Of a DNA stretch of 64,000 bases, positions 1 to 64,000 are shown one piece after another. The translations under genes were made by a program, and so were the position numbers. Source of the DNA: a virus (Duplodnaviria; Heunggongvirae; Uroviricota; Caudoviricetes); the IMG/VR virus record IMGVR_UViG_3300025387_000012, positions 64,001 through 128,000 of that record; one strand, 5' to 3'. Position 1 is the stretch's first letter. Every line of letters starts with the position of its first letter. The notes beneath the pieces were generated by a model. That model saw only the letters and a program-made list of their open reading frames with translations, was not told the origin of the DNA and made no database searches.

Positions 1-1
1 C

Positions 2-460
2 GCGAAGACCTTCGGGCTTGAGACGGGTGGAACTGCGCCGCTGGGGTTTAGGACCGCAAATGGCCCAGACCCATCCTTGGCGGAGTTCGGGCTGGTCGAG
101 GATTCATCCACCCACTACCGTCCCCGCACCCTCCGCAACATCCTCGACTCTGACGGCACCGTGATCTTCGCTAGCAACTTCACCTCGTCTGGGACAGAGC
201 TGACAATCAACCTCTGCAAGAAGCACAAGAAGCCGGTCTATCTCGTCCATCTGCCGATGACGATAGATCGGTGGATTCCGTTCGTGAACGACATGACGGC
301 GCGCTTCATCATAAAGCATCGCATTGACACCCTGAACGTCGCTGGTAACCGCGATCGGGCTGAGAATAAGAACTTTCATCGTGACTCAGCCAAAGGTCTC
401 CTAGAGGAAGTTCTGGGAGACCTTCAGGCGTTAGAATTTCTGAACGTCCCGACGAAGTAA
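2..460 (+). CDS. SLOG-fold / putative molybdenum-carrier-like protein, 5'-truncated by window edge
   Basis: Frame is open from base 2 (AKTFGLETGGTAPLGFRT...). YRPRTLRNILDSDGTVIF and LNVAGNR are typical of the MoCo_carrier/YpsA-like SLOG family. Confidence 0.65.
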   Translation, partial: AKTFGLETGGTAPLGFRTANGPDPSLAEFGLVEDSSTHYRPRTLRNILDSDGTVIFASNFTSSGTELTINLCKKHKKPVYLVHLPMTIDRWIPFVNDMTARFIIKHRIDTLNVAGNRDRAENKNFHRDSAKGLLEEVLGDLQALEFLNVPTK

Positions 461-489
461 ATAAGACGTTCCTTTCCTCAAATAGAAAA

Positions 490-768
490 ATGGCTTACGT
501 GTCTGACGCCCTCATCGCAATCATGCTCGACGAAAGCGTCAATCAGCTTCGTGATGAGCTAAAGGTCCTCGAGTTCCAACTGACTGGTGCTCATCGGGAC
601 ATGTACCTCACCCACGACGGAGAGGACACCATCATCGTTTACTGCCCGATCCATTTGAAGGCCTACATCCCGAAGAAGTACAACGGGTGGCCGATCGAAA
701 CCCGCGAATGGACCGATGGCAACATGCTTCTGGACATCGACGATCCCATCGACCTTTTTGTATATTGA
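490..768 (+). CDS. hypothetical protein
   Basis: 92-aa ORF in operon context, TAAATA box at 458-463 upstream, phage-like codon usage. Confidence 0.7.
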   Translation: MAYVSDALIAIMLDESVNQLRDELKVLEFQLTGAHRDMYLTHDGEDTIIVYCPIHLKAYIPKKYNGWPIETREWTDGNMLLDIDDPIDLFVY

Positions 769-777
769 GCCCATCAC

Positions 778-1698
778 ATGGAACAAGAGTATCTTGATCT
801 CGTAGAATACGTTCTCGAATCTGGCGAGGAACGTTCTGATCGTACCGGTGTTGGTACGCTCTCGGTATTTGGTCAGCAGATTCGCTGCGACCTTTCAGAA
901 GGCTTCCCCCTTCTCACCACCAAGAAAACGCTCTTCAAGCCGATCCTAGGCGAGCTGCTTTGGTTCGTTGAGGGATCATCTGACGAGCGTCGTCTCGCTG
1001 AGATCACCTACGACACCCGCGACCCATCGCGAACCACGATCTGGACCGCGAACGCGAACGCCGACTACTGGAAAGGTGCCAAGTTCGAAGGTGATCTCGG
1101 TCGCGTCTACGGAGTTCAGTGGCGCCATTGGCAGCACTACACTATCCGCGGGTACTCCGATTCTGTCGAGCATCTCAATGGCGCGCAGACCTTCCTCGGC
1201 GCCAAGGTCCTCGTCGAGGAGCACGATCAGATCAAGAAGATCGTTGAGACGCTGAAGACCAATCCTCATGATCGCCGAATGGTTCTGACTGCATTCAACG
1301 TCGGCGAGATCAGCGACATGGCACTTCCTCCTTGCCACATGTTCGCCCAGTTCTACGCGAGCAAGAAGACCAACAAGCTTTCGTGTCAGGTCTACATTCG
1401 CTCAAACGATCTGTTCCTGGGCCTGCCGTTCAACATCGCATCATACGCTCTGTTGACACACATGATCGCGCAGGTGACAGGTTTCCAAGTAGGTGAGTTG
1501 GTCATCACCATTGGTGATGCACACATCTACCTCAACCACGTCGAGCAGGTTAAGGAGCAGCTTTCGCGGACTCCATTCTCTCCTCCTAAGCTCGAGATCA
1601 ATCCAGCGGTTACCGACATTGACGGCTTCACAATGAATGACTTCAAGTTGGTCGGTTACCAATCTCATCCCGCAATCACAGCACCTATGGCAGTCTGA
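778..1698 (+). CDS. thyA: thymidylate synthase
   Basis: DRTGVGT, GFPLLTTKK, catalytic LPPCH, YIRSNDLFLGLPFNIASY (Asn form, dUMP-specific), DAHIYLNH. Confidence 0.97.
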   Translation: MEQEYLDLVEYVLESGEERSDRTGVGTLSVFGQQIRCDLSEGFPLLTTKKTLFKPILGELLWFVEGSSDERRLAEITYDTRDPSRTTIWTANANADYWKGAKFEGDLGRVYGVQWRHWQHYTIRGYSDSVEHLNGAQTFLGAKVLVEEHDQIKKIVETLKTNPHDRRMVLTAFNVGEISDMALPPCHMFAQFYASKKTNKLSCQVYIRSNDLFLGLPFNIASYALLTHMIAQVTGFQVGELVITIGDAHIYLNHVEQVKEQLSRTPFSPPKLEINPAVTDIDGFTMNDFKLVGYQSHPAITAPMAV

Positions 1699-1699
1699 C

Positions 1700-2179
1700 A
1701 TGTCTGAACAGCAATACGACGAGTACGTTTTCGGCGGCGGTAATGGTACGGCCGTTTCCGAGTTCCCTGACATAGAAGGTTATCCTCTTGATCCGATCCC
1801 GGTCGAGGATGCATTCTCAGCCACCATGGTAAAGACCATTCCGCGAAAGATCGCTGAGTGGTTGGCTCGTCTCGAGCAGGACCTGACCGTTCCTTTCTCC
1901 TTTGGCAAAATCTACTTCAAGCTCTTCCCAGAAGGCGGGTCTCTTGAGTACGGTTCTGTTCTCGATGACGATCTGATCTGCATCTGGTGGTCCGGCAGAG
2001 TGTCAGAGATCGAGGGCATCAGCGTCAATCGTGATTACCTCTGTACTGTCCGCGAGAACCTTGGCGAGTTTGTTTCTGCAGAGCAGGCCATCTATGGCGT
2101 GATGGAGCTGTTTGAAGAATCGCTTAGCCCAGAGGATGAGCCTAAGATGCCGGAGCAATACACCCGTGCAGAAGACTGA
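1700..2179 (+). CDS. hypothetical acidic protein
   Basis: ATG at 1700 directly after the thyA stop; the ORF-track start at 1637 overlaps thyA. Confidence 0.7.
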   Translation: MSEQQYDEYVFGGGNGTAVSEFPDIEGYPLDPIPVEDAFSATMVKTIPRKIAEWLARLEQDLTVPFSFGKIYFKLFPEGGSLEYGSVLDDDLICIWWSGRVSEIEGISVNRDYLCTVRENLGEFVSAEQAIYGVMELFEESLSPEDEPKMPEQYTRAED

Positions 2180-2579
2180 AATCTTCAGGCATCTACGACC
2201 ACATTGGTACGATAGAAGAAAGCACCAGCTCGTCCCTCAACCGATGGGCGGGCTTTCTTTTATGCTGGTCCCGAGCGCAGCACAAACGTATGACTTCTGG
2301 ATTTACATCTGCCCAGAGGACGCACCGTTCTCATCGAAACAAGCGGTTAAGACACTCCGCGAGTGTATTCCAAAGCGTATCGTGCCTTTCGGGACGCTAA
2401 CTCTCGATGAAACACCCCTAATACAGCAGCTTACGAAATATCTCATCTCTGAGATGATGGCGCTTCCTTCTGAAGCGAGTAAGCAGGCTCTCACGATCAA
2501 CCTAATCAATGCATTCGCTGAGCGCAAGATGCGCTTGAGAGAGCAGGCAAGCAATGCAACCAGACACTACAGCGAGTAA
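2112..2579 (+). CDS. hypothetical protein (true start probably GTG near 2166)
   Basis: Fills the gap between neighbouring genes in the same operon. Confidence 0.6.
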   Translation: MKNRLAQRMSLRCRSNTPVQKTEIFRHLRPHWYDRRKHQLVPQPMGGLSFMLVPSAAQTYDFWIYICPEDAPFSSKQAVKTLRECIPKRIVPFGTLTLDETPLIQQLTKYLISEMMALPSEASKQALTINLINAFAERKMRLREQASNATRHYSE

Positions 2580-2583
2580 TGAC

Positions 2584-3036
2584 ATGAGACGGGTTAGACA
2601 CGGCGATTTGTTGAGTGTTCAGCAGGGCATCATCGTTCATGGGTGCAATGCCCGCGGCGTGATGGGTTCTGGCGTTGCTGCCCAGGTTAAACAAAAGTAT
2701 CCGGCTGCATACGAAGAATACAAGCGGCATGATGGCAAATATCAGCTTGGGATGATTATCCCAGCTCTCGTTGCGCCAAACCTTGTCATCATCAACGCGA
2801 TTACTCAAAAAGACTATGGGCGTATTGAGGGTCGTCTTTATGCCGACTACGATGCGATCAAGATTGCATTTGAGCAGATCGCCCAGATCGCCGATGAATC
2901 TGGAATGGAAGTCCACTACCCGCAGATCGGAGCAGGTCTGGCACAAGGTGATTGGCGCATCATCTCGCTCATCATCGACAAGGCGTTCGAACCATACCCG
3001 AACGTAGACAGGACGCTGTGGGTCTACCAAGGTTAA
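2584..3036 (+). CDS. macrodomain protein (ADP-ribose binding/hydrolase; T4 Tk.4 / DarG-macro-like)
   Basis: GDLL...IVHGCNARGVMGSGVAAQVKQKYP, NAITQKDYG and PQIGAGLAQGDW are canonical macrodomain motifs. Confidence 0.9.
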   Translation: MRRVRHGDLLSVQQGIIVHGCNARGVMGSGVAAQVKQKYPAAYEEYKRHDGKYQLGMIIPALVAPNLVIINAITQKDYGRIEGRLYADYDAIKIAFEQIAQIADESGMEVHYPQIGAGLAQGDWRIISLIIDKAFEPYPNVDRTLWVYQG

Positions 3037-3101
3037 CCGCAGTGTGAACCATCGGAGAATAAATAGGGCTAACAACAAGTTAGCTCGGTTTATTCTCCAC
3101 A

Positions 3102-4802
3102 ATGAAGCTTATCCAACTACTCCAAGAAGCTAGTGATCTTAGTCTAGATGACCTGAAAAAGGCCATGACTAAGGATAAGCGCGTCGCAATGATCTTCAAC
3201 AAAGACTTGAAGATCGACGACATCGAAGATAAGGCCGCGTTCCTTAAGACGTTGAAGTACTACCTCTTCAACAACCAAAACGTAATCTCCTTTGTAAAGT
3301 CGAGAGACAGCGGAAACACCAAGATTGGTGCGCGCACGTTTGCGAGCTTCCGCACAACAACTCCAGAAGAACTTGAAAAGCGTCTTGAGTGGATTCAAGA
3401 GCTGGTGCGTGACATCTTCAAGGAACACGCAACGGTTCAGAAGGGCGCTATCTCCAAGTACACCAAGAAGGACATTGAGGAGTGGGTTAACGCTAACAGC
3501 GGGTACCACAACCTCCGCCAGTCAACCCAAGACGAGCTGATGTCGATCCCTGGCATCCGCCCAGACCACAAGATCGTTGTCTATCGTGGCGTCCTCTTCG
3601 CTGAACACTCGCTGAAGGAACGCGAGCGCTACGATGGCACGATGGAGAAGGGCAATGGCCTGAAGTTCCTCGAGATGATCCGCGATGGTGGTAAGACGGT
3701 TGATCTCGAGTGGGCAAAGCCATCGGCCTGGACGACCAGCAAGGACGTCGCTGAGAAGTTCGCCAAGTACGGTCCAGCGCAATCCAACTTTGCTGCGACC
3801 CTTCAGTGGCTTGAGCGTGGTTCAAAGAAGGCCGCGATTGACGGCGCGCTTGGCTATGTCGTCTCGACGCTTGCTGATCCAAAGGACATTCTGATTGATC
3901 TTCAGATGTACAACGCGACGATCAAGAGTCAGCACGGCAGTGAAAGCGAAGTCATTCTGAAGCCAGGCACCTACCTTGCCCGTGTGGTCAAGAAGTTTAC
4001 AGTCCACGGTGAAGTTGATCCAACCGTTCCTGACGAAGATGTCAATGAGCTACCAGCAGCCAAGGCCGTTGGCGTCGTAAAGGAACTCAAGGCCGCAACT
4101 GACCTTCCAGACGAGACATCAATACTCGACGAATACAAGGACAAGTGGCGATACGAAGCAGGTGATCTTCTAGCAAACACCCAAGCATTCAAGCAGCTCG
4201 CCACTTCGGGAACCACCACGGCTGTCAATCACGCCTTTGACAAGCTGATGAAAATCTACAACGAAAACCTGAGCCACCTTTCAGACGATGATGTTCGCGC
4301 TGACAAGTTCGCGTCTAATCCTCAGGTCCGGAAAAACGTAGATAAGCTTAAGGAGATTATCGGACGCTTCACCGATCAGGTGTCGCATTCCAAGTTCGCC
4401 ACTCCAGAAAATCGCCAGGCTAAGGGAAAAACCCATCTGCTTTCCGGTGAAGAGTTCCGTCAGACGATTAACCCACATGACATCAAGCAGATCGAACGTG
4501 ATCTTCTTACTCGTGGCGCAATCACCAGCTCTGACAATGCGCGTTATCTGAACAGCATCGCGCATGCAGTAGGTACGCAAGTACCAAGCGTAAGCCACTT
4601 CGCCCAGCGTGGAGCGGCAAAACAGAAGCCGGTTATCGATGACATCGTTAATCGCTTCTACGACAAACTCGGTGTCGATAAGCCGAGTGATGAAAGTGAC
4701 GCCCTCAAGGGAATGATCAACCTCGTCAAGAAAGTATCCAGGAATTATCAAATGCTAAAGCTAATCAAAAGTGCCCATGAGCTCATGGGGGAGCTTGATT
4801 GA
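3102..4802 (+). CDS. probable ADP-ribosyltransferase (R-S-E type), likely virion-packaged
   Basis: VVYRG, SAWTTSKDVAEKFA and ESEVIL occur in the order of the R-S-E ART triad. N-terminus MKLIQLLQE/A resembles a head-targeting propeptide. TAAATA at 3060-3065. Confidence 0.6.
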   Translation: MKLIQLLQEASDLSLDDLKKAMTKDKRVAMIFNKDLKIDDIEDKAAFLKTLKYYLFNNQNVISFVKSRDSGNTKIGARTFASFRTTTPEELEKRLEWIQELVRDIFKEHATVQKGAISKYTKKDIEEWVNANSGYHNLRQSTQDELMSIPGIRPDHKIVVYRGVLFAEHSLKERERYDGTMEKGNGLKFLEMIRDGGKTVDLEWAKPSAWTTSKDVAEKFAKYGPAQSNFAATLQWLERGSKKAAIDGALGYVVSTLADPKDILIDLQMYNATIKSQHGSESEVILKPGTYLARVVKKFTVHGEVDPTVPDEDVNELPAAKAVGVVKELKAATDLPDETSILDEYKDKWRYEAGDLLANTQAFKQLATSGTTTAVNHAFDKLMKIYNENLSHLSDDDVRADKFASNPQVRKNVDKLKEIIGRFTDQVSHSKFATPENRQAKGKTHLLSGEEFRQTINPHDIKQIERDLLTRGAITSSDNARYLNSIAHAVGTQVPSVSHFAQRGAAKQKPVIDDIVNRFYDKLGVDKPSDESDALKGMINLVKKVSRNYQMLKLIKSAHELMGELD

Positions 4803-5935
4803 TCCAAGCCGCCACTCGGCGTGCATCCACATCAGCGGTTAAAAACGCACAACAGATTTCGGATCACGTCACTTCCGCATTGCCTCTTCAGGAGATGCGG
4901 AATAGCCGCGGACAGAACTACTCCACAACTCAGTTCTACCAACTCCGCTTCAAGCCTATTGATCGGAAGACGCCGCTCTCTGACGTCTTGACGATGGTCG
5001 AGGATCACCTGCGAACAGGGACCTCTCGAAGAATGGGCATCACCCAGGTTCAAGTCAACCAGCGATCTCAAAACTCAGGCAAGTATTCGTCCGTGTCTTT
5101 CGTTCTGGATGGAGCCAACTACGACATCGTCGTGGCACTCGGTGGGAACGCTGGCGAGACCTTCGAGAAGGAGCTGCTCCAGAAAATGGACGCGCTACTG
5201 AAGGGTCGACACACCGAAGACCTGTCGATCGCTATTGCTGCGTTTGACGCCCTAGAAAGGCTCGATGCTGTGTTCGCGCTCCCCAACATCTCTGCGGTTG
5301 CAGCACGAACTGGGTCCACGAAGCGGTCTGGCGACATGTCTCCGGAAGACACTGGCGCGATCATCGCGGACATCATCGTGCATCTACGAGATGGGGGCAA
5401 GAAGTACATCTCGGTGAAGAACAACAACGGGAACACGGTCGCGCAGTTCGGAATCTCAGCTGCGTTTAACGATGATCTCACGGTTAACGTCCAGACTTCT
5501 GAGTGGCGGAACTGGTGTGCGCCTTTCGACCTTGACCCGATGAAGGTCATGGAGGGTCTGCGCGCGGCTCGGGATGGGGTCGACCTCTCATTCGATCCGG
5601 TAGAGCTGCGTTCTGGGGTCATTCCAGAGAACTCTCAGATCTTCACGATCATGCGCAAGATGTGGGGCGCGAACTATTACTACCTTCGTGAAAGTCGAAC
5701 TGCTCCATTCGCGAAGAAGATTGACACTGACTACGTCAACAACGTGATGCTCAAGAACCTAGAAGTGACTGAAGTCAGATATCCAGCGAGCGGGCGGAAG
5801 CAGATCACGGTATATCTGCGTTCGGATCATGGTCGCTTCAAGCTTGAGTTCCGCAATCCTCGTGGGGCCAGGGGCGGCAAGCCTAACATCCGCCCCTCTC
5901 AGATCCAACTGATCGCGCTAAAATCCGCAAAGTGA
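4799..5935 (+). CDS. putative PD-(D/E)XK restriction-endonuclease-fold protein
   Basis: GETFEKELL ... IIADIIV ... KKYISVK fits an E...D...(S/E)xK nuclease core. Start uncertain (TTG overlapping the previous stop). Confidence 0.5.
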   Translation: MIQAATRRASTSAVKNAQQISDHVTSALPLQEMRNSRGQNYSTTQFYQLRFKPIDRKTPLSDVLTMVEDHLRTGTSRRMGITQVQVNQRSQNSGKYSSVSFVLDGANYDIVVALGGNAGETFEKELLQKMDALLKGRHTEDLSIAIAAFDALERLDAVFALPNISAVAARTGSTKRSGDMSPEDTGAIIADIIVHLRDGGKKYISVKNNNGNTVAQFGISAAFNDDLTVNVQTSEWRNWCAPFDLDPMKVMEGLRAARDGVDLSFDPVELRSGVIPENSQIFTIMRKMWGANYYYLRESRTAPFAKKIDTDYVNNVMLKNLEVTEVRYPASGRKQITVYLRSDHGRFKLEFRNPRGARGGKPNIRPSQIQLIALKSAK

Positions 5936-5984
5936 TCCACCGAGCATAAATATCAGGAACCTTTCAAAAGGGGATTAGGAGCAA

Positions 5985-6170
5985 ATGGCAAAAAGCCCTG
6001 ATTTTGAAGATAACAAGCATGTCGCCCGGAAGATCGACAAGAAGAAGCGCCATGCGCGTGGCTTCACAGAAGATGTTCAGGACAAGAGGCAGTCGCGGAT
6101 TAACTTCAAGCGCTATCTTCTCGAGCTCGAGGAAGAAGAGCTAGACGAAGAGCTGGACGAGAACCTTTAA
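5985..6170 (+). CDS. small charged hypothetical protein
   Basis: SD AGGAG and CATAAATA box at 5945-5952. Basic N-half, acidic C-tail. Confidence 0.75.
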   Translation: MAKSPDFEDNKHVARKIDKKKRHARGFTEDVQDKRQSRINFKRYLLELEEEELDEELDENL

Positions 6171-6179
6171 GGAAGCGAA

Positions 6180-6371
6180 ATGCTGGTAGTTCCTATCGAG
6201 AAGGACGTCATCACGACTACTGATGGCGCCAAATACAAGGTTACGGAGTACACCAACTACAAAGAAGCGGGTCCGGCTGTTTATGCGCGCTCTTGTCGTT
6301 GCTTTGGTTGTCAGCGTAATCGCCGGGATCGTGTTTCACTTTATCCGCTAAACTGGGAATACAATGACTAA
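6180..6371 (+). CDS. hypothetical protein, possibly truncated or fused
   Basis: SD AAGGA. N-half looks like phage protein; C-half overlaps a hydrophobic micro-ORF in another frame (6283-6351). Confidence 0.5.
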   Translation: MLVVPIEKDVITTTDGAKYKVTEYTNYKEAGPAVYARSCRCFGCQRNRRDRVSLYPLNWEYND

Positions 6372-6585
6372 GAAGTTTGGCTTAATCTCGGGGCTTGAGG
6401 CGCAAGCTGATTCGCCGAAGAAGAAGTATCAGGTGTTTGAGGCCGAGCTTGGCTTTGAGAAGGTTCAAGTCGTTGTCCCTTTTGAAAGCGCTGATGTATT
6501 CGTTGCTGAGGCCGAGAGTGTAAGACCAAAAAGCCGTTCATCACTGAAGCGCCTCGCTGAAAAGTTTGGAGGCGAGCTAACGTGA
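6364..6585 (+). CDS. hypothetical protein
   Basis: 73 aa, overlaps both neighbours as expected in an operon. Confidence 0.7.
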   Translation: MTKKFGLISGLEAQADSPKKKYQVFEAELGFEKVQVVVPFESADVFVAEAESVRPKSRSSLKRLAEKFGGELT

Positions 6586-7157
6586 CCGGTCCACTTCAGC
6601 TTTTTACCAACAACGCAATATCGATTCTTGACCAGAATCTTTCGCCAACTGGAACAGTCATCCATCTGGCGCAAAACTATGGTCCACTGTTTCCTGTTCC
6701 ACAGAATCCTGGCGAGTTCTTCCTCGTCACTCTTGAAACAACTACCGCCCCCTTCCATCGAGAAATCGTAAAGATCGACCAACGCGTCGGCGATGATCTC
6801 CATGTCGCGGCCGGTGGTCGTGCGCAGGAAGGAACAACTGCTCAGGCATGGACAGCCGGTCTAACGATCGTTGACCATCGTATTACGGCCGAAACTATTC
6901 GCCAAGCATTCCTTCAGCCAGTCAGCTCTGGAGGGACGGGTGACGCCGGCCCTCCCCTGCTCAACCCGGTCTTCTCCTACAACACCGACGGCACGCTGGC
7001 GGAGATCGCCTACGAGGGTGGCGCCATGAAGGCGTTTGCCTATGAGGCCGGCCTGTTGGCGTCCGTCACCGAACATGCCGCGGACGGCACGGTGACCACG
7101 AAAGTCTTTCACTACACGGACGGTGTTTTGACCTCTATCGCCCAGGCGATCGCATGA
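6582..7157 (+). CDS. tail-fibre-associated protein with chimeric C-terminus
   Basis: FTNNA...REIVKI...RAQEGTTAQAWTAG...HRITA is a common tail-fibre N-terminal module. After about 6940 the DNA becomes GC-rich and encodes short YD-like beta repeats. Confidence 0.65.
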   Translation: MTGPLQLFTNNAISILDQNLSPTGTVIHLAQNYGPLFPVPQNPGEFFLVTLETTTAPFHREIVKIDQRVGDDLHVAAGGRAQEGTTAQAWTAGLTIVDHRITAETIRQAFLQPVSSGGTGDAGPPLLNPVFSYNTDGTLAEIAYEGGAMKAFAYEAGLLASVTEHAADGTVTTKVFHYTDGVLTSIAQAIA

Positions 7158-7242
7158 CGTGCTCATGTTCATCAGATGCGCTTGTGGTCGAGCTTAGCGG
7201 TATCGACCCTTGTGATGTATCAGCATAAGTGAAAACAGAAAT

Positions 7243-9402
7243 ATGACCTTTTCTATTTCAGGCAACACTATCACCCAAAGTGGAACGGACACGTCTTTAG
7301 CAAGCCTGTCGTCTGTTTCTGGTGTCACCGTTTTGACGATTGGGCCGTCAACTCTCTTCCAAAAGAAATACTATGTGCTGCCTGCAAACGCATCGCTTGT
7401 GTATAACAACTTAACAATCGATCCAAAAAACGAGTGCCTTGTGCTTGGGTCGGGAAATACAACAATTGCTCCCGCATCAAATTCGGCAGTTTTGCAAATT
7501 GGAAATCCAATAACACAAAATGGCTTTACCTACGCCTCGGCTGGCGAGGCCATAATCTCGCAATCAAACTCGGGAAATGCCTATCAGATGACTGCGGGTG
7601 TGAACTTCTATCAAGGCACTCTATACTGGTATTCCGGTATCATTCGGGTTTCAACATATTCCAGCTTCGGCGGAAACAACACTTACAGTAATAATGGCGT
7701 CATCACTGGATATTTGACTGGGTATATTGGCCCGAACGCTGTTTTAGAGGTCATCTACCCACCAACTGGGCAAGTGACTGAGGCCAACCAAATGGGATTT
7801 GGCCCAGCTGCTAGTCTGGTCATTGATGGCCTTACTGTCAGAGGTTACGGCACTAGTCCACAGTCCGCGTTGATTATTTTCAACACCAATGTGGTGTTAA
7901 CAACGCCGCCAGTATTCAATCTGCAAGGTGTCGCTGGACTGACTTATGGAGCGACGTCCGGGTCTGAATCAAATCCCGTGACCACAAGTCAAGCTCCGAA
8001 TGCAAGACAGGGCACGTTTCTGTCGATCTACGGATTTAAGTCTAATGCAAGTGCAAAAGGGTTAAATCTATTTGCGGGATCGCTGCTGCGCGGGGTCAAT
8101 CTATCCGTTGGGTCTGCAATTCCAATAGTTCCGCACAACATTACAGCTGGGCAGACCCAAGGGTATGTGGAGGTGCGCAACGAGGCGAAATTTACATTCA
8201 AGTCACAAGCCGGGGTGCTGATCCAAGGCGTGGTTGTCTATATGAAAGACACCAACAATGGTCAGAGGCGCATCTATAACCTTTGCCAACAGTCCATCAA
8301 TAATACGGCGGACAACGTATATATTCAGTCATCAGACTCGACCGGCGTGGCCCAGTTCATGGGCACGTCCAATTCAATTTTGCTCTGCGCCGTAGCGCAT
8401 CTGGTCGCGAACAGCGACTTTACAAACAATGCTGGTGAAAACATCAAAGACCTTCGGTCTAAAACGAATACCGAGGGTGCAGATGATTTTACGTTCTATG
8501 CCTGGCACTACAACTATAGCGTCCTTCCCATCAACGTTGTTTTGCACAGCGACACGACGCCGTTCACGCTGAGCAACACGCTGATCACTGACCCTTATGT
8601 GACTCTCACGTCCTCGGCGGCGGCGGCAAAGCTCGCATCGAATTTTGCTGTTTCCACAACCGGCCCAGGCACTATCACCGTCCGCGCGTCGTCGTCCTTT
8701 GACGACTTGTACGACTGCATGAAGGCCTACAAGGTTTCTCCGACGCAAGCGAACCTGGAGTTCTTAGGAATAACAAATCAAATTATCAATGCCAGCGGCA
8801 ACATTGCAGATGCTGGCTCGGTAAATATTATTGGACTTGAGTATTTCACTTCCGGTTCAAAGATGACGACCATTAAATCAACCGGTGCGTTGACCGCCAA
8901 TGGTGCGATTTCGAATGGCCTATCAATAATTGGAAACGTGACCCAAGCCACGCCAACCAATTTAACAAATGTCACGATCAGCGGAAATCTTACCTACAAT
9001 ACAAACACTCCCGTAACTGTCACTCTGACCAATTGCACGATTACAGGAACAATCAGCAATAGCGGGACTGGTCTGATAACCGTTGTCCTGGCCAACTCGA
9101 CCATTGGAGCGGCTGGCTCAAATGTTGTTTCCTACGGGTCTGCGCCTGTTTCATTGTCGAATGTCGTCATCGGTTCGAATTGGGCCGTAGTCGACGCGAC
9201 GACCAATGCCATCATTGCAAGTGGAACAGCTGCAACCAGCGCGGTGTCATTCACCTATTTGTGGTCAGCGGACAAAAGCGTGAAGGTTAGGGTCCGGTAT
9301 TACGGATCGACTAAATACATTGCGTATGAAGCGTCCGGCGTTATTACTAGCGCGGGCTTGTCGATTGTTGTCAATCAAATCCAAGACACGATAGGGTCGT
9401 AA
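7243..9402 (+). CDS. beta-rich tail fibre / adhesin-like protein
   Basis: 719 aa, rich in T/S/G/N, beta-solenoid-like stretch (ITGTISNSGTGLITV). C-terminal module shared with 9636-11309. Confidence 0.6.
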   Translation: MTFSISGNTITQSGTDTSLASLSSVSGVTVLTIGPSTLFQKKYYVLPANASLVYNNLTIDPKNECLVLGSGNTTIAPASNSAVLQIGNPITQNGFTYASAGEAIISQSNSGNAYQMTAGVNFYQGTLYWYSGIIRVSTYSSFGGNNTYSNNGVITGYLTGYIGPNAVLEVIYPPTGQVTEANQMGFGPAASLVIDGLTVRGYGTSPQSALIIFNTNVVLTTPPVFNLQGVAGLTYGATSGSESNPVTTSQAPNARQGTFLSIYGFKSNASAKGLNLFAGSLLRGVNLSVGSAIPIVPHNITAGQTQGYVEVRNEAKFTFKSQAGVLIQGVVVYMKDTNNGQRRIYNLCQQSINNTADNVYIQSSDSTGVAQFMGTSNSILLCAVAHLVANSDFTNNAGENIKDLRSKTNTEGADDFTFYAWHYNYSVLPINVVLHSDTTPFTLSNTLITDPYVTLTSSAAAAKLASNFAVSTTGPGTITVRASSSFDDLYDCMKAYKVSPTQANLEFLGITNQIINASGNIADAGSVNIIGLEYFTSGSKMTTIKSTGALTANGAISNGLSIIGNVTQATPTNLTNVTISGNLTYNTNTPVTVTLTNCTITGTISNSGTGLITVVLANSTIGAAGSNVVSYGSAPVSLSNVVIGSNWAVVDATTNAIIASGTAATSAVSFTYLWSADKSVKVRVRYYGSTKYIAYEASGVITSAGLSIVVNQIQDTIGS

Positions 9403-9404
9403 AA

Positions 9405-9629
9405 ATGGACATCTCACCTTCTCAGGAAAATCAACATCTCTTTTGGACGGCCGTCACAAAGGACCGAGCGGATCTAACGCCAGAAGAATTTCGAGCCATC
9501 GTCGCCTGCTTCGGCTGGATGGATGACGACGAGCGAACGCGGTTCGCCATCAAGCGCGCAGACCTCACCGACGCTGAGATCCAGAACTATGCCGCCCTCC
9601 ACCTCCTCAACACCTATTTCCCGGAGTAA
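9405..9629 (+). CDS. small hypothetical protein with internal RADLT repeat
   Basis: 74 aa between two fibre-like genes. KDRADLTPEE and KRADLTDAE. Confidence 0.55.
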   Translation: MDISPSQENQHLFWTAVTKDRADLTPEEFRAIVACFGWMDDDERTRFAIKRADLTDAEIQNYAALHLLNTYFPE

Positions 9630-9635
9630 TCACCA

Positions 9636-11309
9636 ATGGCCATTTCCTCGGACTGGATCATCGATCCAGTAAACTATCGCATCGCCCACAACCCGGCCGG
9701 CTCGACCACGATCTACACGGTCAACGCGCTTTACTCCTACCTGGAGAGCGTGTTCGCAGGCGTGGGCTACATCCAGTATCCGCCGCCCATGTCGGCCTCG
9801 ACGCCGACCTCCTACACGATGATCAATCACTGGTTCATCGATGAGGCGAGCCTGCAATATCTCTCTGGCGGCGGCATCGCCACCAGCGGCTGGGACAACA
9901 GCCTTTCGCCGGGGCTTGGGATCATGCTCCTCCAGTTCGGGAGCACCTACACGCCGGCCGTGGCCTCCGACATCGGCAAGACCGTCGTCCAGGGCGCCAA
10001 CTCGGGCACGCTGCTGGCCTATAACAACACCGCCGGCCTGTGGTGGGTCCGGGCCGGCACGGGGACGATCGGCGCCGGGGCTACCACCATCACCGGCGGC
10101 ACGGGCGCCGGGACGTCGACGGCCGTCTCCACGGGTGAGAGCCTCTTCTCCAACCTCTACACCCTGGGCTCTCCCCTGCAGGCCGGTACGCAGCTCTACA
10201 TCAGCCAAGGGGTCAACACCCTGATCTCGTCCTACTGGTCGTCTGGCCACGTGGACCTGGTGTTGCCGGTGCAGCGGGCAGGGGCCCTGATCAACTCTGG
10301 GAACGTGACGGTCTATGCCCGCGAGTATGGCAACACGGACAACTATTTCACGATCAACCTGTCTGCCGGCGGCCGTAACCCGGTTCCGCTCTCGACCTCG
10401 GTCGACACCTCGATCGTCGACAGCGCCGCCACGGTCGCAGCCTTCGCCACCCTACCGACGCTGGCCTATGGCACGGCTGCCCATGACCTCAACAATGGTG
10501 GCGGGGCCAAGAACTACGACCTGGCGATCAACTGCAACGGCATGACCGTGCTCAAGGTCTATGAGTGGCTGCAATACATCACCGGGCGCGGCCAGACGGC
10601 GGCCACTTACACCAACGGGACGCAGGGCCAGCTATTCCTGGGAATGCCCGGCTATACCCCGGTGCCAACCGCGCCCTTCGGCACCTTCGCCGGCGGCAAG
10701 TTCTTCGCGGCCCAGGGCGTTTGGCTCTACAACATGGCGGTGGCCGATATCCAGAACTACCAGTTGACCGCCAATGACGGGTCGACGCAGATCCCGCCGA
10801 ACATCCAGTCGATCACCGTGTCCAACCTGGTGGCCGGCGACCAGGTGCTCGTGGCGCGCTCGACCGGCGCGGGTTCCACGACGATCAATTATTCGAGGTA
10901 CACGCTGGCCGCCGCCGGCAATGCCAGCGGCTCGGGCACTGTGGTCGTCAACGGGACCATCAGCGCCGATGAGCCTCAGAGCGGCACCCTGCGCATCAGG
11001 AACGCGTCTGGCGGCTTCGACCGCTATCCCTACACCAGTTGGTCGGGGTCGACGTTCACCCTGTCCGGGACGCTTTCGGCGAACTACAATGGGGCCACGA
11101 TGTGGGTGCCCCTGATTGACCAGGCCGCGGCTGGATCCAGCGTCTCGACACAGCTTATCGTGTCTGCACCGATCTATGACGTGGTACGCGTGCGGCGCTA
11201 TGCCAGCGGCGCCGGGAACTCGATCCAGCCGTTCGAGACGTCCGGCACGGTGTCGCTCACCGGTCAATCAGTCTCCGCGATCCGAACGACGGACGCGGTC
11301 GCTACCTAG
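9636..11309 (+). CDS. virion structural / fibre-like protein (GC-rich donor)
   Basis: 557 aa rich in G/T/A/S, strongly GC3-biased codons, C-terminal VRVRRY...FETSG module. Confidence 0.65.
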   Translation: MAISSDWIIDPVNYRIAHNPAGSTTIYTVNALYSYLESVFAGVGYIQYPPPMSASTPTSYTMINHWFIDEASLQYLSGGGIATSGWDNSLSPGLGIMLLQFGSTYTPAVASDIGKTVVQGANSGTLLAYNNTAGLWWVRAGTGTIGAGATTITGGTGAGTSTAVSTGESLFSNLYTLGSPLQAGTQLYISQGVNTLISSYWSSGHVDLVLPVQRAGALINSGNVTVYAREYGNTDNYFTINLSAGGRNPVPLSTSVDTSIVDSAATVAAFATLPTLAYGTAAHDLNNGGGAKNYDLAINCNGMTVLKVYEWLQYITGRGQTAATYTNGTQGQLFLGMPGYTPVPTAPFGTFAGGKFFAAQGVWLYNMAVADIQNYQLTANDGSTQIPPNIQSITVSNLVAGDQVLVARSTGAGSTTINYSRYTLAAAGNASGSGTVVVNGTISADEPQSGTLRIRNASGGFDRYPYTSWSGSTFTLSGTLSANYNGATMWVPLIDQAAAGSSVSTQLIVSAPIYDVVRVRRYASGAGNSIQPFETSGTVSLTGQSVSAIRTTDAVAT

Positions 11310-11321
11310 GGTGGGGGGCCA

Positions 11322-11783
11322 ATGGCATTCTCATTCGACTTCGTGAACCAGCGGATCAACGTCAGCGCCGACCAGACGGTCGTGGACTGCCAGGCCCTCT
11401 ATGACGCCATCGTCGCGGCGCAGAACTCGCCAGAGGGCATGGCATATCCCACGATCGCCCTGGCCTCGGGAAAGCAGGTCCTGTCGTCTGGGGTTGCCGT
11501 CGGCATCACGGTGCAGCTGCTGGACGGGTGGCAACTTGTTTTCGCTCCGGGTTCCTACACCGCGCGGGTGTCTGGTGGGAACCTGATCGGGGCGCTCGTT
11601 GACCCAGTCGCCTATTCCGCCGGCGTGCAGGTCATGCTGACGCTGGCGGCTGCTGCGACAATAGTCGGCATCGGGGGCTCGATACCGACCGCGGCCGAGA
11701 CTGCTGCCGCGGTCGAGGAGCAACTTGCGCCGCAGCTAACTGCGATTCAGTCGATGACCAACTTGATCCCGGCGGTCATCTGA
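11322..11783 (+). CDS. phage structural accessory protein (GC-rich donor)
   Basis: 153 aa, follows 9636-11309 with the same codon bias. Confidence 0.65.
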   Translation: MAFSFDFVNQRINVSADQTVVDCQALYDAIVAAQNSPEGMAYPTIALASGKQVLSSGVAVGITVQLLDGWQLVFAPGSYTARVSGGNLIGALVDPVAYSAGVQVMLTLAAAATIVGIGGSIPTAAETAAAVEEQLAPQLTAIQSMTNLIPAVI

Positions 11784-11785
11784 CC

Positions 11786-12043
11786 TCAGAGATCTGCCAC
11801 GGCCCGGATCAGGGATGCAGCGATCATGCGCCCGCGGTATTCGATCGCCCTGCCCCGACCCTCAGGGAGCGGCGCACGGGCCTCGAGATCGTCCGCGTAG
11901 GCCTCCAGCCCTAAATCGACGCCCCGGGCCTCAGCAAGCCGCCGGACCGCCGCTAGGGCGCATATGGCGACCTTCTGCGCCGCGTCTGCGCGGGCGGCGA
12001 GCTCGAGCTCATTGTCGAGCAGCTTGCCTTCGGAATTGAACAT
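11786..12043 (-). CDS. small hypothetical protein, bacterial/prophage-like passenger
   Basis: GGAGG SD 9 nt before the ATG at 12043 (MFNSEGKLLDNELE..., 85 aa). GC-rich, convergent with the cassette genes. Confidence 0.65.
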   Translation of the reverse strand: MFNSEGKLLDNELELAARADAAQKVAICALAAVRRLAEARGVDLGLEAYADDLEARAPLPEGRGRAIEYRGRMIAASLIRAVADL

Positions 12044-12213
12044 GGTGTGGGCCTCCGCGCGGACGGTAGCGCGGCCATGGATTATTCTGGCAACACGAAC
12101 ACTATGACGCCTCTTGGTGGCGCGACTGGTGTCAACTTTACATATTCGACTAGCTATATCGAGCGTGATACAAGACCTCCTCTTGGATAAATAGATCACT
12201 TACGGAGATTCGA

Positions 12214-13359
12214 ATGTCCACCCTTGTTCTTGGTTCCTACAGCTACGATATAGTTCCTGATGTCCTTGGTGATCCACTGACCGTTTCGGTTGGCAACGTG
12301 ATCCCATCACTGACTGGTGGAGCTAGTGCGCCTTCGACCGCACCAACCTATGGGGCTGGTTCTCTCTACATCGACACGACGAACTATGCGGTTTATGTTT
12401 ATGCGGCGTCAGCTTGGCACACTATCGCTTCTGCTGCAGCAACAGTCACGGCGATTGCGGGTACGACTAACCAAATCACCCTGTCAGGTTCTACTGGCTC
12501 GGTAACCGTGGGTCTCGCGTCTAACGCGATTATGCCAGGAACGGCGTCTCTTACACTTCCAGTTGGCACTACTGCACAGCGTCCAGCAACGCCAACAGAC
12601 GGCATGCTGCGCTACAACACGGATGAAGAAGTGCTCGAGGGATATTCTTCCCCATACAGCACGACTGTTTCTCCGGTTGCTGCACAACGCACTGCACTTT
12701 ATCGCAAGCGTAGAGCATGGTATGACGAGTTCATGACGGGTGCGATCGCTTCTACTGGTATCGCGACGTACGGTGAAATCAACTGGTCGATGACTGGATC
12801 TGGCACTAACGCCAACTCTGTTGTTACCGGCATTGCAGATCACCCGGGCATTTTTTCTATCGGCACGCCAACAACTAACGCCGCTTCAGCGCGTATGCAT
12901 TTGGGGAACACCAACACCACGCTGGTTCAAGTTGCTAACCAAGTTGAATACATGGCATGGCTCATTCGTATTCCAACTATCACTTCAGTTTCTGTTCTGG
13001 CTGGTATGGGAACAGACACGTCAACGGCAACTTTCGGCACCGATGGCGTGTTCTTCTCTTTCAACACCGGCACAAGCGCCTTCTGGCAGTTCATTACTAG
13101 AGCAGCTTCAACGTCGACAACCGTTACGTCTACCGTAACGGTTGCAGCCAACACCTGGTATCTCCTAGAGATGTTCTACAATGGAACATCTTGGACTGCA
13201 TTCATCAATGGCACCACTATCGGTTCAAGCACAACGAACATTCCAACTGCCGCAGTCAACGTTGGTCTAACTTTGATCAACAATGCAACCGGTGCCAAGA
13301 CTGTTCAAGTAGACTACTTCTCAATGTACACTCGCGAGCTTGGTGCTCGCTACCCATAA
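12214..13359 (+). CDS. tail fibre protein with lectin/ConA-like C-terminal domain
   Basis: LPVGTTAQRPATPTDGMLRYNTD fibre motif, YGAGSLYIDTTNY repeat, beta-sandwich C-terminus (WYLLEMFY...FING). GATAAATA at 12186-12193. Confidence 0.75.
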   Translation: MSTLVLGSYSYDIVPDVLGDPLTVSVGNVIPSLTGGASAPSTAPTYGAGSLYIDTTNYAVYVYAASAWHTIASAAATVTAIAGTTNQITLSGSTGSVTVGLASNAIMPGTASLTLPVGTTAQRPATPTDGMLRYNTDEEVLEGYSSPYSTTVSPVAAQRTALYRKRRAWYDEFMTGAIASTGIATYGEINWSMTGSGTNANSVVTGIADHPGIFSIGTPTTNAASARMHLGNTNTTLVQVANQVEYMAWLIRIPTITSVSVLAGMGTDTSTATFGTDGVFFSFNTGTSAFWQFITRAASTSTTVTSTVTVAANTWYLLEMFYNGTSWTAFINGTTIGSSTTNIPTAAVNVGLTLINNATGAKTVQVDYFSMYTRELGARYP

Positions 13360-13371
13360 CATAGGACTAAA

Positions 13372-13776
13372 ATGGCGCAAGTAGATCCAAATCTCCCACT
13401 TGATATGGCAATCGCAAAGATGACTGAGCTTTGCGATTCGTATCGTGATGGCGTTCTTTTCAGCCACTTTGTTTATGATGGCCATCAATGGCAGTGCGAC
13501 CAGGCTTCTCGCTTCAACGTCGTCGGCGTGATTCTACTGGCTGTTCTAAATCAGGGTCACCTGCCACCAAATTTTATCTTCCGAGACATGGCCAACGTGG
13601 TCCACGTTGTCACTGGTCCCTACATGATCAACATGGGTATCACAATGCTTGCCTTCCTTTCAGCTGTCTATAAGGCCGGTTGGACGCACAAGGCTGCTAT
13701 CCAAGCAATGACTGATCCTATTTCCGTTCAAGAATACGACTACATGTCAACCTTGTGGCCTAGCAACTCGCTCTAA
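13372..13776 (+). CDS. DUF4376-like tail-fibre assembly/associated protein
   Basis: FVYDGHQWQCDQASRFNV ... FRDMANVVH ... HKAAIQAM pattern, directly downstream of a fibre gene. Confidence 0.6.
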   Translation: MAQVDPNLPLDMAIAKMTELCDSYRDGVLFSHFVYDGHQWQCDQASRFNVVGVILLAVLNQGHLPPNFIFRDMANVVHVVTGPYMINMGITMLAFLSAVYKAGWTHKAAIQAMTDPISVQEYDYMSTLWPSNSL

Positions 13777-14168
13777 TGTCGATTAACTCCTGCACCATTG
13801 ACTGCGCAACGATTGACGCTATCTGCGAAAGCAGACGTAGCGCGATCATTGACGATCTGCTCAATCACTGGGTGCAGGGCGGTGGTCGTGGTAGCGCCCA
13901 GCACGTTAACCCACATACCCGCAAGATCGTCCCGGGTATGTATAAGCGTGATCCCGATCAGCCTTGGATTGTCGAGGAGGATATCGATCCATCGACCCTC
14001 GAGCATCCAACGATCCAGGTTACCGTCGAGTTTGGCGAACAGAATTTCTCGCAGACCGTCGATCGTGGCGATGAGCAGTTCCAACCAATGGTCAATGTCT
14101 ACAATCTGCCGTTGAAAGATAGTGGTGAGGCAGTAAATATCACAGACATCCGCATCAAGGTCATCTAA
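13776..14168 (+). CDS. hypothetical (probably structural) protein
   Basis: 130 aa, coupled to both neighbours. Confidence 0.65.
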   Translation: MSINSCTIDCATIDAICESRRSAIIDDLLNHWVQGGGRGSAQHVNPHTRKIVPGMYKRDPDQPWIVEEDIDPSTLEHPTIQVTVEFGEQNFSQTVDRGDEQFQPMVNVYNLPLKDSGEAVNITDIRIKVI

Positions 14169-14776
14169 TGCAGTTCACATTCCCCGCCGACAAGTCCATC
14201 GAGATGACCTTTAAGGTCGGGATCGCTGGTACTGCCTCTCCTCCATCGAGCGTTATGGTCGTGCTTGAGCGCGATGGTAAGTCGCTGAGCTATTCAGCAC
14301 ACCAGCTTGGGGATGATTGGACCGCAAAGATCGATCAGCCAGGAAAGACATTTGGTACCGGCTCTGTAAAGCTGTCGGTAAACGTGATCCTTCGTGAACG
14401 CATCTTCACGCCTTTCAAAACGATCGCCGACATCGTTGATGTGGCTGCTCCAGAGTTTGTTGTTCCACAAACTCCAGCTCCTGTAGAAACTCCTGAGCCA
14501 GTCACCGAGCCAGAAGTTCAGACCTTCGACATTCCCCAGGCTGCGGTTCCAACTGCGGCAGCTGCGGTCGTTGTACCAGCAGCTGCCCCTGCTCCTACGA
14601 TGGAATCTGCTCCACCGCTTACGACTCCAGCGAAGCGCCTGTCTATTCTCAAGTCGCTTGAACCTGAGAAGAAGGTCGAGAAGAAGGCAGCTGAACCTGT
14701 TAAGGTCGCTGTCAAGGAATCTGCGCCAGAAGGTTCTCCATTCTCCCTGAAAAAAGTTCGCATCCTCTTCAAATAA
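14168..14776 (+). CDS. beta-sandwich protein with Pro/Ala-rich tail
   Basis: Ig-like N-half followed by PAPVETPEPVTEPE / AAAAVVVPAAAPAP low-complexity sequence. Confidence 0.65.
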   Translation: MQFTFPADKSIEMTFKVGIAGTASPPSSVMVVLERDGKSLSYSAHQLGDDWTAKIDQPGKTFGTGSVKLSVNVILRERIFTPFKTIADIVDVAAPEFVVPQTPAPVETPEPVTEPEVQTFDIPQAAVPTAAAAVVVPAAAPAPTMESAPPLTTPAKRLSILKSLEPEKKVEKKAAEPVKVAVKESAPEGSPFSLKKVRILFK

Positions 14777-14779
14777 GGC

Positions 14780-14808
14780 TTTACATTCAACCCGAAGCGT
14801 GATATGAT
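14780..14808 (+). promoter_or_regulatory. sigma70-like (early/middle) promoter
   Basis: TTTACA-N17-TATGAT. Confidence 0.75.
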
Positions 14809-14838
14809 CGCTTTAGGATTTGATGAAAGGTCCTAGAG

Positions 14839-15309
14839 ATGCTGTTCTCTTTGCTGTGGTACATCGCACTGCCCGTCATAACCCTCTACGGGTTCCTCCG
14901 GCTGTTCTTCTCGAGATACAAATCGAAGATGGCGGTTACGTGGGTGTTGCTGACAGTCTTTATCTTCACCCTTGCATTTTTCACCGGACTTCTCTGGCAA
15001 GCGTTCTTCGGACCGCCAGACTTCTTCGGCACCGTCCACCTGAACTCCGACGTGATGGACGGGTATTGGGCGTGGATCGCAGAGAGCTACCCCGCCGCCC
15101 CGCTTTGGAGCATCCTGCCTGTCCCTTATGTTGGCGCTTGGCAGATCGTAAGTTGGTGGTGGCAGTTCCACACGACCTACGCGAGCATCTGCCTTTACCT
15201 GGCAGACGTATTCGCGGTCATCTTCAGCCACAGCATGGCCAAAATCTTCTTCTACAACAAGAAGCTTGCCGATCCTGAGTACGGCTTCGGTCCGAAAAAC
15301 AGGCGCTGA
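14839..15309 (+). CDS. multi-pass membrane protein
   Basis: Several hydrophobic segments; first gene after the promoter at 14780. Confidence 0.7.
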   Translation: MLFSLLWYIALPVITLYGFLRLFFSRYKSKMAVTWVLLTVFIFTLAFFTGLLWQAFFGPPDFFGTVHLNSDVMDGYWAWIAESYPAAPLWSILPVPYVGAWQIVSWWWQFHTTYASICLYLADVFAVIFSHSMAKIFFYNKKLADPEYGFGPKNRR

Positions 15310-15337
15310 GCTTCTTAAATACTCCAAAGGAGTACGC

Positions 15338-15949
15338 ATGCTCAGAGACAATCCTATCATGAAGGCCTACCGCGAAGTTCGTTACCAGCTTCGCTGCCTT
15401 TTCTTCCCGCACAACGTGATCAAACTTTCTCAGGTCGGCCGTGGTTGGCATGATCGAGACTACCTGATGTACCACGCCTGCTTCCAGCTGCTCGTCGACT
15501 TTGTTGAGCTTGAGCAGCCTTTCAGGAGCTGGAGTGACAAGCGGGTGAAGCGTCACACCAACCGCAAGGAGATGCGCGAATACATTTACAAGCTCAGCAC
15601 CCCTGAAGGGAAGGCAGAGTACTACGGTGATTGGTATGATGACGAGATGAAGAAGTTCACCAACGCCAATCTCGAAGCGAAGTTCACCAATGACGCTGAA
15701 ATCCTGCGCCTCTACGAGTGGTACAAGGACGAGGGGTACAAGTTCGACTACGAAAAGTACCGCAAGCTGACCGGCACCAAGCTTAAGGCCAAGCGTGGCG
15801 ATGGCACCTTCGGTTTCGAGCATGTTGAAACTGGCGAGCCCAAGATCATCACGCCTGCAGAGATGCGGGAAATCCAGGAAGAGCATGAGATCACCGTGAA
15901 GGCAAACCTTCAGCGTCTCATCGATATCAGGGAAACTCTGTGGACATGA
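15338..15949 (+). CDS. conserved-looking phage hypothetical protein
   Basis: SD AAGGAG before ATG 15338. WHDRDYLMYHACFQLLVDFVE motif. Confidence 0.7.
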   Translation: MLRDNPIMKAYREVRYQLRCLFFPHNVIKLSQVGRGWHDRDYLMYHACFQLLVDFVELEQPFRSWSDKRVKRHTNRKEMREYIYKLSTPEGKAEYYGDWYDDEMKKFTNANLEAKFTNDAEILRLYEWYKDEGYKFDYEKYRKLTGTKLKAKRGDGTFGFEHVETGEPKIITPAEMREIQEEHEITVKANLQRLIDIRETLWT

Positions 15950-16605
15950 GAAACGACCTTGACGAAAAGACCGTTAGCGGCATGATGGACTTCAACGACA
16001 TCTCACTTGAGAGCCTAGGCGCCCATCTTATTTTCGGAGAGGTTGATGAACAGTCCATGAAGGACGCGTCGACCTTTCTCCTCAAGGCAAACCAGCTCTT
16101 CAGCAACCGCGAGATCACCTACTTCATCAACACGGTTGGTGGCAGCTGCTACGATGGCTTTGCCCTGATCGATCTGATGGAGGTGTCAAAGCTGCCCATC
16201 AAGACCGTGGGTCTCGGCAACATCATCTCCATGGGCGTGCTGATCTTTGCGGCGGGTACCAAGGGACGCCGTATTATGTTGAAGAACTCCTGCGTCATGG
16301 CGCACCAGTTCACCGGCGGAACGTACGGAAAGTTCCACGAGATCATGGCCGACTTTAAGGCAGAGCTTTACCTCAAACACCAGTTCATCGAGCACTTCAA
16401 GCGCCACACGAAGATGACCGAGAAGCAGATCGAAGACGTGATGTTTGGCGCGTCAGACTGTTATCTGACACCACAGGAATGTAAGAAGTACGGGCTGACG
16501 GATCACATCGTAGACGAACTGCCCGAGTTCAGTCTAGAAATACCGGCTAAGTGTCTCGCTCGGCCTCGGCGAGCGCCTCAAGGCGAGCCTCGTGCTCGCG
16601 GATAG
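15946..16605 (+). CDS. clpP: ClpP-like protease
   Basis: YFINTVGGSCYDGFALIDLM, nucleophile motif ISMG, MAHQ His, YLTPQECKKYGLTD. Confidence 0.9.
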   Translation: MRNDLDEKTVSGMMDFNDISLESLGAHLIFGEVDEQSMKDASTFLLKANQLFSNREITYFINTVGGSCYDGFALIDLMEVSKLPIKTVGLGNIISMGVLIFAAGTKGRRIMLKNSCVMAHQFTGGTYGKFHEIMADFKAELYLKHQFIEHFKRHTKMTEKQIEDVMFGASDCYLTPQECKKYGLTDHIVDELPEFSLEIPAKCLARPRRAPQGEPRARG

Positions 16606-16774
16606 CGATCAAGGCCGACACCTCATCTGAAAATCTGCGGTACTGATTCGCGAACGATGCGTTGACCCCACGCATGTTGTAGTACAGGTCTGTGAGCTGA
16701 AACTTCAGATCGTACAGCTGCTGGACCGAGAGTCCAGGCCATTCAGCCTTCGGGGTAATCTTTGGTGCGTCCAT
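16547..16774 (-). CDS. small hypothetical protein
   Basis: 75 aa downstream of 16804-17217 on the same strand, with a plausible SD. Confidence 0.6.
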   Translation of the reverse strand: MDAPKITPKAEWPGLSVQQLYDLKFQLTDLYYNMRGVNASFANQYRRFSDEVSALIAIREHEARLEALAEAERDT

Positions 16775-16803
16775 GATATGTCCTATTTGATAGAGGGCGG
16801 ATG

Positions 16804-17217
16804 TTAACTTGCGGTGCCCCAGACCTTCTCAAAGTCCTTTCCGAACTCAGCGGTAACCTTGATCGTATCGATCATAAGATCGTCTGAAATGGCCGCATGC
16901 GCTTCTTCATCATGCTCTACAGAGCGAAGCAGCTTTCCGATGGCCGCATGGGTGTTGCTGTCCATCTCGTAGGTGAACGTTACCGAATGCCAGCTGGTCT
17001 CGTGATTCAGTTCCTTCTTGTCCATCACGAAGCGAGCATTGATCTTATGGCCCTGCGTCTCAATCTCCATCGTAAAGCTAGATGGGAATCCAGCGTTGTG
17101 GACGTCGTCCGCCAGTTCCTTGATGAAGGACTTTTGCTTCAGAGAATATGCTTCGATCCTTACTGGAAAGCCGCCTTCATTGATGAGTGAAAGTCTCTTT
17201 ACATCTCTAAGTTTCAT
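16804..17217 (-). CDS. hypothetical protein, probable internal head protein
   Basis: SD AGGAG, TATAAATA on - strand at 17246-17253, N-terminus MKLRDVKRLSLINE/G. Confidence 0.7.
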   Translation of the reverse strand: MKLRDVKRLSLINEGGFPVRIEAYSLKQKSFIKELADDVHNAGFPSSFTMEIETQGHKINARFVMDKKELNHETSWHSVTFTYEMDSNTHAAIGKLLRSVEHDEEAHAAISDDLMIDTIKVTAEFGKDFEKVWGTAS

Positions 17218-17245
17218 TGGTGCTGCTCCTGATAGCGTTCAGAAG

Positions 17246-17297
17246 TATTTATATCGTGAGATCAACGCAAGTCTTTTGGGTGAGAAATCTATAAATA
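17246..17297. promoter_or_regulatory. back-to-back T4-late-like promoters
   Basis: TATAAATA on - strand (17246-17253) and on + strand (17290-17297), between divergent genes. Confidence 0.75.
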
Positions 17298-17339
17298 TCC
17301 ACGTACGCAGAAATGACGTACCCTACAAAGGACTCCGAT

Positions 17340-17735
17340 ATGAAACTCAATGAGATCAAGACTGTCAATAAGGGCGCATACGACCTTTCTGAAGGCGTTA
17401 TCCCTGTTCACATTACAATGACACTTGAGCAGGTCGTCCGAGACGGTGGTGTATCGAACAACGTTCAGTACTTCATCATGGCCGCCCTGATTGAAATGTT
17501 CAAGAATGGTGGACCAACTCGTTGGCCCCGCGATTTGAACTCCTACGAAATGGTAACATCTGCTGAAGTGATTGAGGCTGTAAAAGGCTTTCAACCTGCA
17601 GAAGCGGTTGGCGTTTCAATGTGGCTACTCAATGAGCTTCAACGTCCTGTAAACTTTGAAACAAATCCATACGCTTGCAATCCACAAATGAATGTCGTGG
17701 AATGGATGCGATGGGTTCTTCACAGACAAAACTAA
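17340..17735 (+). CDS. hypothetical protein, probable internal head protein
   Basis: SD AAGGA, late box upstream, N-terminus MKLNE/IK...DLSE/G. Confidence 0.7.
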   Translation: MKLNEIKTVNKGAYDLSEGVIPVHITMTLEQVVRDGGVSNNVQYFIMAALIEMFKNGGPTRWPRDLNSYEMVTSAEVIEAVKGFQPAEAVGVSMWLLNELQRPVNFETNPYACNPQMNVVEWMRWVLHRQN

Positions 17736-17833
17736 GCCCCCTCCGCATTAAGGAACAAAGGAGATCTAAACTCTTCTACCGCTGAATATTGCCCCGGTGA
17801 CTGGCCCTCAACTCTAACTCAGGGGACTTCAAC

Positions 17834-18652
17834 ATGGCTCAACGCCCAAGGAAGCAAAAATACCCACCTGCAGGTCCACCTCGCGAAGGCGAGACCGGAC
17901 AGCCAGTTCGCATCAAGTATCAAATCAAAGCCAAAAACCTAACTCAAGATCTCTATCTCAAATCTCTTCGCGAAATGCAAATGACTATCTGCGGTGGTCC
18001 AGCCGGTTCCGGCAAGACTTACCTTGTCACTGCTATCGCACTAGAGAAACTCCTTGAAAACAAGGTTGAAAAAATCGTTGTTACCAGACCTGTAGTAGAG
18101 GCTGGTGAACACCTCGGCTTCCTACCAGGAACCTTTGAGGAAAAGCTCGATCCATATCTCTTGCCGTTGATCGACGCTTTTGAAGACCACATCGGTCCGG
18201 CAATGACAAAACGACTCATCGAAACAGGAAAGATTGTAATCGCGCCGCTCGCCTTTATGCGTGGCCGAACCTTCAACAAGTGTTTCGTGATCCTCGACGA
18301 GGCTCAAAACTCTACGGTAGATCAAATGCGAATGTTCGTAACTCGAATGGGTTATGAGAGCGTCTTCGCTATCAACGGCGATGTGTCGCAGAGTGATCTC
18401 GTAAAACCCCGTGACGCAGGTAAAGACTGGGAAAACGGGCTTCAGTTCATCGTACGTAAACTAAAAGGGAGGGATGAAAAGATCAGCTATATCGAGTTTC
18501 AGAACAGGGACGTAGTTCGCTCTGAAATGGTGAAAAGGATTCTATCCTTGCTAGATGCCCCCGAGTACAAGAATACGTCTAGAAGTCTTAATGGAGCCGC
18601 AGTACGCGAAGTCATAGACGGGACCGAGGTCGCCGCACTACACCAAGCGTAA
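17834..18652 (+). CDS. phoH: PhoH-family ATPase
   Basis: GGPAGSGKT, IVVTRPVVEAGEHLGFLPG, PLAFMRGRTF, ILDEAQN, GDVSQSDL. Confidence 0.95.
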   Translation: MAQRPRKQKYPPAGPPREGETGQPVRIKYQIKAKNLTQDLYLKSLREMQMTICGGPAGSGKTYLVTAIALEKLLENKVEKIVVTRPVVEAGEHLGFLPGTFEEKLDPYLLPLIDAFEDHIGPAMTKRLIETGKIVIAPLAFMRGRTFNKCFVILDEAQNSTVDQMRMFVTRMGYESVFAINGDVSQSDLVKPRDAGKDWENGLQFIVRKLKGRDEKISYIEFQNRDVVRSEMVKRILSLLDAPEYKNTSRSLNGAAVREVIDGTEVAALHQA

Positions 18653-18671
18653 GGCACTGGATTAGTTAGAC

Positions 18672-18713
18672 CTGGGGACGGTGTTCGAAGGAGGCCCGTC
18701 CCCAGACCTTTTT
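18672..18713 (+). terminator. intrinsic terminator after phoH
   Basis: 10-bp stem CTGGGGACGG/CCGTCCCCAG followed by ACC-TTTTT. Confidence 0.75.
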
Positions 18714-18811
18714 GATGTTTCCATAAATATCAGGCATACTAAAACTTGCGGCTACTCAATACCGGCATGTCGTAAGAATCACTCCTCGTGAGCCGGCGCA
18801 ATGGAGACATC

Positions 18812-20443
18812 ATGAGCTATACAGTCAACTGGACAGATCCCGCTCTAAAGCCGGCGATCACTGTCGCGGACAAGTCATACGATACTACCTCTACATCGTT
18901 GACTCTCACCGGTAAGGGCCTTCAAAACTACGGCCTCTTCCAGCAAGAAAACTTCCTTGCTCTTCTTGAGAACTTCGCAGCCCCAACCGCGCCTGCGCAT
19001 CCGACTATTGGTCAGATGTGGTATGACACCACCAACAACGTTGAGTGGTTCTGGAACGGCAGCGCATGGGACAACAAGATTCTCCGCAGCTTCTCAGGAT
19101 CGACTGCCCCATCCAATCCTTTGGTTGGACAGCTCTGGTATGACACGACCAACCACGTTCTGAACGTATGGGATGGCGCAGTGCCAACCGGTGGTGGCTG
19201 GAGAAAAGCATCTCCACAGGTCGCTGCAGGTATCGCCCAATACTCTCCAACCCCAGACACTATGGTCGTTGGTCTTGCCAATAGACTTAACCGAATCATC
19301 GGTGCTCCAACTGGAAACGCAATGGTTGGTACCGCGGGCTGGGGCCAAACTGATCTCGTTCCAACGTATGACGCAACTGGGACTCTCGATTCCGCATCGG
19401 TTGCTGCTGAAGCCAATCTTCCAGCAGGCCTGACCTTCCCAAGCCACTTCGACAATAACGCATGGGCGATCTTCCTGTCCCGCCTGCGCAAAGCACTTCG
19501 TCAGACCGGTCTCTATGAGACTGCAGCTTCGACAGTTGGCTTCATCGATGATGGTACGCCAACGGGTACCGGCAACACCCTTGCCAACTACTACAACAAC
19601 TATGACTCTGGTCCAACTCCTCACCAAGGAACGGTTGCCAACGTTACTGCTGGTTGGGCAGGTGCTGGTAGCCTTCAGGTTCAGACCTACTATGACAACA
19701 CCGTAAACGCACTGACGAATCTTGAGACCTATCGCTTTACTCTTGGCGCATCTCAGACTCAGCTGTCCACGTTTGCTAACGCGGTTCGCACAAACCCAAC
19801 GCAGTCGCTGTTCATTCCTTCCGTCATTACCGCGTACACCCATACCGTCACCATGACCTTCACTGACAAGGCTCATGCTGATGCGTTCTTTAACGCTGGT
19901 GGCCAGCTTCAGTTCAACTGGTCGTTTGTTCCATCTTCTGGTTCTCCAACGAACATTGAGCTTGACTGGAAGAACTTCCTTCTGGCCTTCCACGGTATGG
20001 CGTTTGACTACAAGGGTGTCAAGGAGACTTCGGCTTATCTGTCTCCAAACCCAGTATTCACCCCAACCTACATGCCAACCATTCCAGGTGGCAGCAACTA
20101 CTATGGCTACTTCAACCTTGGTTCTACCCCAACCAAGATTTTTGAACGTGACGTTCTCTCTACCCCAGGTTCTGGTCTGTACAGCTCTGATCCTCCGGCA
20201 GATGGTGGTATCGTCATCATGGCAACCGCGCAAACGGTTGGCAGCAACTACGTGGTTGAGCTGGACATTGAGTACTATCTGCAGCATGTAACTGGTGGTA
20301 CCGGTGGCCAGAATGACACGACGTCTTCTGCTCTTATCGGCACGATGACTTCGATCGTTACCGGCATCTATGCAAACTCTTTCAACGCAACCATCGCAGC
20401 TCCAGCAGTTGCACAAAGTGGTACCTTCCTCACCGCCGCTTGA
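18812..20443 (+). CDS. tail fibre / baseplate-associated structural protein
   Basis: SLTLTGKGLQNYG...ENFLALLENFA and two GQxWYDTTN repeats, typical of jumbo-phage fibres. CATAAATA at 18722-18729. Confidence 0.75.
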   Translation: MSYTVNWTDPALKPAITVADKSYDTTSTSLTLTGKGLQNYGLFQQENFLALLENFAAPTAPAHPTIGQMWYDTTNNVEWFWNGSAWDNKILRSFSGSTAPSNPLVGQLWYDTTNHVLNVWDGAVPTGGGWRKASPQVAAGIAQYSPTPDTMVVGLANRLNRIIGAPTGNAMVGTAGWGQTDLVPTYDATGTLDSASVAAEANLPAGLTFPSHFDNNAWAIFLSRLRKALRQTGLYETAASTVGFIDDGTPTGTGNTLANYYNNYDSGPTPHQGTVANVTAGWAGAGSLQVQTYYDNTVNALTNLETYRFTLGASQTQLSTFANAVRTNPTQSLFIPSVITAYTHTVTMTFTDKAHADAFFNAGGQLQFNWSFVPSSGSPTNIELDWKNFLLAFHGMAFDYKGVKETSAYLSPNPVFTPTYMPTIPGGSNYYGYFNLGSTPTKIFERDVLSTPGSGLYSSDPPADGGIVIMATAQTVGSNYVVELDIEYYLQHVTGGTGGQNDTTSSALIGTMTSIVTGIYANSFNATIAAPAVAQSGTFLTAA

Positions 20444-20506
20444 TTGCTATCGATAGATAAATAGGAGGAGCATTCAGCGAGGGCTCCTCCGCCATAGGAT
20501 CAGATA

Positions 20507-20890
20507 ATGAAGACGAAAAACCCCGACCTTCAGGTCGCGATTGACAAGCGCCTTAGCGAGGCGCTAGCGGCAGCGAACTATCGCATCACGCTGAACACCC
20601 AAAAGAAAAACGCCTTCCTCAAGCTTCAGAAGAACCTGACGCTTTCGACGAATGGCGGCACCTTCAACGTCACCCAAGAACTTATCTCATTCGTCGCGGC
20701 CCTAATCTACGGTGGTAGAGCGGATGCGATTCTCGTTGACGTGAACGGTAACCCAATCGAAATCACCGATCTTCAGGACTTCTCTGAAAAGATAGTCGAC
20801 ACCTACTACGAGTGCATGAACGAGTATCTCGTAGAGATCAAGGGGCTGAACAAGCTTAGAACGCCGAAGGCTCTTGTAGGAGAGCAGTAA
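20507..20890 (+). CDS. hypothetical protein, first gene of glycosyltransferase cluster
   Basis: GATAAATA at 20456-20463, then an 8-bp hairpin (20464-20490), then the ORF. Confidence 0.7.
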   Translation: MKTKNPDLQVAIDKRLSEALAAANYRITLNTQKKNAFLKLQKNLTLSTNGGTFNVTQELISFVAALIYGGRADAILVDVNGNPIEITDLQDFSEKIVDTYYECMNEYLVEIKGLNKLRTPKALVGEQ

Positions 20891-21777
20891 TGTCAAGAGG
20901 CGTTGTTATCTTTGGCGTGAACAATGCCAGGGTAGACTACATTCGACTTGCAATCATGTGCGCTGGCTTCGTTAAGAAGAACATGAACGTCGAATACATC
21001 TGCCTCATCACCGACAAACACTCGCAGGAATACTACGAAGGCGGCGGTGACTCGCTTAGCAACTATTTTACCCACGTACGACTGATTCCAGAAGGGCACG
21101 AAGATCGGTTTGAAAATCGCCGTGCCTATCGAGACACCCGTTACTACCATGTCGATGCGCTGTTCAGAAATGAAACCCGCTCTATGGTGTATGACCTGAC
21201 TCCTTTTGACGAAACTCTTTTGATTGACTGCGACTTCCTCGTGAGCAACAACGTCCTTGACTGCGTTTGGGGCAACGATGAAGAGGTCATGATGAACAAG
21301 GATGCAACCAACCTCCTTGGTGAACCTCTTACCGGTCCGGAGTTCAGGCTCAACCCGTTCGGGATCAAGATGTACTGGGCGACGGTGATTTACTTCCGTA
21401 AGAGCGAAAAGGCAGCTCTTCTTTTTAACCTTGTTGAACACGTCAAGGAGAACTGGGAGTTCTACAAGATGCTGTACGAGGTGCCTGGCCATCTGTACCG
21501 CAACGACTATGCGTTCTCGATCGCGATTCACATTCTGAATGGGTTCGTAGAGAGCAACGATGTCATCGCTCCTCTTCCCGATCCTGTTATTCTGACCTCA
21601 CTAGATACCGACCAGCTCTTCAAGGTTCGTTCACCTACGGATATTTCGATCTTCGTTAATGACCCTAAGGAGACATGGAAGTTCTACGTGTCTCGTCTCA
21701 AGGGACTGAACGTCCACTGCATGAACAAGTTGTCCCTTCTCAACAACATCGACGATATCTTGGAGGCCATCGCATGA
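20890..21777 (+). CDS. GT-A-fold glycosyltransferase-like protein
   Basis: TPFDETLLIDCDF (DxD motif), YWATVIYFRKS, RNDYAFSIAIHIL. Confidence 0.65.
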   Translation: MSRGVVIFGVNNARVDYIRLAIMCAGFVKKNMNVEYICLITDKHSQEYYEGGGDSLSNYFTHVRLIPEGHEDRFENRRAYRDTRYYHVDALFRNETRSMVYDLTPFDETLLIDCDFLVSNNVLDCVWGNDEEVMMNKDATNLLGEPLTGPEFRLNPFGIKMYWATVIYFRKSEKAALLFNLVEHVKENWEFYKMLYEVPGHLYRNDYAFSIAIHILNGFVESNDVIAPLPDPVILTSLDTDQLFKVRSPTDISIFVNDPKETWKFYVSRLKGLNVHCMNKLSLLNNIDDILEAIA

Positions 21778-22637
21778 GCAGAGGGTTCTTCACGATCGCA
21801 CAAGGTGAAGAGTACCAGCGCCTGGCCTACGCGCTTGCTCTGTCTTTGAAGATTTCCCAGCCAGATGAGCTGTCTAAGCTTAGCATTGGTGTTACCAAGG
21901 AAGAGTTTAAGAACGTTAATCCTAAGTACCGCGAGGTCTTTGATAACGTCGTAAAGATTCCATGGAAGGACAACGCCAAGAACTCTCAGTGGAAGCTTGA
22001 GAACGAATGGAAGGCGATCCACATGACGCCTTACGATGAGACGATCAAGCTAGACGCTGACATGCTCTTTCCTTCTGACATCAGCTCGTGGTGGGACATC
22101 CTTGATAAGAGCGAAGGTGTCTTTGCTACCACTCCACGCACCTATCGCGGTGAGATCATTACGTCCAACTTTTACCGCAAGGTCTTTACCGAGAGTGAAC
22201 TTCCGAACATCTACACGGCGATGTTCTACTTCAAGAAGTCAGATCCAAACTACGAGCTGTTCAAGCTTGCCGAAGACATCTTCAACAACTGGGAGCGCTA
22301 CTTCTACGAGTTCCTTTTGCCAGAGCATCGTCCACGGTATGTCTCGACTGACGTCGTATTCGCTATCGCTGCAAAGATCATGGACTATGAGTCACTAAAC
22401 CAGTTCCCAAAGTCTGATGTTCCAACCTTCGTTCACATGAAGAGTCAACTACAGAACTGGCCGAATGACCAATACATGATCGAAGACTGGACCAAGATGA
22501 TCAGAAGCTACTATGGTCGTGACTGCTCTCTGATGATTGGTAACTACAAGCAGGACCTTCCTCTTCACTACCACATCAAGTTATTCGTCACGGACAAGAT
22601 GATCATCAATATGGAACGGAGATTGGGCATTGTCTGA
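21774..22637 (+). CDS. GT-A-fold glycosyltransferase-like protein, paralog of upstream gene
   Basis: ATGA-coupled start at 21774 (MSRGFF, cf. MSRGVV). TPYDETIKLDADML, YTAMFYFKKS, STDVVFAIAAKIM. Confidence 0.65.
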   Translation: MSRGFFTIAQGEEYQRLAYALALSLKISQPDELSKLSIGVTKEEFKNVNPKYREVFDNVVKIPWKDNAKNSQWKLENEWKAIHMTPYDETIKLDADMLFPSDISSWWDILDKSEGVFATTPRTYRGEIITSNFYRKVFTESELPNIYTAMFYFKKSDPNYELFKLAEDIFNNWERYFYEFLLPEHRPRYVSTDVVFAIAAKIMDYESLNQFPKSDVPTFVHMKSQLQNWPNDQYMIEDWTKMIRSYYGRDCSLMIGNYKQDLPLHYHIKLFVTDKMIINMERRLGIV

Positions 22638-23301
22638 GACATTTCAAAGCATCCTTGCTGCTGTCGGTAATATCCCAGCAATGACGATCACCGTTCCAAA
22701 GCAAGTGAACCCGCAGTTCTACGCGCACATCAACGTCAAGACCCAGCAGATCGTGGGCATCTCTCCAGTTGCTTTGTCTGAAGAGGCGAACGATGAAGTC
22801 ATCAGCATCAAGATTGAATATCACGTCGCTGAAAAGTTTCTAAGTGGGGTTGAGAACATCACTAGATGGATCGCTCGCTATCGTAATGACACATGCATCA
22901 TCGTCCGTGAAGAAGACTTCCTTCGTGAGAAGCTTAAGCGAATCGATACGCTCTCGATCTTTGAGATCGTGGATGCAGACACCCCATATCCAGATGTAAA
23001 GATCGAAGTCGGTGCTGAAGAAGATGTCGTGCTGATCTACTACAATGGTGAGACCATCAAGAACTGGCAGAGACCAGCCAAGCTGTACTTTACCGCAGAG
23101 AACAACCCGTCCTACCTGAAGTGCGCTTTTTCTCTTGATGTAAATATTGTTGATGAAATCCAACGCGTCAACAATCTTCCAGAGTGGCCAAACCCGATCG
23201 CTCTTCCCTTGCCCAACGCAGACGATCTTTCAGTCTACACCATCAAATCCAATCTTAAGCTGGCCATAATCAGACATGAAGCGGTCCATAACCGAGTTTG
23301 A
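22630..23301 (+). CDS. hypothetical protein
   Basis: 223 aa, overlaps both neighbours within the cluster. Confidence 0.7.
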   Translation: MSETFQSILAAVGNIPAMTITVPKQVNPQFYAHINVKTQQIVGISPVALSEEANDEVISIKIEYHVAEKFLSGVENITRWIARYRNDTCIIVREEDFLREKLKRIDTLSIFEIVDADTPYPDVKIEVGAEEDVVLIYYNGETIKNWQRPAKLYFTAENNPSYLKCAFSLDVNIVDEIQRVNNLPEWPNPIALPLPNADDLSVYTIKSNLKLAIIRHEAVHNRV

Positions 23302-24244
23302 TCTATTCTACCTAAGCTATGACGAGCCGCAGAAGGAAGAGTTCTGGGCTAAGCTTCAAGACCTTGCCCCATGGGCACAACGAGTTGATGGTGTCAAGGG
23401 CTTCGATAGCGCCCACAAGGCCTGTGCCAATCTGTCGGAAACAGATCGCTTCATCACTGTAGACGGTGACAACATCGTTTACCCAGAGTTCTTTGATCTC
23501 GAGCTTGACATCCCTGATCGCCTAGCAGATGCCACGCTTAGCTGGGCAGGTCGCAACACAGTCAACGGTCTTTGCTACGGCAACGGTGGCCTGAAGCTTT
23601 GGACGAAAGAGTTCGTCCTTAACATGCGCACCCACGAGAACGCAACTCGCGATGAAGAGAAGGTTGACTTCTGCTGGGACGACAAGTACGTCCAGCTAAA
23701 CGGCGTCTACTCCGATACCTGCCCTAACGGCTCACCATTTCAGGCATTCAGAGCTGGCTTCCGCGAAGGTGTCAAGATGACGCTTGATCGTGGTGCTAAG
23801 GCCGGTGATGGTGCGATCTCAAAGTACCTACACGACAAGAACTACCGTCGCCTTCTCATCTGGGCATCTGTCGGTGCTGATGCCGAAAACGGTCTGTGGT
23901 CAATCTATGGGACCCGCCTTGGCATCTACATGACCAACGTCAAGGCAGACTTTGACATCTCTCAAATCTCCGACTACGACTGGTTCAAGACATATTTCGC
24001 TGAAGAAATCGCTCCTCGCTTTACCGGTGATGGCAGCGAAAAGTGTCGCCGAACCGGTCTACGTTGGGACAAGGCTCTTGTGCAAGCCGAATCTACCAAG
24101 CTACTCACGCCGCTCTACAAGGACCTAGGGATGACCCTCGCTGATATGGGCGAGCAACAGTCAGAGTTCTTCAAGTCCGTGTATGAGCCACCTCGCCGTA
24201 CGGCGAACCCAATCGTAACTGAAATGGAAGCAGACAGACTATGA
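23276..24244 (+). CDS. glycosyltransferase-like (nucleotide-diphospho-sugar transferase fold) protein
   Basis: FYLSYDEP...RVDGVKGFDSAH...FITVDGDN and PFQAFRAGFREGVK. Paralogous to the N-half of 34456-35808. Confidence 0.55.
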   Translation: MKRSITEFDLFYLSYDEPQKEEFWAKLQDLAPWAQRVDGVKGFDSAHKACANLSETDRFITVDGDNIVYPEFFDLELDIPDRLADATLSWAGRNTVNGLCYGNGGLKLWTKEFVLNMRTHENATRDEEKVDFCWDDKYVQLNGVYSDTCPNGSPFQAFRAGFREGVKMTLDRGAKAGDGAISKYLHDKNYRRLLIWASVGADAENGLWSIYGTRLGIYMTNVKADFDISQISDYDWFKTYFAEEIAPRFTGDGSEKCRRTGLRWDKALVQAESTKLLTPLYKDLGMTLADMGEQQSEFFKSVYEPPRRTANPIVTEMEADRL

Positions 24245-25740
24245 ACGCAGATGCAAACAAGCAGCACCTCGATCTTCTGAAGACTCGAGTTGAAAAGCTG
24301 AACGCGGTTAGCCCCACGTTCTGTCTGGCCAAGTGGCTTCAGTCCACTACGACCCTGTACAACGGGTACACGCATTCGTGCCACCACCCAACCGCGCACA
24401 AGATCAACATTGATGAGATCAAGCACAACCATCGCGGACTCCACAACACGCCTATCAAGATCGCTGCCCGCAAGGACATGATGAATGGTGTGCAGACAAA
24501 GGAGTGCGACTACTGCTGGAACATCGAGAACCTTGGCAAGGATCACTTCTCAGATCGCCACTACAAGTCTGCATGGGGACTTGGCATGTGGGAAAACTTT
24601 GATGCTGTGATTGAGTCCGGTCTTGGTCCTACGATCGCTCCTGCGTATCTCGAAGTTGCGTTTGAAAACATCTGCAACTTCAAGTGCACCTACTGCTCGC
24701 CCGACGTCAGCTCTCGCTGGATGGAAGAAATCCAGACCCATGGTGGCTACAAGATGCCTAACGGTGAAACGCACCATGATCTTGAATGGATGAAGTCTGT
24801 CGGCAAGTTCCCGATTCACCACAAGGAACAGAACCCATACATCGATGCTTTCTGGGAATGGTGGCCAGAGCTTTATCAGTCGCTTGACACATTCCGCATT
24901 ACTGGTGGCGAGCCGCTTTTGACTGAGAACACCTGGAAGATTCTCGACTACATCATTGCCAACCCACGCCCAGACTTCAAGCTTGGCATCAACACGAACA
25001 TGGGCATTCCACGTAAGCTGGTCGAGAAGCTGTGCAGCAAGATCAACCAGCTCCATGGCAAGATTCGTGAGATCGTTATCTACACGTCAACTGAATCCGT
25101 TGGTGAGCAGGCAGAGTATGCCCGTTATGGAATGGACTGGGAGCTGTTCACGAGCAACATCGACTACTTCCTGCTGAACACTCCTCCTCTCGTTCGCATT
25201 CAGTTCATGACGACCGTCAACATCCTTTCGGCTCCTAAGTTTGATTGGTTCCTTGACTACATCGCTGAGCTTCGTCTCGCTTACGGTGGTCGTCCTAACC
25301 GCCGCCGCGTCGGCTTCAACATTGCCTACCTTCGTTGGCCACGCCACATGTCCATCACCCTTCTAGACAAGCAGGGCAAGATCGACTTCAAGTACAAAAT
25401 GCTTGGTTCAATCGAGAAGCACCACACGAACAGACAGCCAGACGACAACTCTGCCCTTCTTCTGGAAGAGGTTGACCAGATCAATCGTCTCGTCAACTTC
25501 ATGAACTCGGTAGAGCAGGATCCAGAACAGCTGGACGCGCTCGTTGGGTTCTTCGATGAGATGGACCGTCGCCGCGACACCCAGTTCACCGCGGTATTCC
25601 CAGAGCTTGTCCCTGTCTATCTGCAAGGACATGAGATTCGTGCCGCTCGTCTAGCTCGTGAAGCTGCTGGCATCCCTAAAGAACGTCCAGCGATGCACAC
25701 GCTGATCAACAACATCAAGCCCAAGGAAGCAGACGAATGA
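24241..25740 (+). CDS. radical SAM enzyme with N-terminal twitch/SPASM-like Cys cluster
   Basis: CNFKCTYC (CX3CX2C), ITGGEPLL, and additional FCLAKW, SCHH, ECDYCW. Confidence 0.9.
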   Translation: MNADANKQHLDLLKTRVEKLNAVSPTFCLAKWLQSTTTLYNGYTHSCHHPTAHKINIDEIKHNHRGLHNTPIKIAARKDMMNGVQTKECDYCWNIENLGKDHFSDRHYKSAWGLGMWENFDAVIESGLGPTIAPAYLEVAFENICNFKCTYCSPDVSSRWMEEIQTHGGYKMPNGETHHDLEWMKSVGKFPIHHKEQNPYIDAFWEWWPELYQSLDTFRITGGEPLLTENTWKILDYIIANPRPDFKLGINTNMGIPRKLVEKLCSKINQLHGKIREIVIYTSTESVGEQAEYARYGMDWELFTSNIDYFLLNTPPLVRIQFMTTVNILSAPKFDWFLDYIAELRLAYGGRPNRRRVGFNIAYLRWPRHMSITLLDKQGKIDFKYKMLGSIEKHHTNRQPDDNSALLLEEVDQINRLVNFMNSVEQDPEQLDALVGFFDEMDRRRDTQFTAVFPELVPVYLQGHEIRAARLAREAAGIPKERPAMHTLINNIKPKEADE

Positions 25741-27221
25741 TCGTATGGGGCGTCAACGCAAACAACCATGACGCATCCATCAGCGTCGTCGACGCCGAGT
25801 CAAAGGAAATCCTGTTCGCCGGTCATGCCGAGCGGTATAGCAGGATCAAGAACGACTGTGACCTGAACACGGGCCTCATTAAGGACGCTCTCCTTTGGGG
25901 CTATCCAGAAAAGGTCGCGTGGTTTGAAAATCCATGGGGTCGCAAGCTTCGCTACCTCAAGAGCGGACAGTACGATCTTCTAACCGAAAAGTCTCCTCGC
26001 GCCTACATGCGTCAGTACGGCATCAACGCTCCGATGTCCTACTCAAATCACCACGCGTCTCATGCTGCAGGCGGCTACTACACGAGCGGCTTCTCTGATG
26101 CGGCGATCGTTGTCATCGATGCGATTGGTGAAACGACCACGGCTTCTATTTGGGAAGGTCGAGGAGATCAGCTCATTAGAAAGTGGGAGCTGAAGTACCC
26201 ACAATCTGTCGGCCTGTTCTACAGCGCGATTACCGATCTCGTGGGGCTGAAGCCAAATGAAGAGGAGTACATCCTTATGGGAATGGCAGCGTATGGCAAC
26301 TCCGAGCAGGCAGCTGACATCGCGAAGTACATCTTCAGCACCTACCACAGAGCGCATACTGGAATCTGGCAGAGCTACAACTTCCACCAGGGAGTTCGAC
26401 ACGACGATGTTCTTAACGCGTATACTTCTTCAGATGAAGGCAAGTATACGCTAGCACTCGCAGCTCAACGCGTCACTGAGTTCTTTATTCGTCAAATAAT
26501 GATGAAGGCTGCATCGCTTGTAAACTCTAACAACCTAGTCTACTCAGGTGGTGTTGCTCTGAACTGTGTTGCGAACTCTCATGTGAAGCACCAGTTCAAG
26601 AACGTCTGGATCATGCCAAATCCAGGTGATGCGGGTAACTCCCTTGGCGCCGCGGCGAAGTTTGTTGGCTCGCAGCTACAGTGGGAAGGTCCCTTCCTTG
26701 GTCACAACATCATCCGCGAGTTCAACACCGATCAGATCGTTGAGCACCTTTCAACGGTCGGGCTTTGCGGCGTTGCCCATGGACGCGCTGAGTTTGGACC
26801 TCGTGCTCTCGGCAATCGATCCCTGCTGGCCGACCCACGCAGACCAGACATGAAGGACCGTGTCAACCAGATTAAGCATCGCCAGATGTTCCGTCCTTTC
26901 GCTCCGGCTGTTCTCGAAGAGCACGCGTCAAAGTGCTTCGTGTTCCCAATGGGAACCGATTCAGCACCTTACATGCAGTACGTGGTGGACGTCATCTCTC
27001 CGAAGAAGTACCCCGCAATCTCGCACTTCGACAACACTGCTCGGGTCCAGACTGTTGGGGCTGAGGCTCCCATCCTCCGTGAAATCCTGGAGAAGTGGCA
27101 CGCCAAGACCGGATGTCCTATGCTGCTGAACACGTCGCTCAACATCAAGGGTGAGCCTCTAGTCAACACGGTCGAGGATGCCATTCGCTGGGAAAAGAAA
27201 TACGACGTCCGCGTTTTCTGA
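25737..27221 (+). CDS. carbamoyltransferase (NodU/CmcH/TobZ family)
   Basis: NHDASI, HHASHAAGGYYTSGF, IDAIGE, EEYILMGMAAYG, SGGVALNCVAN, PGDAGNSLG, GRAEFGPRALGNRS, RPFAP, LLNTSLN. Confidence 0.93.
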   Translation: MIVWGVNANNHDASISVVDAESKEILFAGHAERYSRIKNDCDLNTGLIKDALLWGYPEKVAWFENPWGRKLRYLKSGQYDLLTEKSPRAYMRQYGINAPMSYSNHHASHAAGGYYTSGFSDAAIVVIDAIGETTTASIWEGRGDQLIRKWELKYPQSVGLFYSAITDLVGLKPNEEEYILMGMAAYGNSEQAADIAKYIFSTYHRAHTGIWQSYNFHQGVRHDDVLNAYTSSDEGKYTLALAAQRVTEFFIRQIMMKAASLVNSNNLVYSGGVALNCVANSHVKHQFKNVWIMPNPGDAGNSLGAAAKFVGSQLQWEGPFLGHNIIREFNTDQIVEHLSTVGLCGVAHGRAEFGPRALGNRSLLADPRRPDMKDRVNQIKHRQMFRPFAPAVLEEHASKCFVFPMGTDSAPYMQYVVDVISPKKYPAISHFDNTARVQTVGAEAPILREILEKWHAKTGCPMLLNTSLNIKGEPLVNTVEDAIRWEKKYDVRVF

Positions 27222-27255
27222 GTTTACTTCTGCCGCAGAAGTGATAGGATGGTCC

Positions 27256-27570
27256 ATGTCGTACAAGATGTTCATAGACGATGAAAGGTTCCCGGCTACC
27301 GATGGATGGGTGATCGTTCGCTCCTCAGCTGAAGCCATCGCGCTTATCGAACGAGACGGATTCCCAGAGTTCATCAGCTTCGACCATGATCTGGGAGGAG
27401 ATGACACGTCGATGCGGCTGATCAAATACATGATCAACGCGGTGATGGACGATGAGTCGCTTCCCTTCCCACGCAAATATGACGTTCACAGTCAGAATCC
27501 AGTGGGGGCAGCAAACATACGAGGCCTCATGGATTGGTTTATCGAGCACCTCGGCAAGGAGGAAACATGA
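27256..27570 (+). CDS. cyclic-phosphate-processing receiver-like domain protein
   Basis: MFIDDERFP...VRSSAEAI...PEFISFDHDLG...VHSQNPVG matches this standalone receiver-fold family, which is associated with RNA repair genes. Confidence 0.75.
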   Translation: MSYKMFIDDERFPATDGWVIVRSSAEAIALIERDGFPEFISFDHDLGGDDTSMRLIKYMINAVMDDESLPFPRKYDVHSQNPVGAANIRGLMDWFIEHLGKEET

Positions 27571-27800
27571 AGCTGATTACCATTGGTCAACGGGTCGTAT
27601 TCAACCCGAAAGTTTTCAAAGCCCCATACGCTCCTTATTATGACGCGTATAAGGACCATGAGTTCGAGGTCGTCGCACTTCACTATCGCGACACCCACAT
27701 CGAACTGAAATGCGTCGATGATCCCGCCATTCTCATCAAGGGGTACGTCCATCCTGACGAGCTAAAAAATCTGGCGAGCGGTACTTCCCTGTTTACATAG
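27567..27800 (+). CDS. small hypothetical protein
   Basis: SD AAGGAGG, ATGA-coupled start at 27567. Confidence 0.7.
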   Translation: MKLITIGQRVVFNPKVFKAPYAPYYDAYKDHEFEVVALHYRDTHIELKCVDDPAILIKGYVHPDELKNLASGTSLFT

Positions 27801-27820
27801 CACCAGGTTCAGGGTATATT
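27792..27820 (+). promoter_or_regulatory. sigma70-like promoter upstream of the RNA ligase N-fragment operon
   Basis: TTTACA-N17-TATATT. Confidence 0.7.
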
Positions 27821-27846
27821 GTCTCATCAATGTCGATGAGGCTAAG

Positions 27847-28104
27847 ATGGCAACGAACAACGGTGGCGGTGAGTTTAAGTCGGTCAATCGCGGGCTTGAA
27901 GCACGCATGGCCTTCTACGATAATCTGCCTGACGCGTATCGTAAGATACTGCAGGAAGCACCGTACAACGTTCAGATCCGTCCTGATGTTGGGCTGCCGC
28001 GGCTTGCCCTACTGAAAGAGCAGATCGAAAAAGCCAAGCGGGAAAGCATTCTGCGGACCTACGGCCCCAACCACCCGAACCTGGAGAACTGCTGTGTCCG
28101 ATAA
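27847..28104 (+). CDS. hypothetical protein
   Basis: 85 aa, first gene after promoter 27792. Confidence 0.65.
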   Translation: MATNNGGGEFKSVNRGLEARMAFYDNLPDAYRKILQEAPYNVQIRPDVGLPRLALLKEQIEKAKRESILRTYGPNHPNLENCCVR

Positions 28105-28513
28105 TATGAACGCCTCCACGATCCCGGCCAAAATCCGGGTCGTGAACTATTGCGCCGAGCTTGAAATCAAGCGGCAAGAGGATTACATCGCGAAGAAGGT
28201 TCGAAAGTGCGCTGAGGACCAGATCAAGTTCCGCGAGGAGCAGAACCAAAAGTTCTTCGTGAAGCTGTTCCGAAAGCAGAAGCCGGTTCCGACGGTTGAT
28301 CAGCGGGTTGAAGAACTTATCAAAGAGTTCGAGGACAACACTCTTCACTGGGCCTCAAGCGCATACGGCGCTTTGAGCCGTCGGGAGTGCCGGTGGTATG
28401 AGCGTCTTCAGCAGCTCGCAAATCTGCCGGTTGTCGGCGACAATAACACGATGCAGCTTTCTCTGGAAGATGCACACCTCATCGAATACAACGAAAACGC
28501 ACTGAAAGTTTAA
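28094..28513 (+). CDS. hypothetical protein
   Basis: 139 aa in operon. Confidence 0.65.
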   Translation: MSDNMNASTIPAKIRVVNYCAELEIKRQEDYIAKKVRKCAEDQIKFREEQNQKFFVKLFRKQKPVPTVDQRVEELIKEFEDNTLHWASSAYGALSRRECRWYERLQQLANLPVVGDNNTMQLSLEDAHLIEYNENALKV

Positions 28514-28514
28514 C

Positions 28515-29108
28515 ATGCTCGACATCAAACACATCGACGAGTTCCGCTCGCGCGTAGCCCACAAGGAGGAGATGCGCGAGATGGACATTGGCGAGGGATG
28601 CACGTCCTTCTGCTACATGATCGCTGCTGAGGGAACCTTCGATGACGTTTGGTCTCGAGAGTGCCGCGGGATCGTGTTCGACAACGAGACCGGTTCGGTT
28701 GTGGGCCGCCCCCTCCACAAGTTCTTCAACGTGAACGAGCGCGAGAGCACGCGAGTTGAAAACCTGGATTGGTCGAAGGTCACGCGCGTCATGGACAAGC
28801 GCGATGGCTGTTGTGACGCGGATACCGTGTTGAACACCGCGGACGGACCAATGTCTATCAAGGAGGCGTGTGACTCCAAATATTCAGGATTAGTCCTGGG
28901 ATGGAATCATGTCTCAAATGAAGTTCAATGGACCCCTATCCTGGATCACAAGGTCCAACCGAACAACGATGATTGGTATGAAATTGAGATGGAGAATAGG
29001 AAGAAGATCAAACTGACGGGAAACCACCTGGTGTGGTGTATCAACCGGGCAGAATATGTTCGAGTTGATCAACTTACTACAGAGGATGAAGTTCAACAAC
29101 TGTACTGA
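28515..29108 (+). CDS. rnlA: T4 Rnl1-type RNA ligase N-extein (98 aa) fused to split-intein N-fragment (99 aa)
   Basis: RECRGIVFD...RPLHKFFNVNE and motif I MDKRDG, followed at once by intein block A CCDADTVL and block B LTGNHLVW, then a stop. Confidence 0.9.
   Translation: MLDIKHIDEFRSRVAHKEEMREMDIGEGCTSFCYMIAAEGTFDDVWSRECRGIVFDNETGSVVGRPLHKFFNVNERESTRVENLDWSKVTRVMDKRDGCCDADTVLNTADGPMSIKEACDSKYSGLVLGWNHVSNEVQWTPILDHKVQPNNDDWYEIEMENRKKIKLTGNHLVWCINRAEYVRVDQLTTEDEVQQLY
28809..29105 (+). mobile_element. split intein N-fragment (IntN) of RNA ligase
   Basis: Starts with Cys1 directly after KRDG, has the TxxH motif, 99 aa, no terminal HN. Confidence 0.9.
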
Positions 29109-30045
29109 GTTGTAATAGGATAAACTCTTCAAGTTCAACATCTGTCTTGGAGTTTATATCATTCTCCCAGATTGATAGGTATTGATACCCAGATTTGATT
29201 GCGATATTCTGTTTCTTTAGATCTTTTTTCCAAAGATCCTTTGCGATGATCTGAGGTGTCTTACCTGGAAAGTTTAATACGCTTTCTTCTGTGTAAAACT
29301 TAGGATTCGCGTGCCAGAAATCCCCGTGTACTTCAAGAACAACATTGTTTATCAAAAAGTCGTATTGGACCCCCTTGATGAAAAATGAATATTGAAATGG
29401 GATTCCAAGGGAAGTCAAACAGTTCGCGACGCGAGTTTCAAGTTTGTTGATTTTGAAGTAATACGGTAACGTTCCATTGGCGATCATCGTGTTATATTTC
29501 TTTTGGTGCAAAGCGTATAGTTGTTCATCGGTAAGATTTTCATAAGGATTTATCCTTTTCTTACCATAACGTTGAATGTGAGTGTTGGTTATTTTATCTT
29601 GGATATCTTTGAGTTGAAATACATTTACGGCACCATAACGTTCCTTTAGTGTTTTTTGGCGAGTAACATATCCAACAGATCCTTTTGATAAAGTATTAGT
29701 GGTTCCGTATTTTATCAAACACGTTTCTCTATATTTCTTTTTGACTGAGCTGGTATTATTCGCGGCTAAAAGGTCTCGTTTTGGGATACTGTGCATATCA
29801 AGTACAAAGTACAGCACCTTAATACCAACATCAAACACGTTGTAAAAATCAACGGATGATAGTTCGTCTTCAATGTACAGTTTATTGATCAAATCTTTAT
29901 CTGACAAATCAATCTTTGAATGATTATTGACCAACACCTGTAGTTTAAACTCATCTTTGGGACGATCCTTACCGCAAGTTTTGTAGTGTGGTAGCTTTGA
30001 ACTAGCCCCGCAGATCGGGCATATTAGTGGTTTATACGGTTTCAT
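29077..30045 (-). CDS. Vsr-like / PD-(D/E)XK homing endonuclease between the intein halves (antisense)
   Basis: N-terminal CPIC...C, TxxxKYG-type repeats, C-terminal YDFLI...LEVHGDFWHANP...YLSIWE. AT-rich (21/60 GC at 29161-29220). Confidence 0.85.
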   Translation of the reverse strand: MKPYKPLICPICGASSKLPHYKTCGKDRPKDEFKLQVLVNNHSKIDLSDKDLINKLYIEDELSSVDFYNVFDVGIKVLYFVLDMHSIPKRDLLAANNTSSVKKKYRETCLIKYGTTNTLSKGSVGYVTRQKTLKERYGAVNVFQLKDIQDKITNTHIQRYGKKRINPYENLTDEQLYALHQKKYNTMIANGTLPYYFKINKLETRVANCLTSLGIPFQYSFFIKGVQYDFLINNVVLEVHGDFWHANPKFYTEESVLNFPGKTPQIIAKDLWKKDLKKQNIAIKSGYQYLSIWENDINSKTDVELEEFILLQLSTVVELHPL

Positions 30046-30049
30046 ACTG

Positions 30050-30087
30050 TGTACTTTCTAGATCGACTGTGATATAATCTATTTATA
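30050..30087. promoter_or_regulatory. overlapping opposed promoters (+ strand sigma70-like; - strand late box)
   Basis: TGTACT-N17-TATAAT at 30050-30078 on +; TATAAATA at 30080-30087 on -. Confidence 0.6.
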
Positions 30088-30129
30088 GACAAATGCGTCC
30101 GCGTCACACTTTTCCATCATCGGTGCCCT

Positions 30130-30231
30130 ATGAAAATTCTGAACATCTCCAAGGTTGAAAATCACTCAGAACGGTACGACATTCAGACTGGGACTGAGAA
30201 CTTTTTTGCGAACGACATTCTTGTCCATAAC
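30130..30231 (+). mobile_element. split intein C-fragment (IntC) of RNA ligase
   Basis: Block F YDI, block G FFANDILVHN, +1 Ser at 30232. Confidence 0.9.
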
Positions 30232-31068
30232 TCGATGATCCACACGGTGATCACCAAGAATGGCATTCGCCTGAAGTCGAAGAAGACGTTCACGTCTGAG
30301 GTTGCGATTGCAGCCGAGAAGTGGATGCACGAGCAGGAAAGCAAGAACGTTCTGCGTCTCGTGGAACATCTCGCTACGCTGGACTGCACGGCCATCTTCG
30401 AATGGACGGCGCCAGACGCGCGCATCGTGCTTCACTATCCCGAGCCGGAGCTTCAGCTTCTGCACGTTCGAGACAATGTGACCGGTGAGTACCACACGTA
30501 TGACGACGTGTTCTATCTTGGAATGCGCTTCAACGTGAAGGTAGTTGACCCTGTCACGGGCTTCTGGGACGGTGAGAAGCTCGACATCGCCAAGATGTTG
30601 GAGACGGCTCAGACGATCGAGGGCATCGAGGGCTGGGTAATCCAGTTCGAGAATGGTGAGATGGTCAAGCTCAAGACCCAATGGTACTTGAAGCGCCACC
30701 GCGCCATGACGTTCCTTCGCGAGCGCGACATCGCCGTACTGGTTCTGGAAGAAGGTCTTGACGATCTGAAGGCTATGCTCGTGGGTGAAGGCGTGAACAT
30801 CGATGAGGTTCTCCAAATCGAAGAGCGCGTCCTCCACATTCTCCGTGAGCTCGCTCTCAACGTAGATGTGATCTTCAACGAGGATGGGCATCTTGAGAGA
30901 AAGGACTTCGCGATCAAGCACAAGGCCTCGCCGCACTTCGGTCTTCTGATGGCTCGCTATCAGGGTCGTGAACCGTCGTTTAAGGAGTTCTTCGAACGTA
31001 CCATTCTGCGTGAGCAGTTCTCTCTTCGCCAGCTCGTGCTGGTTCCCTCTGTCGCTGAAGGTGATTGA
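30130..31068 (+). CDS. rnlA: split-intein C-fragment (34 aa) fused to RNA ligase C-extein
   Basis: RYDIQTGTENFFANDILVHN/S, then SMIHT...AIFEW...IVLHY...RDNVTGEY...EGIEGWVI...VKLKTQWY (Rnl1 motifs). The splice product restores KRDG-S. Confidence 0.9.
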   Translation: MKILNISKVENHSERYDIQTGTENFFANDILVHNSMIHTVITKNGIRLKSKKTFTSEVAIAAEKWMHEQESKNVLRLVEHLATLDCTAIFEWTAPDARIVLHYPEPELQLLHVRDNVTGEYHTYDDVFYLGMRFNVKVVDPVTGFWDGEKLDIAKMLETAQTIEGIEGWVIQFENGEMVKLKTQWYLKRHRAMTFLRERDIAVLVLEEGLDDLKAMLVGEGVNIDEVLQIEERVLHILRELALNVDVIFNEDGHLERKDFAIKHKASPHFGLLMARYQGREPSFKEFFERTILREQFSLRQLVLVPSVAEGD

Positions 31069-31334
31069 TGCAGTACATCCTGACCCAAGAAGAGTACGAC
31101 GCTCTTCGAAATGATGTGAAGGTCCAGTCACTGACCCAGACCAGGAAGATGCAGAAGCTCTGCACTAAGATTGCAGATACGATGCCTGTTCGCTGGACAT
31201 GGGGTCCGGGTAAGGACACCCCTACCCCGTGGGGATGTAGGCTAACCCTTGAAAAAGAAGGGGACGAGTGGTACTGCGACGAATGCCCGGTCCAGGAAAT
31301 CTGCCCTAGCAATCGTAAATCATACTCGCAATGA
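31068..31334 (+). CDS. small Cys-containing hypothetical protein
   Basis: TGATG-coupled start. WGC...WYCDECPVQEICP suggests metal binding. Confidence 0.7.
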   Translation: MQYILTQEEYDALRNDVKVQSLTQTRKMQKLCTKIADTMPVRWTWGPGKDTPTPWGCRLTLEKEGDEWYCDECPVQEICPSNRKSYSQ

Positions 31335-31636
31335 GCAGACGCATCTATGACATCTTCATGGAGTCTCCTAAGGAGGCTCTTGAAGAAACCTTTCGCCGAG
31401 CAAAGGAAAATGGCTATCGTCAGGGATGCGCGTTCATGTACCAAAGTACGATGGGCATCCATAGTCGGCATCGTTATGGATCGTTCAGAATCGTAACCAA
31501 ACAAGAGCTGTCGCGTCGAACCTACGACATCGAATATTGGGACGGCGCGATCTGTATTTTCTGGACCGACGTGGTCCATGATCCAAAGCGTGGGAACATT
31601 CCAAAGGAGGTCGCATGGGCACTCGTGCCTTTATGA
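31331..31636 (+). CDS. hypothetical protein
   Basis: ATGA-coupled on both ends. Confidence 0.65.
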   Translation: MSRRIYDIFMESPKEALEETFRRAKENGYRQGCAFMYQSTMGIHSRHRYGSFRIVTKQELSRRTYDIEYWDGAICIFWTDVVHDPKRGNIPKEVAWALVPL

Positions 31637-31971
31637 TGTCCGCCAGTAAAAGGCGTGAGCTGAAGCAGGAAGAAGAACGTCGCATTCGCGAAGAGCGGAA
31701 GCGGATTGAGGCTCTTACGGGACGACCGTGGAACCAAAAGCCGCCAAGGCGCAAGCGGACGAAGATGAAGCCAAGTTCGGTTCCCTTCGAACCCACGCAG
31801 TATCCCTCCGTCATGACGATGAAGGGTATGAGCAACGTGACCGCTAAGAAGGAGGCCAACGTCTACACGGGCAGTAACCTTATCGGGATCGCCACGATGC
31901 ACAAGTCGAACATGGTTCCGGTCTTCAAGAAGGAAGACGCTCTTGAAATCGCAACGATGCGGAGAAACTGA
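31633..31971 (+). CDS. conserved T4-like phage hypothetical protein
   Basis: YTGSNLIGIATMHKSNMVPVF motif, basic N-half. Confidence 0.7.
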   Translation: MMSASKRRELKQEEERRIREERKRIEALTGRPWNQKPPRRKRTKMKPSSVPFEPTQYPSVMTMKGMSNVTAKKEANVYTGSNLIGIATMHKSNMVPVFKKEDALEIATMRRN

Positions 31972-32184
31972 ATGCGAAACATACGGCAGTATCCCATCAC
32001 CCGTGAAGAGGTCTGCGAGGTCCTGCAGAAAATCCCAATGGACAATCCGCCTGGCACTCCTCCCGGAGAAATGAAGATTGGTGGTCTAAACGATCTGATC
32101 CGCCAGGGAATAATTATTGCGTGCACTGAAGAAGCGGTCATGAAGCGCATTCTAAAGCACGCCAATCTGGAGAACGATGAATGA
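31972..32184 (+). CDS. small hypothetical protein
   Basis: 70 aa, abuts both neighbours. Confidence 0.6.
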   Translation: MRNIRQYPITREEVCEVLQKIPMDNPPGTPPGEMKIGGLNDLIRQGIIIACTEEAVMKRILKHANLENDE

Positions 32185-33323
32185 GAAAGTTGGTAACAGT
32201 TCGCCGCGTAGCGGCAGTTAACCCTATCGAGGGTGCAGACGCCATTGAGGTAGCGACCGTAGATGGCTGGAAGCTGGTCGTCAAGAAGAACGAGTTCGCC
32301 GCTGGCGATCCTTGCGTCTACTTTGAGATCGACAGCTTCCTGCCTGAGTCGGATCCTCGCTATGCCTTCCTGATGAAGTCTGGTGTTCGCGAGTTCGAGG
32401 GTCAAAGAGGTCATAAGCTTCGCACGATCCGTCTCCGCGGTCAAATCAGCCAGGGTCTGGCGCTGCGCCTTGATGCGTTCCCTGAAATCCTTCAGAGCGT
32501 TGGTGTCAACCTGCTTGTTGATCCTGATGTTGTCAAGGACATGAAGGCAATCCATGGACTGGATGTGATGGTCGAAATGCATCGCGCAGTCGTGTTTGAC
32601 CCTGAGGTCCAAGAGCGACTTGATCAGGTTGATCTCGCCGCGCTCCTCGGTATTAAGAAGTGGGAGCCTGCTCTTCCCGCATCTCTCGCTGGTAAGGTTC
32701 GTGGACTGTTCCCAAGCTTCATTCGTAAGACAGATCAGGAGCGCTGTCAGAACCTGGTCGAGGACATCTTCTCAGATGTTGACGCTCGCTACGAGGTCAC
32801 CGTGAAGCTGGACGGCACGAGCTTCACAGCATACTTCCGTGATGGCGACATCGGCGTTTGCAGCCGCAACCTCGAGCTGAAGCTCGGCGATGAGAACGCG
32901 GACAACACGCTGGTGAAAACCTTCGAAGAGGCTCGCCTTGGCACTCATCTGCCGCTCATCGGCAACATTGCTATTCAAGGCGAGCTGATGGGTGAAGGCA
33001 TCCAGGGAAACCGTGAGGCCATCAAGGGCCACCAACTGTTCATCTTCGATGCACAGAACCTCGACACTGGCAAGTACCTCACCCCAGCGGAGCGGATGGA
33101 ACTAATGACCAAGCTTCTGGGTGCGGTCAACCACGTTCCTATTCTCCATGCAGACGTCAGCCTTCGTGAGCTCGGCATCACCAACGTTGATGAGCTGCTT
33201 GCCTTCGCTGAAGGCCCAAGCCTGACACACCCTGTTCGTGAGGGTGTTGTGTTCAAGCGTGAAGACGGAAAGTTCAGCTTCAAGGCAATTTCTAACAAAT
33301 TTTTGGAGAAAGAAAAAGATTAA
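32181..33323 (+). CDS. RNA ligase, DRB0094 (DraRnl/Rnl5-like) family with N-terminal OB module
   Basis: RKLVTVRRV...IEGADAIEVATVDGW...VYFEIDSFLP, FPSFIRKTDQERCQN, KLDGTS, CSRNLEL, IQGELMG, REGVVFK, SFKAISNKFL. Confidence 0.9.
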   Translation: MRKLVTVRRVAAVNPIEGADAIEVATVDGWKLVVKKNEFAAGDPCVYFEIDSFLPESDPRYAFLMKSGVREFEGQRGHKLRTIRLRGQISQGLALRLDAFPEILQSVGVNLLVDPDVVKDMKAIHGLDVMVEMHRAVVFDPEVQERLDQVDLAALLGIKKWEPALPASLAGKVRGLFPSFIRKTDQERCQNLVEDIFSDVDARYEVTVKLDGTSFTAYFRDGDIGVCSRNLELKLGDENADNTLVKTFEEARLGTHLPLIGNIAIQGELMGEGIQGNREAIKGHQLFIFDAQNLDTGKYLTPAERMELMTKLLGAVNHVPILHADVSLRELGITNVDELLAFAEGPSLTHPVREGVVFKREDGKFSFKAISNKFLEKEKD

Positions 33324-34077
33324 GTCTTTTCTTTACTTCATGTGTTGTTATAGAAAAATGCTCTGCGGCTTGGTTGTATGATGCAAAGGGAAGACCATCG
33401 AGATAAAACTTAATGGTCTTCCTTCTCTTTTCTAGCGTAGCCCTTCTCTCTTCATCACTTCGGTTTCGTAGGGCATGTGATAGATTCTTTCTATGTTCTA
33501 TAGATTTAGATTTACCTGTGGCTGCTAAACTCATATTTTTCTTTTGCTGATCAGAAAATGGGAGCATGATTTTCCCACGCATTTTGTCTGAAAGCTTTTT
33601 CTTTGTTTCTTCTGATCGCTGTTTGCCAAAACCTGGATGATTTTCTCCCCTAAGATAGATTGATTCTGGTCTTTGTAGAAGACCTTGCTTTATTTTTTCT
33701 CGCTCCTCAGGTGTTCTCTTTTTCCCAAACGCATGATGCTTATCTCCGCGGCAATTATATGCTGATGGTTTTCCAAACCAATGGTGATCTATACCCGAAG
33801 GAGCACCTTTCCCACCAGGTTTTTGATTAAGGCAATTTGGATCAGTTTTCCATAGATCACCAACTAGTGATTTTTCAAGTTCATATGCTTCTTGTTCTGA
33901 TTCGCATACTCTGAGGATCTCCTTAGAGCGAATAGATTTTGGATAATCGTGTAGAAGCGTGCCTGATCCAGTATAATGATCTTCATCTAAAGGCAAAGCG
34001 GTACTTCTCTTACCTATATAGTAGAGGGAAGTTCCGTTAATTCTTGTTTTGTAGACGTAGTGTATCATAGTTTGCAT
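33292..34077 (-). CDS. free-standing GIY-YIG homing endonuclease with NUMOD3-type repeats
   Basis: True start near 34077 (MQTMIHYVY...YYIGKRS...AYELEK...CLN), repeated GKKRTPEERE / GKQRSEETKKKLS, AT-rich. The 34416 start in the ORF track is shadow of the + gene. Confidence 0.88.
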   Translation of the reverse strand: MQTMIHYVYKTRINGTSLYYIGKRSTALPLDEDHYTGSGTLLHDYPKSIRSKEILRVCESEQEAYELEKSLVGDLWKTDPNCLNQKPGGKGAPSGIDHHWFGKPSAYNCRGDKHHAFGKKRTPEEREKIKQGLLQRPESIYLRGENHPGFGKQRSEETKKKLSDKMRGKIMLPFSDQQKKNMSLAATGKSKSIEHRKNLSHALRNRSDEERRATLEKRRKTIKFYLDGLPFASYNQAAEHFSITTHEVKKRLNLFLSPKIC

Positions 34078-34091
34078 TAGTAACCTGTTTT

Positions 34092-34124
34092 TATTTATTG
34101 GGAAGATTGGAGAGAGCATAAATA
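34092..34124. promoter_or_regulatory. divergent late-like boxes between GIY-YIG gene and downstream operon
   Basis: AATAAATA on - strand (34092-34099) and CATAAATA on + strand (34117-34124). Confidence 0.65.
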
Positions 34125-34149
34125 TCTCGACTAGAGATAGGATTGCTTC

Positions 34150-34455
34150 GTGGAATTTAAGTATCAAACCCTCTTTACCTGCAAAGTCCCCGACGGTTTC
34201 AAAGCCATTCAGAGCTTTAACGAGACCATTGCGAGCGACACCCCGCAGACAGAAGAAACCATTCTTGAGACGATCAACCTCTCCTTCGAGACCGCGGGAG
34301 TTGCTGTTGAGCGTCTCGAGCTGTCTAATGACCTGACGTTCTGTGATGTCATCCTGACAAAGCACAAGCGCACCCCGCTCCGCGTTTACATTCGAACGCG
34401 ACCGTCTCTCGTCCACGATGGGGTGGTCTACAAGCTCGAGGAGCTCTTCCTGTAA
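34150..34455 (+). CDS. hypothetical protein
   Basis: GTG start, 101 aa, abuts next gene. Confidence 0.65.
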   Translation: MEFKYQTLFTCKVPDGFKAIQSFNETIASDTPQTEETILETINLSFETAGVAVERLELSNDLTFCDVILTKHKRTPLRVYIRTRPSLVHDGVVYKLEELFL

Positions 34456-35808
34456 ATGCTTGACATCATCTTTATCTCATATGACGAACCCAACGCATCC
34501 GCAAACTGGAAAGACCTAAAGACCCGATTCCCACACGCAAAGCGGGTTCACGGAGTCAAGGGCATTGCGAACGCCCACATCGAGGCCGCAAAGAAAGCGA
34601 ACACAACTTTCTTCTACGTCGTTGATGGTGATACGGAAGTCTTTGACACGTTCAACTTTGACTACAAGCCGACCATCCATGAGGCCAACTACGTTCATGT
34701 TTGGCACTCCTACAACCCTGCAACAGGCGCGGACTATGGTTACGGCGGCATCAAGCTCTTTAGCAAGAAGTTCTTTAAGGACGTAAAGACCCAGCTGGAC
34801 TTTACGACGACCCTGACGAAGGACATCAAAGTTATTCCTGAAATCGCTGGCATCACCCGCTTTAACTCTGATCCTTTCAGAGCCTATCGAGGCGCCTTTA
34901 GAGAAAGCGTGAAGCTTTACCGAACCCAGCACGATGAGACTCTTCCTGAATCCATCCGTGAGGAAGCAAAGGATCGTTTGCAGGGGTGGATTGATCCGCT
35001 TAAGAAGGCAGAGTTCAGAGAGTTTGTAGCGGGCGGTGCTAGAGCTGGGATTGCAGAAGCCAAGCGCCGCAAAACTACGTCTGATCTGATGTTTATCAAC
35101 GATCATGACTTGCAGCTTAGCCTCTTCCATGAGAGCTACCCATCAATCGATCTCGATATCGATCCTTCTCCTAAAAAGGATAACCCAATGCGCAGTGAAC
35201 TTTTCTTTACCTCGAGGATCGCGGGCGCTCTATATGACCCGTTTGTGATTGAACATCTTCCCATCACCGAGCTCAGAGATGCAATGTCTGATGGACAGAT
35301 GTTGAGCAAGATGTGGCTCATCGAGGAACTCAATAAGCTGATGGTTCACGGCAAAATCGGTCCAGAGGCTGAAGGCAAACTTCGCATTGCTATTCTTGGC
35401 GGGTGGATTGGCACTCTCGCTCTTCTGATGAACTGTTTTGAGCTGCCATTTTCTGTTACCAGCATTGATCTAGACGCTCGTGCTAACCGCATCGCTGAAA
35501 AGTTCAACTATGACTACGACTTTTTGACGAAGTGCGAGGACATGTATGAGGTCAACTACAACGAGTACGATGTCATCATCAACACCTCGTCAGAGCATAT
35601 CCCCAACATTCCTAGCTGGCGCAAGAAGCTGCCTGCTGGAAAGATCGTGGTTGTGCAGAACAACGACTACGAAGAAGGGGAAGGCCATGTTTCTACGGTC
35701 GACTCTGCGGTGGAGCTAAAGAGGCTTTTGAACCTCTCTGAGGTGCTCTACGAGGGAACCCGCGCCTTTCCGCAATACAAGCGGTTCATGCTGATCGGAC
35801 GCACATAA
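34456..35808 (+). CDS. glycosyltransferase-like domain fused to class I SAM-methyltransferase-like domain
   Basis: N-half FISYDEP...RVHGVKG...VVDGD (paralog of 23276). C-half IAILGGWIG, SIDLD, VIINTSSEH, VVVQNND. Confidence 0.6.
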   Translation: MLDIIFISYDEPNASANWKDLKTRFPHAKRVHGVKGIANAHIEAAKKANTTFFYVVDGDTEVFDTFNFDYKPTIHEANYVHVWHSYNPATGADYGYGGIKLFSKKFFKDVKTQLDFTTTLTKDIKVIPEIAGITRFNSDPFRAYRGAFRESVKLYRTQHDETLPESIREEAKDRLQGWIDPLKKAEFREFVAGGARAGIAEAKRRKTTSDLMFINDHDLQLSLFHESYPSIDLDIDPSPKKDNPMRSELFFTSRIAGALYDPFVIEHLPITELRDAMSDGQMLSKMWLIEELNKLMVHGKIGPEAEGKLRIAILGGWIGTLALLMNCFELPFSVTSIDLDARANRIAEKFNYDYDFLTKCEDMYEVNYNEYDVIINTSSEHIPNIPSWRKKLPAGKIVVVQNNDYEEGEGHVSTVDSAVELKRLLNLSEVLYEGTRAFPQYKRFMLIGRT

Positions 35809-35811
35809 TCG

Positions 35812-35840
35812 TTTACATCTGCTGAGAAGCGGTGTATAAT
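35812..35840 (+). promoter_or_regulatory. sigma70-like promoter
   Basis: TTTACA-N17-TATAAT. Confidence 0.8.
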
Positions 35841-35847
35841 CAACCAA

Positions 35848-36390
35848 ATGGATAACTGTGAAGGCACTATGGAAGACCTCGATCAAGAACTGCGCTTCTA
35901 CTGCTTTGTGAACTTCTATCTGTCCTCGATCCAACAGGGCATTCAGACGGGTCACTGCGCGGTAGACCTCGTGATGAAATACCTGGTGACGAGCCCGCTG
36001 CGGTATGATGAGTACCAGCGCAGCCTCGTTCAGAACTGGGCCAACCTTCACAAGACGTTCATCACTCTGAACGGTGGTCCTGCAGCCGGTATCGATGCTG
36101 CTGAAGAGGCCATCGTTGCGGCGGTTGACTTCCCGTGGGTTGCCTTCTATGAGGACGAAGTCTCCCTCAAGGGGCTCAAGACCTGCGTTGGTGTCGTTGT
36201 CCCCGCGTACATCTTTAACGCCAAGTTTTCTCCAGAAGAAACCCGAGCAGCTGGCGATGGACAACCTCGCTACGCTTGGGAGCAGACTGATCCAAATACC
36301 GGTGTTCTCACCGGGTACAGGGTCTACCATCCACAAGATCAACATTACCCGCTGGTGCATCTGTTGAAGAGCTCCCGGCTGGCCTCGTAA
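35848..36390 (+). CDS. peptidyl-tRNA hydrolase type 2 (PTH2)-like protein
   Basis: LSSIQQGIQTGHCAV, W...HKTFITLNGG, FYEDE...LKTCVGVVV follow the PTH2 fold pattern seen in phages. Confidence 0.6.
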   Translation: MDNCEGTMEDLDQELRFYCFVNFYLSSIQQGIQTGHCAVDLVMKYLVTSPLRYDEYQRSLVQNWANLHKTFITLNGGPAAGIDAAEEAIVAAVDFPWVAFYEDEVSLKGLKTCVGVVVPAYIFNAKFSPEETRAAGDGQPRYAWEQTDPNTGVLTGYRVYHPQDQHYPLVHLLKSSRLAS

Positions 36391-36400
36391 GGAGAAGCAC

Positions 36401-36724
36401 ATGAAGAAGTTTGTTGTTGCGGCTCTTGCCGCTGTTTCACTCGCCGCTCCAGCAATGGCTGATCCTCGTGATCATGACCGTGGTGAGCACCGCGAATATC
36501 ACCGCGAATATCGTGATCACGATGACCGTCGGTATTTCCTTCCGGGCGTGATCGTCGGTGGGATTCTCGGATATGGCGTCTATGAAGCCACTCGTCCTCA
36601 GCCGGTTTATCCGTACGAGTATGAGCGTCCTCAGCTTCCGCCTCCTCCGTACGGTTACCACTACCAGCTCACGTACGATTACCGCTGCGGCTGTGATCGC
36701 TACCTGCTCTATCCGAACTATTGA
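36401..36724 (+). CDS. secreted glycine-zipper-type small protein
   Basis: Signal peptide MKKFVVAALAAVSLAAPAMA, tandem HREY repeat, GVIVGGILG zipper, Pro/Tyr-rich tail. SD AAGGAG. Confidence 0.7.
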   Translation: MKKFVVAALAAVSLAAPAMADPRDHDRGEHREYHREYRDHDDRRYFLPGVIVGGILGYGVYEATRPQPVYPYEYERPQLPPPPYGYHYQLTYDYRCGCDRYLLYPNY

Positions 36725-37251
36725 CCATGCCAGAAAAAATGGATGATCCGGTATACCTGAACGGTCCGCCTTGGACCGCCAAGGAGTGGGTAGGGTTCGG
36801 TGCCATTATTGCTGCTGTCCTAGGACTCACCATCGCTTTAGCCGCATGCACGTCAAAGTCAGATGCTGCTAAGGCAGCAGCCAAAGTCGATGTGCAGCAA
36901 ACACAGCAAGCACCGGGTGCAGAAGGCCGAGAGACAGCTTCTGCGGCAACTCCTGCTCCCGCATCTGATGAGCCGGCACCATCCGATGTCCAAGCGATGG
37001 ACGCCATGGTTCGAGGCCACCCGCACGCAACCAAAATCTGCATTGACGCGGAGCGTGACGGCTACTTAATCCATTGGCCTGATACCGGATCTGACGACAA
37101 GGTGTTCACGGGCTGGCACTTCATTGAGAAGAAGAACATCCAGTTCTACTTTATGAAGCAGAACAACACCTTCTTCATTGGGGATATTGAAGCAGACAAA
37201 TATCCCCAAGTTTATCCCGACGTCACGGGACTTCCCTGCAAGGATATGTAA
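36721..37251 (+). CDS. putative lipoprotein
   Basis: Hydrophobic helix ending in lipobox-like LAAC, followed by an Ala/Pro-rich linker. Confidence 0.55.
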   Translation: MTMPEKMDDPVYLNGPPWTAKEWVGFGAIIAAVLGLTIALAACTSKSDAAKAAAKVDVQQTQQAPGAEGRETASAATPAPASDEPAPSDVQAMDAMVRGHPHATKICIDAERDGYLIHWPDTGSDDKVFTGWHFIEKKNIQFYFMKQNNTFFIGDIEADKYPQVYPDVTGLPCKDM

Positions 37252-37844
37252 TGCGCTACATCGTAGGACTTTCTGGAACTCACGGCACCGGCAAGACGAC
37301 CATCATGAATGGCGTCAAGGATGCCGGGTTCTCTGTTGCTGAGGCTCAGCTCTCTAGGTCTGCTCAAGCCCAGCTTGGGTGGGACACTCTCAAGCGGGTT
37401 GAGGAAAGCGAAGAGAACATGTGGGCTCTCCAGAACGCCATCCTCGATGCCCTGATTGTCAGGGATGCTTCGATTGAACAATCACAGGATGTTACTCTCG
37501 TAGAGAGAACTCCTGCTGATCTTTGGGCCTACACCGAAACCTGGTGCTTCCGTCTAGGCATCAACCCAGTCTTCAATCCAAAGGCCGTCGCGTACAAGGA
37601 TCGTCTTCGTGAAGCGTGTAAGCGCTACGATCTGTTTGTTGTGGTAAAGCCGCACGAGAACATTCCCTTCGTCGAAGAACCCAACCGTGCCGACCTCGCA
37701 AGTCGTAAGCAGGTCGAGAGGGCAATCGATGCCTTCACCTGGGACACGATGATCCCCACCATGCCAATCAACACCGTCAGTAAGGATGATCGGATCGCAG
37801 AAGCGGTACGTATCATGCAGTGGCGTACCGAACTCAAAGCCTAA
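37251..37844 (+). CDS. P-loop NTPase / nucleotide kinase-like (AAA_28-like)
   Basis: GLSGTHGTGKTT Walker A, VERTPAD, YDLFVVV. Confidence 0.75.
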   Translation: MRYIVGLSGTHGTGKTTIMNGVKDAGFSVAEAQLSRSAQAQLGWDTLKRVEESEENMWALQNAILDALIVRDASIEQSQDVTLVERTPADLWAYTETWCFRLGINPVFNPKAVAYKDRLREACKRYDLFVVVKPHENIPFVEEPNRADLASRKQVERAIDAFTWDTMIPTMPINTVSKDDRIAEAVRIMQWRTELKA

Positions 37845-37853
37845 GAGGAACAC

Positions 37854-38483
37854 ATGGCAAAGAAGCCCTACCAACAACCGCAAAAGTATGGCCTGTGCAT
37901 TGACTGGGAAACCAGTGGTGCGACTTGGGGCGGAGACAGCTCGAAGGACTTCCAAGGTCTGACCTTTGGCGCAATCATCTTCGAGACAGAGAACTTCACC
38001 GCGATCGAAGAGCTCTACGTGGAGATCAAGTACGATCCCAAGTGGGGCTGGTCCGAGGAAGCTGAACGCATTCACGGCAAGAGCCGTGAGTATCTTGAAG
38101 AGCACGGCGTTACCCAAGAAGAAGCTGCTACCGCACTGCTTGAGCTGATCCTCAAGTACTTCGGGCCGGACAGCAAGGTGATGTTCATGGGCCACAACGC
38201 CGAGTTCGATCGCCGCTTCACCAACCAGCTGCTTAACACGGTCGAGTTCGAGTTCTCTGTCGAGCGTGAAAATCCAGACTTCGCGCAAATCCAGCTGCAC
38301 CACGTCGTGCTTGACACGTCGCCCATCGGCTTCGTAACCCTGGGTCTCTACAAGTCGGACCTTCTGTTTGAGAAGATCGGGTATGACGCTCGTGGAGCTC
38401 ACAACGCTCTTGACGATGCTCGCATGACCCTCGGCTCGGCAGCAGCTATTCGTCAGATGATGAAGATCGCCCTGGGGGAATAA
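37854..38483 (+). CDS. DEDDh 3'-5' exonuclease
   Basis: IDWET, GHNAEFD, HNALDDA. Confidence 0.88.
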   Translation: MAKKPYQQPQKYGLCIDWETSGATWGGDSSKDFQGLTFGAIIFETENFTAIEELYVEIKYDPKWGWSEEAERIHGKSREYLEEHGVTQEEAATALLELILKYFGPDSKVMFMGHNAEFDRRFTNQLLNTVEFEFSVERENPDFAQIQLHHVVLDTSPIGFVTLGLYKSDLLFEKIGYDARGAHNALDDARMTLGSAAAIRQMMKIALGE

Positions 38484-38674
38484 TGGGCACGTTTGTTTTT
38501 GAAGGCACAGAGGTCCGAAAGACGGGCCGCGAAGCCACTAGAGAGGTAGGAACCGGAGCCCGCAGCAGAAAGCTGCTGCTCGTAGAGATAACCCCGGTTG
38601 ATACCTCGTTTGACTGGAAGAAGTGGGTGGATCCATCCATGCTCTTCATAGTCCAACCAAAGGAAGACACATGA
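38483..38674 (+). CDS. small hypothetical protein
   Basis: TAATG-coupled start, 63 aa. Confidence 0.6.
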   Translation: MGTFVFEGTEVRKTGREATREVGTGARSRKLLLVEITPVDTSFDWKKWVDPSMLFIVQPKEDT

Positions 38675-38910
38675 ACCGTTACTACCAGGTCTCTAACTTT
38701 CAGCTCTTCATTATGGCGTTGCTGATAGGCATAATCGCGGGTGCTCTGATCATCATAAATATCAGAGTTAGCGAGTACCTTCAGCTTCCTATGGTGACGA
38801 TGTCATCTGACGGTAAGTGTGCCGCGGTCGCTAACTACAGGAACGGAGAGGCCTTCACGTGCAATGACGTGGGCACCGTGCTTCGCAGTTATCGGGTCAA
38901 AAAGAACTAA
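38671..38910 (+). CDS. small membrane-anchored protein
   Basis: SD AAGGAA before ATG 38671, N-terminal hydrophobic helix. Confidence 0.65.
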   Translation: MNRYYQVSNFQLFIMALLIGIIAGALIIINIRVSEYLQLPMVTMSSDGKCAAVANYRNGEAFTCNDVGTVLRSYRVKKN

Positions 38911-40089
38911 ATGACAACCTACATCACGTACCAATGCTCAGTCTGCCGTCGCACTAAGGACATCGCACAGGACAACGTCCGTGCTCTGCCAAACCAGTGC
39001 ATCATCACGAAGGGCTGTAGCGGTTCGCTCTACAAGATCGGTGAAACGCTCATCCCCGAGACAGTCGCACCGGTTTCAGGGCTGACAGATTGGTACGCGC
39101 GTGGTAAGAAGCCGACCTACACCCCAGTAACCCCAGCCGAAAGCCTAGTGTCTCTAACATGTTCTGCTTCGGGGGTTGTCACTCTCGCGATGTTCCTTAC
39201 TGAGGCCGAAGCTCTTGCAAATCCGACCGTCAACGTCTCGTTCAAGCAGCGTCTATCTGCGGACACCCCATTCACGGAGTACGTGTACAATCTGCAGACG
39301 TCAACGCAGATTATTTCGGGAAAAGATGCTAACGGAAAGAACCTACGGTTCGACCAAGCGGCGATCGATGAGGGTCGAGTCCTAGTTCTGGTTAATGGCG
39401 TAGCGCGTCAAGCCGGAACCGGTGCTAACGACTATGCCATCGTTCCTAACACGATCACGTTCAACACCGCGCTTGCCGCTGGATCCATCGTTGAGGTGTC
39501 CGTGTTTAGCGTGGCTCCAACCCAGCTTGTCTCGCTTTCATTCGTCGCCAACTATTCATTCCTTGTCACCACAAACTCAGGCGCATGGGGTAACGTTCGT
39601 TGGGTCGATGAGTACGATCAAACGACGGGCCTTCTTAAGTCCGTTCAGCCAGGCAACAAGAAGTGGTGGATCTATTCCTGCACCTCGCTTGCCAGCCTTT
39701 CAACGGCTTCTCAGCTGCTCCTCACGGCGATAGTAAACTCTACAAGCACCACCGAGCTGATGCCGGGAACCCTTGGTGATCTGGCTGACGCGCGATTCCT
39801 TCTATCAGCATCTCCGCATGACAACACCGATCGCTATCTGAACTTCTATGTTGACGCACAGATCCTCGCTGATGGGTTCTACGCTCAGTCGATTGTGACA
39901 ACCATTCCTGAGCTTTACGCTGACTCCTCAGCCCTCGTGGACATCTTCCCACCATTCCAGCTGATCAGTGCAACTCCACTCTCTAGCTCCTCGTTTGTGA
40001 CGGCTGACACCTACTCAACAACCGATTACGTTTCATCCGACACCCCTGAAGCTCGTCTCACTGGCACCAAGATCATAGGCCCCGTATGA
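38911..40089 (+). CDS. probable virion structural protein with N-terminal Cys motif
   Basis: YQCSVC...QCIITKGC, then a T/S/V-rich beta region with VLVNGVARQ...DYAI repeat-type motif. Confidence 0.6.
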   Translation: MTTYITYQCSVCRRTKDIAQDNVRALPNQCIITKGCSGSLYKIGETLIPETVAPVSGLTDWYARGKKPTYTPVTPAESLVSLTCSASGVVTLAMFLTEAEALANPTVNVSFKQRLSADTPFTEYVYNLQTSTQIISGKDANGKNLRFDQAAIDEGRVLVLVNGVARQAGTGANDYAIVPNTITFNTALAAGSIVEVSVFSVAPTQLVSLSFVANYSFLVTTNSGAWGNVRWVDEYDQTTGLLKSVQPGNKKWWIYSCTSLASLSTASQLLLTAIVNSTSTTELMPGTLGDLADARFLLSASPHDNTDRYLNFYVDAQILADGFYAQSIVTTIPELYADSSALVDIFPPFQLISATPLSSSSFVTADTYSTTDYVSSDTPEARLTGTKIIGPV

Positions 40090-40625
40090 TATCCGACAAA
40101 CAACTACCGAGCTTCTACATCGTTGAAGCAACTGGTGGTGCTGTCAGTGCAATCATCCCCGGCAATCTCGGGATTGAAAGCATCACCGTTGGATCGGCCG
40201 ATTTTCCAAATGATATGCTCGCTCTAGGCGGTCTTGAGAGCGCGATGACTTATGTTACCGACCGGCTTACTGTTCCCGTGGAAGAGAAGAAAGACTTCAA
40301 CCCTGAGTTCTTTCCAACACTTCAGCCAGTAAAGCTGTCGCATAAGCAGAAGCTTGAAAAAGAAATGCTCGACGAACATATCGAGCAGCTTCAGGCAACT
40401 CTCTCGAAGGAAGGCAAGGTCGCCATCCCTATCACCAAGAGGTTTGACGAGCTTGGTGATTTTGTGCAGACCCGCTGGACGGTCCAGGGCGAGAACCTTC
40501 TGATTACGGCTCGCCTCATTGCCAATCCTCATGCGTACATGAAGGAAAAGGAACGTGAGATCACTGAGCCCATGAACAAGATGGGTCCAGTCGGACAGAC
40601 CACACCCAAGATCACGGTGCACTGA
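40086..40625 (+). CDS. hypothetical protein
   Basis: 179 aa, coupled. Confidence 0.65.
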   Translation: MISDKQLPSFYIVEATGGAVSAIIPGNLGIESITVGSADFPNDMLALGGLESAMTYVTDRLTVPVEEKKDFNPEFFPTLQPVKLSHKQKLEKEMLDEHIEQLQATLSKEGKVAIPITKRFDELGDFVQTRWTVQGENLLITARLIANPHAYMKEKEREITEPMNKMGPVGQTTPKITVH

Positions 40626-41038
40626 TGTCAGCCAACTTTACCTACAGCATCAAGGTTGAAGAGGGAGCTGCAGTTCTTAAGACAGGAGAGTTCTCTGCTT
40701 TTAAGAACGCCAAGGAAGTCCTTATCGCCTCTACTAAGTTCTCCACGTACGAGGAATGCGAGAGGGCAATGAGCGGTGTCATGTCGTTTCTCAGCTTCCA
40801 CGAAGCGAAATCGGCTGGCCGTGATCACGTGATCGTGAGCAAGCTGAACCCCATCATCGACGAGAACGCCAACAAGGCTGAGCCTAACACCTGGGACAAG
40901 CACACCATCCTTCGCGCCTACGTTGCAGATGCGGAGAGTCTCAAGGGGGCGAAACTTCTCTACACCGTCCAAGGACACATCCACGTGGATAAGGAACTGC
41001 TGGGCATTCAAGCCCGTGAAGTTCCTCCTACATCGTGA
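40625..41038 (+). CDS. hypothetical protein
   Basis: 137 aa, TGATG-coupled. Confidence 0.65.
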   Translation: MSANFTYSIKVEEGAAVLKTGEFSAFKNAKEVLIASTKFSTYEECERAMSGVMSFLSFHEAKSAGRDHVIVSKLNPIIDENANKAEPNTWDKHTILRAYVADAESLKGAKLLYTVQGHIHVDKELLGIQAREVPPTS

Positions 41039-41045
41039 ATGACAG

Positions 41046-41074
41046 TTTACACTTGCGCGAAAGCGTGATAGAAT
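41046..41074 (+). promoter_or_regulatory. sigma70-like promoter upstream of dsbA/polymerase
   Basis: TTTACA-N17-TAGAAT. Confidence 0.8.
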
Positions 41075-41111
41075 ATCAACTCTAATCCAAAAATCTATCT
41101 AGGAGAACAAG

Positions 41112-41420
41112 ATGGCTAAGAACACGCTACCTGTTGTGGGGAAGCAGTTTGTTGATGTCGCCGACATCCTGAACAATCCTTCGCAGCGCAGCAAGCTGCA
41201 GAACTATATCGACGAAGTGGTCCGCTGCAAGCAGAAGATCCTCGACGAAAACGAAAGCATCAAGGGTCTCCGTGACTCGGCTGTCGAAGAACTGAACATT
41301 CAGCCGAAGATGTTCAACTCCCTCGTCTCCCTGTTCTTCAATAACAACTTCGAACAAAAGCGCGAAGAGCTCGAGCAACTCGAGAACGCAATCGACGCTA
41401 TCATGCAGACTGACGATTAA
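41112..41420 (+). CDS. dsbA: T4 DsbA-like double-stranded DNA-binding protein
   Basis: IKGLRDSAVEELNIQPKMFNSLVSLF parallels the T4 DsbA pattern (A.DELG...KMFN.L..LY). SD AGGAG. Confidence 0.7.
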   Translation: MAKNTLPVVGKQFVDVADILNNPSQRSKLQNYIDEVVRCKQKILDENESIKGLRDSAVEELNIQPKMFNSLVSLFFNNNFEQKREELEQLENAIDAIMQTDD

Positions 41421-41528
41421 GTCCTCCATCCAACTGGTTGATGTGGCTCCTGGGTTGCCTAAATATCCGTGCAACACAGAGAGAAAGCACCAACATGGGG
41501 TTGGTATGACAGGAGGGCTGCGTAAGGC

Positions 41529-43751
41529 ATGACGACAGATCAAGACAGAAACTACGTGGCGGCGTGGGTTGATTATGCTGCGGACAAGATTGTGGTTCTC
41601 GAAAGGGACTCGCAGGGCTCGTTGTTCCGCAAGCGCTACAACCCACCCTACTACTTCTATGTCCCTGATGAGGAAGGTACCTACACCTCGATCTTCGGGG
41701 ACAAGCTCGTGCGCGCTGAGTTTGACAGTCGCGAGCAGTATGACTATGCGCAGCGTCACTTTCCTATCAAGTTTGAAAGCGACATCCCGCCTCTAAAGCG
41801 GGTGCTGATGGACAACTACTATGGGCGTCCAGCTCCCCCAGTAAACTTCGCCCTCCTCGACATCGAGGTCGACTACGCCCAAAAGATCGGCTTCGCTGGT
41901 CCAACCAATCCATATGCGCCAATCAATGGCGTCACGGTCTACCAATCGTGGACCAAGAAGTACAAGACCGCGGTGGTTCCTCCTAAAGGATGGACTGGAA
42001 CTTCTGAAGACCTCGTCAACAAGATTAACGAGCTAGTGAAGTTCAAGGGTAACACCCCAGAGGTTCACATCTGCCGCGATGAGCTAGAGCTTCTCGTGCT
42101 CATGCTGGAATGGATCCAGGAAGCGGACATCATCTCCGGCTGGAACTCCGAGTTCTTCGACATCCCTTATATTTGTGAACGTCTCCTTCTTGCCGGTGGT
42201 GAGCCAATGCTCCGCAAGATGGAGCACGTCGGTGTTAAGCCTCCTAAGAAAGAAATGGTGAACCGCTTTGGTTCAGAAGAACCAATCTACAAGTTCACTG
42301 GCCGATGCCACCTTGACTACATGCGTCTCTTCCAGAAGTTTACCTTTGAAGGTCGCGTGTCCTACTCACTTGGCAACATCCTTCAAGAAGAGGTTGGCGT
42401 TGGTAAGCTTGAGTACGATGGAACACTTGAGCAGCTTTACCACAACGACTTTCCTACCTTCGTCGCGTACAACTTCCGAGACGTTGAAGGTCTGGTTCAG
42501 CTAGACGAAAAGTTCAGGTTCATCGCGCTCGCGAACCAGATGGCCCATGAAAACACCGTGGGCTTTGAGGCGGTGCTTGGCACCGTGGCCTACGTGGAAA
42601 CGGGCATCACGAACCACGCGCACTACAAGCTCAACAAGATCGTTCATGACAAGACCATCGGCCACAATGAGAAGGTCGAGGGTGCCATCGTTATGACCCC
42701 GAAGATCGGTCTGCACAAGTGGATCGGTTCGGTTGACATTAACTCTCTGTACCCCAACACCATCCGATCCCTGAATATCTCACCAGAGATGATCGTAGGT
42801 CAGTTCACTTCGAACGAAGAAGCATGGGCTGAAATCCGAAAGGGCAGCGATGTTCGTCTCACTCTGATCCTTGAGAGCGGTGAGCAGCACGTTGCCGAAG
42901 CCAAGGACTGGAAGGCGGTCCTCAAGGAACAGAAATGGGCCATCTCCGCATATGGCACCGTCTTTGACCAAGGCAAGGGCAAGGGTGTCGTTGCTGACAT
43001 CCTCGGGTTCTGGTACGCAGAGCGCAAGCGTCTTCAAGCTGAAAAGAAGAAGTACGCCAAGCTTGCCAAGGATGAAAAAGATCCGATCAAGAAGGCCGAG
43101 TACAAGATTCAGGAAGATCACTACGATCTGCTGCAGCTGACCAAGAAAATCTCGATGAACTCTCTGTATGGCGCCCTCCTCAATGTCGCCTTCCGTTTCG
43201 GCGATGAGCGCATGGGTGCTTCGGTTACCGCAACTGGACGTGCAATCACGACGCACATGGTCGAGACGATTGACGAGCTCCTAACTGGAACCCGCAATCC
43301 TCTCATCAAGACCACGACGACGGACAAGGATGGCAAGCTAGTCCATGAATACCATTCTATCTCTGACGCGATCATCTATGGGGATACAGACTCAGTTGAC
43401 CCGCTAACTGTTGTGAGTACTTCAGTTGGAAATCTTACAGTTCAGGAGCTTTTCGATTCTTTACCAATTAAACATCAAACAAATACAGGTAAAGAATTTG
43501 CTGAAGCAGATGGTATTGGATTCTGTGCCCTTGGATTTAAGGGTGAAACACCTAAACTGCTAAAAGTAAAATCAGTGTATCGACATAAGACACCAAAGCG
43601 CCGCTTTAAGATAGAGCTGGAGAATGGTAAATGGGTAATAATTACGGAAGACCATTCTCTTATGATCAAGCGCGATGGAAAACTGTTAGAAGTAAAGCCG
43701 GTGGACATAAATAGAGATACCGATGTCTGTATCTCCGTACTGGAACTTTAA
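41529..43751 (+). CDS. polB: family B DNA polymerase N-extein (621 aa) fused to split-intein N-fragment (119 aa)
   Basis: Exo I LDIEVD, Exo II GWNSEFFDIPY, Exo III YNFRDV, motif A SVDINSLYPN, motif B KISMNSLYG, motif C YGDTD, then intein SVDPLT and ITEDHSL. Confidence 0.95.
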   Translation: MTTDQDRNYVAAWVDYAADKIVVLERDSQGSLFRKRYNPPYYFYVPDEEGTYTSIFGDKLVRAEFDSREQYDYAQRHFPIKFESDIPPLKRVLMDNYYGRPAPPVNFALLDIEVDYAQKIGFAGPTNPYAPINGVTVYQSWTKKYKTAVVPPKGWTGTSEDLVNKINELVKFKGNTPEVHICRDELELLVLMLEWIQEADIISGWNSEFFDIPYICERLLLAGGEPMLRKMEHVGVKPPKKEMVNRFGSEEPIYKFTGRCHLDYMRLFQKFTFEGRVSYSLGNILQEEVGVGKLEYDGTLEQLYHNDFPTFVAYNFRDVEGLVQLDEKFRFIALANQMAHENTVGFEAVLGTVAYVETGITNHAHYKLNKIVHDKTIGHNEKVEGAIVMTPKIGLHKWIGSVDINSLYPNTIRSLNISPEMIVGQFTSNEEAWAEIRKGSDVRLTLILESGEQHVAEAKDWKAVLKEQKWAISAYGTVFDQGKGKGVVADILGFWYAERKRLQAEKKKYAKLAKDEKDPIKKAEYKIQEDHYDLLQLTKKISMNSLYGALLNVAFRFGDERMGASVTATGRAITTHMVETIDELLTGTRNPLIKTTTTDKDGKLVHEYHSISDAIIYGDTDSVDPLTVVSTSVGNLTVQELFDSLPIKHQTNTGKEFAEADGIGFCALGFKGETPKLLKVKSVYRHKTPKRRFKIELENGKWVIITEDHSLMIKRDGKLLEVKPVDINRDTDVCISVLEL
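43392..43748 (+). mobile_element. split intein N-fragment of PolB (Ser1)
   Basis: Starts with Ser after YGDTD, has the TxDH block B, ends at a stop with no HN. Confidence 0.9.
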
Positions 43752-44723
43752 ATGATTACCTGTCAAGAGTGTGGGAAGGAAGTTAATGTAATTACTCATA
43801 CGCACTTGAAATTTTCATGCTCTGGAAATCTTTCGACTTTGAAAAGTTATAAAGAAAAGTGGCCAGAAGCAGAAACTCACAGCGCGGAGGTCAGATCTTC
43901 TTGCTCTGTCACGCTTGAGCGGATGATAGAAAATTACGGTCAGGAAGAAGGGACACTCCGCTATAAGGAATATTGTGAAAAACTTTCAAGAAAGAATAGC
44001 TTAGAAAGCTTTCTAGCTAAGGGAAAATCCGAGGAAGATTGGAAAAAGTATAATAGTTCTAGAGCTGTCACCCTTGAGAACCTTATCGCAAAGTATGGTA
44101 CTGAAAAAGGAACCCAGGCATTTAACTCCTACCGGGAAAAACAGAGACGCGCAGGAAATTCGTTAGATTGGTTTGTGGAAAAATATGGGCTAGAAGAAGG
44201 TCATTCTAAATACGCCCAGGTATGTAAGCAGAAGGGGATAACACTTGAAAATCTAACTAGAAAATATGGTGAAGCCGAGGGCTTTAAGCGCTACCATGCA
44301 TTCCTTGACAAGACTAAAGGTAATTACGTTTCACTCTCTGGAAGTAGTTTTATTCGTGATTTGGTTTCAGTTCTTCCAAGCGATGTTATTTTTCACGATG
44401 GGGTTTTTTCTAAAGAGTTCTGTATTTACGATGAACGGGCATTTTTGTTTGATTTTGTCATAACTTATCCTTGGAAGCTGATAGTCGAATTCAACGGGGA
44501 CTTTTGGCATGCTAATCCGGCGCATTATAGCGCTGATCATATTGTAAATCTCCGTGGAGGTGCAGTAAAAGCATCCGCAATCTGGGAAAAAGACGCTAAA
44601 AAGCGGGAAGCTGCAGAAAAAAGAGGCTTTAAAGTTTTTGTGGTGTGGGAAAATGAGTATATTAAATCTAGAGAAGCTACGATTGCTAAGGTGATGGAAT
44701 GGATTTCTCAGAACAGCGAATAG
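43752..44723 (+). CDS. Vsr-like / PD-(D/E)XK homing endonuclease between the PolB intein halves (sense)
   Basis: N-terminal CQECG zinc-finger-like motif, five repeats (TL/SL...KYG.EEG), FDFVI...VEFNGDFWHANP...VVWE. AT-rich. Confidence 0.85.
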   Translation: MITCQECGKEVNVITHTHLKFSCSGNLSTLKSYKEKWPEAETHSAEVRSSCSVTLERMIENYGQEEGTLRYKEYCEKLSRKNSLESFLAKGKSEEDWKKYNSSRAVTLENLIAKYGTEKGTQAFNSYREKQRRAGNSLDWFVEKYGLEEGHSKYAQVCKQKGITLENLTRKYGEAEGFKRYHAFLDKTKGNYVSLSGSSFIRDLVSVLPSDVIFHDGVFSKEFCIYDERAFLFDFVITYPWKLIVEFNGDFWHANPAHYSADHIVNLRGGAVKASAIWEKDAKKREAAEKRGFKVFVVWENEYIKSREATIAKVMEWISQNSE

Positions 44724-44827
44724 TCTCAATTGAGGAAATTCCTCCTACAGATGGATACGTCTATGATTTGATCATGGAAGATTCTTCAGCACCTTATTTT
44801 TTCGCAAATGGCATACTAGCACATAAC
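44699..44827 (+). mobile_element. split intein C-fragment of PolB
   Basis: Block F YDL, block G FFANGILAHN, +1 Ser at 44828. Confidence 0.9.
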
Positions 44828-45652
44828 TCTTGCTACTATAAGTGTCTAGGGGCAACCAACAAGGAAGAGGCGATCGAGATTGCCGACCTTGCTGCAGAAG
44901 GCGTCAACAACTCGTTCCCATCCTTCATGCGAGAGGCCTTCAACTGTCAACCAGAGTTTGACACGCTGATCGCGGCTGGACGAGAAGTCGTGGGTGTTCG
45001 CGGTTTGTTCCAAGCCAAAAAGAAGTACATGATCAAGGTCGTCGATCTTGAAGGCTTTGCTGTTGACAAGATGAAGACGCAAGGATCCGAGATCAAGAAG
45101 GCTGATACGCCAAAGATCATTCAGACCTTCCTCAAGGAGACCGTCGACATGATCCTTGATGGTGTCGAATATGAGGAGGTCGCGACCTACGTCAATGAAC
45201 AGCGCAAGCACATCCTCAAGAAGAAAGAAAACGTGTTCCTACTGGGGGTTGCTAAGCAGGTAAATAACCTTGACAAGTATGCAGCCGAGTACGCCAATCC
45301 AGGTACCATCCGTACCGAGAAAGGTGGGACACTGACCATCCCAGGTCATGCTCGTGCAGCATGCAACTACAACTTCCTACTGGACATCTACGACAAGGGT
45401 GCCAAGACCATTCGATCGGGTGACAAGGTGCTGGTCTTCTATGTGAAGCCAAACCAGTTCAAGTTCGATGCAGTCGCGTTCCCTGCCGAGTTCACCCGCT
45501 TCCCTAAGTGGTTCGAGGAAAACTTCTCGGTAGATGTCAAGCAGACAGAAGCAAAAATGTTTGACAACAAGCTCAAGGGCATCTTCTCCGCACTCGGTAA
45601 AGACATCCCATCACCGCAGTCGGTGCTCACAAATAATATTCTTTCCTTCTAA
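44699..45652 (+). CDS. polB: split-intein C-fragment (43 aa) fused to PolB C-extein
   Basis: YVYDLIM...YFFANGILAHN/S, then SCYY (restoring YGDTDSCYY), AKKKY, KTQGSEIKKADTP. Confidence 0.93.
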   Translation: MDFSEQRIVSIEEIPPTDGYVYDLIMEDSSAPYFFANGILAHNSCYYKCLGATNKEEAIEIADLAAEGVNNSFPSFMREAFNCQPEFDTLIAAGREVVGVRGLFQAKKKYMIKVVDLEGFAVDKMKTQGSEIKKADTPKIIQTFLKETVDMILDGVEYEEVATYVNEQRKHILKKKENVFLLGVAKQVNNLDKYAAEYANPGTIRTEKGGTLTIPGHARAACNYNFLLDIYDKGAKTIRSGDKVLVFYVKPNQFKFDAVAFPAEFTRFPKWFEENFSVDVKQTEAKMFDNKLKGIFSALGKDIPSPQSVLTNNILSF

Positions 45653-45714
45653 TACTCCAGAATATAGATAGACAGAACTATAAATACCTGTAAATCAACG
45701 CAGAGTATTTCAAA

Positions 45715-46455
45715 ATGAAAGCACGACCTTATGTCTACAAACTTACTCATAGAGAAACTGGAGAATACTATCTTGGGTATCGTGAAGCAAATACGGTGCA
45801 TGCACACCAAGACTTAGGAGTTGTCTATTTTTCTTCTGGCGCAATCACAAAGAAACACTTTGATGACTTCTTACCAGAGATCATTGCCGAGTTCGATACT
45901 GGTGATGAAGCGTATGATTTTGAGCAAAAGATTATTCGCGAGAATAGAAAAGATGTCCTCCTATTGAATAGGAGATATGACAATGGAGACGGGCTCAGAT
46001 TTGTTTGGAGAGGACCCCACACGGAAGAAACGCGGAGAAATATCTCTGCTTCACTGACGGGAAGACGATACACGCTATCAGACGATGTCAAGAAAAGAAT
46101 GAGCGAAGCAGCAAAGAAAAGACCTCATCCAAGTGATGAGACACGGAAAAAGTTAAGAGATGCATCTTTAGGTAGAAAGCACTCTGAAGAAACAAAAGCA
46201 AAGATAGCGGCATCACATGCTGGAAGGGAGTATCCCACCCCTTCCCTCGAAACAAAGCAGAAGATGTCTGAAGGTCAAAAGAAAACTTGGACCGATGAAA
46301 AGAGGAAACACCGCTCAGAACTAAACGCTAATAGATCTGAGGAAACAAGAAAGAAACTCTCAGAATCTAACAAAGGCAAAAAGCGCTCTGAAGAAACAAA
46401 AAGAAGAATGAGCGAAGCAGCGAAAAGAAGACATGCAACTAAACAAGGAGGTTGA
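45715..46455 (+). CDS. free-standing GIY-YIG-like homing endonuclease with NUMOD3 repeats
   Basis: PYVYKL...YYLGYRE, AYDFEQK, LLN. Many HxEETRKK / HSEETKAK / RSEETKRRMSEAAK repeats. CTATAAATA at 45678-45686. Confidence 0.85.
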   Translation: MKARPYVYKLTHRETGEYYLGYREANTVHAHQDLGVVYFSSGAITKKHFDDFLPEIIAEFDTGDEAYDFEQKIIRENRKDVLLLNRRYDNGDGLRFVWRGPHTEETRRNISASLTGRRYTLSDDVKKRMSEAAKKRPHPSDETRKKLRDASLGRKHSEETKAKIAASHAGREYPTPSLETKQKMSEGQKKTWTDEKRKHRSELNANRSEETRKKLSESNKGKKRSEETKRRMSEAAKRRHATKQGG

Positions 46456-46663
46456 TGTGAAGAAGGCAAAAATGAAGCGCACCGTTTTGGGGTTGGTTGA
46501 CCGCACCAGAAAACAGCCTCAAAGCACGTCGTGCAGTCTTGTGAAAGGCGATGAAGTTACTGTTCTATCTGATTTTGGGGATGGAAGAATTCTTGTGACC
46601 CTTGACCCTAATTTACCAGAGCGCCGGGAGTTCAACATCAGCATAGAAGACGTGGAGTTTTGA
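46433..46663 (+). CDS. small SH3-like hypothetical protein (start uncertain)
   Basis: LVKGDEVTVLSDFGDGRILV pattern; abuts the next gene. Confidence 0.5.
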   Translation: MQLNKEVDVKKAKMKRTVLGLVDRTRKQPQSTSCSLVKGDEVTVLSDFGDGRILVTLDPNLPERREFNISIEDVEF

Positions 46664-46664
46664 C

Positions 46665-47387
46665 ATGAAGCTTTCCGCACAGGACACCGCGAACCTAAAC
46701 GCGATCCTTTCAACCGCAGCAATCGGTGGGATCGAAAGCATCATCATTGAGGATGGTGTTGTTCGCGGAGTTAACGAGGCGAGAACCTTCGTCATCATTT
46801 CAGATTACAACGTCCCCGCGTTTCCTCAGAAGATCGGGCTGTCTCGTCTCAGCTCCCTTCGCAATCGTCTAGGTCTCTTTGCTACTCAAGGTGCAGCGAT
46901 CGAGGCGAGAGAAACAGAACGCGGCGAGATCAATGCCCTTGAAATCTCAGCGGGCCGCAGCAAGGTCCAATACCGCTGCACCGCTACTGCACTGATCAAG
47001 GCACCTCGATCAATCAATGACGAAGCGATCTACAATGTCTTCATCAGCAAGAACGAGCTCAAGCTTATTCTCGACGCCGTGAAGGTGATGACCGCGAAGA
47101 CGGTGCAGCTCATCATCAAGAAGGATCGAGTGGCTACGTTCCGCATCGCGGATGAAACAAATGACGTCTTTGAAAGCGTCTTGGAAACTCCAGCCGAGGT
47201 TATCTCTGGAGACGATATGAACAGCGTGGTTCATAATTTTCATGCCGACATCTTCCACGCGGTGATGCGGACGAATGAACAGGACAATGCTACGATCGTC
47301 ATTGGGGCGGCTGGCACAATCAGAACATCAATCAATGGCCATGAGGTAGTTGTTATGCCTAAGGTCGGAGAGGATGAGGAGGACTAA
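46665..47387 (+). CDS. probable DNA polymerase sliding clamp (gp45-like)
   Basis: 240 aa with alternating helix/strand pattern, in the replication cluster downstream of PolB. No diagnostic motif certain. Confidence 0.5.
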   Translation: MKLSAQDTANLNAILSTAAIGGIESIIIEDGVVRGVNEARTFVIISDYNVPAFPQKIGLSRLSSLRNRLGLFATQGAAIEARETERGEINALEISAGRSKVQYRCTATALIKAPRSINDEAIYNVFISKNELKLILDAVKVMTAKTVQLIIKKDRVATFRIADETNDVFESVLETPAEVISGDDMNSVVHNFHADIFHAVMRTNEQDNATIVIGAAGTIRTSINGHEVVVMPKVGEDEED

Positions 47388-47755
47388 TGAGCGACGACCT
47401 AATCAGATCCAGCGATCTCACCGACGCAATGCGGAAGATGAGCGCTGCTGACAAGAAAATTAACGCACTGACGCAGGACATTGCCGGCTGGAAGCTGGAA
47501 GTTCTCTCTGAAGTTCAGAAGAACGACCAAGGCTTCTGGGTAAAGCTGACCTTCAGAAAGCCTGATGGTCACGGCTTCATCGAGCTGATCGATCCGAGCG
47601 AAGTTGCGTACTACATCGCAGACCCTGAAGCCCTCGTGCAGCAGATGGTTGAACGGATTTTTGAGAATCTGTACAAGCAACAAATCCGCGATACTATCGC
47701 TGAGTCAGTAACCAAGGGGCTTCGCAACGCTGATCTAATGTCGAGGAAGCAATGA
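47387..47755 (+). CDS. hypothetical protein
   Basis: 122 aa, coupled. Confidence 0.7.
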   Translation: MSDDLIRSSDLTDAMRKMSAADKKINALTQDIAGWKLEVLSEVQKNDQGFWVKLTFRKPDGHGFIELIDPSEVAYYIADPEALVQQMVERIFENLYKQQIRDTIAESVTKGLRNADLMSRKQ

Positions 47756-48057
47756 AGAGAAGTTTTCTAGTATCTCTCAAGGAAAGACTTGCCAAGGGCT
47801 CTAAGAAGCCTTGGGCATGCTTTGAGACAACTGGCCCAGATGCTGAAGGTCGAGTTGCATTTTCAATCAGCGCCAACAAGGCGTTCATTGAGAACCTCCA
47901 GAACCTCGGTCTCGGTGGGATCAACGATGAGGAGACCGTCCAGATGTTCTTCCTTCAGATGCGAATGATCCCAGACGAAATGGTTACCGACGATGCGGTA
48001 AATCCAGAGGCCACGCCCAACCTCACGAATGAGGCCAACCAGTTCCGTAGAGGATAA
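47752..48057 (+). CDS. hypothetical protein
   Basis: 101 aa, ATGA-coupled. Confidence 0.7.
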   Translation: MKRSFLVSLKERLAKGSKKPWACFETTGPDAEGRVAFSISANKAFIENLQNLGLGGINDEETVQMFFLQMRMIPDEMVTDDAVNPEATPNLTNEANQFRRG

Positions 48058-48063
48058 GGAACG

Positions 48064-48330
48064 ATGCAAGTAGAAACTGATCCCACCCGCCTGGCAGAGA
48101 TTCTGCAGAAGGGCGTCGCGCAAGACCTGGAGAGGATGATTAGAGATCGTCTTCAGGCTCAGGTTGATCCCATCATCTCTGAGATGGCTCGTGATTTGGC
48201 CAATGGTATGGCCGTCAACATCCAGGGAATGAAGTCCTACAGCACTGACGACTTTGCTACGAAGACGATCATCAACCTGATGTTCAACAGCAAAGACGTT
48301 CAGTACACCGCGGAAGCTCCCGGTAAATAA
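48064..48330 (+). CDS. hypothetical protein
   Basis: SD AAGGA, 88 aa. Confidence 0.65.
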   Translation: MQVETDPTRLAEILQKGVAQDLERMIRDRLQAQVDPIISEMARDLANGMAVNIQGMKSYSTDDFATKTIINLMFNSKDVQYTAEAPGK

Positions 48331-48334
48331 AGGG

Positions 48335-48363
48335 TTTACATCCGCGTTGGGGTGTGTTAAAAT
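48335..48363 (+). promoter_or_regulatory. sigma70-like promoter
   Basis: TTTACA-N17-TAAAAT. Confidence 0.75.
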
Positions 48364-48383
48364 AAAGCTGAATAGGAAAACTC

Positions 48384-49385
48384 ATGAAGCGCATGATCGT
48401 CGATACCGCCAACCTTCTGTTCCGGGTTGCGGCTGCACATGGAAAGTACGGGCCTCAGGGATCACCTGAGGAAAAAGCTGGGCTTGCCATGCACATGGCG
48501 CTCAATACGCTCAACAAGTACTACAAGCAGTACCGTCCAGACCAGATCGCCATGACCTTTGAAGGTGGCGCGAACTGGCGCAAGGACTACACCAAATCCC
48601 CGCAGTGTCTCTCCAAGAAGGTCTACAAGGCCAATCGCGTCAAGGACCCTTCGATGGTCCCGTTCTTCGAGCTCATTAAGGCCTTCGAAGACCTCGCGCG
48701 CCAACACACCTCCCTCGTCTGCCTTTCAAATCCCATCCTCGAAGGCGATGATCTTTTCGCCGGATATGTCCAGCGCTTTTCAGAAGCTGGTGATGAAGTG
48801 ATCGGTATTTCTGGAGACCGCGACTTCGTTCAGCTCCTGAAGCATCCCAACTTCCAGCTCATCAACCCTGACAACGGCAAGCCGAGAAATCTGCTGGACG
48901 TCTGTGGTGTAGATGACCCAATGTTCTTCATGTTCGAGAAGGGAATGCGCGGAGATAAGGGTGACAATGTTTTCCCCGCCTATCCCCGCGTTCTCAAGAA
49001 GCGTCTGCTTAAGTGCATGGAAGACGATTACGATCTGACCAAGCTCATGAACGAAACGTGGTCCTACACGGACCCTGACACGCACGAGACAACTGAATAC
49101 CGCGTGGGCGATCTGTTCGCTGAGAACATCCTTCTCATGGACCTCGAGGCTCAGCCCGAGTATGTTCGCACCGTGATCAAGGAAACTCTGGACCATGAGT
49201 TGGTCCATCACGGAAAGTTCTCTCACTTCCACTTCACCAAGTTCTGTGGGAAGTACGGCCTCAAGCAGATCGCCGAAAACTCGACACAGTTCGCAAGCAT
49301 GTTCTCAGTAACTGGCCAGCGTTCTCCTCATCGTGAAGAGACCGAAGCTGTGGCCGCAAAGAAGAAGGCTCTCATAGAGTTTTAA
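48384..49385 (+). CDS. rnh: T4 RNase H-like 5'-3' exonuclease / flap endonuclease
   Basis: IVDTANLLFR, NWRKDY, EGDDLFA, ISGDRDFVQL, GDKGDNV. Confidence 0.88.
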   Translation: MKRMIVDTANLLFRVAAAHGKYGPQGSPEEKAGLAMHMALNTLNKYYKQYRPDQIAMTFEGGANWRKDYTKSPQCLSKKVYKANRVKDPSMVPFFELIKAFEDLARQHTSLVCLSNPILEGDDLFAGYVQRFSEAGDEVIGISGDRDFVQLLKHPNFQLINPDNGKPRNLLDVCGVDDPMFFMFEKGMRGDKGDNVFPAYPRVLKKRLLKCMEDDYDLTKLMNETWSYTDPDTHETTEYRVGDLFAENILLMDLEAQPEYVRTVIKETLDHELVHHGKFSHFHFTKFCGKYGLKQIAENSTQFASMFSVTGQRSPHREETEAVAAKKKALIEF

Positions 49386-49387
49386 CC

Positions 49388-49915
49388 ATGATGACACTTA
49401 ACTTCAAGAGAAACTCTTGGCACTGGAAGCTTGCCAAGCAGGGCGGCCTGGGTCGCTTCACCGATTACGCAGCTGAGGGCGATGGCTCGTATGCGCGTGA
49501 TGATAAGGGGAATCTTATCGAGACATACGATGGCGACTTCTGTCAGTACACTCGATGCGTTATGGCTGGCGCAGTCGCCATTACCGTGATGACGACGCTG
49601 CTGGCACTTCTTGCGGTTCTTGTCTCGATCTTTCCGCTCGGCTTTGCCTACTGGCTCTATCAGATGTTTGCAGCCGGCAAGTATCTTGTTCCCAATCCTC
49701 CAGCGGTCATCTTCATGATCTTGATGGCTGCCGCAGCCATCTACTTCTTTATCTGTCCCATGATCATGAAGGCCTCGTATGCAGCTATCGATCGTGATAT
49801 GGCGATCAGAGATGCTATCCGCAACGGAACGTACGTTCCTCCTAAGCCTTCCTTCCTGAAGGAAGCCTACCTCAAGTTCAAGGAAAAGACCTGCAAGCGG
49901 GTCGTGATCCAGTGA
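49388..49915 (+). CDS. membrane protein
   Basis: FKRNSWHWKL...DFCQYTR then two long hydrophobic helices. Confidence 0.7.
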   Translation: MMTLNFKRNSWHWKLAKQGGLGRFTDYAAEGDGSYARDDKGNLIETYDGDFCQYTRCVMAGAVAITVMTTLLALLAVLVSIFPLGFAYWLYQMFAAGKYLVPNPPAVIFMILMAAAAIYFFICPMIMKASYAAIDRDMAIRDAIRNGTYVPPKPSFLKEAYLKFKEKTCKRVVIQ

Positions 49916-50283
49916 CCATCAACCTCATCATCTTCCGCGTTCCCGACATTGATGGCGACATCTCTCTCGTTGAACTCGACTACACTGATGGGGTTCTTTC
50001 GGAAGAAGGGCAAATCTTCAGCGTGGAGGCAGGAGACTTCTACGCTGAACTTCCGCTCAACAAGATCGTTCTAGCTGAACGCATACACGGTGGGTCAAGG
50101 TCATTCGCCGTCTTTGATGTCGGTGCTCCAGAAGATCCGGATGTTCCTAACCCCGTCCATGAAATCCCATTCGAGGACTTGGAACAGATCGTTCCGTTCC
50201 TCATCGGAGAATACGAGAAGATGTTCTCGACCGATGATCTCGTTGAAGGCCTACCACAGGTTGACACCTCTAAACTTTTCTGA
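49912..50283 (+). CDS. acidic hypothetical protein
   Basis: GTGA-coupled start, 123 aa. Confidence 0.65.
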   Translation: MTINLIIFRVPDIDGDISLVELDYTDGVLSEEGQIFSVEAGDFYAELPLNKIVLAERIHGGSRSFAVFDVGAPEDPDVPNPVHEIPFEDLEQIVPFLIGEYEKMFSTDDLVEGLPQVDTSKLF

Positions 50284-50377
50284 CCCGGGGACCCTATAAA
50301 TACCTGGCGTTAATCAGACGCGGGGTTATTACAAAACGTTTGCACGTTATCCCCGGATATAAAAGGAGAAGTTCACC

Positions 50378-50815
50378 ATGGCAATGGCCAAAGACGAAAT
50401 CATTCTGACCCCAACCAGCCTTCCACACATCTTCTTGTGTGACATCGACGACAGCGGTCTCCTCAAGGAGATCATGGTCGTAAAGAAGTTCAAGGACGGG
50501 TCTATCTACTACGTCGAAATCGACCCACTGCATTCCATCGACAAGGGTCGTATCAAGAAGATCGTTTCCTCGCAGCACGCCGACAAGTATGAGTGCTGGG
50601 AACTGCTTTCTCAGGCAAGACTTTCCAACGGCATGAACGCCCTGGACTTCTTCCACAGCAATAACGTTCGCGTAAAGCGTCCTCGCGGTGCCCGCGCCAA
50701 CACCGGTGGTCTTGAGACCATCGCAGCATACGGCGATGACAAGGTCATCGGCTCTGACTTCGCGAACCCAGCTGAAGTCAATCTCGACCCAACGACGAAG
50801 AACTTCAACGTCTAA
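50378..50815 (+). CDS. conserved-looking jumbo-phage hypothetical protein
   Basis: SD AAGGAG, CTATAAATA at 50294-50302, followed by a terminator. Confidence 0.75.
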   Translation: MAMAKDEIILTPTSLPHIFLCDIDDSGLLKEIMVVKKFKDGSIYYVEIDPLHSIDKGRIKKIVSSQHADKYECWELLSQARLSNGMNALDFFHSNNVRVKRPRGARANTGGLETIAAYGDDKVIGSDFANPAEVNLDPTTKNFNV

Positions 50816-50843
50816 AGGGTTAACCCCGCAATAAATAAACCAT

Positions 50844-50883
50844 CACCGGAAGCCTGGGTGATCTCAGGCTTCCGGTGTGTTTT
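50844..50883 (+). terminator. intrinsic terminator
   Basis: 13-bp perfect stem CACCGGAAGCCTG/CAGGCTTCCGGTG followed by TGTTTT. Confidence 0.8.
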
Positions 50884-50902
50884 CGCTGACTACAAATACA
50901 CG

Positions 50903-50931
50903 TTTACATTGCCTTAGGAATAGGATATAAT
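50903..50931 (+). promoter_or_regulatory. sigma70-like promoter
   Basis: TTTACA-N17-TATAAT. Confidence 0.8.
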
Positions 50932-51094
50932 AGTCCAAGTTCCATAAGGCGTTCTTGAATTTTGATAAACTAGCGACTTATCAGGATCACAAAAGCTCTA
51001 CTCTGTCTTTCAGCAAGTAGACCTTACCACCAAGGAAGATTTTGTTTCTCTCTTAGGAAACAAAATCTTCAAAAATGGGAAAGGAGATTACCCA

Positions 51095-51745
51095 ATGAAG
51101 ATGAGCAACTTTATGCTCTCGATCGTGGCTACGTTCGCAATAGGTGCTGCAGTTGGTACCAGCACCCTGGCCGTATCACAACAACCAACGTCTGTCATTC
51201 AAATCCCAGCCGAAAATGGCGCAGTGGGTGGTGGCATGACAGTAAAACTACCGCTCAATCCATCTCGCAAGCAAGCCGATCTTCTTGCCGTCGCCTATGA
51301 GACGGCCAAGAGAGACGGGCATCGCTATCCTCAGCTGCTGCAGGGCATTCTTCTGCAGGAGACTAAGGCTGGGACAATGCCGGTCTACAAGGTAGCAGGT
51401 GGTGAGTTTGGCCTTCAGGTCAACAAGCGCTACTATGGCGTAGCGCAGCTCAAGCTCTCAGCCGCCAAGGACGTTCTTAACCGCTACCCAGAGTTGTGGA
51501 AGCAGTTCAACTTCCAGACAAAGACGGATGAAGAGATCATCGCAAAACTTATCGAGAACGACTACTTCAACATTGCCGTTGCAAGTAAGTACCTTCTCAT
51601 TCTGCAAAGAAGCGGCATAACTTCTCCGCAGCAGCTTGCAGCGTCCTACAATCAGGGTGTCGCTGGTGCAGAGGAAGGAAAGGGAAAGCATTATTCCCGT
51701 GCCGTTATGGAGCATATCAGCAACCTTCACGGGAAGCGATCCTAA
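51095..51745 (+). CDS. lytic transglycosylase / lysozyme-like protein with signal peptide
   Basis: N-terminal hydrophobic segment. ILLQET (catalytic Glu), YYGVAQL and ASYNQG match the SLT-like motif order. Confidence 0.75.
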   Translation: MKMSNFMLSIVATFAIGAAVGTSTLAVSQQPTSVIQIPAENGAVGGGMTVKLPLNPSRKQADLLAVAYETAKRDGHRYPQLLQGILLQETKAGTMPVYKVAGGEFGLQVNKRYYGVAQLKLSAAKDVLNRYPELWKQFNFQTKTDEEIIAKLIENDYFNIAVASKYLLILQRSGITSPQQLAASYNQGVAGAEEGKGKHYSRAVMEHISNLHGKRS

Positions 51746-51798
51746 GCAGATTACCCGAACTGTAAATACATTTGACAGTTTTTCGTTTGTGAGTTTAG

Positions 51799-52782
51799 AT
51801 GTTTCAGCAGACCACACTCCAGTCCCTCATTGAGGACAGGGTTCACTTTCGTCCCATCTCTACGGGTTGGATGGTTGGTAAATGCCAACTGTGCAACGAC
51901 TACAAGGAGAGAGCGGGTTTCAAGTTCGAAGGTGGAGAGGTCGTATACAACTGCTGGAACTGTTCTAAGGGCGGACGATACGAAGAGTTCTCCGGGAAGA
52001 TGTCCGGGAACTTTCGTAGGATACTAGCGGCCTACGGGTTTGAAGACAGTGAAGTTAGCTCAGTCGTTAACTCTGCTTTCTTCAAGAAGCCAGATGCCGA
52101 AGAAAAGACTATCACGCTGGCAAAACTGACGAAGGTAAACACTTCTACGCCTACGATCAAGTTGCCAGCAAACTCCTTTCCATTGGGTCATCCAGAGCAC
52201 ATCGAGTACCAGCAGAAGCTGGTCAACTATCTCGTGCAAAGACGGATCGACCTGAACAAATACCCGTTCTTCTTTTCGATGGATGATCGCTTCAAGAACA
52301 GGATCATCATTCCGTTCTATCGACACAGAAACCTGATCTACTGGCAAGCCAGATCGATCGACCCGAATGAGAAGAAGAGATACGACAACGCGCCAGTCGG
52401 CAGAGACGCTGTCATGTTCAACATTGACAAGCTCAATGGCTTTGACAGAACTCCACTCTTTGTAACTGAAGGAGTGTTCGACGCGATGGTCATCGATGGA
52501 GTTTCTATCCTTGGCAGCAAGCTCAACGATTCAAAGACAGAGCTGCTGAAAAAGTCTCAACGCAGGCTTGTCTTCGTCATAGATAAAGATAAGAACGGTG
52601 AGCACCTAGCCAAGGACATCCTAGATAAGGGATGGGAGATTGCATTCGCCCCGTCAGGTGCCGAGGATTTGAACCAGAGCGTTCAGCGGTTCGGATTTAT
52701 TTGGACCCTCCACCAACTCATGAAGTCGATTCCTAAAAGCTCAGACGCCGCTCTTCTTTCGGTCAACATTAACTGCAGGTGA
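51799..52782 (+). CDS. DNA primase (T4 gp61/DnaG-like)
   Basis: Zn ribbon CQLC...YNCWNC, RIIIPFY, TOPRIM VTEGVFDA and IDKDKNG. Confidence 0.88.
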   Translation: MFQQTTLQSLIEDRVHFRPISTGWMVGKCQLCNDYKERAGFKFEGGEVVYNCWNCSKGGRYEEFSGKMSGNFRRILAAYGFEDSEVSSVVNSAFFKKPDAEEKTITLAKLTKVNTSTPTIKLPANSFPLGHPEHIEYQQKLVNYLVQRRIDLNKYPFFFSMDDRFKNRIIIPFYRHRNLIYWQARSIDPNEKKRYDNAPVGRDAVMFNIDKLNGFDRTPLFVTEGVFDAMVIDGVSILGSKLNDSKTELLKKSQRRLVFVIDKDKNGEHLAKDILDKGWEIAFAPSGAEDLNQSVQRFGFIWTLHQLMKSIPKSSDAALLSVNINCR

Positions 52783-52876
52783 AACATGACATTCAATGTT
52801 GACCGAAAGAAGTGCGGCATCTGAGCTGTTTGCGATCGTAGAAGCTGTTGATGACAAATGTTTTAATTGTCAAAGA

Positions 52877-53620
52877 TCAAAGAACTTTTATTTTCTCTGC
52901 TTCTTGACTTTGGCGATGTCTTACTTTCTTCATTGCTTCTGAGAGCTTTAGCCTGGTTTCTTCTGAAACCGGAGTCATGCGTTTTTGACCCATTCTGGCT
53001 TCAGAGATTTTTCTTTTATGCTCTTCTGATTTAGGCTTTCGCAGTTTAGCTTTTTGTTCTTCTGTTCGTGTATATCTAAGTTTTTGTTTATGTTCTTCGC
53101 TCAGATGACGTCCATAGTTCGGATTATTTTCGCCAACACGACCAAACATGGGATGCTTTTGTCCTTTTAACGATTCAGAAATTCTTTTACATTGCTCCGG
53201 CGTGCGTTTCTTTCCAAAATTTGGATTATCTGACCCAAACTTTCCTTCAGTTGGGCTGTGCCATCTACCATCAGTAATTCGCTGATGTAGTTCTTCTGAC
53301 ATCGCCTGGCGTTTTAATCGAATAAGCCATCCATAATGCTTGTTGCTTTTGCGACCCATAGTCATCATAGTTGCAGCATAAATCAGACTTCTATTTCCTG
53401 GGAAAATCTTTACAAGAAGTTGATGCGCAACATAATGTTCTTCAAGAGTGAGATGTACTAGATTGTTAGCATCATCAGATCCACCCAAACATTTTGGAAT
53501 TACATGATGTTTTTCGCTATAATTTAATGTACGTAATCTGGCTCTAGATATAAGTCGTTCATAATGACGCAAATATCTGAGTTGATTTGATGAAAATCCC
53601 GTAGTAGTAAATAAAAGCAA
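52877..53620 (-). CDS. free-standing HNH homing endonuclease with NUMOD3-type repeats
   Basis: EKHHVIPKCLGGSDDANNLVHLTLEEHYVAHQLL, then GKKRTPEQ, HLSEEHKQKL, KSEEHKRKISEA. TTG start with SD AGGAG. Confidence 0.9.
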   Translation of the reverse strand: MLLFTTTGFSSNQLRYLRHYERLISRARLRTLNYSEKHHVIPKCLGGSDDANNLVHLTLEEHYVAHQLLVKIFPGNRSLIYAATMMTMGRKSNKHYGWLIRLKRQAMSEELHQRITDGRWHSPTEGKFGSDNPNFGKKRTPEQCKRISESLKGQKHPMFGRVGENNPNYGRHLSEEHKQKLRYTRTEEQKAKLRKPKSEEHKRKISEARMGQKRMTPVSEETRLKLSEAMKKVRHRQSQEAEKIKVL

Positions 53621-53652
53621 GATGTTCTCCTAAGCCTGAAAAGGATATTTAC

Positions 53653-54999
53653 ATGGATGCTAGTTTTTCAGTCGAAAAGCAACGTCTTCTTCTGAGCATC
53701 ATCGCGTGTAACCGCGATCTGATGGCTCTTACGGCCGGCATTCTAAAGCCATCATACTTCGATCCGACTCTGAAAAAGACGGTGAAGTTCATGATGGAGT
53801 ACTTTGAGAAATACCGTGACGTTCCTAAGCTCGCGACCATTCGAGCTGAAGCAGGAACCGTTCTAGAAGATGCTGGCAAGATCGAACGCGCCGATGTGGC
53901 ATACGTTGCCCATGAGGTTGAGGAGTTCTGTAGAAACAGAGCCGTGACCGAGGCAATCTTCCAGGGACCAGAACTTCTTGACAAGCAGGACTTTGGTAAG
54001 ATCATCGAGGTGCTCAAGGCAGCTATCTCGGTCGGCCTGCAGAAAGATGTCGGCCTTGACTACTTTGACAACCCAGAAGAACGGCTTCGTCGTACTCTAG
54101 AAGATGAAGCCAAGATCAGCACTGGCTGGCCTGAACTGGATGCTGCCCTTGGTGGTGGCATCGGTCGTCAGGAGCTGATCCTTTTTGCTGCCAACTCTGG
54201 TGGCGGTAAGTCCATGACGATGCTGAACCTCGCGCACAATCTGCTGGCGCAGGGAATGAACGGCGTTTACATCTCCCTGGAAATGGGTGAAGGTACCGTC
54301 TCTAAGCGTCTAGACAGCATGATCTCCCACGTGGCACAAGATCAGCTGCTCAAGGAAATGCAGAGAGTTGCCAATGCCATTGAGAAGGCTGGCGACGATG
54401 GCATGGGTCGCTTCATCATCAAGCGCATGCCGGAAAACAGAACGAACATCAACCACGTTCGCTCCTACCTCCAACAACTCGAACAGTCCAAGGGCTTTGT
54501 CCCTGACTTTATCGTGCTCGACTACATCGACATCATGGGCACGACACACGCGATCTCTTCCGACAATATGTTCATCAAGGATAAATATGTTACGGAAGAA
54601 GCCCGCTCACTCGGCTTCGACTTCAACGCTATCATTATCTCCGCCTCGCAACTTGGTCGTGGAGCTATTGAAGCAGAGAAACTCAATCAAGGTCACATCC
54701 AAGGCGGCATTTCGAAGATCAATACTTCGGACTATACCGTCGCTGTGAAGCAGGATGACCTCATGAGAGCTGCCGGTGAAATCTACTTCGAAATCCTTAA
54801 GTCGCGTAACTCTGGCGGAGTTGGGCAGCGCATCCTTCTCGGATGGGATCCCATCTCACTTCTCGTCAAATCGCTGAAGAACGCTAAGAGCCAACTGCAA
54901 CTTACGAAGAAATCGAAGACGGTCATTCTGGGAACAGAAGGCACCGTGTTTACGAAGAAATCAGAGGACGGTGGTGTCCTTAATCTGATGAACACCTAA
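53653..54999 (+). CDS. replicative DNA helicase (DnaB/T4 gp41-like)
   Basis: ISTGWPELDAALGGG, Walker A AANSGGGKS, YISLEM, VLDYID, SASQL, ILKSRN. Confidence 0.93.
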   Translation: MDASFSVEKQRLLLSIIACNRDLMALTAGILKPSYFDPTLKKTVKFMMEYFEKYRDVPKLATIRAEAGTVLEDAGKIERADVAYVAHEVEEFCRNRAVTEAIFQGPELLDKQDFGKIIEVLKAAISVGLQKDVGLDYFDNPEERLRRTLEDEAKISTGWPELDAALGGGIGRQELILFAANSGGGKSMTMLNLAHNLLAQGMNGVYISLEMGEGTVSKRLDSMISHVAQDQLLKEMQRVANAIEKAGDDGMGRFIIKRMPENRTNINHVRSYLQQLEQSKGFVPDFIVLDYIDIMGTTHAISSDNMFIKDKYVTEEARSLGFDFNAIIISASQLGRGAIEAEKLNQGHIQGGISKINTSDYTVAVKQDDLMRAAGEIYFEILKSRNSGGVGQRILLGWDPISLLVKSLKNAKSQLQLTKKSKTVILGTEGTVFTKKSEDGGVLNLMNT

Positions 55000-55022
55000 A
55001 ATCAACCCATAGGAGAACCTCA

Positions 55023-55301
55023 ATGCAATCTATCGAAGCCCCAGTAACCATCACTGTTGATGGTACGGAATACCCAGTCAACACCTTCTCTGAAACTGTT
55101 CAGCGCCTGGTTGCCATTCACACTGAATGGCGCAACGACCTGCAGAACGAGCGTCTTGCTGTTGCAAAGACCGAAGCTGCTATCCGTGCCCTTGACGCCG
55201 AACTTTCTCAGGCTGTTGCTGCTGAGCTGGCTGCCAAGAACGCACCTGCTGAAGAAGCCGCAGCTCCTGCAGCTGCTCCGGCTGAAACGCCAGCGGCGTA
55301 A
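55023..55301 (+). CDS. small coiled-coil protein with Ala-rich tail
   Basis: SD AGGAG, followed by a terminator. Confidence 0.75.
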   Translation: MQSIEAPVTITVDGTEYPVNTFSETVQRLVAIHTEWRNDLQNERLAVAKTEAAIRALDAELSQAVAAELAAKNAPAEEAAAPAAAPAETPAA

Positions 55302-55322
55302 TCAACCGATTGTTACTTCTGG

Positions 55323-55354
55323 AGAGGGGTCCTTCGGGGCCCCTTTCTACTTTT
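55323..55354 (+). terminator. intrinsic terminator with UUCG tetraloop
   Basis: AGAGGGGTCC-TTCG-GGGCCCCTTTCT followed by ACTTTT. Confidence 0.8.
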
Positions 55355-55368
55355 CGGAGTGATCAATC

Positions 55369-55376
55369 TATAAATA
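55369..55376 (+). promoter_or_regulatory. T4-late-like promoter
   Basis: TATAAATA 28 nt before the 1048-aa gene. The (A)TAAATA box also occurs at 3060, 5947, 12188, 18724, 20458, 34119, 45681, 50297, 61020 and 61718. Confidence 0.75.
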
Positions 55377-55403
55377 CTACGTTGAAATCGCGCGGTTCAC
55401 GTA

Positions 55404-58400
55404 ATGAGCAAACTCCTATCCACAATCAACCTTCTCGAAGGCATCACCCATATTGAGGACCTCCCTATCCAGGAGTTCATCCGTACGGTGAAGTCCGTGA
55501 AGGAAAAGATTGTGACAGAAAAGTTGGATGGTGCTAACCTCTGGTTCGGTCTTGACGAAACAGGGTTCTTTACGTCGCGCGAAGGCAAGTCCCCAAAGCG
55601 CGGTCGCTTCTATAGCGTCAACGATTATCCAGACAATGCCAACAGCAATGCATTCCGCGCAGCGCACCTTGCCCTCGAGAAGGTCGTGCCAACCATTCGC
55701 AAGTTCCTTAAGGTTGGCGATATGGTTGAGATGGAAGTTCTGTTCGGTCGTCAGCCAAATACCGTAACGTACGGCGTTGAAGGAAAGAACTTCATCGTCA
55801 TCCTCCGTGGTGTGAACAGCACTCCCCAGGATCGCGTAGACAATCTGTCTAAGGCGCTTAATGGCAAGAAGGTCGATGTCACCAGCATGGTCGTATCGTC
55901 TCCAGATGGTGACACTCTGGAAAAGAATGACGAGAAGATGGTTTGGGAGTTTACGAACGTTGCTCCTATCGAAGCTGAGAAGATCGACACTAAGGCAGCC
56001 ACAAACCTTCTCGGTCAGATGGAGAAGTTCGTAGCTGAAAAGAACAAAGAGTTCCCTGACCTAACGAATGGTCAGGTTGCAGAGCTCAGCCTCACTCAAG
56101 TTTCAAAGGACAAGAGAGCAGAGGCCAAGGCAGAACGCGAGCGCGTCAACGCCTACATCATGGACACCTACAAGGCTCCTATCAAGGAGATGCTGCTGAA
56201 CAACTTCGTTCGCAAGGTGAAGCCATTCCTTCAAGATGACAACCTTCATCCGTCCGAAGACATCGGCGTTGAAGGCGTTGTCGTTCGTGACCCAGTTACT
56301 GGAAGCCAGACGAAGATCGTCGACAAGGACGTCTTCACTGCGATCAACACCTTCAACTCTGCGGTACGCGCCAACATCGCGGGTCTGGTTAGGACGACTG
56401 ATCAAGACAAGCCTGTTGAGATGAGAGGCGGCGCCTTTGGTGAAGCTCGTATCCGCATCGCTGAGCTGATGGGCGCCAAGGAACTTGCACTGGCATCTGG
56501 AACGAAGCGCTTTATCAGCAAGTTCAAGAAGTCTGAGCCAATGGCTACCGCGCAGGCAGTAGCGAACAGCCTCAACATCAACAGCGTAGCCTCTACTAGA
56601 ACCAAGATCGCTGCGATCCTTGAGAACGCTCTGAAGGAAGTCAACGGCATCCTTCAGCAGTTCAAGGAAGAAGCCGGTGAGTTCAAGCTCACTCTTAAGA
56701 CCGGTAAGGAGATTGGTATTTCTCCTGAAGTTATGAAGCGCACTCTTACCGCGTTTGCTGAGACCAAGAAAGACATCAATGAAGTCAGAGCCCAAGTTCT
56801 TCAATCTAGAACAGCAGCAGACTTGGTCATGGCACTGTACGGTAAGACCATTGAAGCAGTCTCTGACGGCGAAGAAGGCGAAGTGAAAGAATCATTCAAT
56901 CTAATCAAGTCCATCAATGAAGATGGTGCAGCTGCTGGCGGTGGAGCCGCAGCTGGTGGAGCTCCTGCAGCGGGCGCTGGTGCGGCAACTGGCGCCGGGG
57001 CGACTAGCGGTTCGGTACCAGCTCAGACTGGTTCTCTTGGCCCAGGATTTACTGGCGCTGGTGCGGCTGACGCATCCAAGGCCGGCACTACTCGCGTTGG
57101 TAACATCGCGCCATATCCATTCAAGCTCTTCAAGAACAAGGTCGTGATGAAGCGCTCGCGCAACTTCACGCGTCCTAAGAAGTTCCCTATCCCAAGCATG
57201 GAGCCTAAGGGCGCTAAGATGGGTGTTCCTGAGAGCAAGTTCTCTCTCCTCAAGATAAGCGAAGATTGGGCACACCTTAAGGACATGAAGTTTGCAACTG
57301 ACGTTGACAATACGGCTCACGGCCAGACCGACGTTGAGTTCAAGCAGCTTCGCAACAACGTAAACATGGGTGACAACGTCACGACCATGGACGTCAACCG
57401 CTATCTCGACAAGGCCCATGAGATCAACGATGAAGTTGACTCTGTCGTCTTTGGTATGGAGATGGATGACGGTTCTGTTGTCAAGGTCTATGTCAACGCT
57501 GCCCAGGCCGATGCCTTTGAAAAGGCTCTGGCTGATATGCTCGGCAAAGAAGACAACATTGAAAACGTCGTTAACGATCTAGCCGACAAGTTCGACATCG
57601 TAGACGTTGAATGGCCAGAAGGTGTTAACACTGGTGAAGAGCCAGGTGCTACTGGTGATGAGAGCGAAGATGTTGAGGATGAAAATCCAGATATCGACAT
57701 GACCATCTACAACGACGAAGATGAAGGCGAGCCTGAAGAAACCGAAACTGACGTTGACACTGAGACTCCTCCTGAAGGTCAGGAAGAAGAAGGTGGTGAA
57801 GAGACCGAAGGTGAAGGCGAAGAAGAGTCTGAAGGCGAAGAGGAAGAAGGCGGTGAAGAGCGCGACGAGTTCGGGCAGATCATCAAGAAGAAAAAGAAGA
57901 AGGCTGAGACCACTGAAGAAAATCTGAAGGCGGTTGGTAATCTTCTGAAGGAAATGGCAGTGTTAGAAGCAGCCAATCCTACCTTCTCTAACCCAACTGT
58001 TCAGGCGGTAAGTGACATGCTCATCGCGATGGGCTTCGATGTCAATGCTAACCGTTCATTCTCGTACCAAGCAAAGATCCTTCAAGCCAAGAACACTCCT
58101 GGTATGATGACGGCGAAGAACTCGGCAGTCGCGCAGAAGATCAAGATCGCGCGTGATGCTCTTGAAAATGCTGTTGCTTCCACTCAGTCCGCCACAGCTC
58201 ATGCTGCTGCTCCAGCAACTGCAGGAACCCAGCAGAACCAAAGCTTCTCACTGATCGGCTCAATCATTTCTGAAGCTGACGCCGGATGGATGGTTGCTGA
58301 TCTTGGCAGCCTTGGCTTCCAGGTTTCAACCCGTGGAATGCTGATTAAGATTAGCGATAAAGAAACAGCAAGTCTTCGTTCCGCTCTTAAGGCTGGTAAG

Positions 58401-58550
58401 CCACTGAGCGTCATGTCGACCAATGGCAATACATACGTCTTTACCCCTGAGGAAGATGGCGGTTACGCTGTAGTCCAAAAGGACCAGCCTGCTAGCAAGA
58501 AGACAATGACTTCTCCGGAAGTCGATAAGCTCATCAAAGAACTGGGATAA
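55404..58550 (+). CDS. large protein: ATP-dependent ligase/nucleotidyltransferase-fold N-domain plus Gly-rich, acidic and small C-terminal segments
   Basis: TEKLDGANL (motif I), EMEVLF, EGVVVRD (motif IV) and KIVDK (motif V). Later GGAAAGG run, Glu-rich tract, and repeated F(S/N)L(I/L)..I.E motifs. Confidence 0.65.
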   Translation: MSKLLSTINLLEGITHIEDLPIQEFIRTVKSVKEKIVTEKLDGANLWFGLDETGFFTSREGKSPKRGRFYSVNDYPDNANSNAFRAAHLALEKVVPTIRKFLKVGDMVEMEVLFGRQPNTVTYGVEGKNFIVILRGVNSTPQDRVDNLSKALNGKKVDVTSMVVSSPDGDTLEKNDEKMVWEFTNVAPIEAEKIDTKAATNLLGQMEKFVAEKNKEFPDLTNGQVAELSLTQVSKDKRAEAKAERERVNAYIMDTYKAPIKEMLLNNFVRKVKPFLQDDNLHPSEDIGVEGVVVRDPVTGSQTKIVDKDVFTAINTFNSAVRANIAGLVRTTDQDKPVEMRGGAFGEARIRIAELMGAKELALASGTKRFISKFKKSEPMATAQAVANSLNINSVASTRTKIAAILENALKEVNGILQQFKEEAGEFKLTLKTGKEIGISPEVMKRTLTAFAETKKDINEVRAQVLQSRTAADLVMALYGKTIEAVSDGEEGEVKESFNLIKSINEDGAAAGGGAAAGGAPAAGAGAATGAGATSGSVPAQTGSLGPGFTGAGAADASKAGTTRVGNIAPYPFKLFKNKVVMKRSRNFTRPKKFPIPSMEPKGAKMGVPESKFSLLKISEDWAHLKDMKFATDVDNTAHGQTDVEFKQLRNNVNMGDNVTTMDVNRYLDKAHEINDEVDSVVFGMEMDDGSVVKVYVNAAQADAFEKALADMLGKEDNIENVVNDLADKFDIVDVEWPEGVNTGEEPGATGDESEDVEDENPDIDMTIYNDEDEGEPEETETDVDTETPPEGQEEEGGEETEGEGEEESEGEEEEGGEERDEFGQIIKKKKKKAETTEENLKAVGNLLKEMAVLEAANPTFSNPTVQAVSDMLIAMGFDVNANRSFSYQAKILQAKNTPGMMTAKNSAVAQKIKIARDALENAVASTQSATAHAAAPATAGTQQNQSFSLIGSIISEADAGWMVADLGSLGFQVSTRGMLIKISDKETASLRSALKAGKPLSVMSTNGNTYVFTPEEDGGYAVVQKDQPASKKTMTSPEVDKLIKELG

Positions 58551-58551
58551 A

Positions 58552-59220
58552 ATGAAGTTCAACTATCCTGATCTTACAGCTACCCCTTTCAAGGGTATGC
58601 GCTTCTACGAAACGCCTGAAGGAAAGTTCTACCCATCGGTTACGACTGTCTTGGGTGGTACGATGCCAGAGGAAAAAGCTCAGTCGCTGAAAAAGTGGCA
58701 GATGTCCCTTGGTGTTGACCTAGCGCAGAAGAAGACGCAAGAAGCTGCAGATCGTGGAACGGCTGTTCACCTAATGGCCGAGCGCTACCTTAAAAAGGAA
58801 CCGCTTAACCAAGGTGAGAACTTTTCGGCAGAGCACATTGCCTCATTCAATGCGCTCAAGCTGAAGCTAAACAAGGTTGAAGAGATTTGGGGTCAGGAAG
58901 TTGCTCTGTACACCGATCTCCTTGAGATGGCAGGTAGAGCCGATCTGATCGGAGTCTACAAGGGCATTCCAAGCATCATCGACTTTAAGACATCTACGCG
59001 CATCAAAAACAGTCATGATGTCGATGACTACAGACTTCAGCTGACGGCATATGCTGTTATGCACAACGAGCTTTTTGGTACTGACATCGAGCATGGAGTG
59101 ATCCTCATCACTTCGGCGGGTGGCTTCCCACAGGAGTTCAATGTTGATCTTCGTGACTACGTTGCGAAGTTGGCTAATCGAGTAGACGAGTTCTACGCTA
59201 AACTTTCAACGATGGTGTAA
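58552..59220 (+). CDS. PD-(D/E)XK exonuclease (Cas4/RecB-like phage exonuclease)
   Basis: YPSVTTVL, RGTAVHLMAE, EVALY, AGRADLI, IIDFKTS, LQLTAYA. Confidence 0.88.
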   Translation: MKFNYPDLTATPFKGMRFYETPEGKFYPSVTTVLGGTMPEEKAQSLKKWQMSLGVDLAQKKTQEAADRGTAVHLMAERYLKKEPLNQGENFSAEHIASFNALKLKLNKVEEIWGQEVALYTDLLEMAGRADLIGVYKGIPSIIDFKTSTRIKNSHDVDDYRLQLTAYAVMHNELFGTDIEHGVILITSAGGFPQEFNVDLRDYVAKLANRVDEFYAKLSTMV

Positions 59221-59225
59221 GACAC

Positions 59226-59483
59226 ATGGAAGAGATCATAACAGCAATCGCCAAGAACCTTGGTTTTGATTCGCTTGAATCGCAAAAGAGCGATGAGCTT
59301 GACTTCAAGGAAGTCAACGTAGAGCAAATCAAGAAGGCTCTTGAAGATGCTTTCAAGGCTGGTCAAAAACATAAGGAAGTCAAAGAGGAAGTTGCACAGA
59401 CTGACTCTAGCTTCACAAGCAACGGTGTGGCTCGTAGAATGAGAGAGCTTGCCGGCATACCTCATAAGGACAACTTCGTATGA
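59226..59483 (+). CDS. small hypothetical protein
   Basis: 85 aa, contains RRMRELAGI. Confidence 0.65.
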   Translation: MEEIITAIAKNLGFDSLESQKSDELDFKEVNVEQIKKALEDAFKAGQKHKEVKEEVAQTDSSFTSNGVARRMRELAGIPHKDNFV

Positions 59484-60244
59484 CACCTATCACTCTTCAT
59501 GTTCATCCTAAGGCTCATGGCGAAATCAAGAAGCACATGGTTGATCTGCTGAAGTCTCATGGCTTCAACATCGATCATGAGCATGACGCTGATGGCCATC
59601 AGATCGTTGTGGCTACTGAAATGGATGCTGCAAAGAACGATGATCCATCTGAAGTGCCGGCTGCCGAAATCAACACTGCTCCTGTAGAAGTTCCAGCGGT
59701 TGATCATTCTGAACCAGTCGCGGCTTCTGAAGAGCCAACTGCAGAGCTTACCGTGGCCATCGATCCTGCATCGGCGGTTGCTGCGGCTGCTGACATCCCA
59801 GCGACTGTCCCATCTACAGAACTATCCCCAGAATCTCCTTTGGTTCAAGCATCATCTGGTCTGACCGGACTGGTGACTGTGAAAAGTTTGTCTTCTGTTT
59901 GCAACGTTTCTTTCTGTTTTGATCCTTCTCTGCCATGTAGCGAGCTTAAAGTTAAGGGGCTCACTCCAATGGGGGACTACGTTTCTTTTGAGTATTGCTC
60001 AATCTCGTTTAAGTTCCCGGTAGAAAAGCCAGAAGCTGGCGGCATCGTTGCTAACACTGAGCCACAGTACACTAACACGTCCATCAGAGCAGTCCTCAAC
60101 CCAGTTGGCACTGAGGTTGATGTTCCTGTTCTCCTAAAGCTCGTCGATGGAGACGAGTGTGGCGTTGTATTTGGTCAAGACATGATGGCCGTTATTACCG
60201 CTGCATTGGAGAATGGTTCGCATGATCAAGTATCAGCGCAATAA
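59480..60244 (+). CDS. hypothetical protein with acidic Pro/Ala-rich linker
   Basis: 254 aa, ATGA-coupled. Confidence 0.65.
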   Translation: MTPITLHVHPKAHGEIKKHMVDLLKSHGFNIDHEHDADGHQIVVATEMDAAKNDDPSEVPAAEINTAPVEVPAVDHSEPVAASEEPTAELTVAIDPASAVAAAADIPATVPSTELSPESPLVQASSGLTGLVTVKSLSSVCNVSFCFDPSLPCSELKVKGLTPMGDYVSFEYCSISFKFPVEKPEAGGIVANTEPQYTNTSIRAVLNPVGTEVDVPVLLKLVDGDECGVVFGQDMMAVITAALENGSHDQVSAQ

Positions 60245-60998
60245 CATCATCTTTCGCATAGCGTCATCAGACGCGATCAGCAAGTTTAAGCACACTCAGG
60301 CGCATGCGTTCGTTCAACTTGCGCGCCCTGAGTTTAGCTTTGACGTCTCTGCCCGTGAAGTCGTTCTCCTTGAGTATGACAGAATCTCGCAGTGGTTGTA
60401 CCGCATCGAGAGAATCTTGCAATCTGTGGGAGAAGGTGAAATGCCAATACAGCTACGTACGGCTGTAATGGAGTCGTTCCGGGAGGAGATAAACGTCATC
60501 GAAACCGTTCTGGAGACACACCCAGAGGTGTTTGATGCACCGGTTGTTGAGTTTGCCAAGCTCATTCATGTCTATGCGTTCTTCTTGATGGAAGATCAGA
60601 TGGCGTGCATGATGGACGATACCATTGATCGCTCCTTCGTGGCACTGGCTGATCTAGTGTCTGAGTATCTTCAACACCTTCTGATCTGCCTTCACGAATA
60701 CAACAGCAACTGTATCCTTCGCATTCCTGAACCATTCGTTTGCATTGATGACTTTTGCATGTGCATAAAGAAAGCGCAGCGCCGCTTCCTTCCTATCGTT
60801 AAGCGCGTTCAGTTCTTTAAGAAGATGGGATGTGGCAACACCTACGTCTTTAAGAACTACTCAACGCAAGAAGATCTGTTCGATAAGGCGGTTAAGGCTC
60901 TTAAATCTGCAGACATTAAACTCATCCCAGAGCAACTGCCAGAGGAAGTTGCTCAAGCAGCTGATAAAGATCCTGAAGCATCTTACGCATACGCATAG
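60213..60998 (+). CDS. hypothetical helical protein
   Basis: 261 aa; start may be ATG 60222. Confidence 0.65.
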   Translation: MVRMIKYQRNNIIFRIASSDAISKFKHTQAHAFVQLARPEFSFDVSAREVVLLEYDRISQWLYRIERILQSVGEGEMPIQLRTAVMESFREEINVIETVLETHPEVFDAPVVEFAKLIHVYAFFLMEDQMACMMDDTIDRSFVALADLVSEYLQHLLICLHEYNSNCILRIPEPFVCIDDFCMCIKKAQRRFLPIVKRVQFFKKMGCGNTYVFKNYSTQEDLFDKAVKALKSADIKLIPEQLPEEVAQAADKDPEASYAYA

Positions 60999-61048
60999 TC
61001 CCCTGCATACGCGGTGGGATAAATACCTCGAACTTTTGAGTAAGGTGC

Positions 61049-61720
61049 ATGGACATATTTTTCACTCTGCTACAACAGCTGGCCAAAGCGCTGTCACCGA
61101 GCCAGTTTGTATTGGTGCTATGCACGATCGCTGCTGCGTGCTGGACAATCGTTTACTTCATCGTTAAGAACCTGCGTAACAAATCGGGCATCTGGGCTTT
61201 CCTTGGTGCCAATGAGGAGCCAGTTGAGCTTAAGGATCTGAAGACCGCGATTGACGCTCTATCCGCTGAAAATGCGGCACACCACAAGACCCGCTCTGAA
61301 GAGATAAGTGGCATTCTTGCTGCACTCGAAAGAGAAGGTCAAGCAGCCGAAGAACGTACTGAAAGCCTAATGACGGTTCTTGAAGAACTGAAAGAGGTTC
61401 ATGACTATCTTGATGAGGTCAAAGCTGATCTCACCAAGCAGATCGATGAGCTTAAGCATCAGTTCACGATGCACGATCTTCATGAGCAGCAAATCTATGA
61501 GAGCCGCAAGATTACTCTCAACAGTACTCTTGACATGATCAACAAGGTCCACAACCAAGTTGAGAAGATCGATGAGTACGTTCGCAATGCAGTTCCTGAG
61601 TTCAAGCAGTCACACCGTGATCTGACTAAGGACCTTTCTAATCTAAGCCGTGATGTTGCTCTTATTGAGCGCAGCATTCAAACCCAAATCAGCTCCGTAC
61701 ACGCGGTCAGACTTCGATAA
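61049..61720 (+). CDS. membrane-anchored coiled-coil protein
   Basis: N-terminal TM helix then a long heptad region. GATAAATA at 61018-61025. Confidence 0.7.
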   Translation: MDIFFTLLQQLAKALSPSQFVLVLCTIAAACWTIVYFIVKNLRNKSGIWAFLGANEEPVELKDLKTAIDALSAENAAHHKTRSEEISGILAALEREGQAAEERTESLMTVLEELKEVHDYLDEVKADLTKQIDELKHQFTMHDLHEQQIYESRKITLNSTLDMINKVHNQVEKIDEYVRNAVPEFKQSHRDLTKDLSNLSRDVALIERSIQTQISSVHAVRLR

Positions 61721-61757
61721 ATAGTTCAGACCTAGCTCACCCTATCCAAGAGGCACC

Positions 61758-62393
61758 ATGAGAAGCCCATTCATCGTCATTCAGGACTTTCTTTCTCCAC
61801 AGCTTTGCGAGAAGATCGTTGACGACATCAACGTAAAAGCGCCTGACACTGATAAGGCTGGCAATCCGAAGAAGCTAGAGCGTCACGCTCTTAGATGGGA
61901 ACAGGATATTGCCGAGCGCTTCAGGGATGTTGTTCCTGAGATTGAACAGCGCTATGACGCGACGTACCGTGGTCTTGAGCAGCCTCTTTTCCAGTACTAT
62001 CCCGAATATGCCAAGGCACCGGCTGAACAGCCGGGCTGCGAAAACTCCAAGTACGTCCGCAAGAAGTGGGTCATGTACAAGGACGTTGATCTGGTTGGAT
62101 TCGTGTGGCTCAAGGACTACAACGAGAACGTTCCCCTTGATCCGCGTCATGAAGTTTTTGGTGGCAAGCTAGAGTTTCCGGTCTACAACTTCAGTCTCGT
62201 TCCTCAGCGCGGAACGCTGGTTCTTTTCCCAGCTGGTCCGCACTTCATCACCGTCATCTCACCGATTCTTCTGAGCGATCTCTATCAGATCAAGCTCAAC
62301 GTCTGCATTAACGAAAAGAACGGTGGCCGCTGGTTCTACCAACCAGCAAAGTTCCCTGGTACATGGCAAGAGTGGCTTTCTGAGCACATGTAA
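61758..62393 (+). CDS. 2OG-Fe(II) oxygenase (prolyl-hydroxylase-like)
   Basis: DFLSPQLCEKI, FVWLKDY...FGGKLEF, PQRGTLVLFP...H pattern of the DSBH oxygenase fold. The HxD motif appears degenerate. Confidence 0.65.
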   Translation: MRSPFIVIQDFLSPQLCEKIVDDINVKAPDTDKAGNPKKLERHALRWEQDIAERFRDVVPEIEQRYDATYRGLEQPLFQYYPEYAKAPAEQPGCENSKYVRKKWVMYKDVDLVGFVWLKDYNENVPLDPRHEVFGGKLEFPVYNFSLVPQRGTLVLFPAGPHFITVISPILLSDLYQIKLNVCINEKNGGRWFYQPAKFPGTWQEWLSEHM

Positions 62394-62485
62394 CCCTGGG
62401 TCCTTCCAGAGGATCCCAGATAAAGCCCAGCGTAAAAGCCTATGGGCACTACAGACAAAATAAGCCTCACTTCTGAAATGAACTG

Positions 62486-62514
62486 TGTACGCCCAGATGG
62501 TTGTGGTGTACAAT
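62486..62514 (+). promoter_or_regulatory. sigma70-like promoter variant
   Basis: TGTACG-N17-TACAAT upstream of 62546. Confidence 0.5.
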
Positions 62515-62545
62515 CAACCATATCCAATCTTGAGAAGGAGTTGAC

Positions 62546-62674
62546 ATGGTCAACGTTATCGTCGATGTTCTACTGGCGGCTGTCGTGCTCTACATCGGGT
62601 ACGATCTGTTCAAGACCAAGAGCCGCGTCACCGTGGTTGAGAAGAAGACCAAGGATTTGGTCTTAGACGAATGA
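62546..62674 (+). CDS. 42-aa single-pass membrane protein (not in ORF track)
   Basis: SD AAGGAG, MVNVIVDVLLAAVVLYIGYDLFKTKSRVTVVEKKTKDLVLDE, stop overlaps the next ATG (ATGA). Confidence 0.7.
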   Translation: MVNVIVDVLLAAVVLYIGYDLFKTKSRVTVVEKKTKDLVLDE

Positions 62675-63159
62675 GTGCTTTCGACCGTCTCCCTTTGGAG
62701 CGGCGAAAGGCGATTCTAGATGGGCTGATGGTGAGGAAGCGGCGCTACATTAGTGCGCTAAACCGCGAGCCCTTAAAGGCAAAGGTGATCATCGTTGGTG
62801 ATCGCCCTGGTCCGGCTGCACCAACCGACCCAAACTACCATCACACGCCGTTCTATTCAATCAAGCACTGCTCGGGCTGGCTCAACACTCTGCTTCAGGA
62901 GCGGGGTATTTCTGAGAATGATCTTCTGTGGCTGAACGCTGCAGATCGTCTTGGCAATCCAACGGACCCCAGGATTCTGAAAGACAACGTGTCCCTCCTT
63001 GGGCTGCACATCATCTCACTGGGTGGGAATGCTCAGCGCTGGCTTGCCAAGGATTGTAAGCAGGGAAGCGAGATGATCTATCATCCGCAATATTGGAAGC
63101 GGTTCCGCAACAAGGAACCCTATCCTCTCATAGACCGTCTGGCCGAGATTACCGCTTAG
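62671..63159 (+). CDS. uracil-DNA glycosylase-superfamily-like protein
   Basis: IIVGDRPG (cf. GEAPG motif), LWLNA, IISLGGNA, IYHPQYW. Confidence 0.55.
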   Translation: MSAFDRLPLERRKAILDGLMVRKRRYISALNREPLKAKVIIVGDRPGPAAPTDPNYHHTPFYSIKHCSGWLNTLLQERGISENDLLWLNAADRLGNPTDPRILKDNVSLLGLHIISLGGNAQRWLAKDCKQGSEMIYHPQYWKRFRNKEPYPLIDRLAEITA

Positions 63160-63998
63160 ACGTTGCCGATCTTCTTACGCCAGTACTGAACCCCGCCAAG
63201 GTCCTTTCCATTTACGGCACTCCCGACACCGTCATGGTGAATTAGCCCGTAAAGGAACTGTGACCTGGTGAGGGAGGCGTAGTATGGTGCTGAAGATCCA
63301 GACCAGCTCGTAGGCTTGATCTGCTTACCGACAATCCTAGTCTTTCCAGATGAAACAAAGTTGTTCCACGCAGGTCTCATCTCTGTCTTGTAGAAGTCGC
63401 ACATCGCGCGGGTCGCATATGTGACGTTGCAGCGGTTAGCGCACGTTGGTGGAACACCCAATCTCCCATAGTACTTTATAGCGAGAGCGTCCAGAAACTG
63501 GAACAGTCCAGTCGCTGACGATGTTGGGCACTTTGCGTATGGGTCAAGACCAGATTCAATCTTAGCAACGTTGACAATAAAGTCAGCCTCACTGCTGTCA
63601 AGACCCTGTGCAGCGCATTCAGCACGAATCTGCTGCTCGACCCCGGCTGGGTCTGCGTGATAGTCTGCAGGCTTGCAGCTTGACGTGTGAGTTGCTTTTC
63701 CAGTTGCCACAACCGGCTCAGATCCGTCTGGACTTGGATTAGGAATGGTGTCTGGGCAGTCATGGCCCGCCAGAGCTTCAGCGGCAGACATTCCAACAGC
63801 GGTGTTATTTCGCGTTGTGAACCCGCCGGAAGGAGCAGTTGTTCCATCTTGCTGCGGCTGGGTTGGATCATTGTTGTTCGCAACAGTTACCGCACCGTGA
63901 AGGTATGGGCCTGGATCAACTGGATTCTTGTAGCCGCCCTTGTGAAGCTCAAAGTGAAGGTGAGCACCCGAACCAATCCCCGCATTTCCCTCAATGGC
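63156..63998 (-). CDS. M23 peptidase + lytic transglycosylase tail-associated lysin, 5'-truncated by window edge
   Basis: Frame open to the window end: GSGAHLHFELHKGGYKNPVDP (M23 HxH), linker, then VAKIESGLDPYA...SSATGLFQF (SLT). Confidence 0.85.
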   Translation of the reverse strand, partial: AIEGNAGIGSGAHLHFELHKGGYKNPVDPGPYLHGAVTVANNNDPTQPQQDGTTAPSGGFTTRNNTAVGMSAAEALAGHDCPDTIPNPSPDGSEPVVATGKATHTSSCKPADYHADPAGVEQQIRAECAAQGLDSSEADFIVNVAKIESGLDPYAKCPTSSATGLFQFLDALAIKYYGRLGVPPTCANRCNVTYATRAMCDFYKTEMRPAWNNFVSSGKTRIVGKQIKPTSWSGSSAPYYASLTRSQFLYGLIHHDGVGSAVNGKDLGGVQYWRKKIGNV

Positions 63999-64000
63999 AA

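Follow-up and report, generated by a model that had tools for sequence, protein, structure and literature searches.

The window analysed here, the whole stretch of 64,000 nt, contains an Rnl1-type RNA ligase gene that is interrupted between the codons for Gly98 and Ser99 by a cassette of 1,423 bp with low GC content (28809-30231). The cassette consists, in order, of an N-terminal intein half (IntN, 99 aa), an antisense endonuclease (322 aa), an 84-bp control region and a C-terminal intein half (IntC, 34 aa). The ligase halves keep their original order, with the split-intein halves at the break and the free-standing endonuclease gene between them. At their 3' ends the endonuclease and IntN reading frames overlap tail to tail, by 32 nt, and the endonuclease and IntC genes are divergent across the 84-bp region. 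The three open reading frames reported in an earlier note on this DNA were found as described there, at every coordinate. The features are:

28515-29108, + strand: N-half open reading frame, 197 aa, ...VMDKRDG/CCDADT...LTGNH...QQLY, then a stop codon
28515-28808, + strand: N-extein, Rnl1 residues 1-98, covering positions 1-55 of Pfam RNA_lig_T4_1; located by DNA alignment to L001
28809-29108, + strand: IntN, 99 codons and a stop codon; Cys1 is TGT at 28809-28811, block A is CCDADT and block B is LTGNH
29077-30045, - strand: endonuclease open reading frame, 322 aa, a predicted free-standing homing endonuclease gene (HEG) of the Vsr-like/EDxHD type, antisense to the ligase
30046-30129, no strand: divergent control region with a conserved promoter-like motif at 30070-30088
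30130-31068, + strand: C-half open reading frame, 312 aa, MKIL...FFANDILVHN/SMIH...
30130-30231, + strand: IntC, 34 codons, MKIL...YDIQTGTENFFANDILVHN, with a penultimate His and a terminal Asn
30232-31068, + strand: C-extein, Rnl1 residues 99-376, SMIHTV...; Ser+1 is TCG at 30232-30234

The insertion point, equivalent to G102/S103 of T4 Rnl1, lies inside nucleotidyltransferase motif I, three residues beyond its lysine (Lys95 of KRDG, followed by Asp97 and Gly98). The Pfam family RNA_lig_T4_1 (PF09511) was cut cleanly at this point, with positions 1-55 in the N-half reading frame and positions 56-227 in the C-half, and PHROG 562 was broken at the same place (31-107 and 107-352). Motifs III (FEW), IV (EGWV) and V (KLK) were found in the C-extein, together with the T4_Rnl1_C domain (PF20819; 28.0 bits, cut-off 27, E 2.9e-6). 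A syntenic, intein-less allele (P0002, from L001/L002) encodes a protein of 376 aa, equal to the length of the joined exteins (98 + 278), and is 88% identical to them; residues 1-98 of P0002 and the N-extein are 87% identical. Across the junction this allele reads MDKRDG-SMIHTV (L001), and DNA and protein alignments to L001/L002 and P0002 confirmed the exact in-frame position of the break. P0002 aligned to T4 Rnl1 (2C5U) with an E value of 3e-36 and with conservation of KxDGS, FE(F/W), EG and KxK, all of which are present in the two halves in the window. The split of the Pfam and PHROG families and the intein-less allele thus bear out the earlier placement of the break inside motif I of the ligase. 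On its domains and motifs the joined protein falls within the Rnl1 family, and the spliced ligase would be expected to seal RNA (tRNA). The interrupted-ligase pattern is not due to chance, because the uninterrupted syntenic allele reads through the junction and the arrangement recurs in independent contigs.

The ends of the cassette showed the anatomy of a split intein. Cys1 (Cys99 of the N-half reading frame) directly follows the N-extein, block B contains the TxxH motif as LTGNH (T70-G-N-H73), and all seven of the C-halves compared contain ILVHN/S, that is, His-Asn followed by Ser+1; these catalytic residues were invariant in seven diverged loci. Homologous IntC sequences were found at the head of six other C-halves. 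The nearest solved relative of IntN was the NrdJ-1 split intein (8UBS; E 4.9e-6, over residues 18-95), and IntC matched the C-terminus of the NrdJ-1 intein (E 4.2e-7) and, more weakly, gp41-1. The split intein of 99 + 34 aa with Cys1 and Ser+1 that had been proposed therefore agrees with the allele alignment and the NrdJ-1 matches. The suggested profile search of the intein halves gave a divided result: the NrdJ-1 matches supported the assignment, but the Pfam Intein_splicing scores were 21 bits for IntN and 14 bits for IntC, both below the cut-off of 35.8. Prediction of an IntN/IntC complex gave a score of 0.67, against 0.01 for the best control; of 78 solved complexes 51 reached this mark, and of 108 mismatched pairs 2. 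The prediction runs agreed in at least 89% of contacts, with a partner pLDDT of about 60; the score may reflect likeness to known structures, because split-intein complexes have already been solved. From the conserved residues, we infer that the two halves are joined by trans-splicing. In a second RNA ligase family, too, related inteins were found at motif I, and the DNA polymerase of the same genome contains a second split intein (41529-45652).

Vsr-like endonucleases also occur in group I introns, as in I-Bth0305I (PMC3239194), and the insert might instead be a group I or group II intron with an endonuclease gene, removed at the RNA level. However, a search of 28300-31300 gave no match to an Rfam intron or to any other relevant RNA family at E values up to 1, the only hit being a sub-threshold snoRNA. 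At both ends the insert encodes canonical intein blocks that share the reading frame of the adjoining exteins, and the C-half has its own start codon, conserved in every locus. An intron is accordingly considered exceedingly improbable.

Candidate features linking the two ends of the cassette at the nucleotide level were rejected. Eleven nt at the first IntN codons (28812-28822) are perfectly complementary to part of the IntC leader (30098-30108); this match was conserved in no other locus and was therefore taken as chance. A 15-nt inverted repeat flanking the cassette (28785-28799 and 30220-30234) was not regarded as a feature either: it follows from the likeness between the VMDK codons and the antisense strand of the LVHN codons, and other loci match at only 6-13 of the 15 positions.

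The fold of the 322-aa protein had to be assigned through structure, since a direct phmmer search against the PDB returned Vsr alone, at an E value of ~0.6. The AF2 model (pLDDT 88.8) had as its top Foldseek match the catalytic domain of I-Bth0305I (3R3P; probability 1.0, TM 0.70-0.75), followed by E. coli Vsr (1VSR/1CW0; TM 0.53-0.57), with which residues 201-297 align. The composite catalytic residues of the EDxHD motif, as defined in PMC3239194, are kept (D229, E238, D242, H245 and D275). Among 32 homologues, E238, G241, D242, W244 and H245 were invariant and D229 and D275 nearly so. The protein also matched PHROG homing endonuclease families, and its N-terminal region contains a Cys/His element and helical repeats (Pfam DUF7487; 26.1 bits, cut-off 27). 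Fold, catalytic residues and PHROG matches together uphold the earlier reading of a Vsr-like nuclease on the opposite strand; judged by the model and the conserved residues, the protein is an EDxHD/Vsr-like homing endonuclease, with cleavage as its predicted activity. The endonuclease is also on the minus strand in L003, L004/L016, L006 and L009, and a remnant of it persists in L007; the antisense endonucleases form one clade.

The conserved motif in the control region (30070-30088) contains an extended -10, TGATATAAT, on the + strand and facing the IntC reading frame. It is overlapped on the - strand by TATAAATA at 30087-30080, 34 nt upstream of the endonuclease ATG. There were six occurrences of TATAAATA compared with 0.41 expected, each copy 15-75 nt upstream of an open reading frame on the same strand. 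The promoter-like motif is unique within the window. In the antisense-clade loci it is kept ahead of IntC, also in the HEG-less L005; it is degenerate in L007, and the same-strand relatives lack it. A generic scan for sigma-70 promoters and terminators gave counts at the level of shuffled sequence and did not call the proposed promoter. The conserved motif was missed because its -35 is poor, and since the scan was uninformative, conservation across loci was used instead; this conservation suggests that the motif has promoter activity. The leader to the IntC ATG is unusually unstructured (fold z-score +2.3) and contains no Shine-Dalgarno sequence.

The fractured ligase was found in at least 17 N-half protein clusters from metagenomes. 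The record analysed here is itself a metagenome-derived virus contig, about 35% complete, and the stop codon and insert could in theory be an assembly or chimera artefact. Against this, identical N-half, endonuclease and C-half proteins were found on two to three contigs of up to 285 kb, and independent JGI, ENA and Logan samples contained the same architecture at 50-80% identity. The probability of an artefact is therefore regarded as negligible. In the relatives the endonuclease is variously intact, frameshifted (L003), reduced to a remnant or absent (L005), and in L006 the N-extein is frameshifted. The frameshifts in the L006 N-extein and the L003 endonuclease indicate that decay occurs among the fractured-ligase loci.

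The exteins, the intein and the endonuclease are all under purifying selection (dN/dS ~0.1). The dN/dS value was 0.089 for the joined exteins compared with the intein-less L001; the intein gave 0.106, and the endonuclease, compared with L004, gave 0.108. These values bear on the alternative that the cassette has killed the ligase, its halves being inert or at most joined non-covalently, and that the phage uses another RNA ligase. The locus lies in an RNA-repair context: upstream of it is a gene with a cREC cyclic-phosphate domain, and a second, intact RNA ligase of the PHA02142/PF09414 type (32181-33323) lies 1.1 kb downstream. Loss of the interrupted ligase would be in keeping with this second ligase, with the IntC reading frame lacking a Shine-Dalgarno sequence, with the L006 frameshift, and with the non-spliced assemblies of fragmented phage enzymes described in PMC3045599. 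However, the extein dN/dS compared with the intact allele is low and every ligase motif is kept, the intein has a similarly low dN/dS and catalytic residues that are invariant across loci with exteins only 45-60% identical, and the fractured form persists in all of the clusters counted above. A dead ligase is accordingly considered quite unlikely. The second ligase does affect another proposal of the earlier note, that tRNA-repair capacity depends on trans-splicing: with an intact RNA ligase so close downstream this was too strong, and the splicing step is itself a prediction.

The cassette was better conserved than the gene in which it resides. Identity between loci was 74-83% for the intein and 69-80% for the endonuclease, compared with 54-59% for the exteins. 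Synonymous divergence of the cassette was ~1, while that of the exteins was saturated (window compared with L003 and L004) or 1.65 (window compared with L007). The GC content of the cassette was lower than that of its surroundings in every locus. The greater conservation of the cassette points to its horizontal spread and lends indirect support to the predicted site-specific cleavage of cassette-free alleles, and these comparisons indicate that the locus belongs to a recurrent, horizontally spreading family. None of the GenBank phage records contained this fractured ligase; matches in these records extending past residue 98 were low-identity alignments that read through. The nearest IntN relatives in phage records (~33%) were inteins in DNA helicase genes, two of them labelled uvsW, from Salmonella phage S16-like and Proteus phage PM2 genomes.

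Taken together, the locus is very probably a fractured Rnl1 gene of an uncultured large phage with a mobile cassette, the two halves being trans-spliced into a 376-aa ligase. In the proposed mechanism, a mobile cassette of 1.4 kb inserted between Gly98 and Ser99. The products would be Rnl1(1-98)-IntN and IntC-Rnl1(99-376), the latter probably transcribed from a cassette-borne promoter. Neither half should work alone: the adenylated lysine lies in the N-half, and motifs III, IV and V lie in the C-half. Once paired in a class 1 HINT fold, the halves would be trans-spliced, by way of Cys1, TGNH, HN and Ser+1, to the 376-aa ligase, with the length and junction of the intein-less allele. The endonuclease is probably expressed from the T4-type late TATAAATA box, and presumably cuts intein-less alleles in co-infecting phages, with spread of the cassette by homing. 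Being antisense, it could not fuse in frame with the intein, which would thus be locked in the split state.

It is also conceivable, though on balance doubtful, that the layout has itself been selected, rather than being an accident, with the extended -10 driving the IntC-ligase half and the overlapping T4-type late TATAAATA box driving the endonuclease, as a compact two-way promoter module through which the selfish element gates ligase assembly. If so, each ligase half would belong to a separate transcription unit and their assembly would be gated in time. Late transcription of the endonuclease would cross the 3' end of the IntN message in antisense, re-fusion of the intein with its endonuclease would be ruled out for good, and the selfish element would have become a regulator of RNA-repair capacity.

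A fractured Rnl1 gene resembles the fractured genes described by Dassa, London, Stoddard, Schueler-Furman and Pietrokovski in 2009 (PMC2677866) for gp41, IMPDH, DnaE, NrdA, NrdJ, DNA ligase and terminase. In both, a phage enzyme gene is divided into two ordered reading frames, split-intein halves flank a gene for a GIY-YIG or Vsr-like endonuclease, control elements travel with the cassette, and HEG-less variants exist (gp41-7 there, L005 here). The likeness drawn in the earlier note is therefore correct, and so are its exceptions: the three reading frames in PMC2677866 are all on one strand and no RNA ligase is among the hosts, whereas here the endonuclease is antisense and the host is an ATP-dependent RNA ligase of the RNA-repair machinery, Rnl1. 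In the literature searched, outside InBase and subscription journals, neither an RNA ligase with an intein, of the Rnl1 or any other type, nor an opposite-strand endonuclease in a split intein was described. The nuclease shares with I-Bth0305I (PMC3239194; 3R3P), the EDxHD prototype from a group I intron of recA, its nuclease-domain fold, its catalytic acidic and His residues and the order of N-terminal DNA-binding and C-terminal nuclease regions. It differs in being free-standing inside a split intein rather than in an intron, and in having a Cys/His element and helical repeats in place of annotated NUMOD repeats. The joined exteins belong with T4 Rnl1 (RnlA; 2C5U, 5TT6) in one family, sharing its C-terminal domain as well as motifs I, III, IV and V, but T4 rnlA is a single uninterrupted gene, while the enzyme here would be assembled post-translationally.

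Like NrdJ-1 (8UBS/9OMB) and gp41-1 (6QAZ), the intein has Cys1 and a short IntC, which is about as long as theirs and ends in ...FFANDILVH; it differs from them in its host protein and insertion site and in its halves of 99 + 34 aa. The Rnl1 intein, with Cys1 and Ser+1, would thus be a new relative of both. Splicing-active wild-type forms of NrdJ-1 and gp41-1 use Ser+1, and these are among the fastest split inteins in protein engineering, so the Rnl1 intein may be a useful orthogonal tool. The split intein in the DNA polymerase of the same genome offers a natural test of orthogonality.

These loci extend fractured genes from enzymes of DNA synthesis to an enzyme of RNA repair, and the position of the break inside the adenylation motif would make activity of this ligase strictly conditional on protein splicing. 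The series within a single gene, from an empty site through intact, frameshifted and remnant endonuclease genes to HEG-less loci, is well suited to study of the homing cycle. The antisense layout does not accord with the proposal of 2009 that fractured genes are an intermediate on the way to inteins containing endonucleases: a free-standing endonuclease is able to sit backwards inside an intein, and the split state would then be both forced and locked.

The RNA ligase 1 (Rnl1) gene of the window was divided between two plus-strand ORFs, with an endonuclease gene on the opposite strand. The features of the locus are as follows:

28515-29108, plus strand: N ORF, the Rnl1 N-terminal part and the intein half IntN (197 aa), ending ...VMDKRDG/CCDADTVL...LTGNH...QQLY before a stop
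28809-28811, plus strand: TGT, Cys1 of the intein (DNA alignment)
29077-30045, minus strand: endonuclease ORF (322 aa)
30070-30088: conserved motif within the control region, which spans the 84 bp separating the start codons (ATG) of the endonuclease and IntC
30130-31068, plus strand: C ORF, the intein half IntC and the Rnl1 C-terminal part (312 aa), starting MKILNISKVENHSERYDIQTGTENFFANDILVHN/SMIHTV
30229-30231, plus strand: AAC, terminal Asn of IntC (DNA alignment)
30232-30234, plus strand: TCG, Ser+1 (DNA alignment)

Each plus-strand ORF matched one part of the Pfam RNA_lig_T4_1 profile, with an exact cut between them (positions 1-55 in the N ORF, 56-227 in the C ORF), and the PHROG 562 (RNA ligase) profile was split 31-107 / 107-352. 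The Pfam T4_Rnl1_C domain was also found on the C ORF, 30130-31068. The ligase has a GC content of about 0.56, which drops to 0.44 in the intein parts and to 0.37 in the antisense gene.

With the C-half as query, a protein search identified P0002, an uninterrupted 376-aa homologue that is 88% identical over the extein and reads MDKRDG-SMIHTV across the break site. The contigs bearing it, L001 and L002, share synteny with the window in the small upstream ORFs, the cREC gene and the downstream PHA02142-type RNA ligase. Alignment of the DNA with this intein-less allele placed the insert at 28809-30231 (1,423 bp), and because its ends are thereby fixed, the parts are an N-extein of 98 aa, an IntN of 99 aa, an IntC of 34 aa and a C-extein of 278 aa. 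P0002 matched T4 Rnl1 (2C5U) with an E value of 3e-36; in this alignment the break falls between G and S of the T4 motif I, KEDGS, and motifs III (FE-), IV (EG) and V (K-K) are all on the C-half. These motif residues are reportedly essential in T4 Rnl1, according to mutagenesis by the Shuman laboratory. The three-ORF layout with a split intein in Rnl1, as read in an earlier note, is therefore confirmed by the ORFs, the divided profiles and the allele alignment, as are its 99+34 aa, Cys1/Ser+1 intein and the break inside motif I; the joined exteins are 376 aa, the length of P0002, in line with the spliced product of about 376 aa which that note expected.

Across seven diverged loci, C1, D3, T6, LTGNH and about 20 further positions of IntN were invariant, as was HN/S in the C-halves. 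Pfam intein models scored the ligase ORFs under their cut-offs. A search with the intein halves, of the kind that the earlier note proposed, gave the NrdJ-1 split intein (8UBS) as the nearest solved relative of IntN (E 4.9e-6) and also matched it to IntC (E 4.2e-7), with gp41-1 weaker; both are members of the 2009 fractured-gene set (PMC2677866). Since split-intein complexes have already been solved, the score of 0.67 for a predicted complex of N-ORF residues 89-197 and C-ORF residues 1-60 (best control 0.01; this mark was attained by 51 of the 78 solved complexes and by 2 of the 108 mismatched pairs) indicates likeness and is not proof of binding. Contacts agreed between runs at 89% or more, with a partner pLDDT of about 60, and the predicted interface takes in G98-C99, the TGNH block, IntC residues 1-33 and Ser35. 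Removal of the interruption by RNA splicing is not a serious alternative, given that no intron model matched in the region and that canonical intein blocks lie in frame on both sides of the insert.

The N-half architecture (Rnl1-N and IntN, 192-202 aa) was present in at least 17 protein clusters, which are called 'hypothetical protein' where the source names them at all. Related loci on other contigs showed several states of the site:

States of the insertion site in the window and related loci
Empty site: L001, L002
Intact antisense endonuclease: window, L004/L016/L017
Full or near-full-length antisense endonuclease, diverged subgroup B: L006 (N-extein frameshifted), L009 (C-terminus truncated)
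Frameshifted endonuclease: L003:1260-2218 (frame change near the C-terminal motif)
Endonuclease remnant with internal deletion: L007 (residues 1-61 joined to 287-322), L008
No endonuclease: L005 (halves 26 nt apart)

An assembly artefact is likewise not a serious explanation of the split ligase, as identical proteins occur on several contigs and diverged versions of the layout recur in independent samples. The N-extein of L006 (2415-2689) changes frame near position 2549; this and the frame change in the L003 endonuclease are signs of decay, or possibly sequencing errors.

Among 32 homologues of the endonuclease, E238, G241, D242, W244 and H245 were invariant and D229 and D275 nearly so, and there was a Cys/Cys/His element at the N-terminus. 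The AlphaFold model (pLDDT 88.8) best matched the I-Bth0305I catalytic domain (3R3P, TM 0.70-0.75) and then E. coli Vsr, in agreement with the Vsr-like nuclease proposed earlier. These matches agree with the definition of the EDxHD family in PMC3239194. In a maximum-likelihood tree, five antisense endonucleases formed one clade (support 91/95), distinct from those encoded on the ligase strand with related ligase inteins. The endonuclease and IntN ORFs meet tail to tail, sharing the final 32 nt of the endonuclease gene, an overlap also seen in L004, L006 and L007. These convergent 3' ends (29040-29140, plus strand) fold into two hairpins (-25.8 kcal/mol, z -2.6; 3 of 200 shuffles fold as well) with no T-run after them, and could act in both directions as a transcript-end or stability element.

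The control-region motif was kept in antisense-clade loci, including L005, which has no endonuclease gene, and was degenerate in L007; no other copy was found within the window, and it was absent from same-strand relatives. On the plus strand it reads as an extended -10 (TG-n-TATAAT), and, read on the minus strand, it includes TATAAATA, the T4 late-promoter consensus, 34 nt ahead of the endonuclease start codon. There are six copies of TATAAATA in the window (17246, 17290, 30080, 45679, 50295 and 55369) versus 0.41 expected by chance, and each precedes a same-strand ORF by 15-75 nt, which suggests that the phage uses T4-type late promoters. The IntC leader was less structured than 200 of 200 shuffles (z +2.3) and had no Shine-Dalgarno. 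The cassette may thus supply two putative promoters, one serving the orphaned C-half and a late one serving the cassette's own endonuclease.

The window comes from an IMG/VR virus record of 129 kb, whose completeness is put at about 35%. Identical proteins were found on a 285-kb contig, so the virus is probably a jumbo phage. Further genes of the window are:

27178-27570: cREC cyclic-phosphate-processing domain gene, upstream of the fractured ligase
32181-33323: intact PHA02142-OB/PF09414 RNA ligase, downstream of the fractured ligase
41529-43751: N-terminal part of a family B DNA polymerase and its IntN
43752-44723, same strand as the polymerase: endonuclease (323 aa)
44699-45652: IntC and polymerase C-terminal part

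The fractured ligase is in an RNA-repair neighbourhood, and the cREC gene and PHA02142-type ligase also neighbor the Rnl1 gene in L001, L002 and other loci. The polymerase (41529-45652) is a second fractured gene, and its endonuclease belongs to the same family as that of the ligase cassette (38% identical over the nuclease core). Because the former is encoded on the same strand as its host gene and the latter antisense, one phage holds both layouts, canonical and antisense.

The IntN alignment, used to scan viral contigs, picked up relatives with 34-51% identity, all inserted after a K-x-x-G motif. One was in a distant Rnl1 (L018). The others, L019-L026 (e.g. L019:2901-5513 and L023:3021-4555), were split inteins directly after motif I K-x-x-G of PHA02142-OB/PF09414 ligases, the family of the intact second ligase, with IntN 34-42% and IntC 47-62% identical to those of the window; one intein family is thus found at homologous sites in two families of RNA ligase. 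In L018-L026 the endonuclease is encoded on the same strand, survives as a remnant or is missing, and IntC lies directly behind it with a Shine-Dalgarno. L007 carries two fractured RNA ligases: an Rnl1 with the antisense remnant (3121-4936) and a PHA02142-type ligase with a different intein and a same-strand endonuclease (6600-8936). The break in the latter ligase precedes motif I by about 22 residues, close to the position of residue 188 in the second ligase of the window.

The fractured loci reported by Dassa et al. (2009) number 26-27 and lie in gp41, IMPDH, DnaE, NrdA, NrdJ, DNA ligase, terminase and an unknown gene; in all of them the three ORFs share a strand (PMC2677866). The parallel drawn in the earlier note holds in arrangement logic, endonuclease family and intein clade. 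However, the window locus differs in its host enzyme, in its antisense endonuclease, an orientation conserved across the clade, and in an accompanying putative promoter module. The earlier note named no known Rnl1 example and no known case of this geometry; likewise, no report of an intein in Rnl1 or Rnl-type ligases was found in the literature searched, nor a fractured Rnl1 ligase in cultured phage records.

Intein identity to that of the window was 74-83% in L003, L004 and L007 (68-83% over all pairs); among the same four loci full-length endonucleases were 68-80% identical and exteins merely 49-59%. dS was about 1 in the cassette and mostly saturated in the exteins. By these comparisons the cassette is younger than its host genes, as expected of homing between diverged phages. 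dN/dS of the window against L004 was 0.106 (intein) and 0.108 (endonuclease), and that of the exteins against L001 was 0.089; ligase, intein and endonuclease alike are under purifying selection. The sole serious rival, a dead ligase gene or halves that are not spliced, would accord with the second ligase being intact and with the frameshifts seen in certain relatives, but the selection data and the invariant catalytic residues make it quite improbable. Protein trans-splicing of both halves is the likely route to ligase function in this phage.
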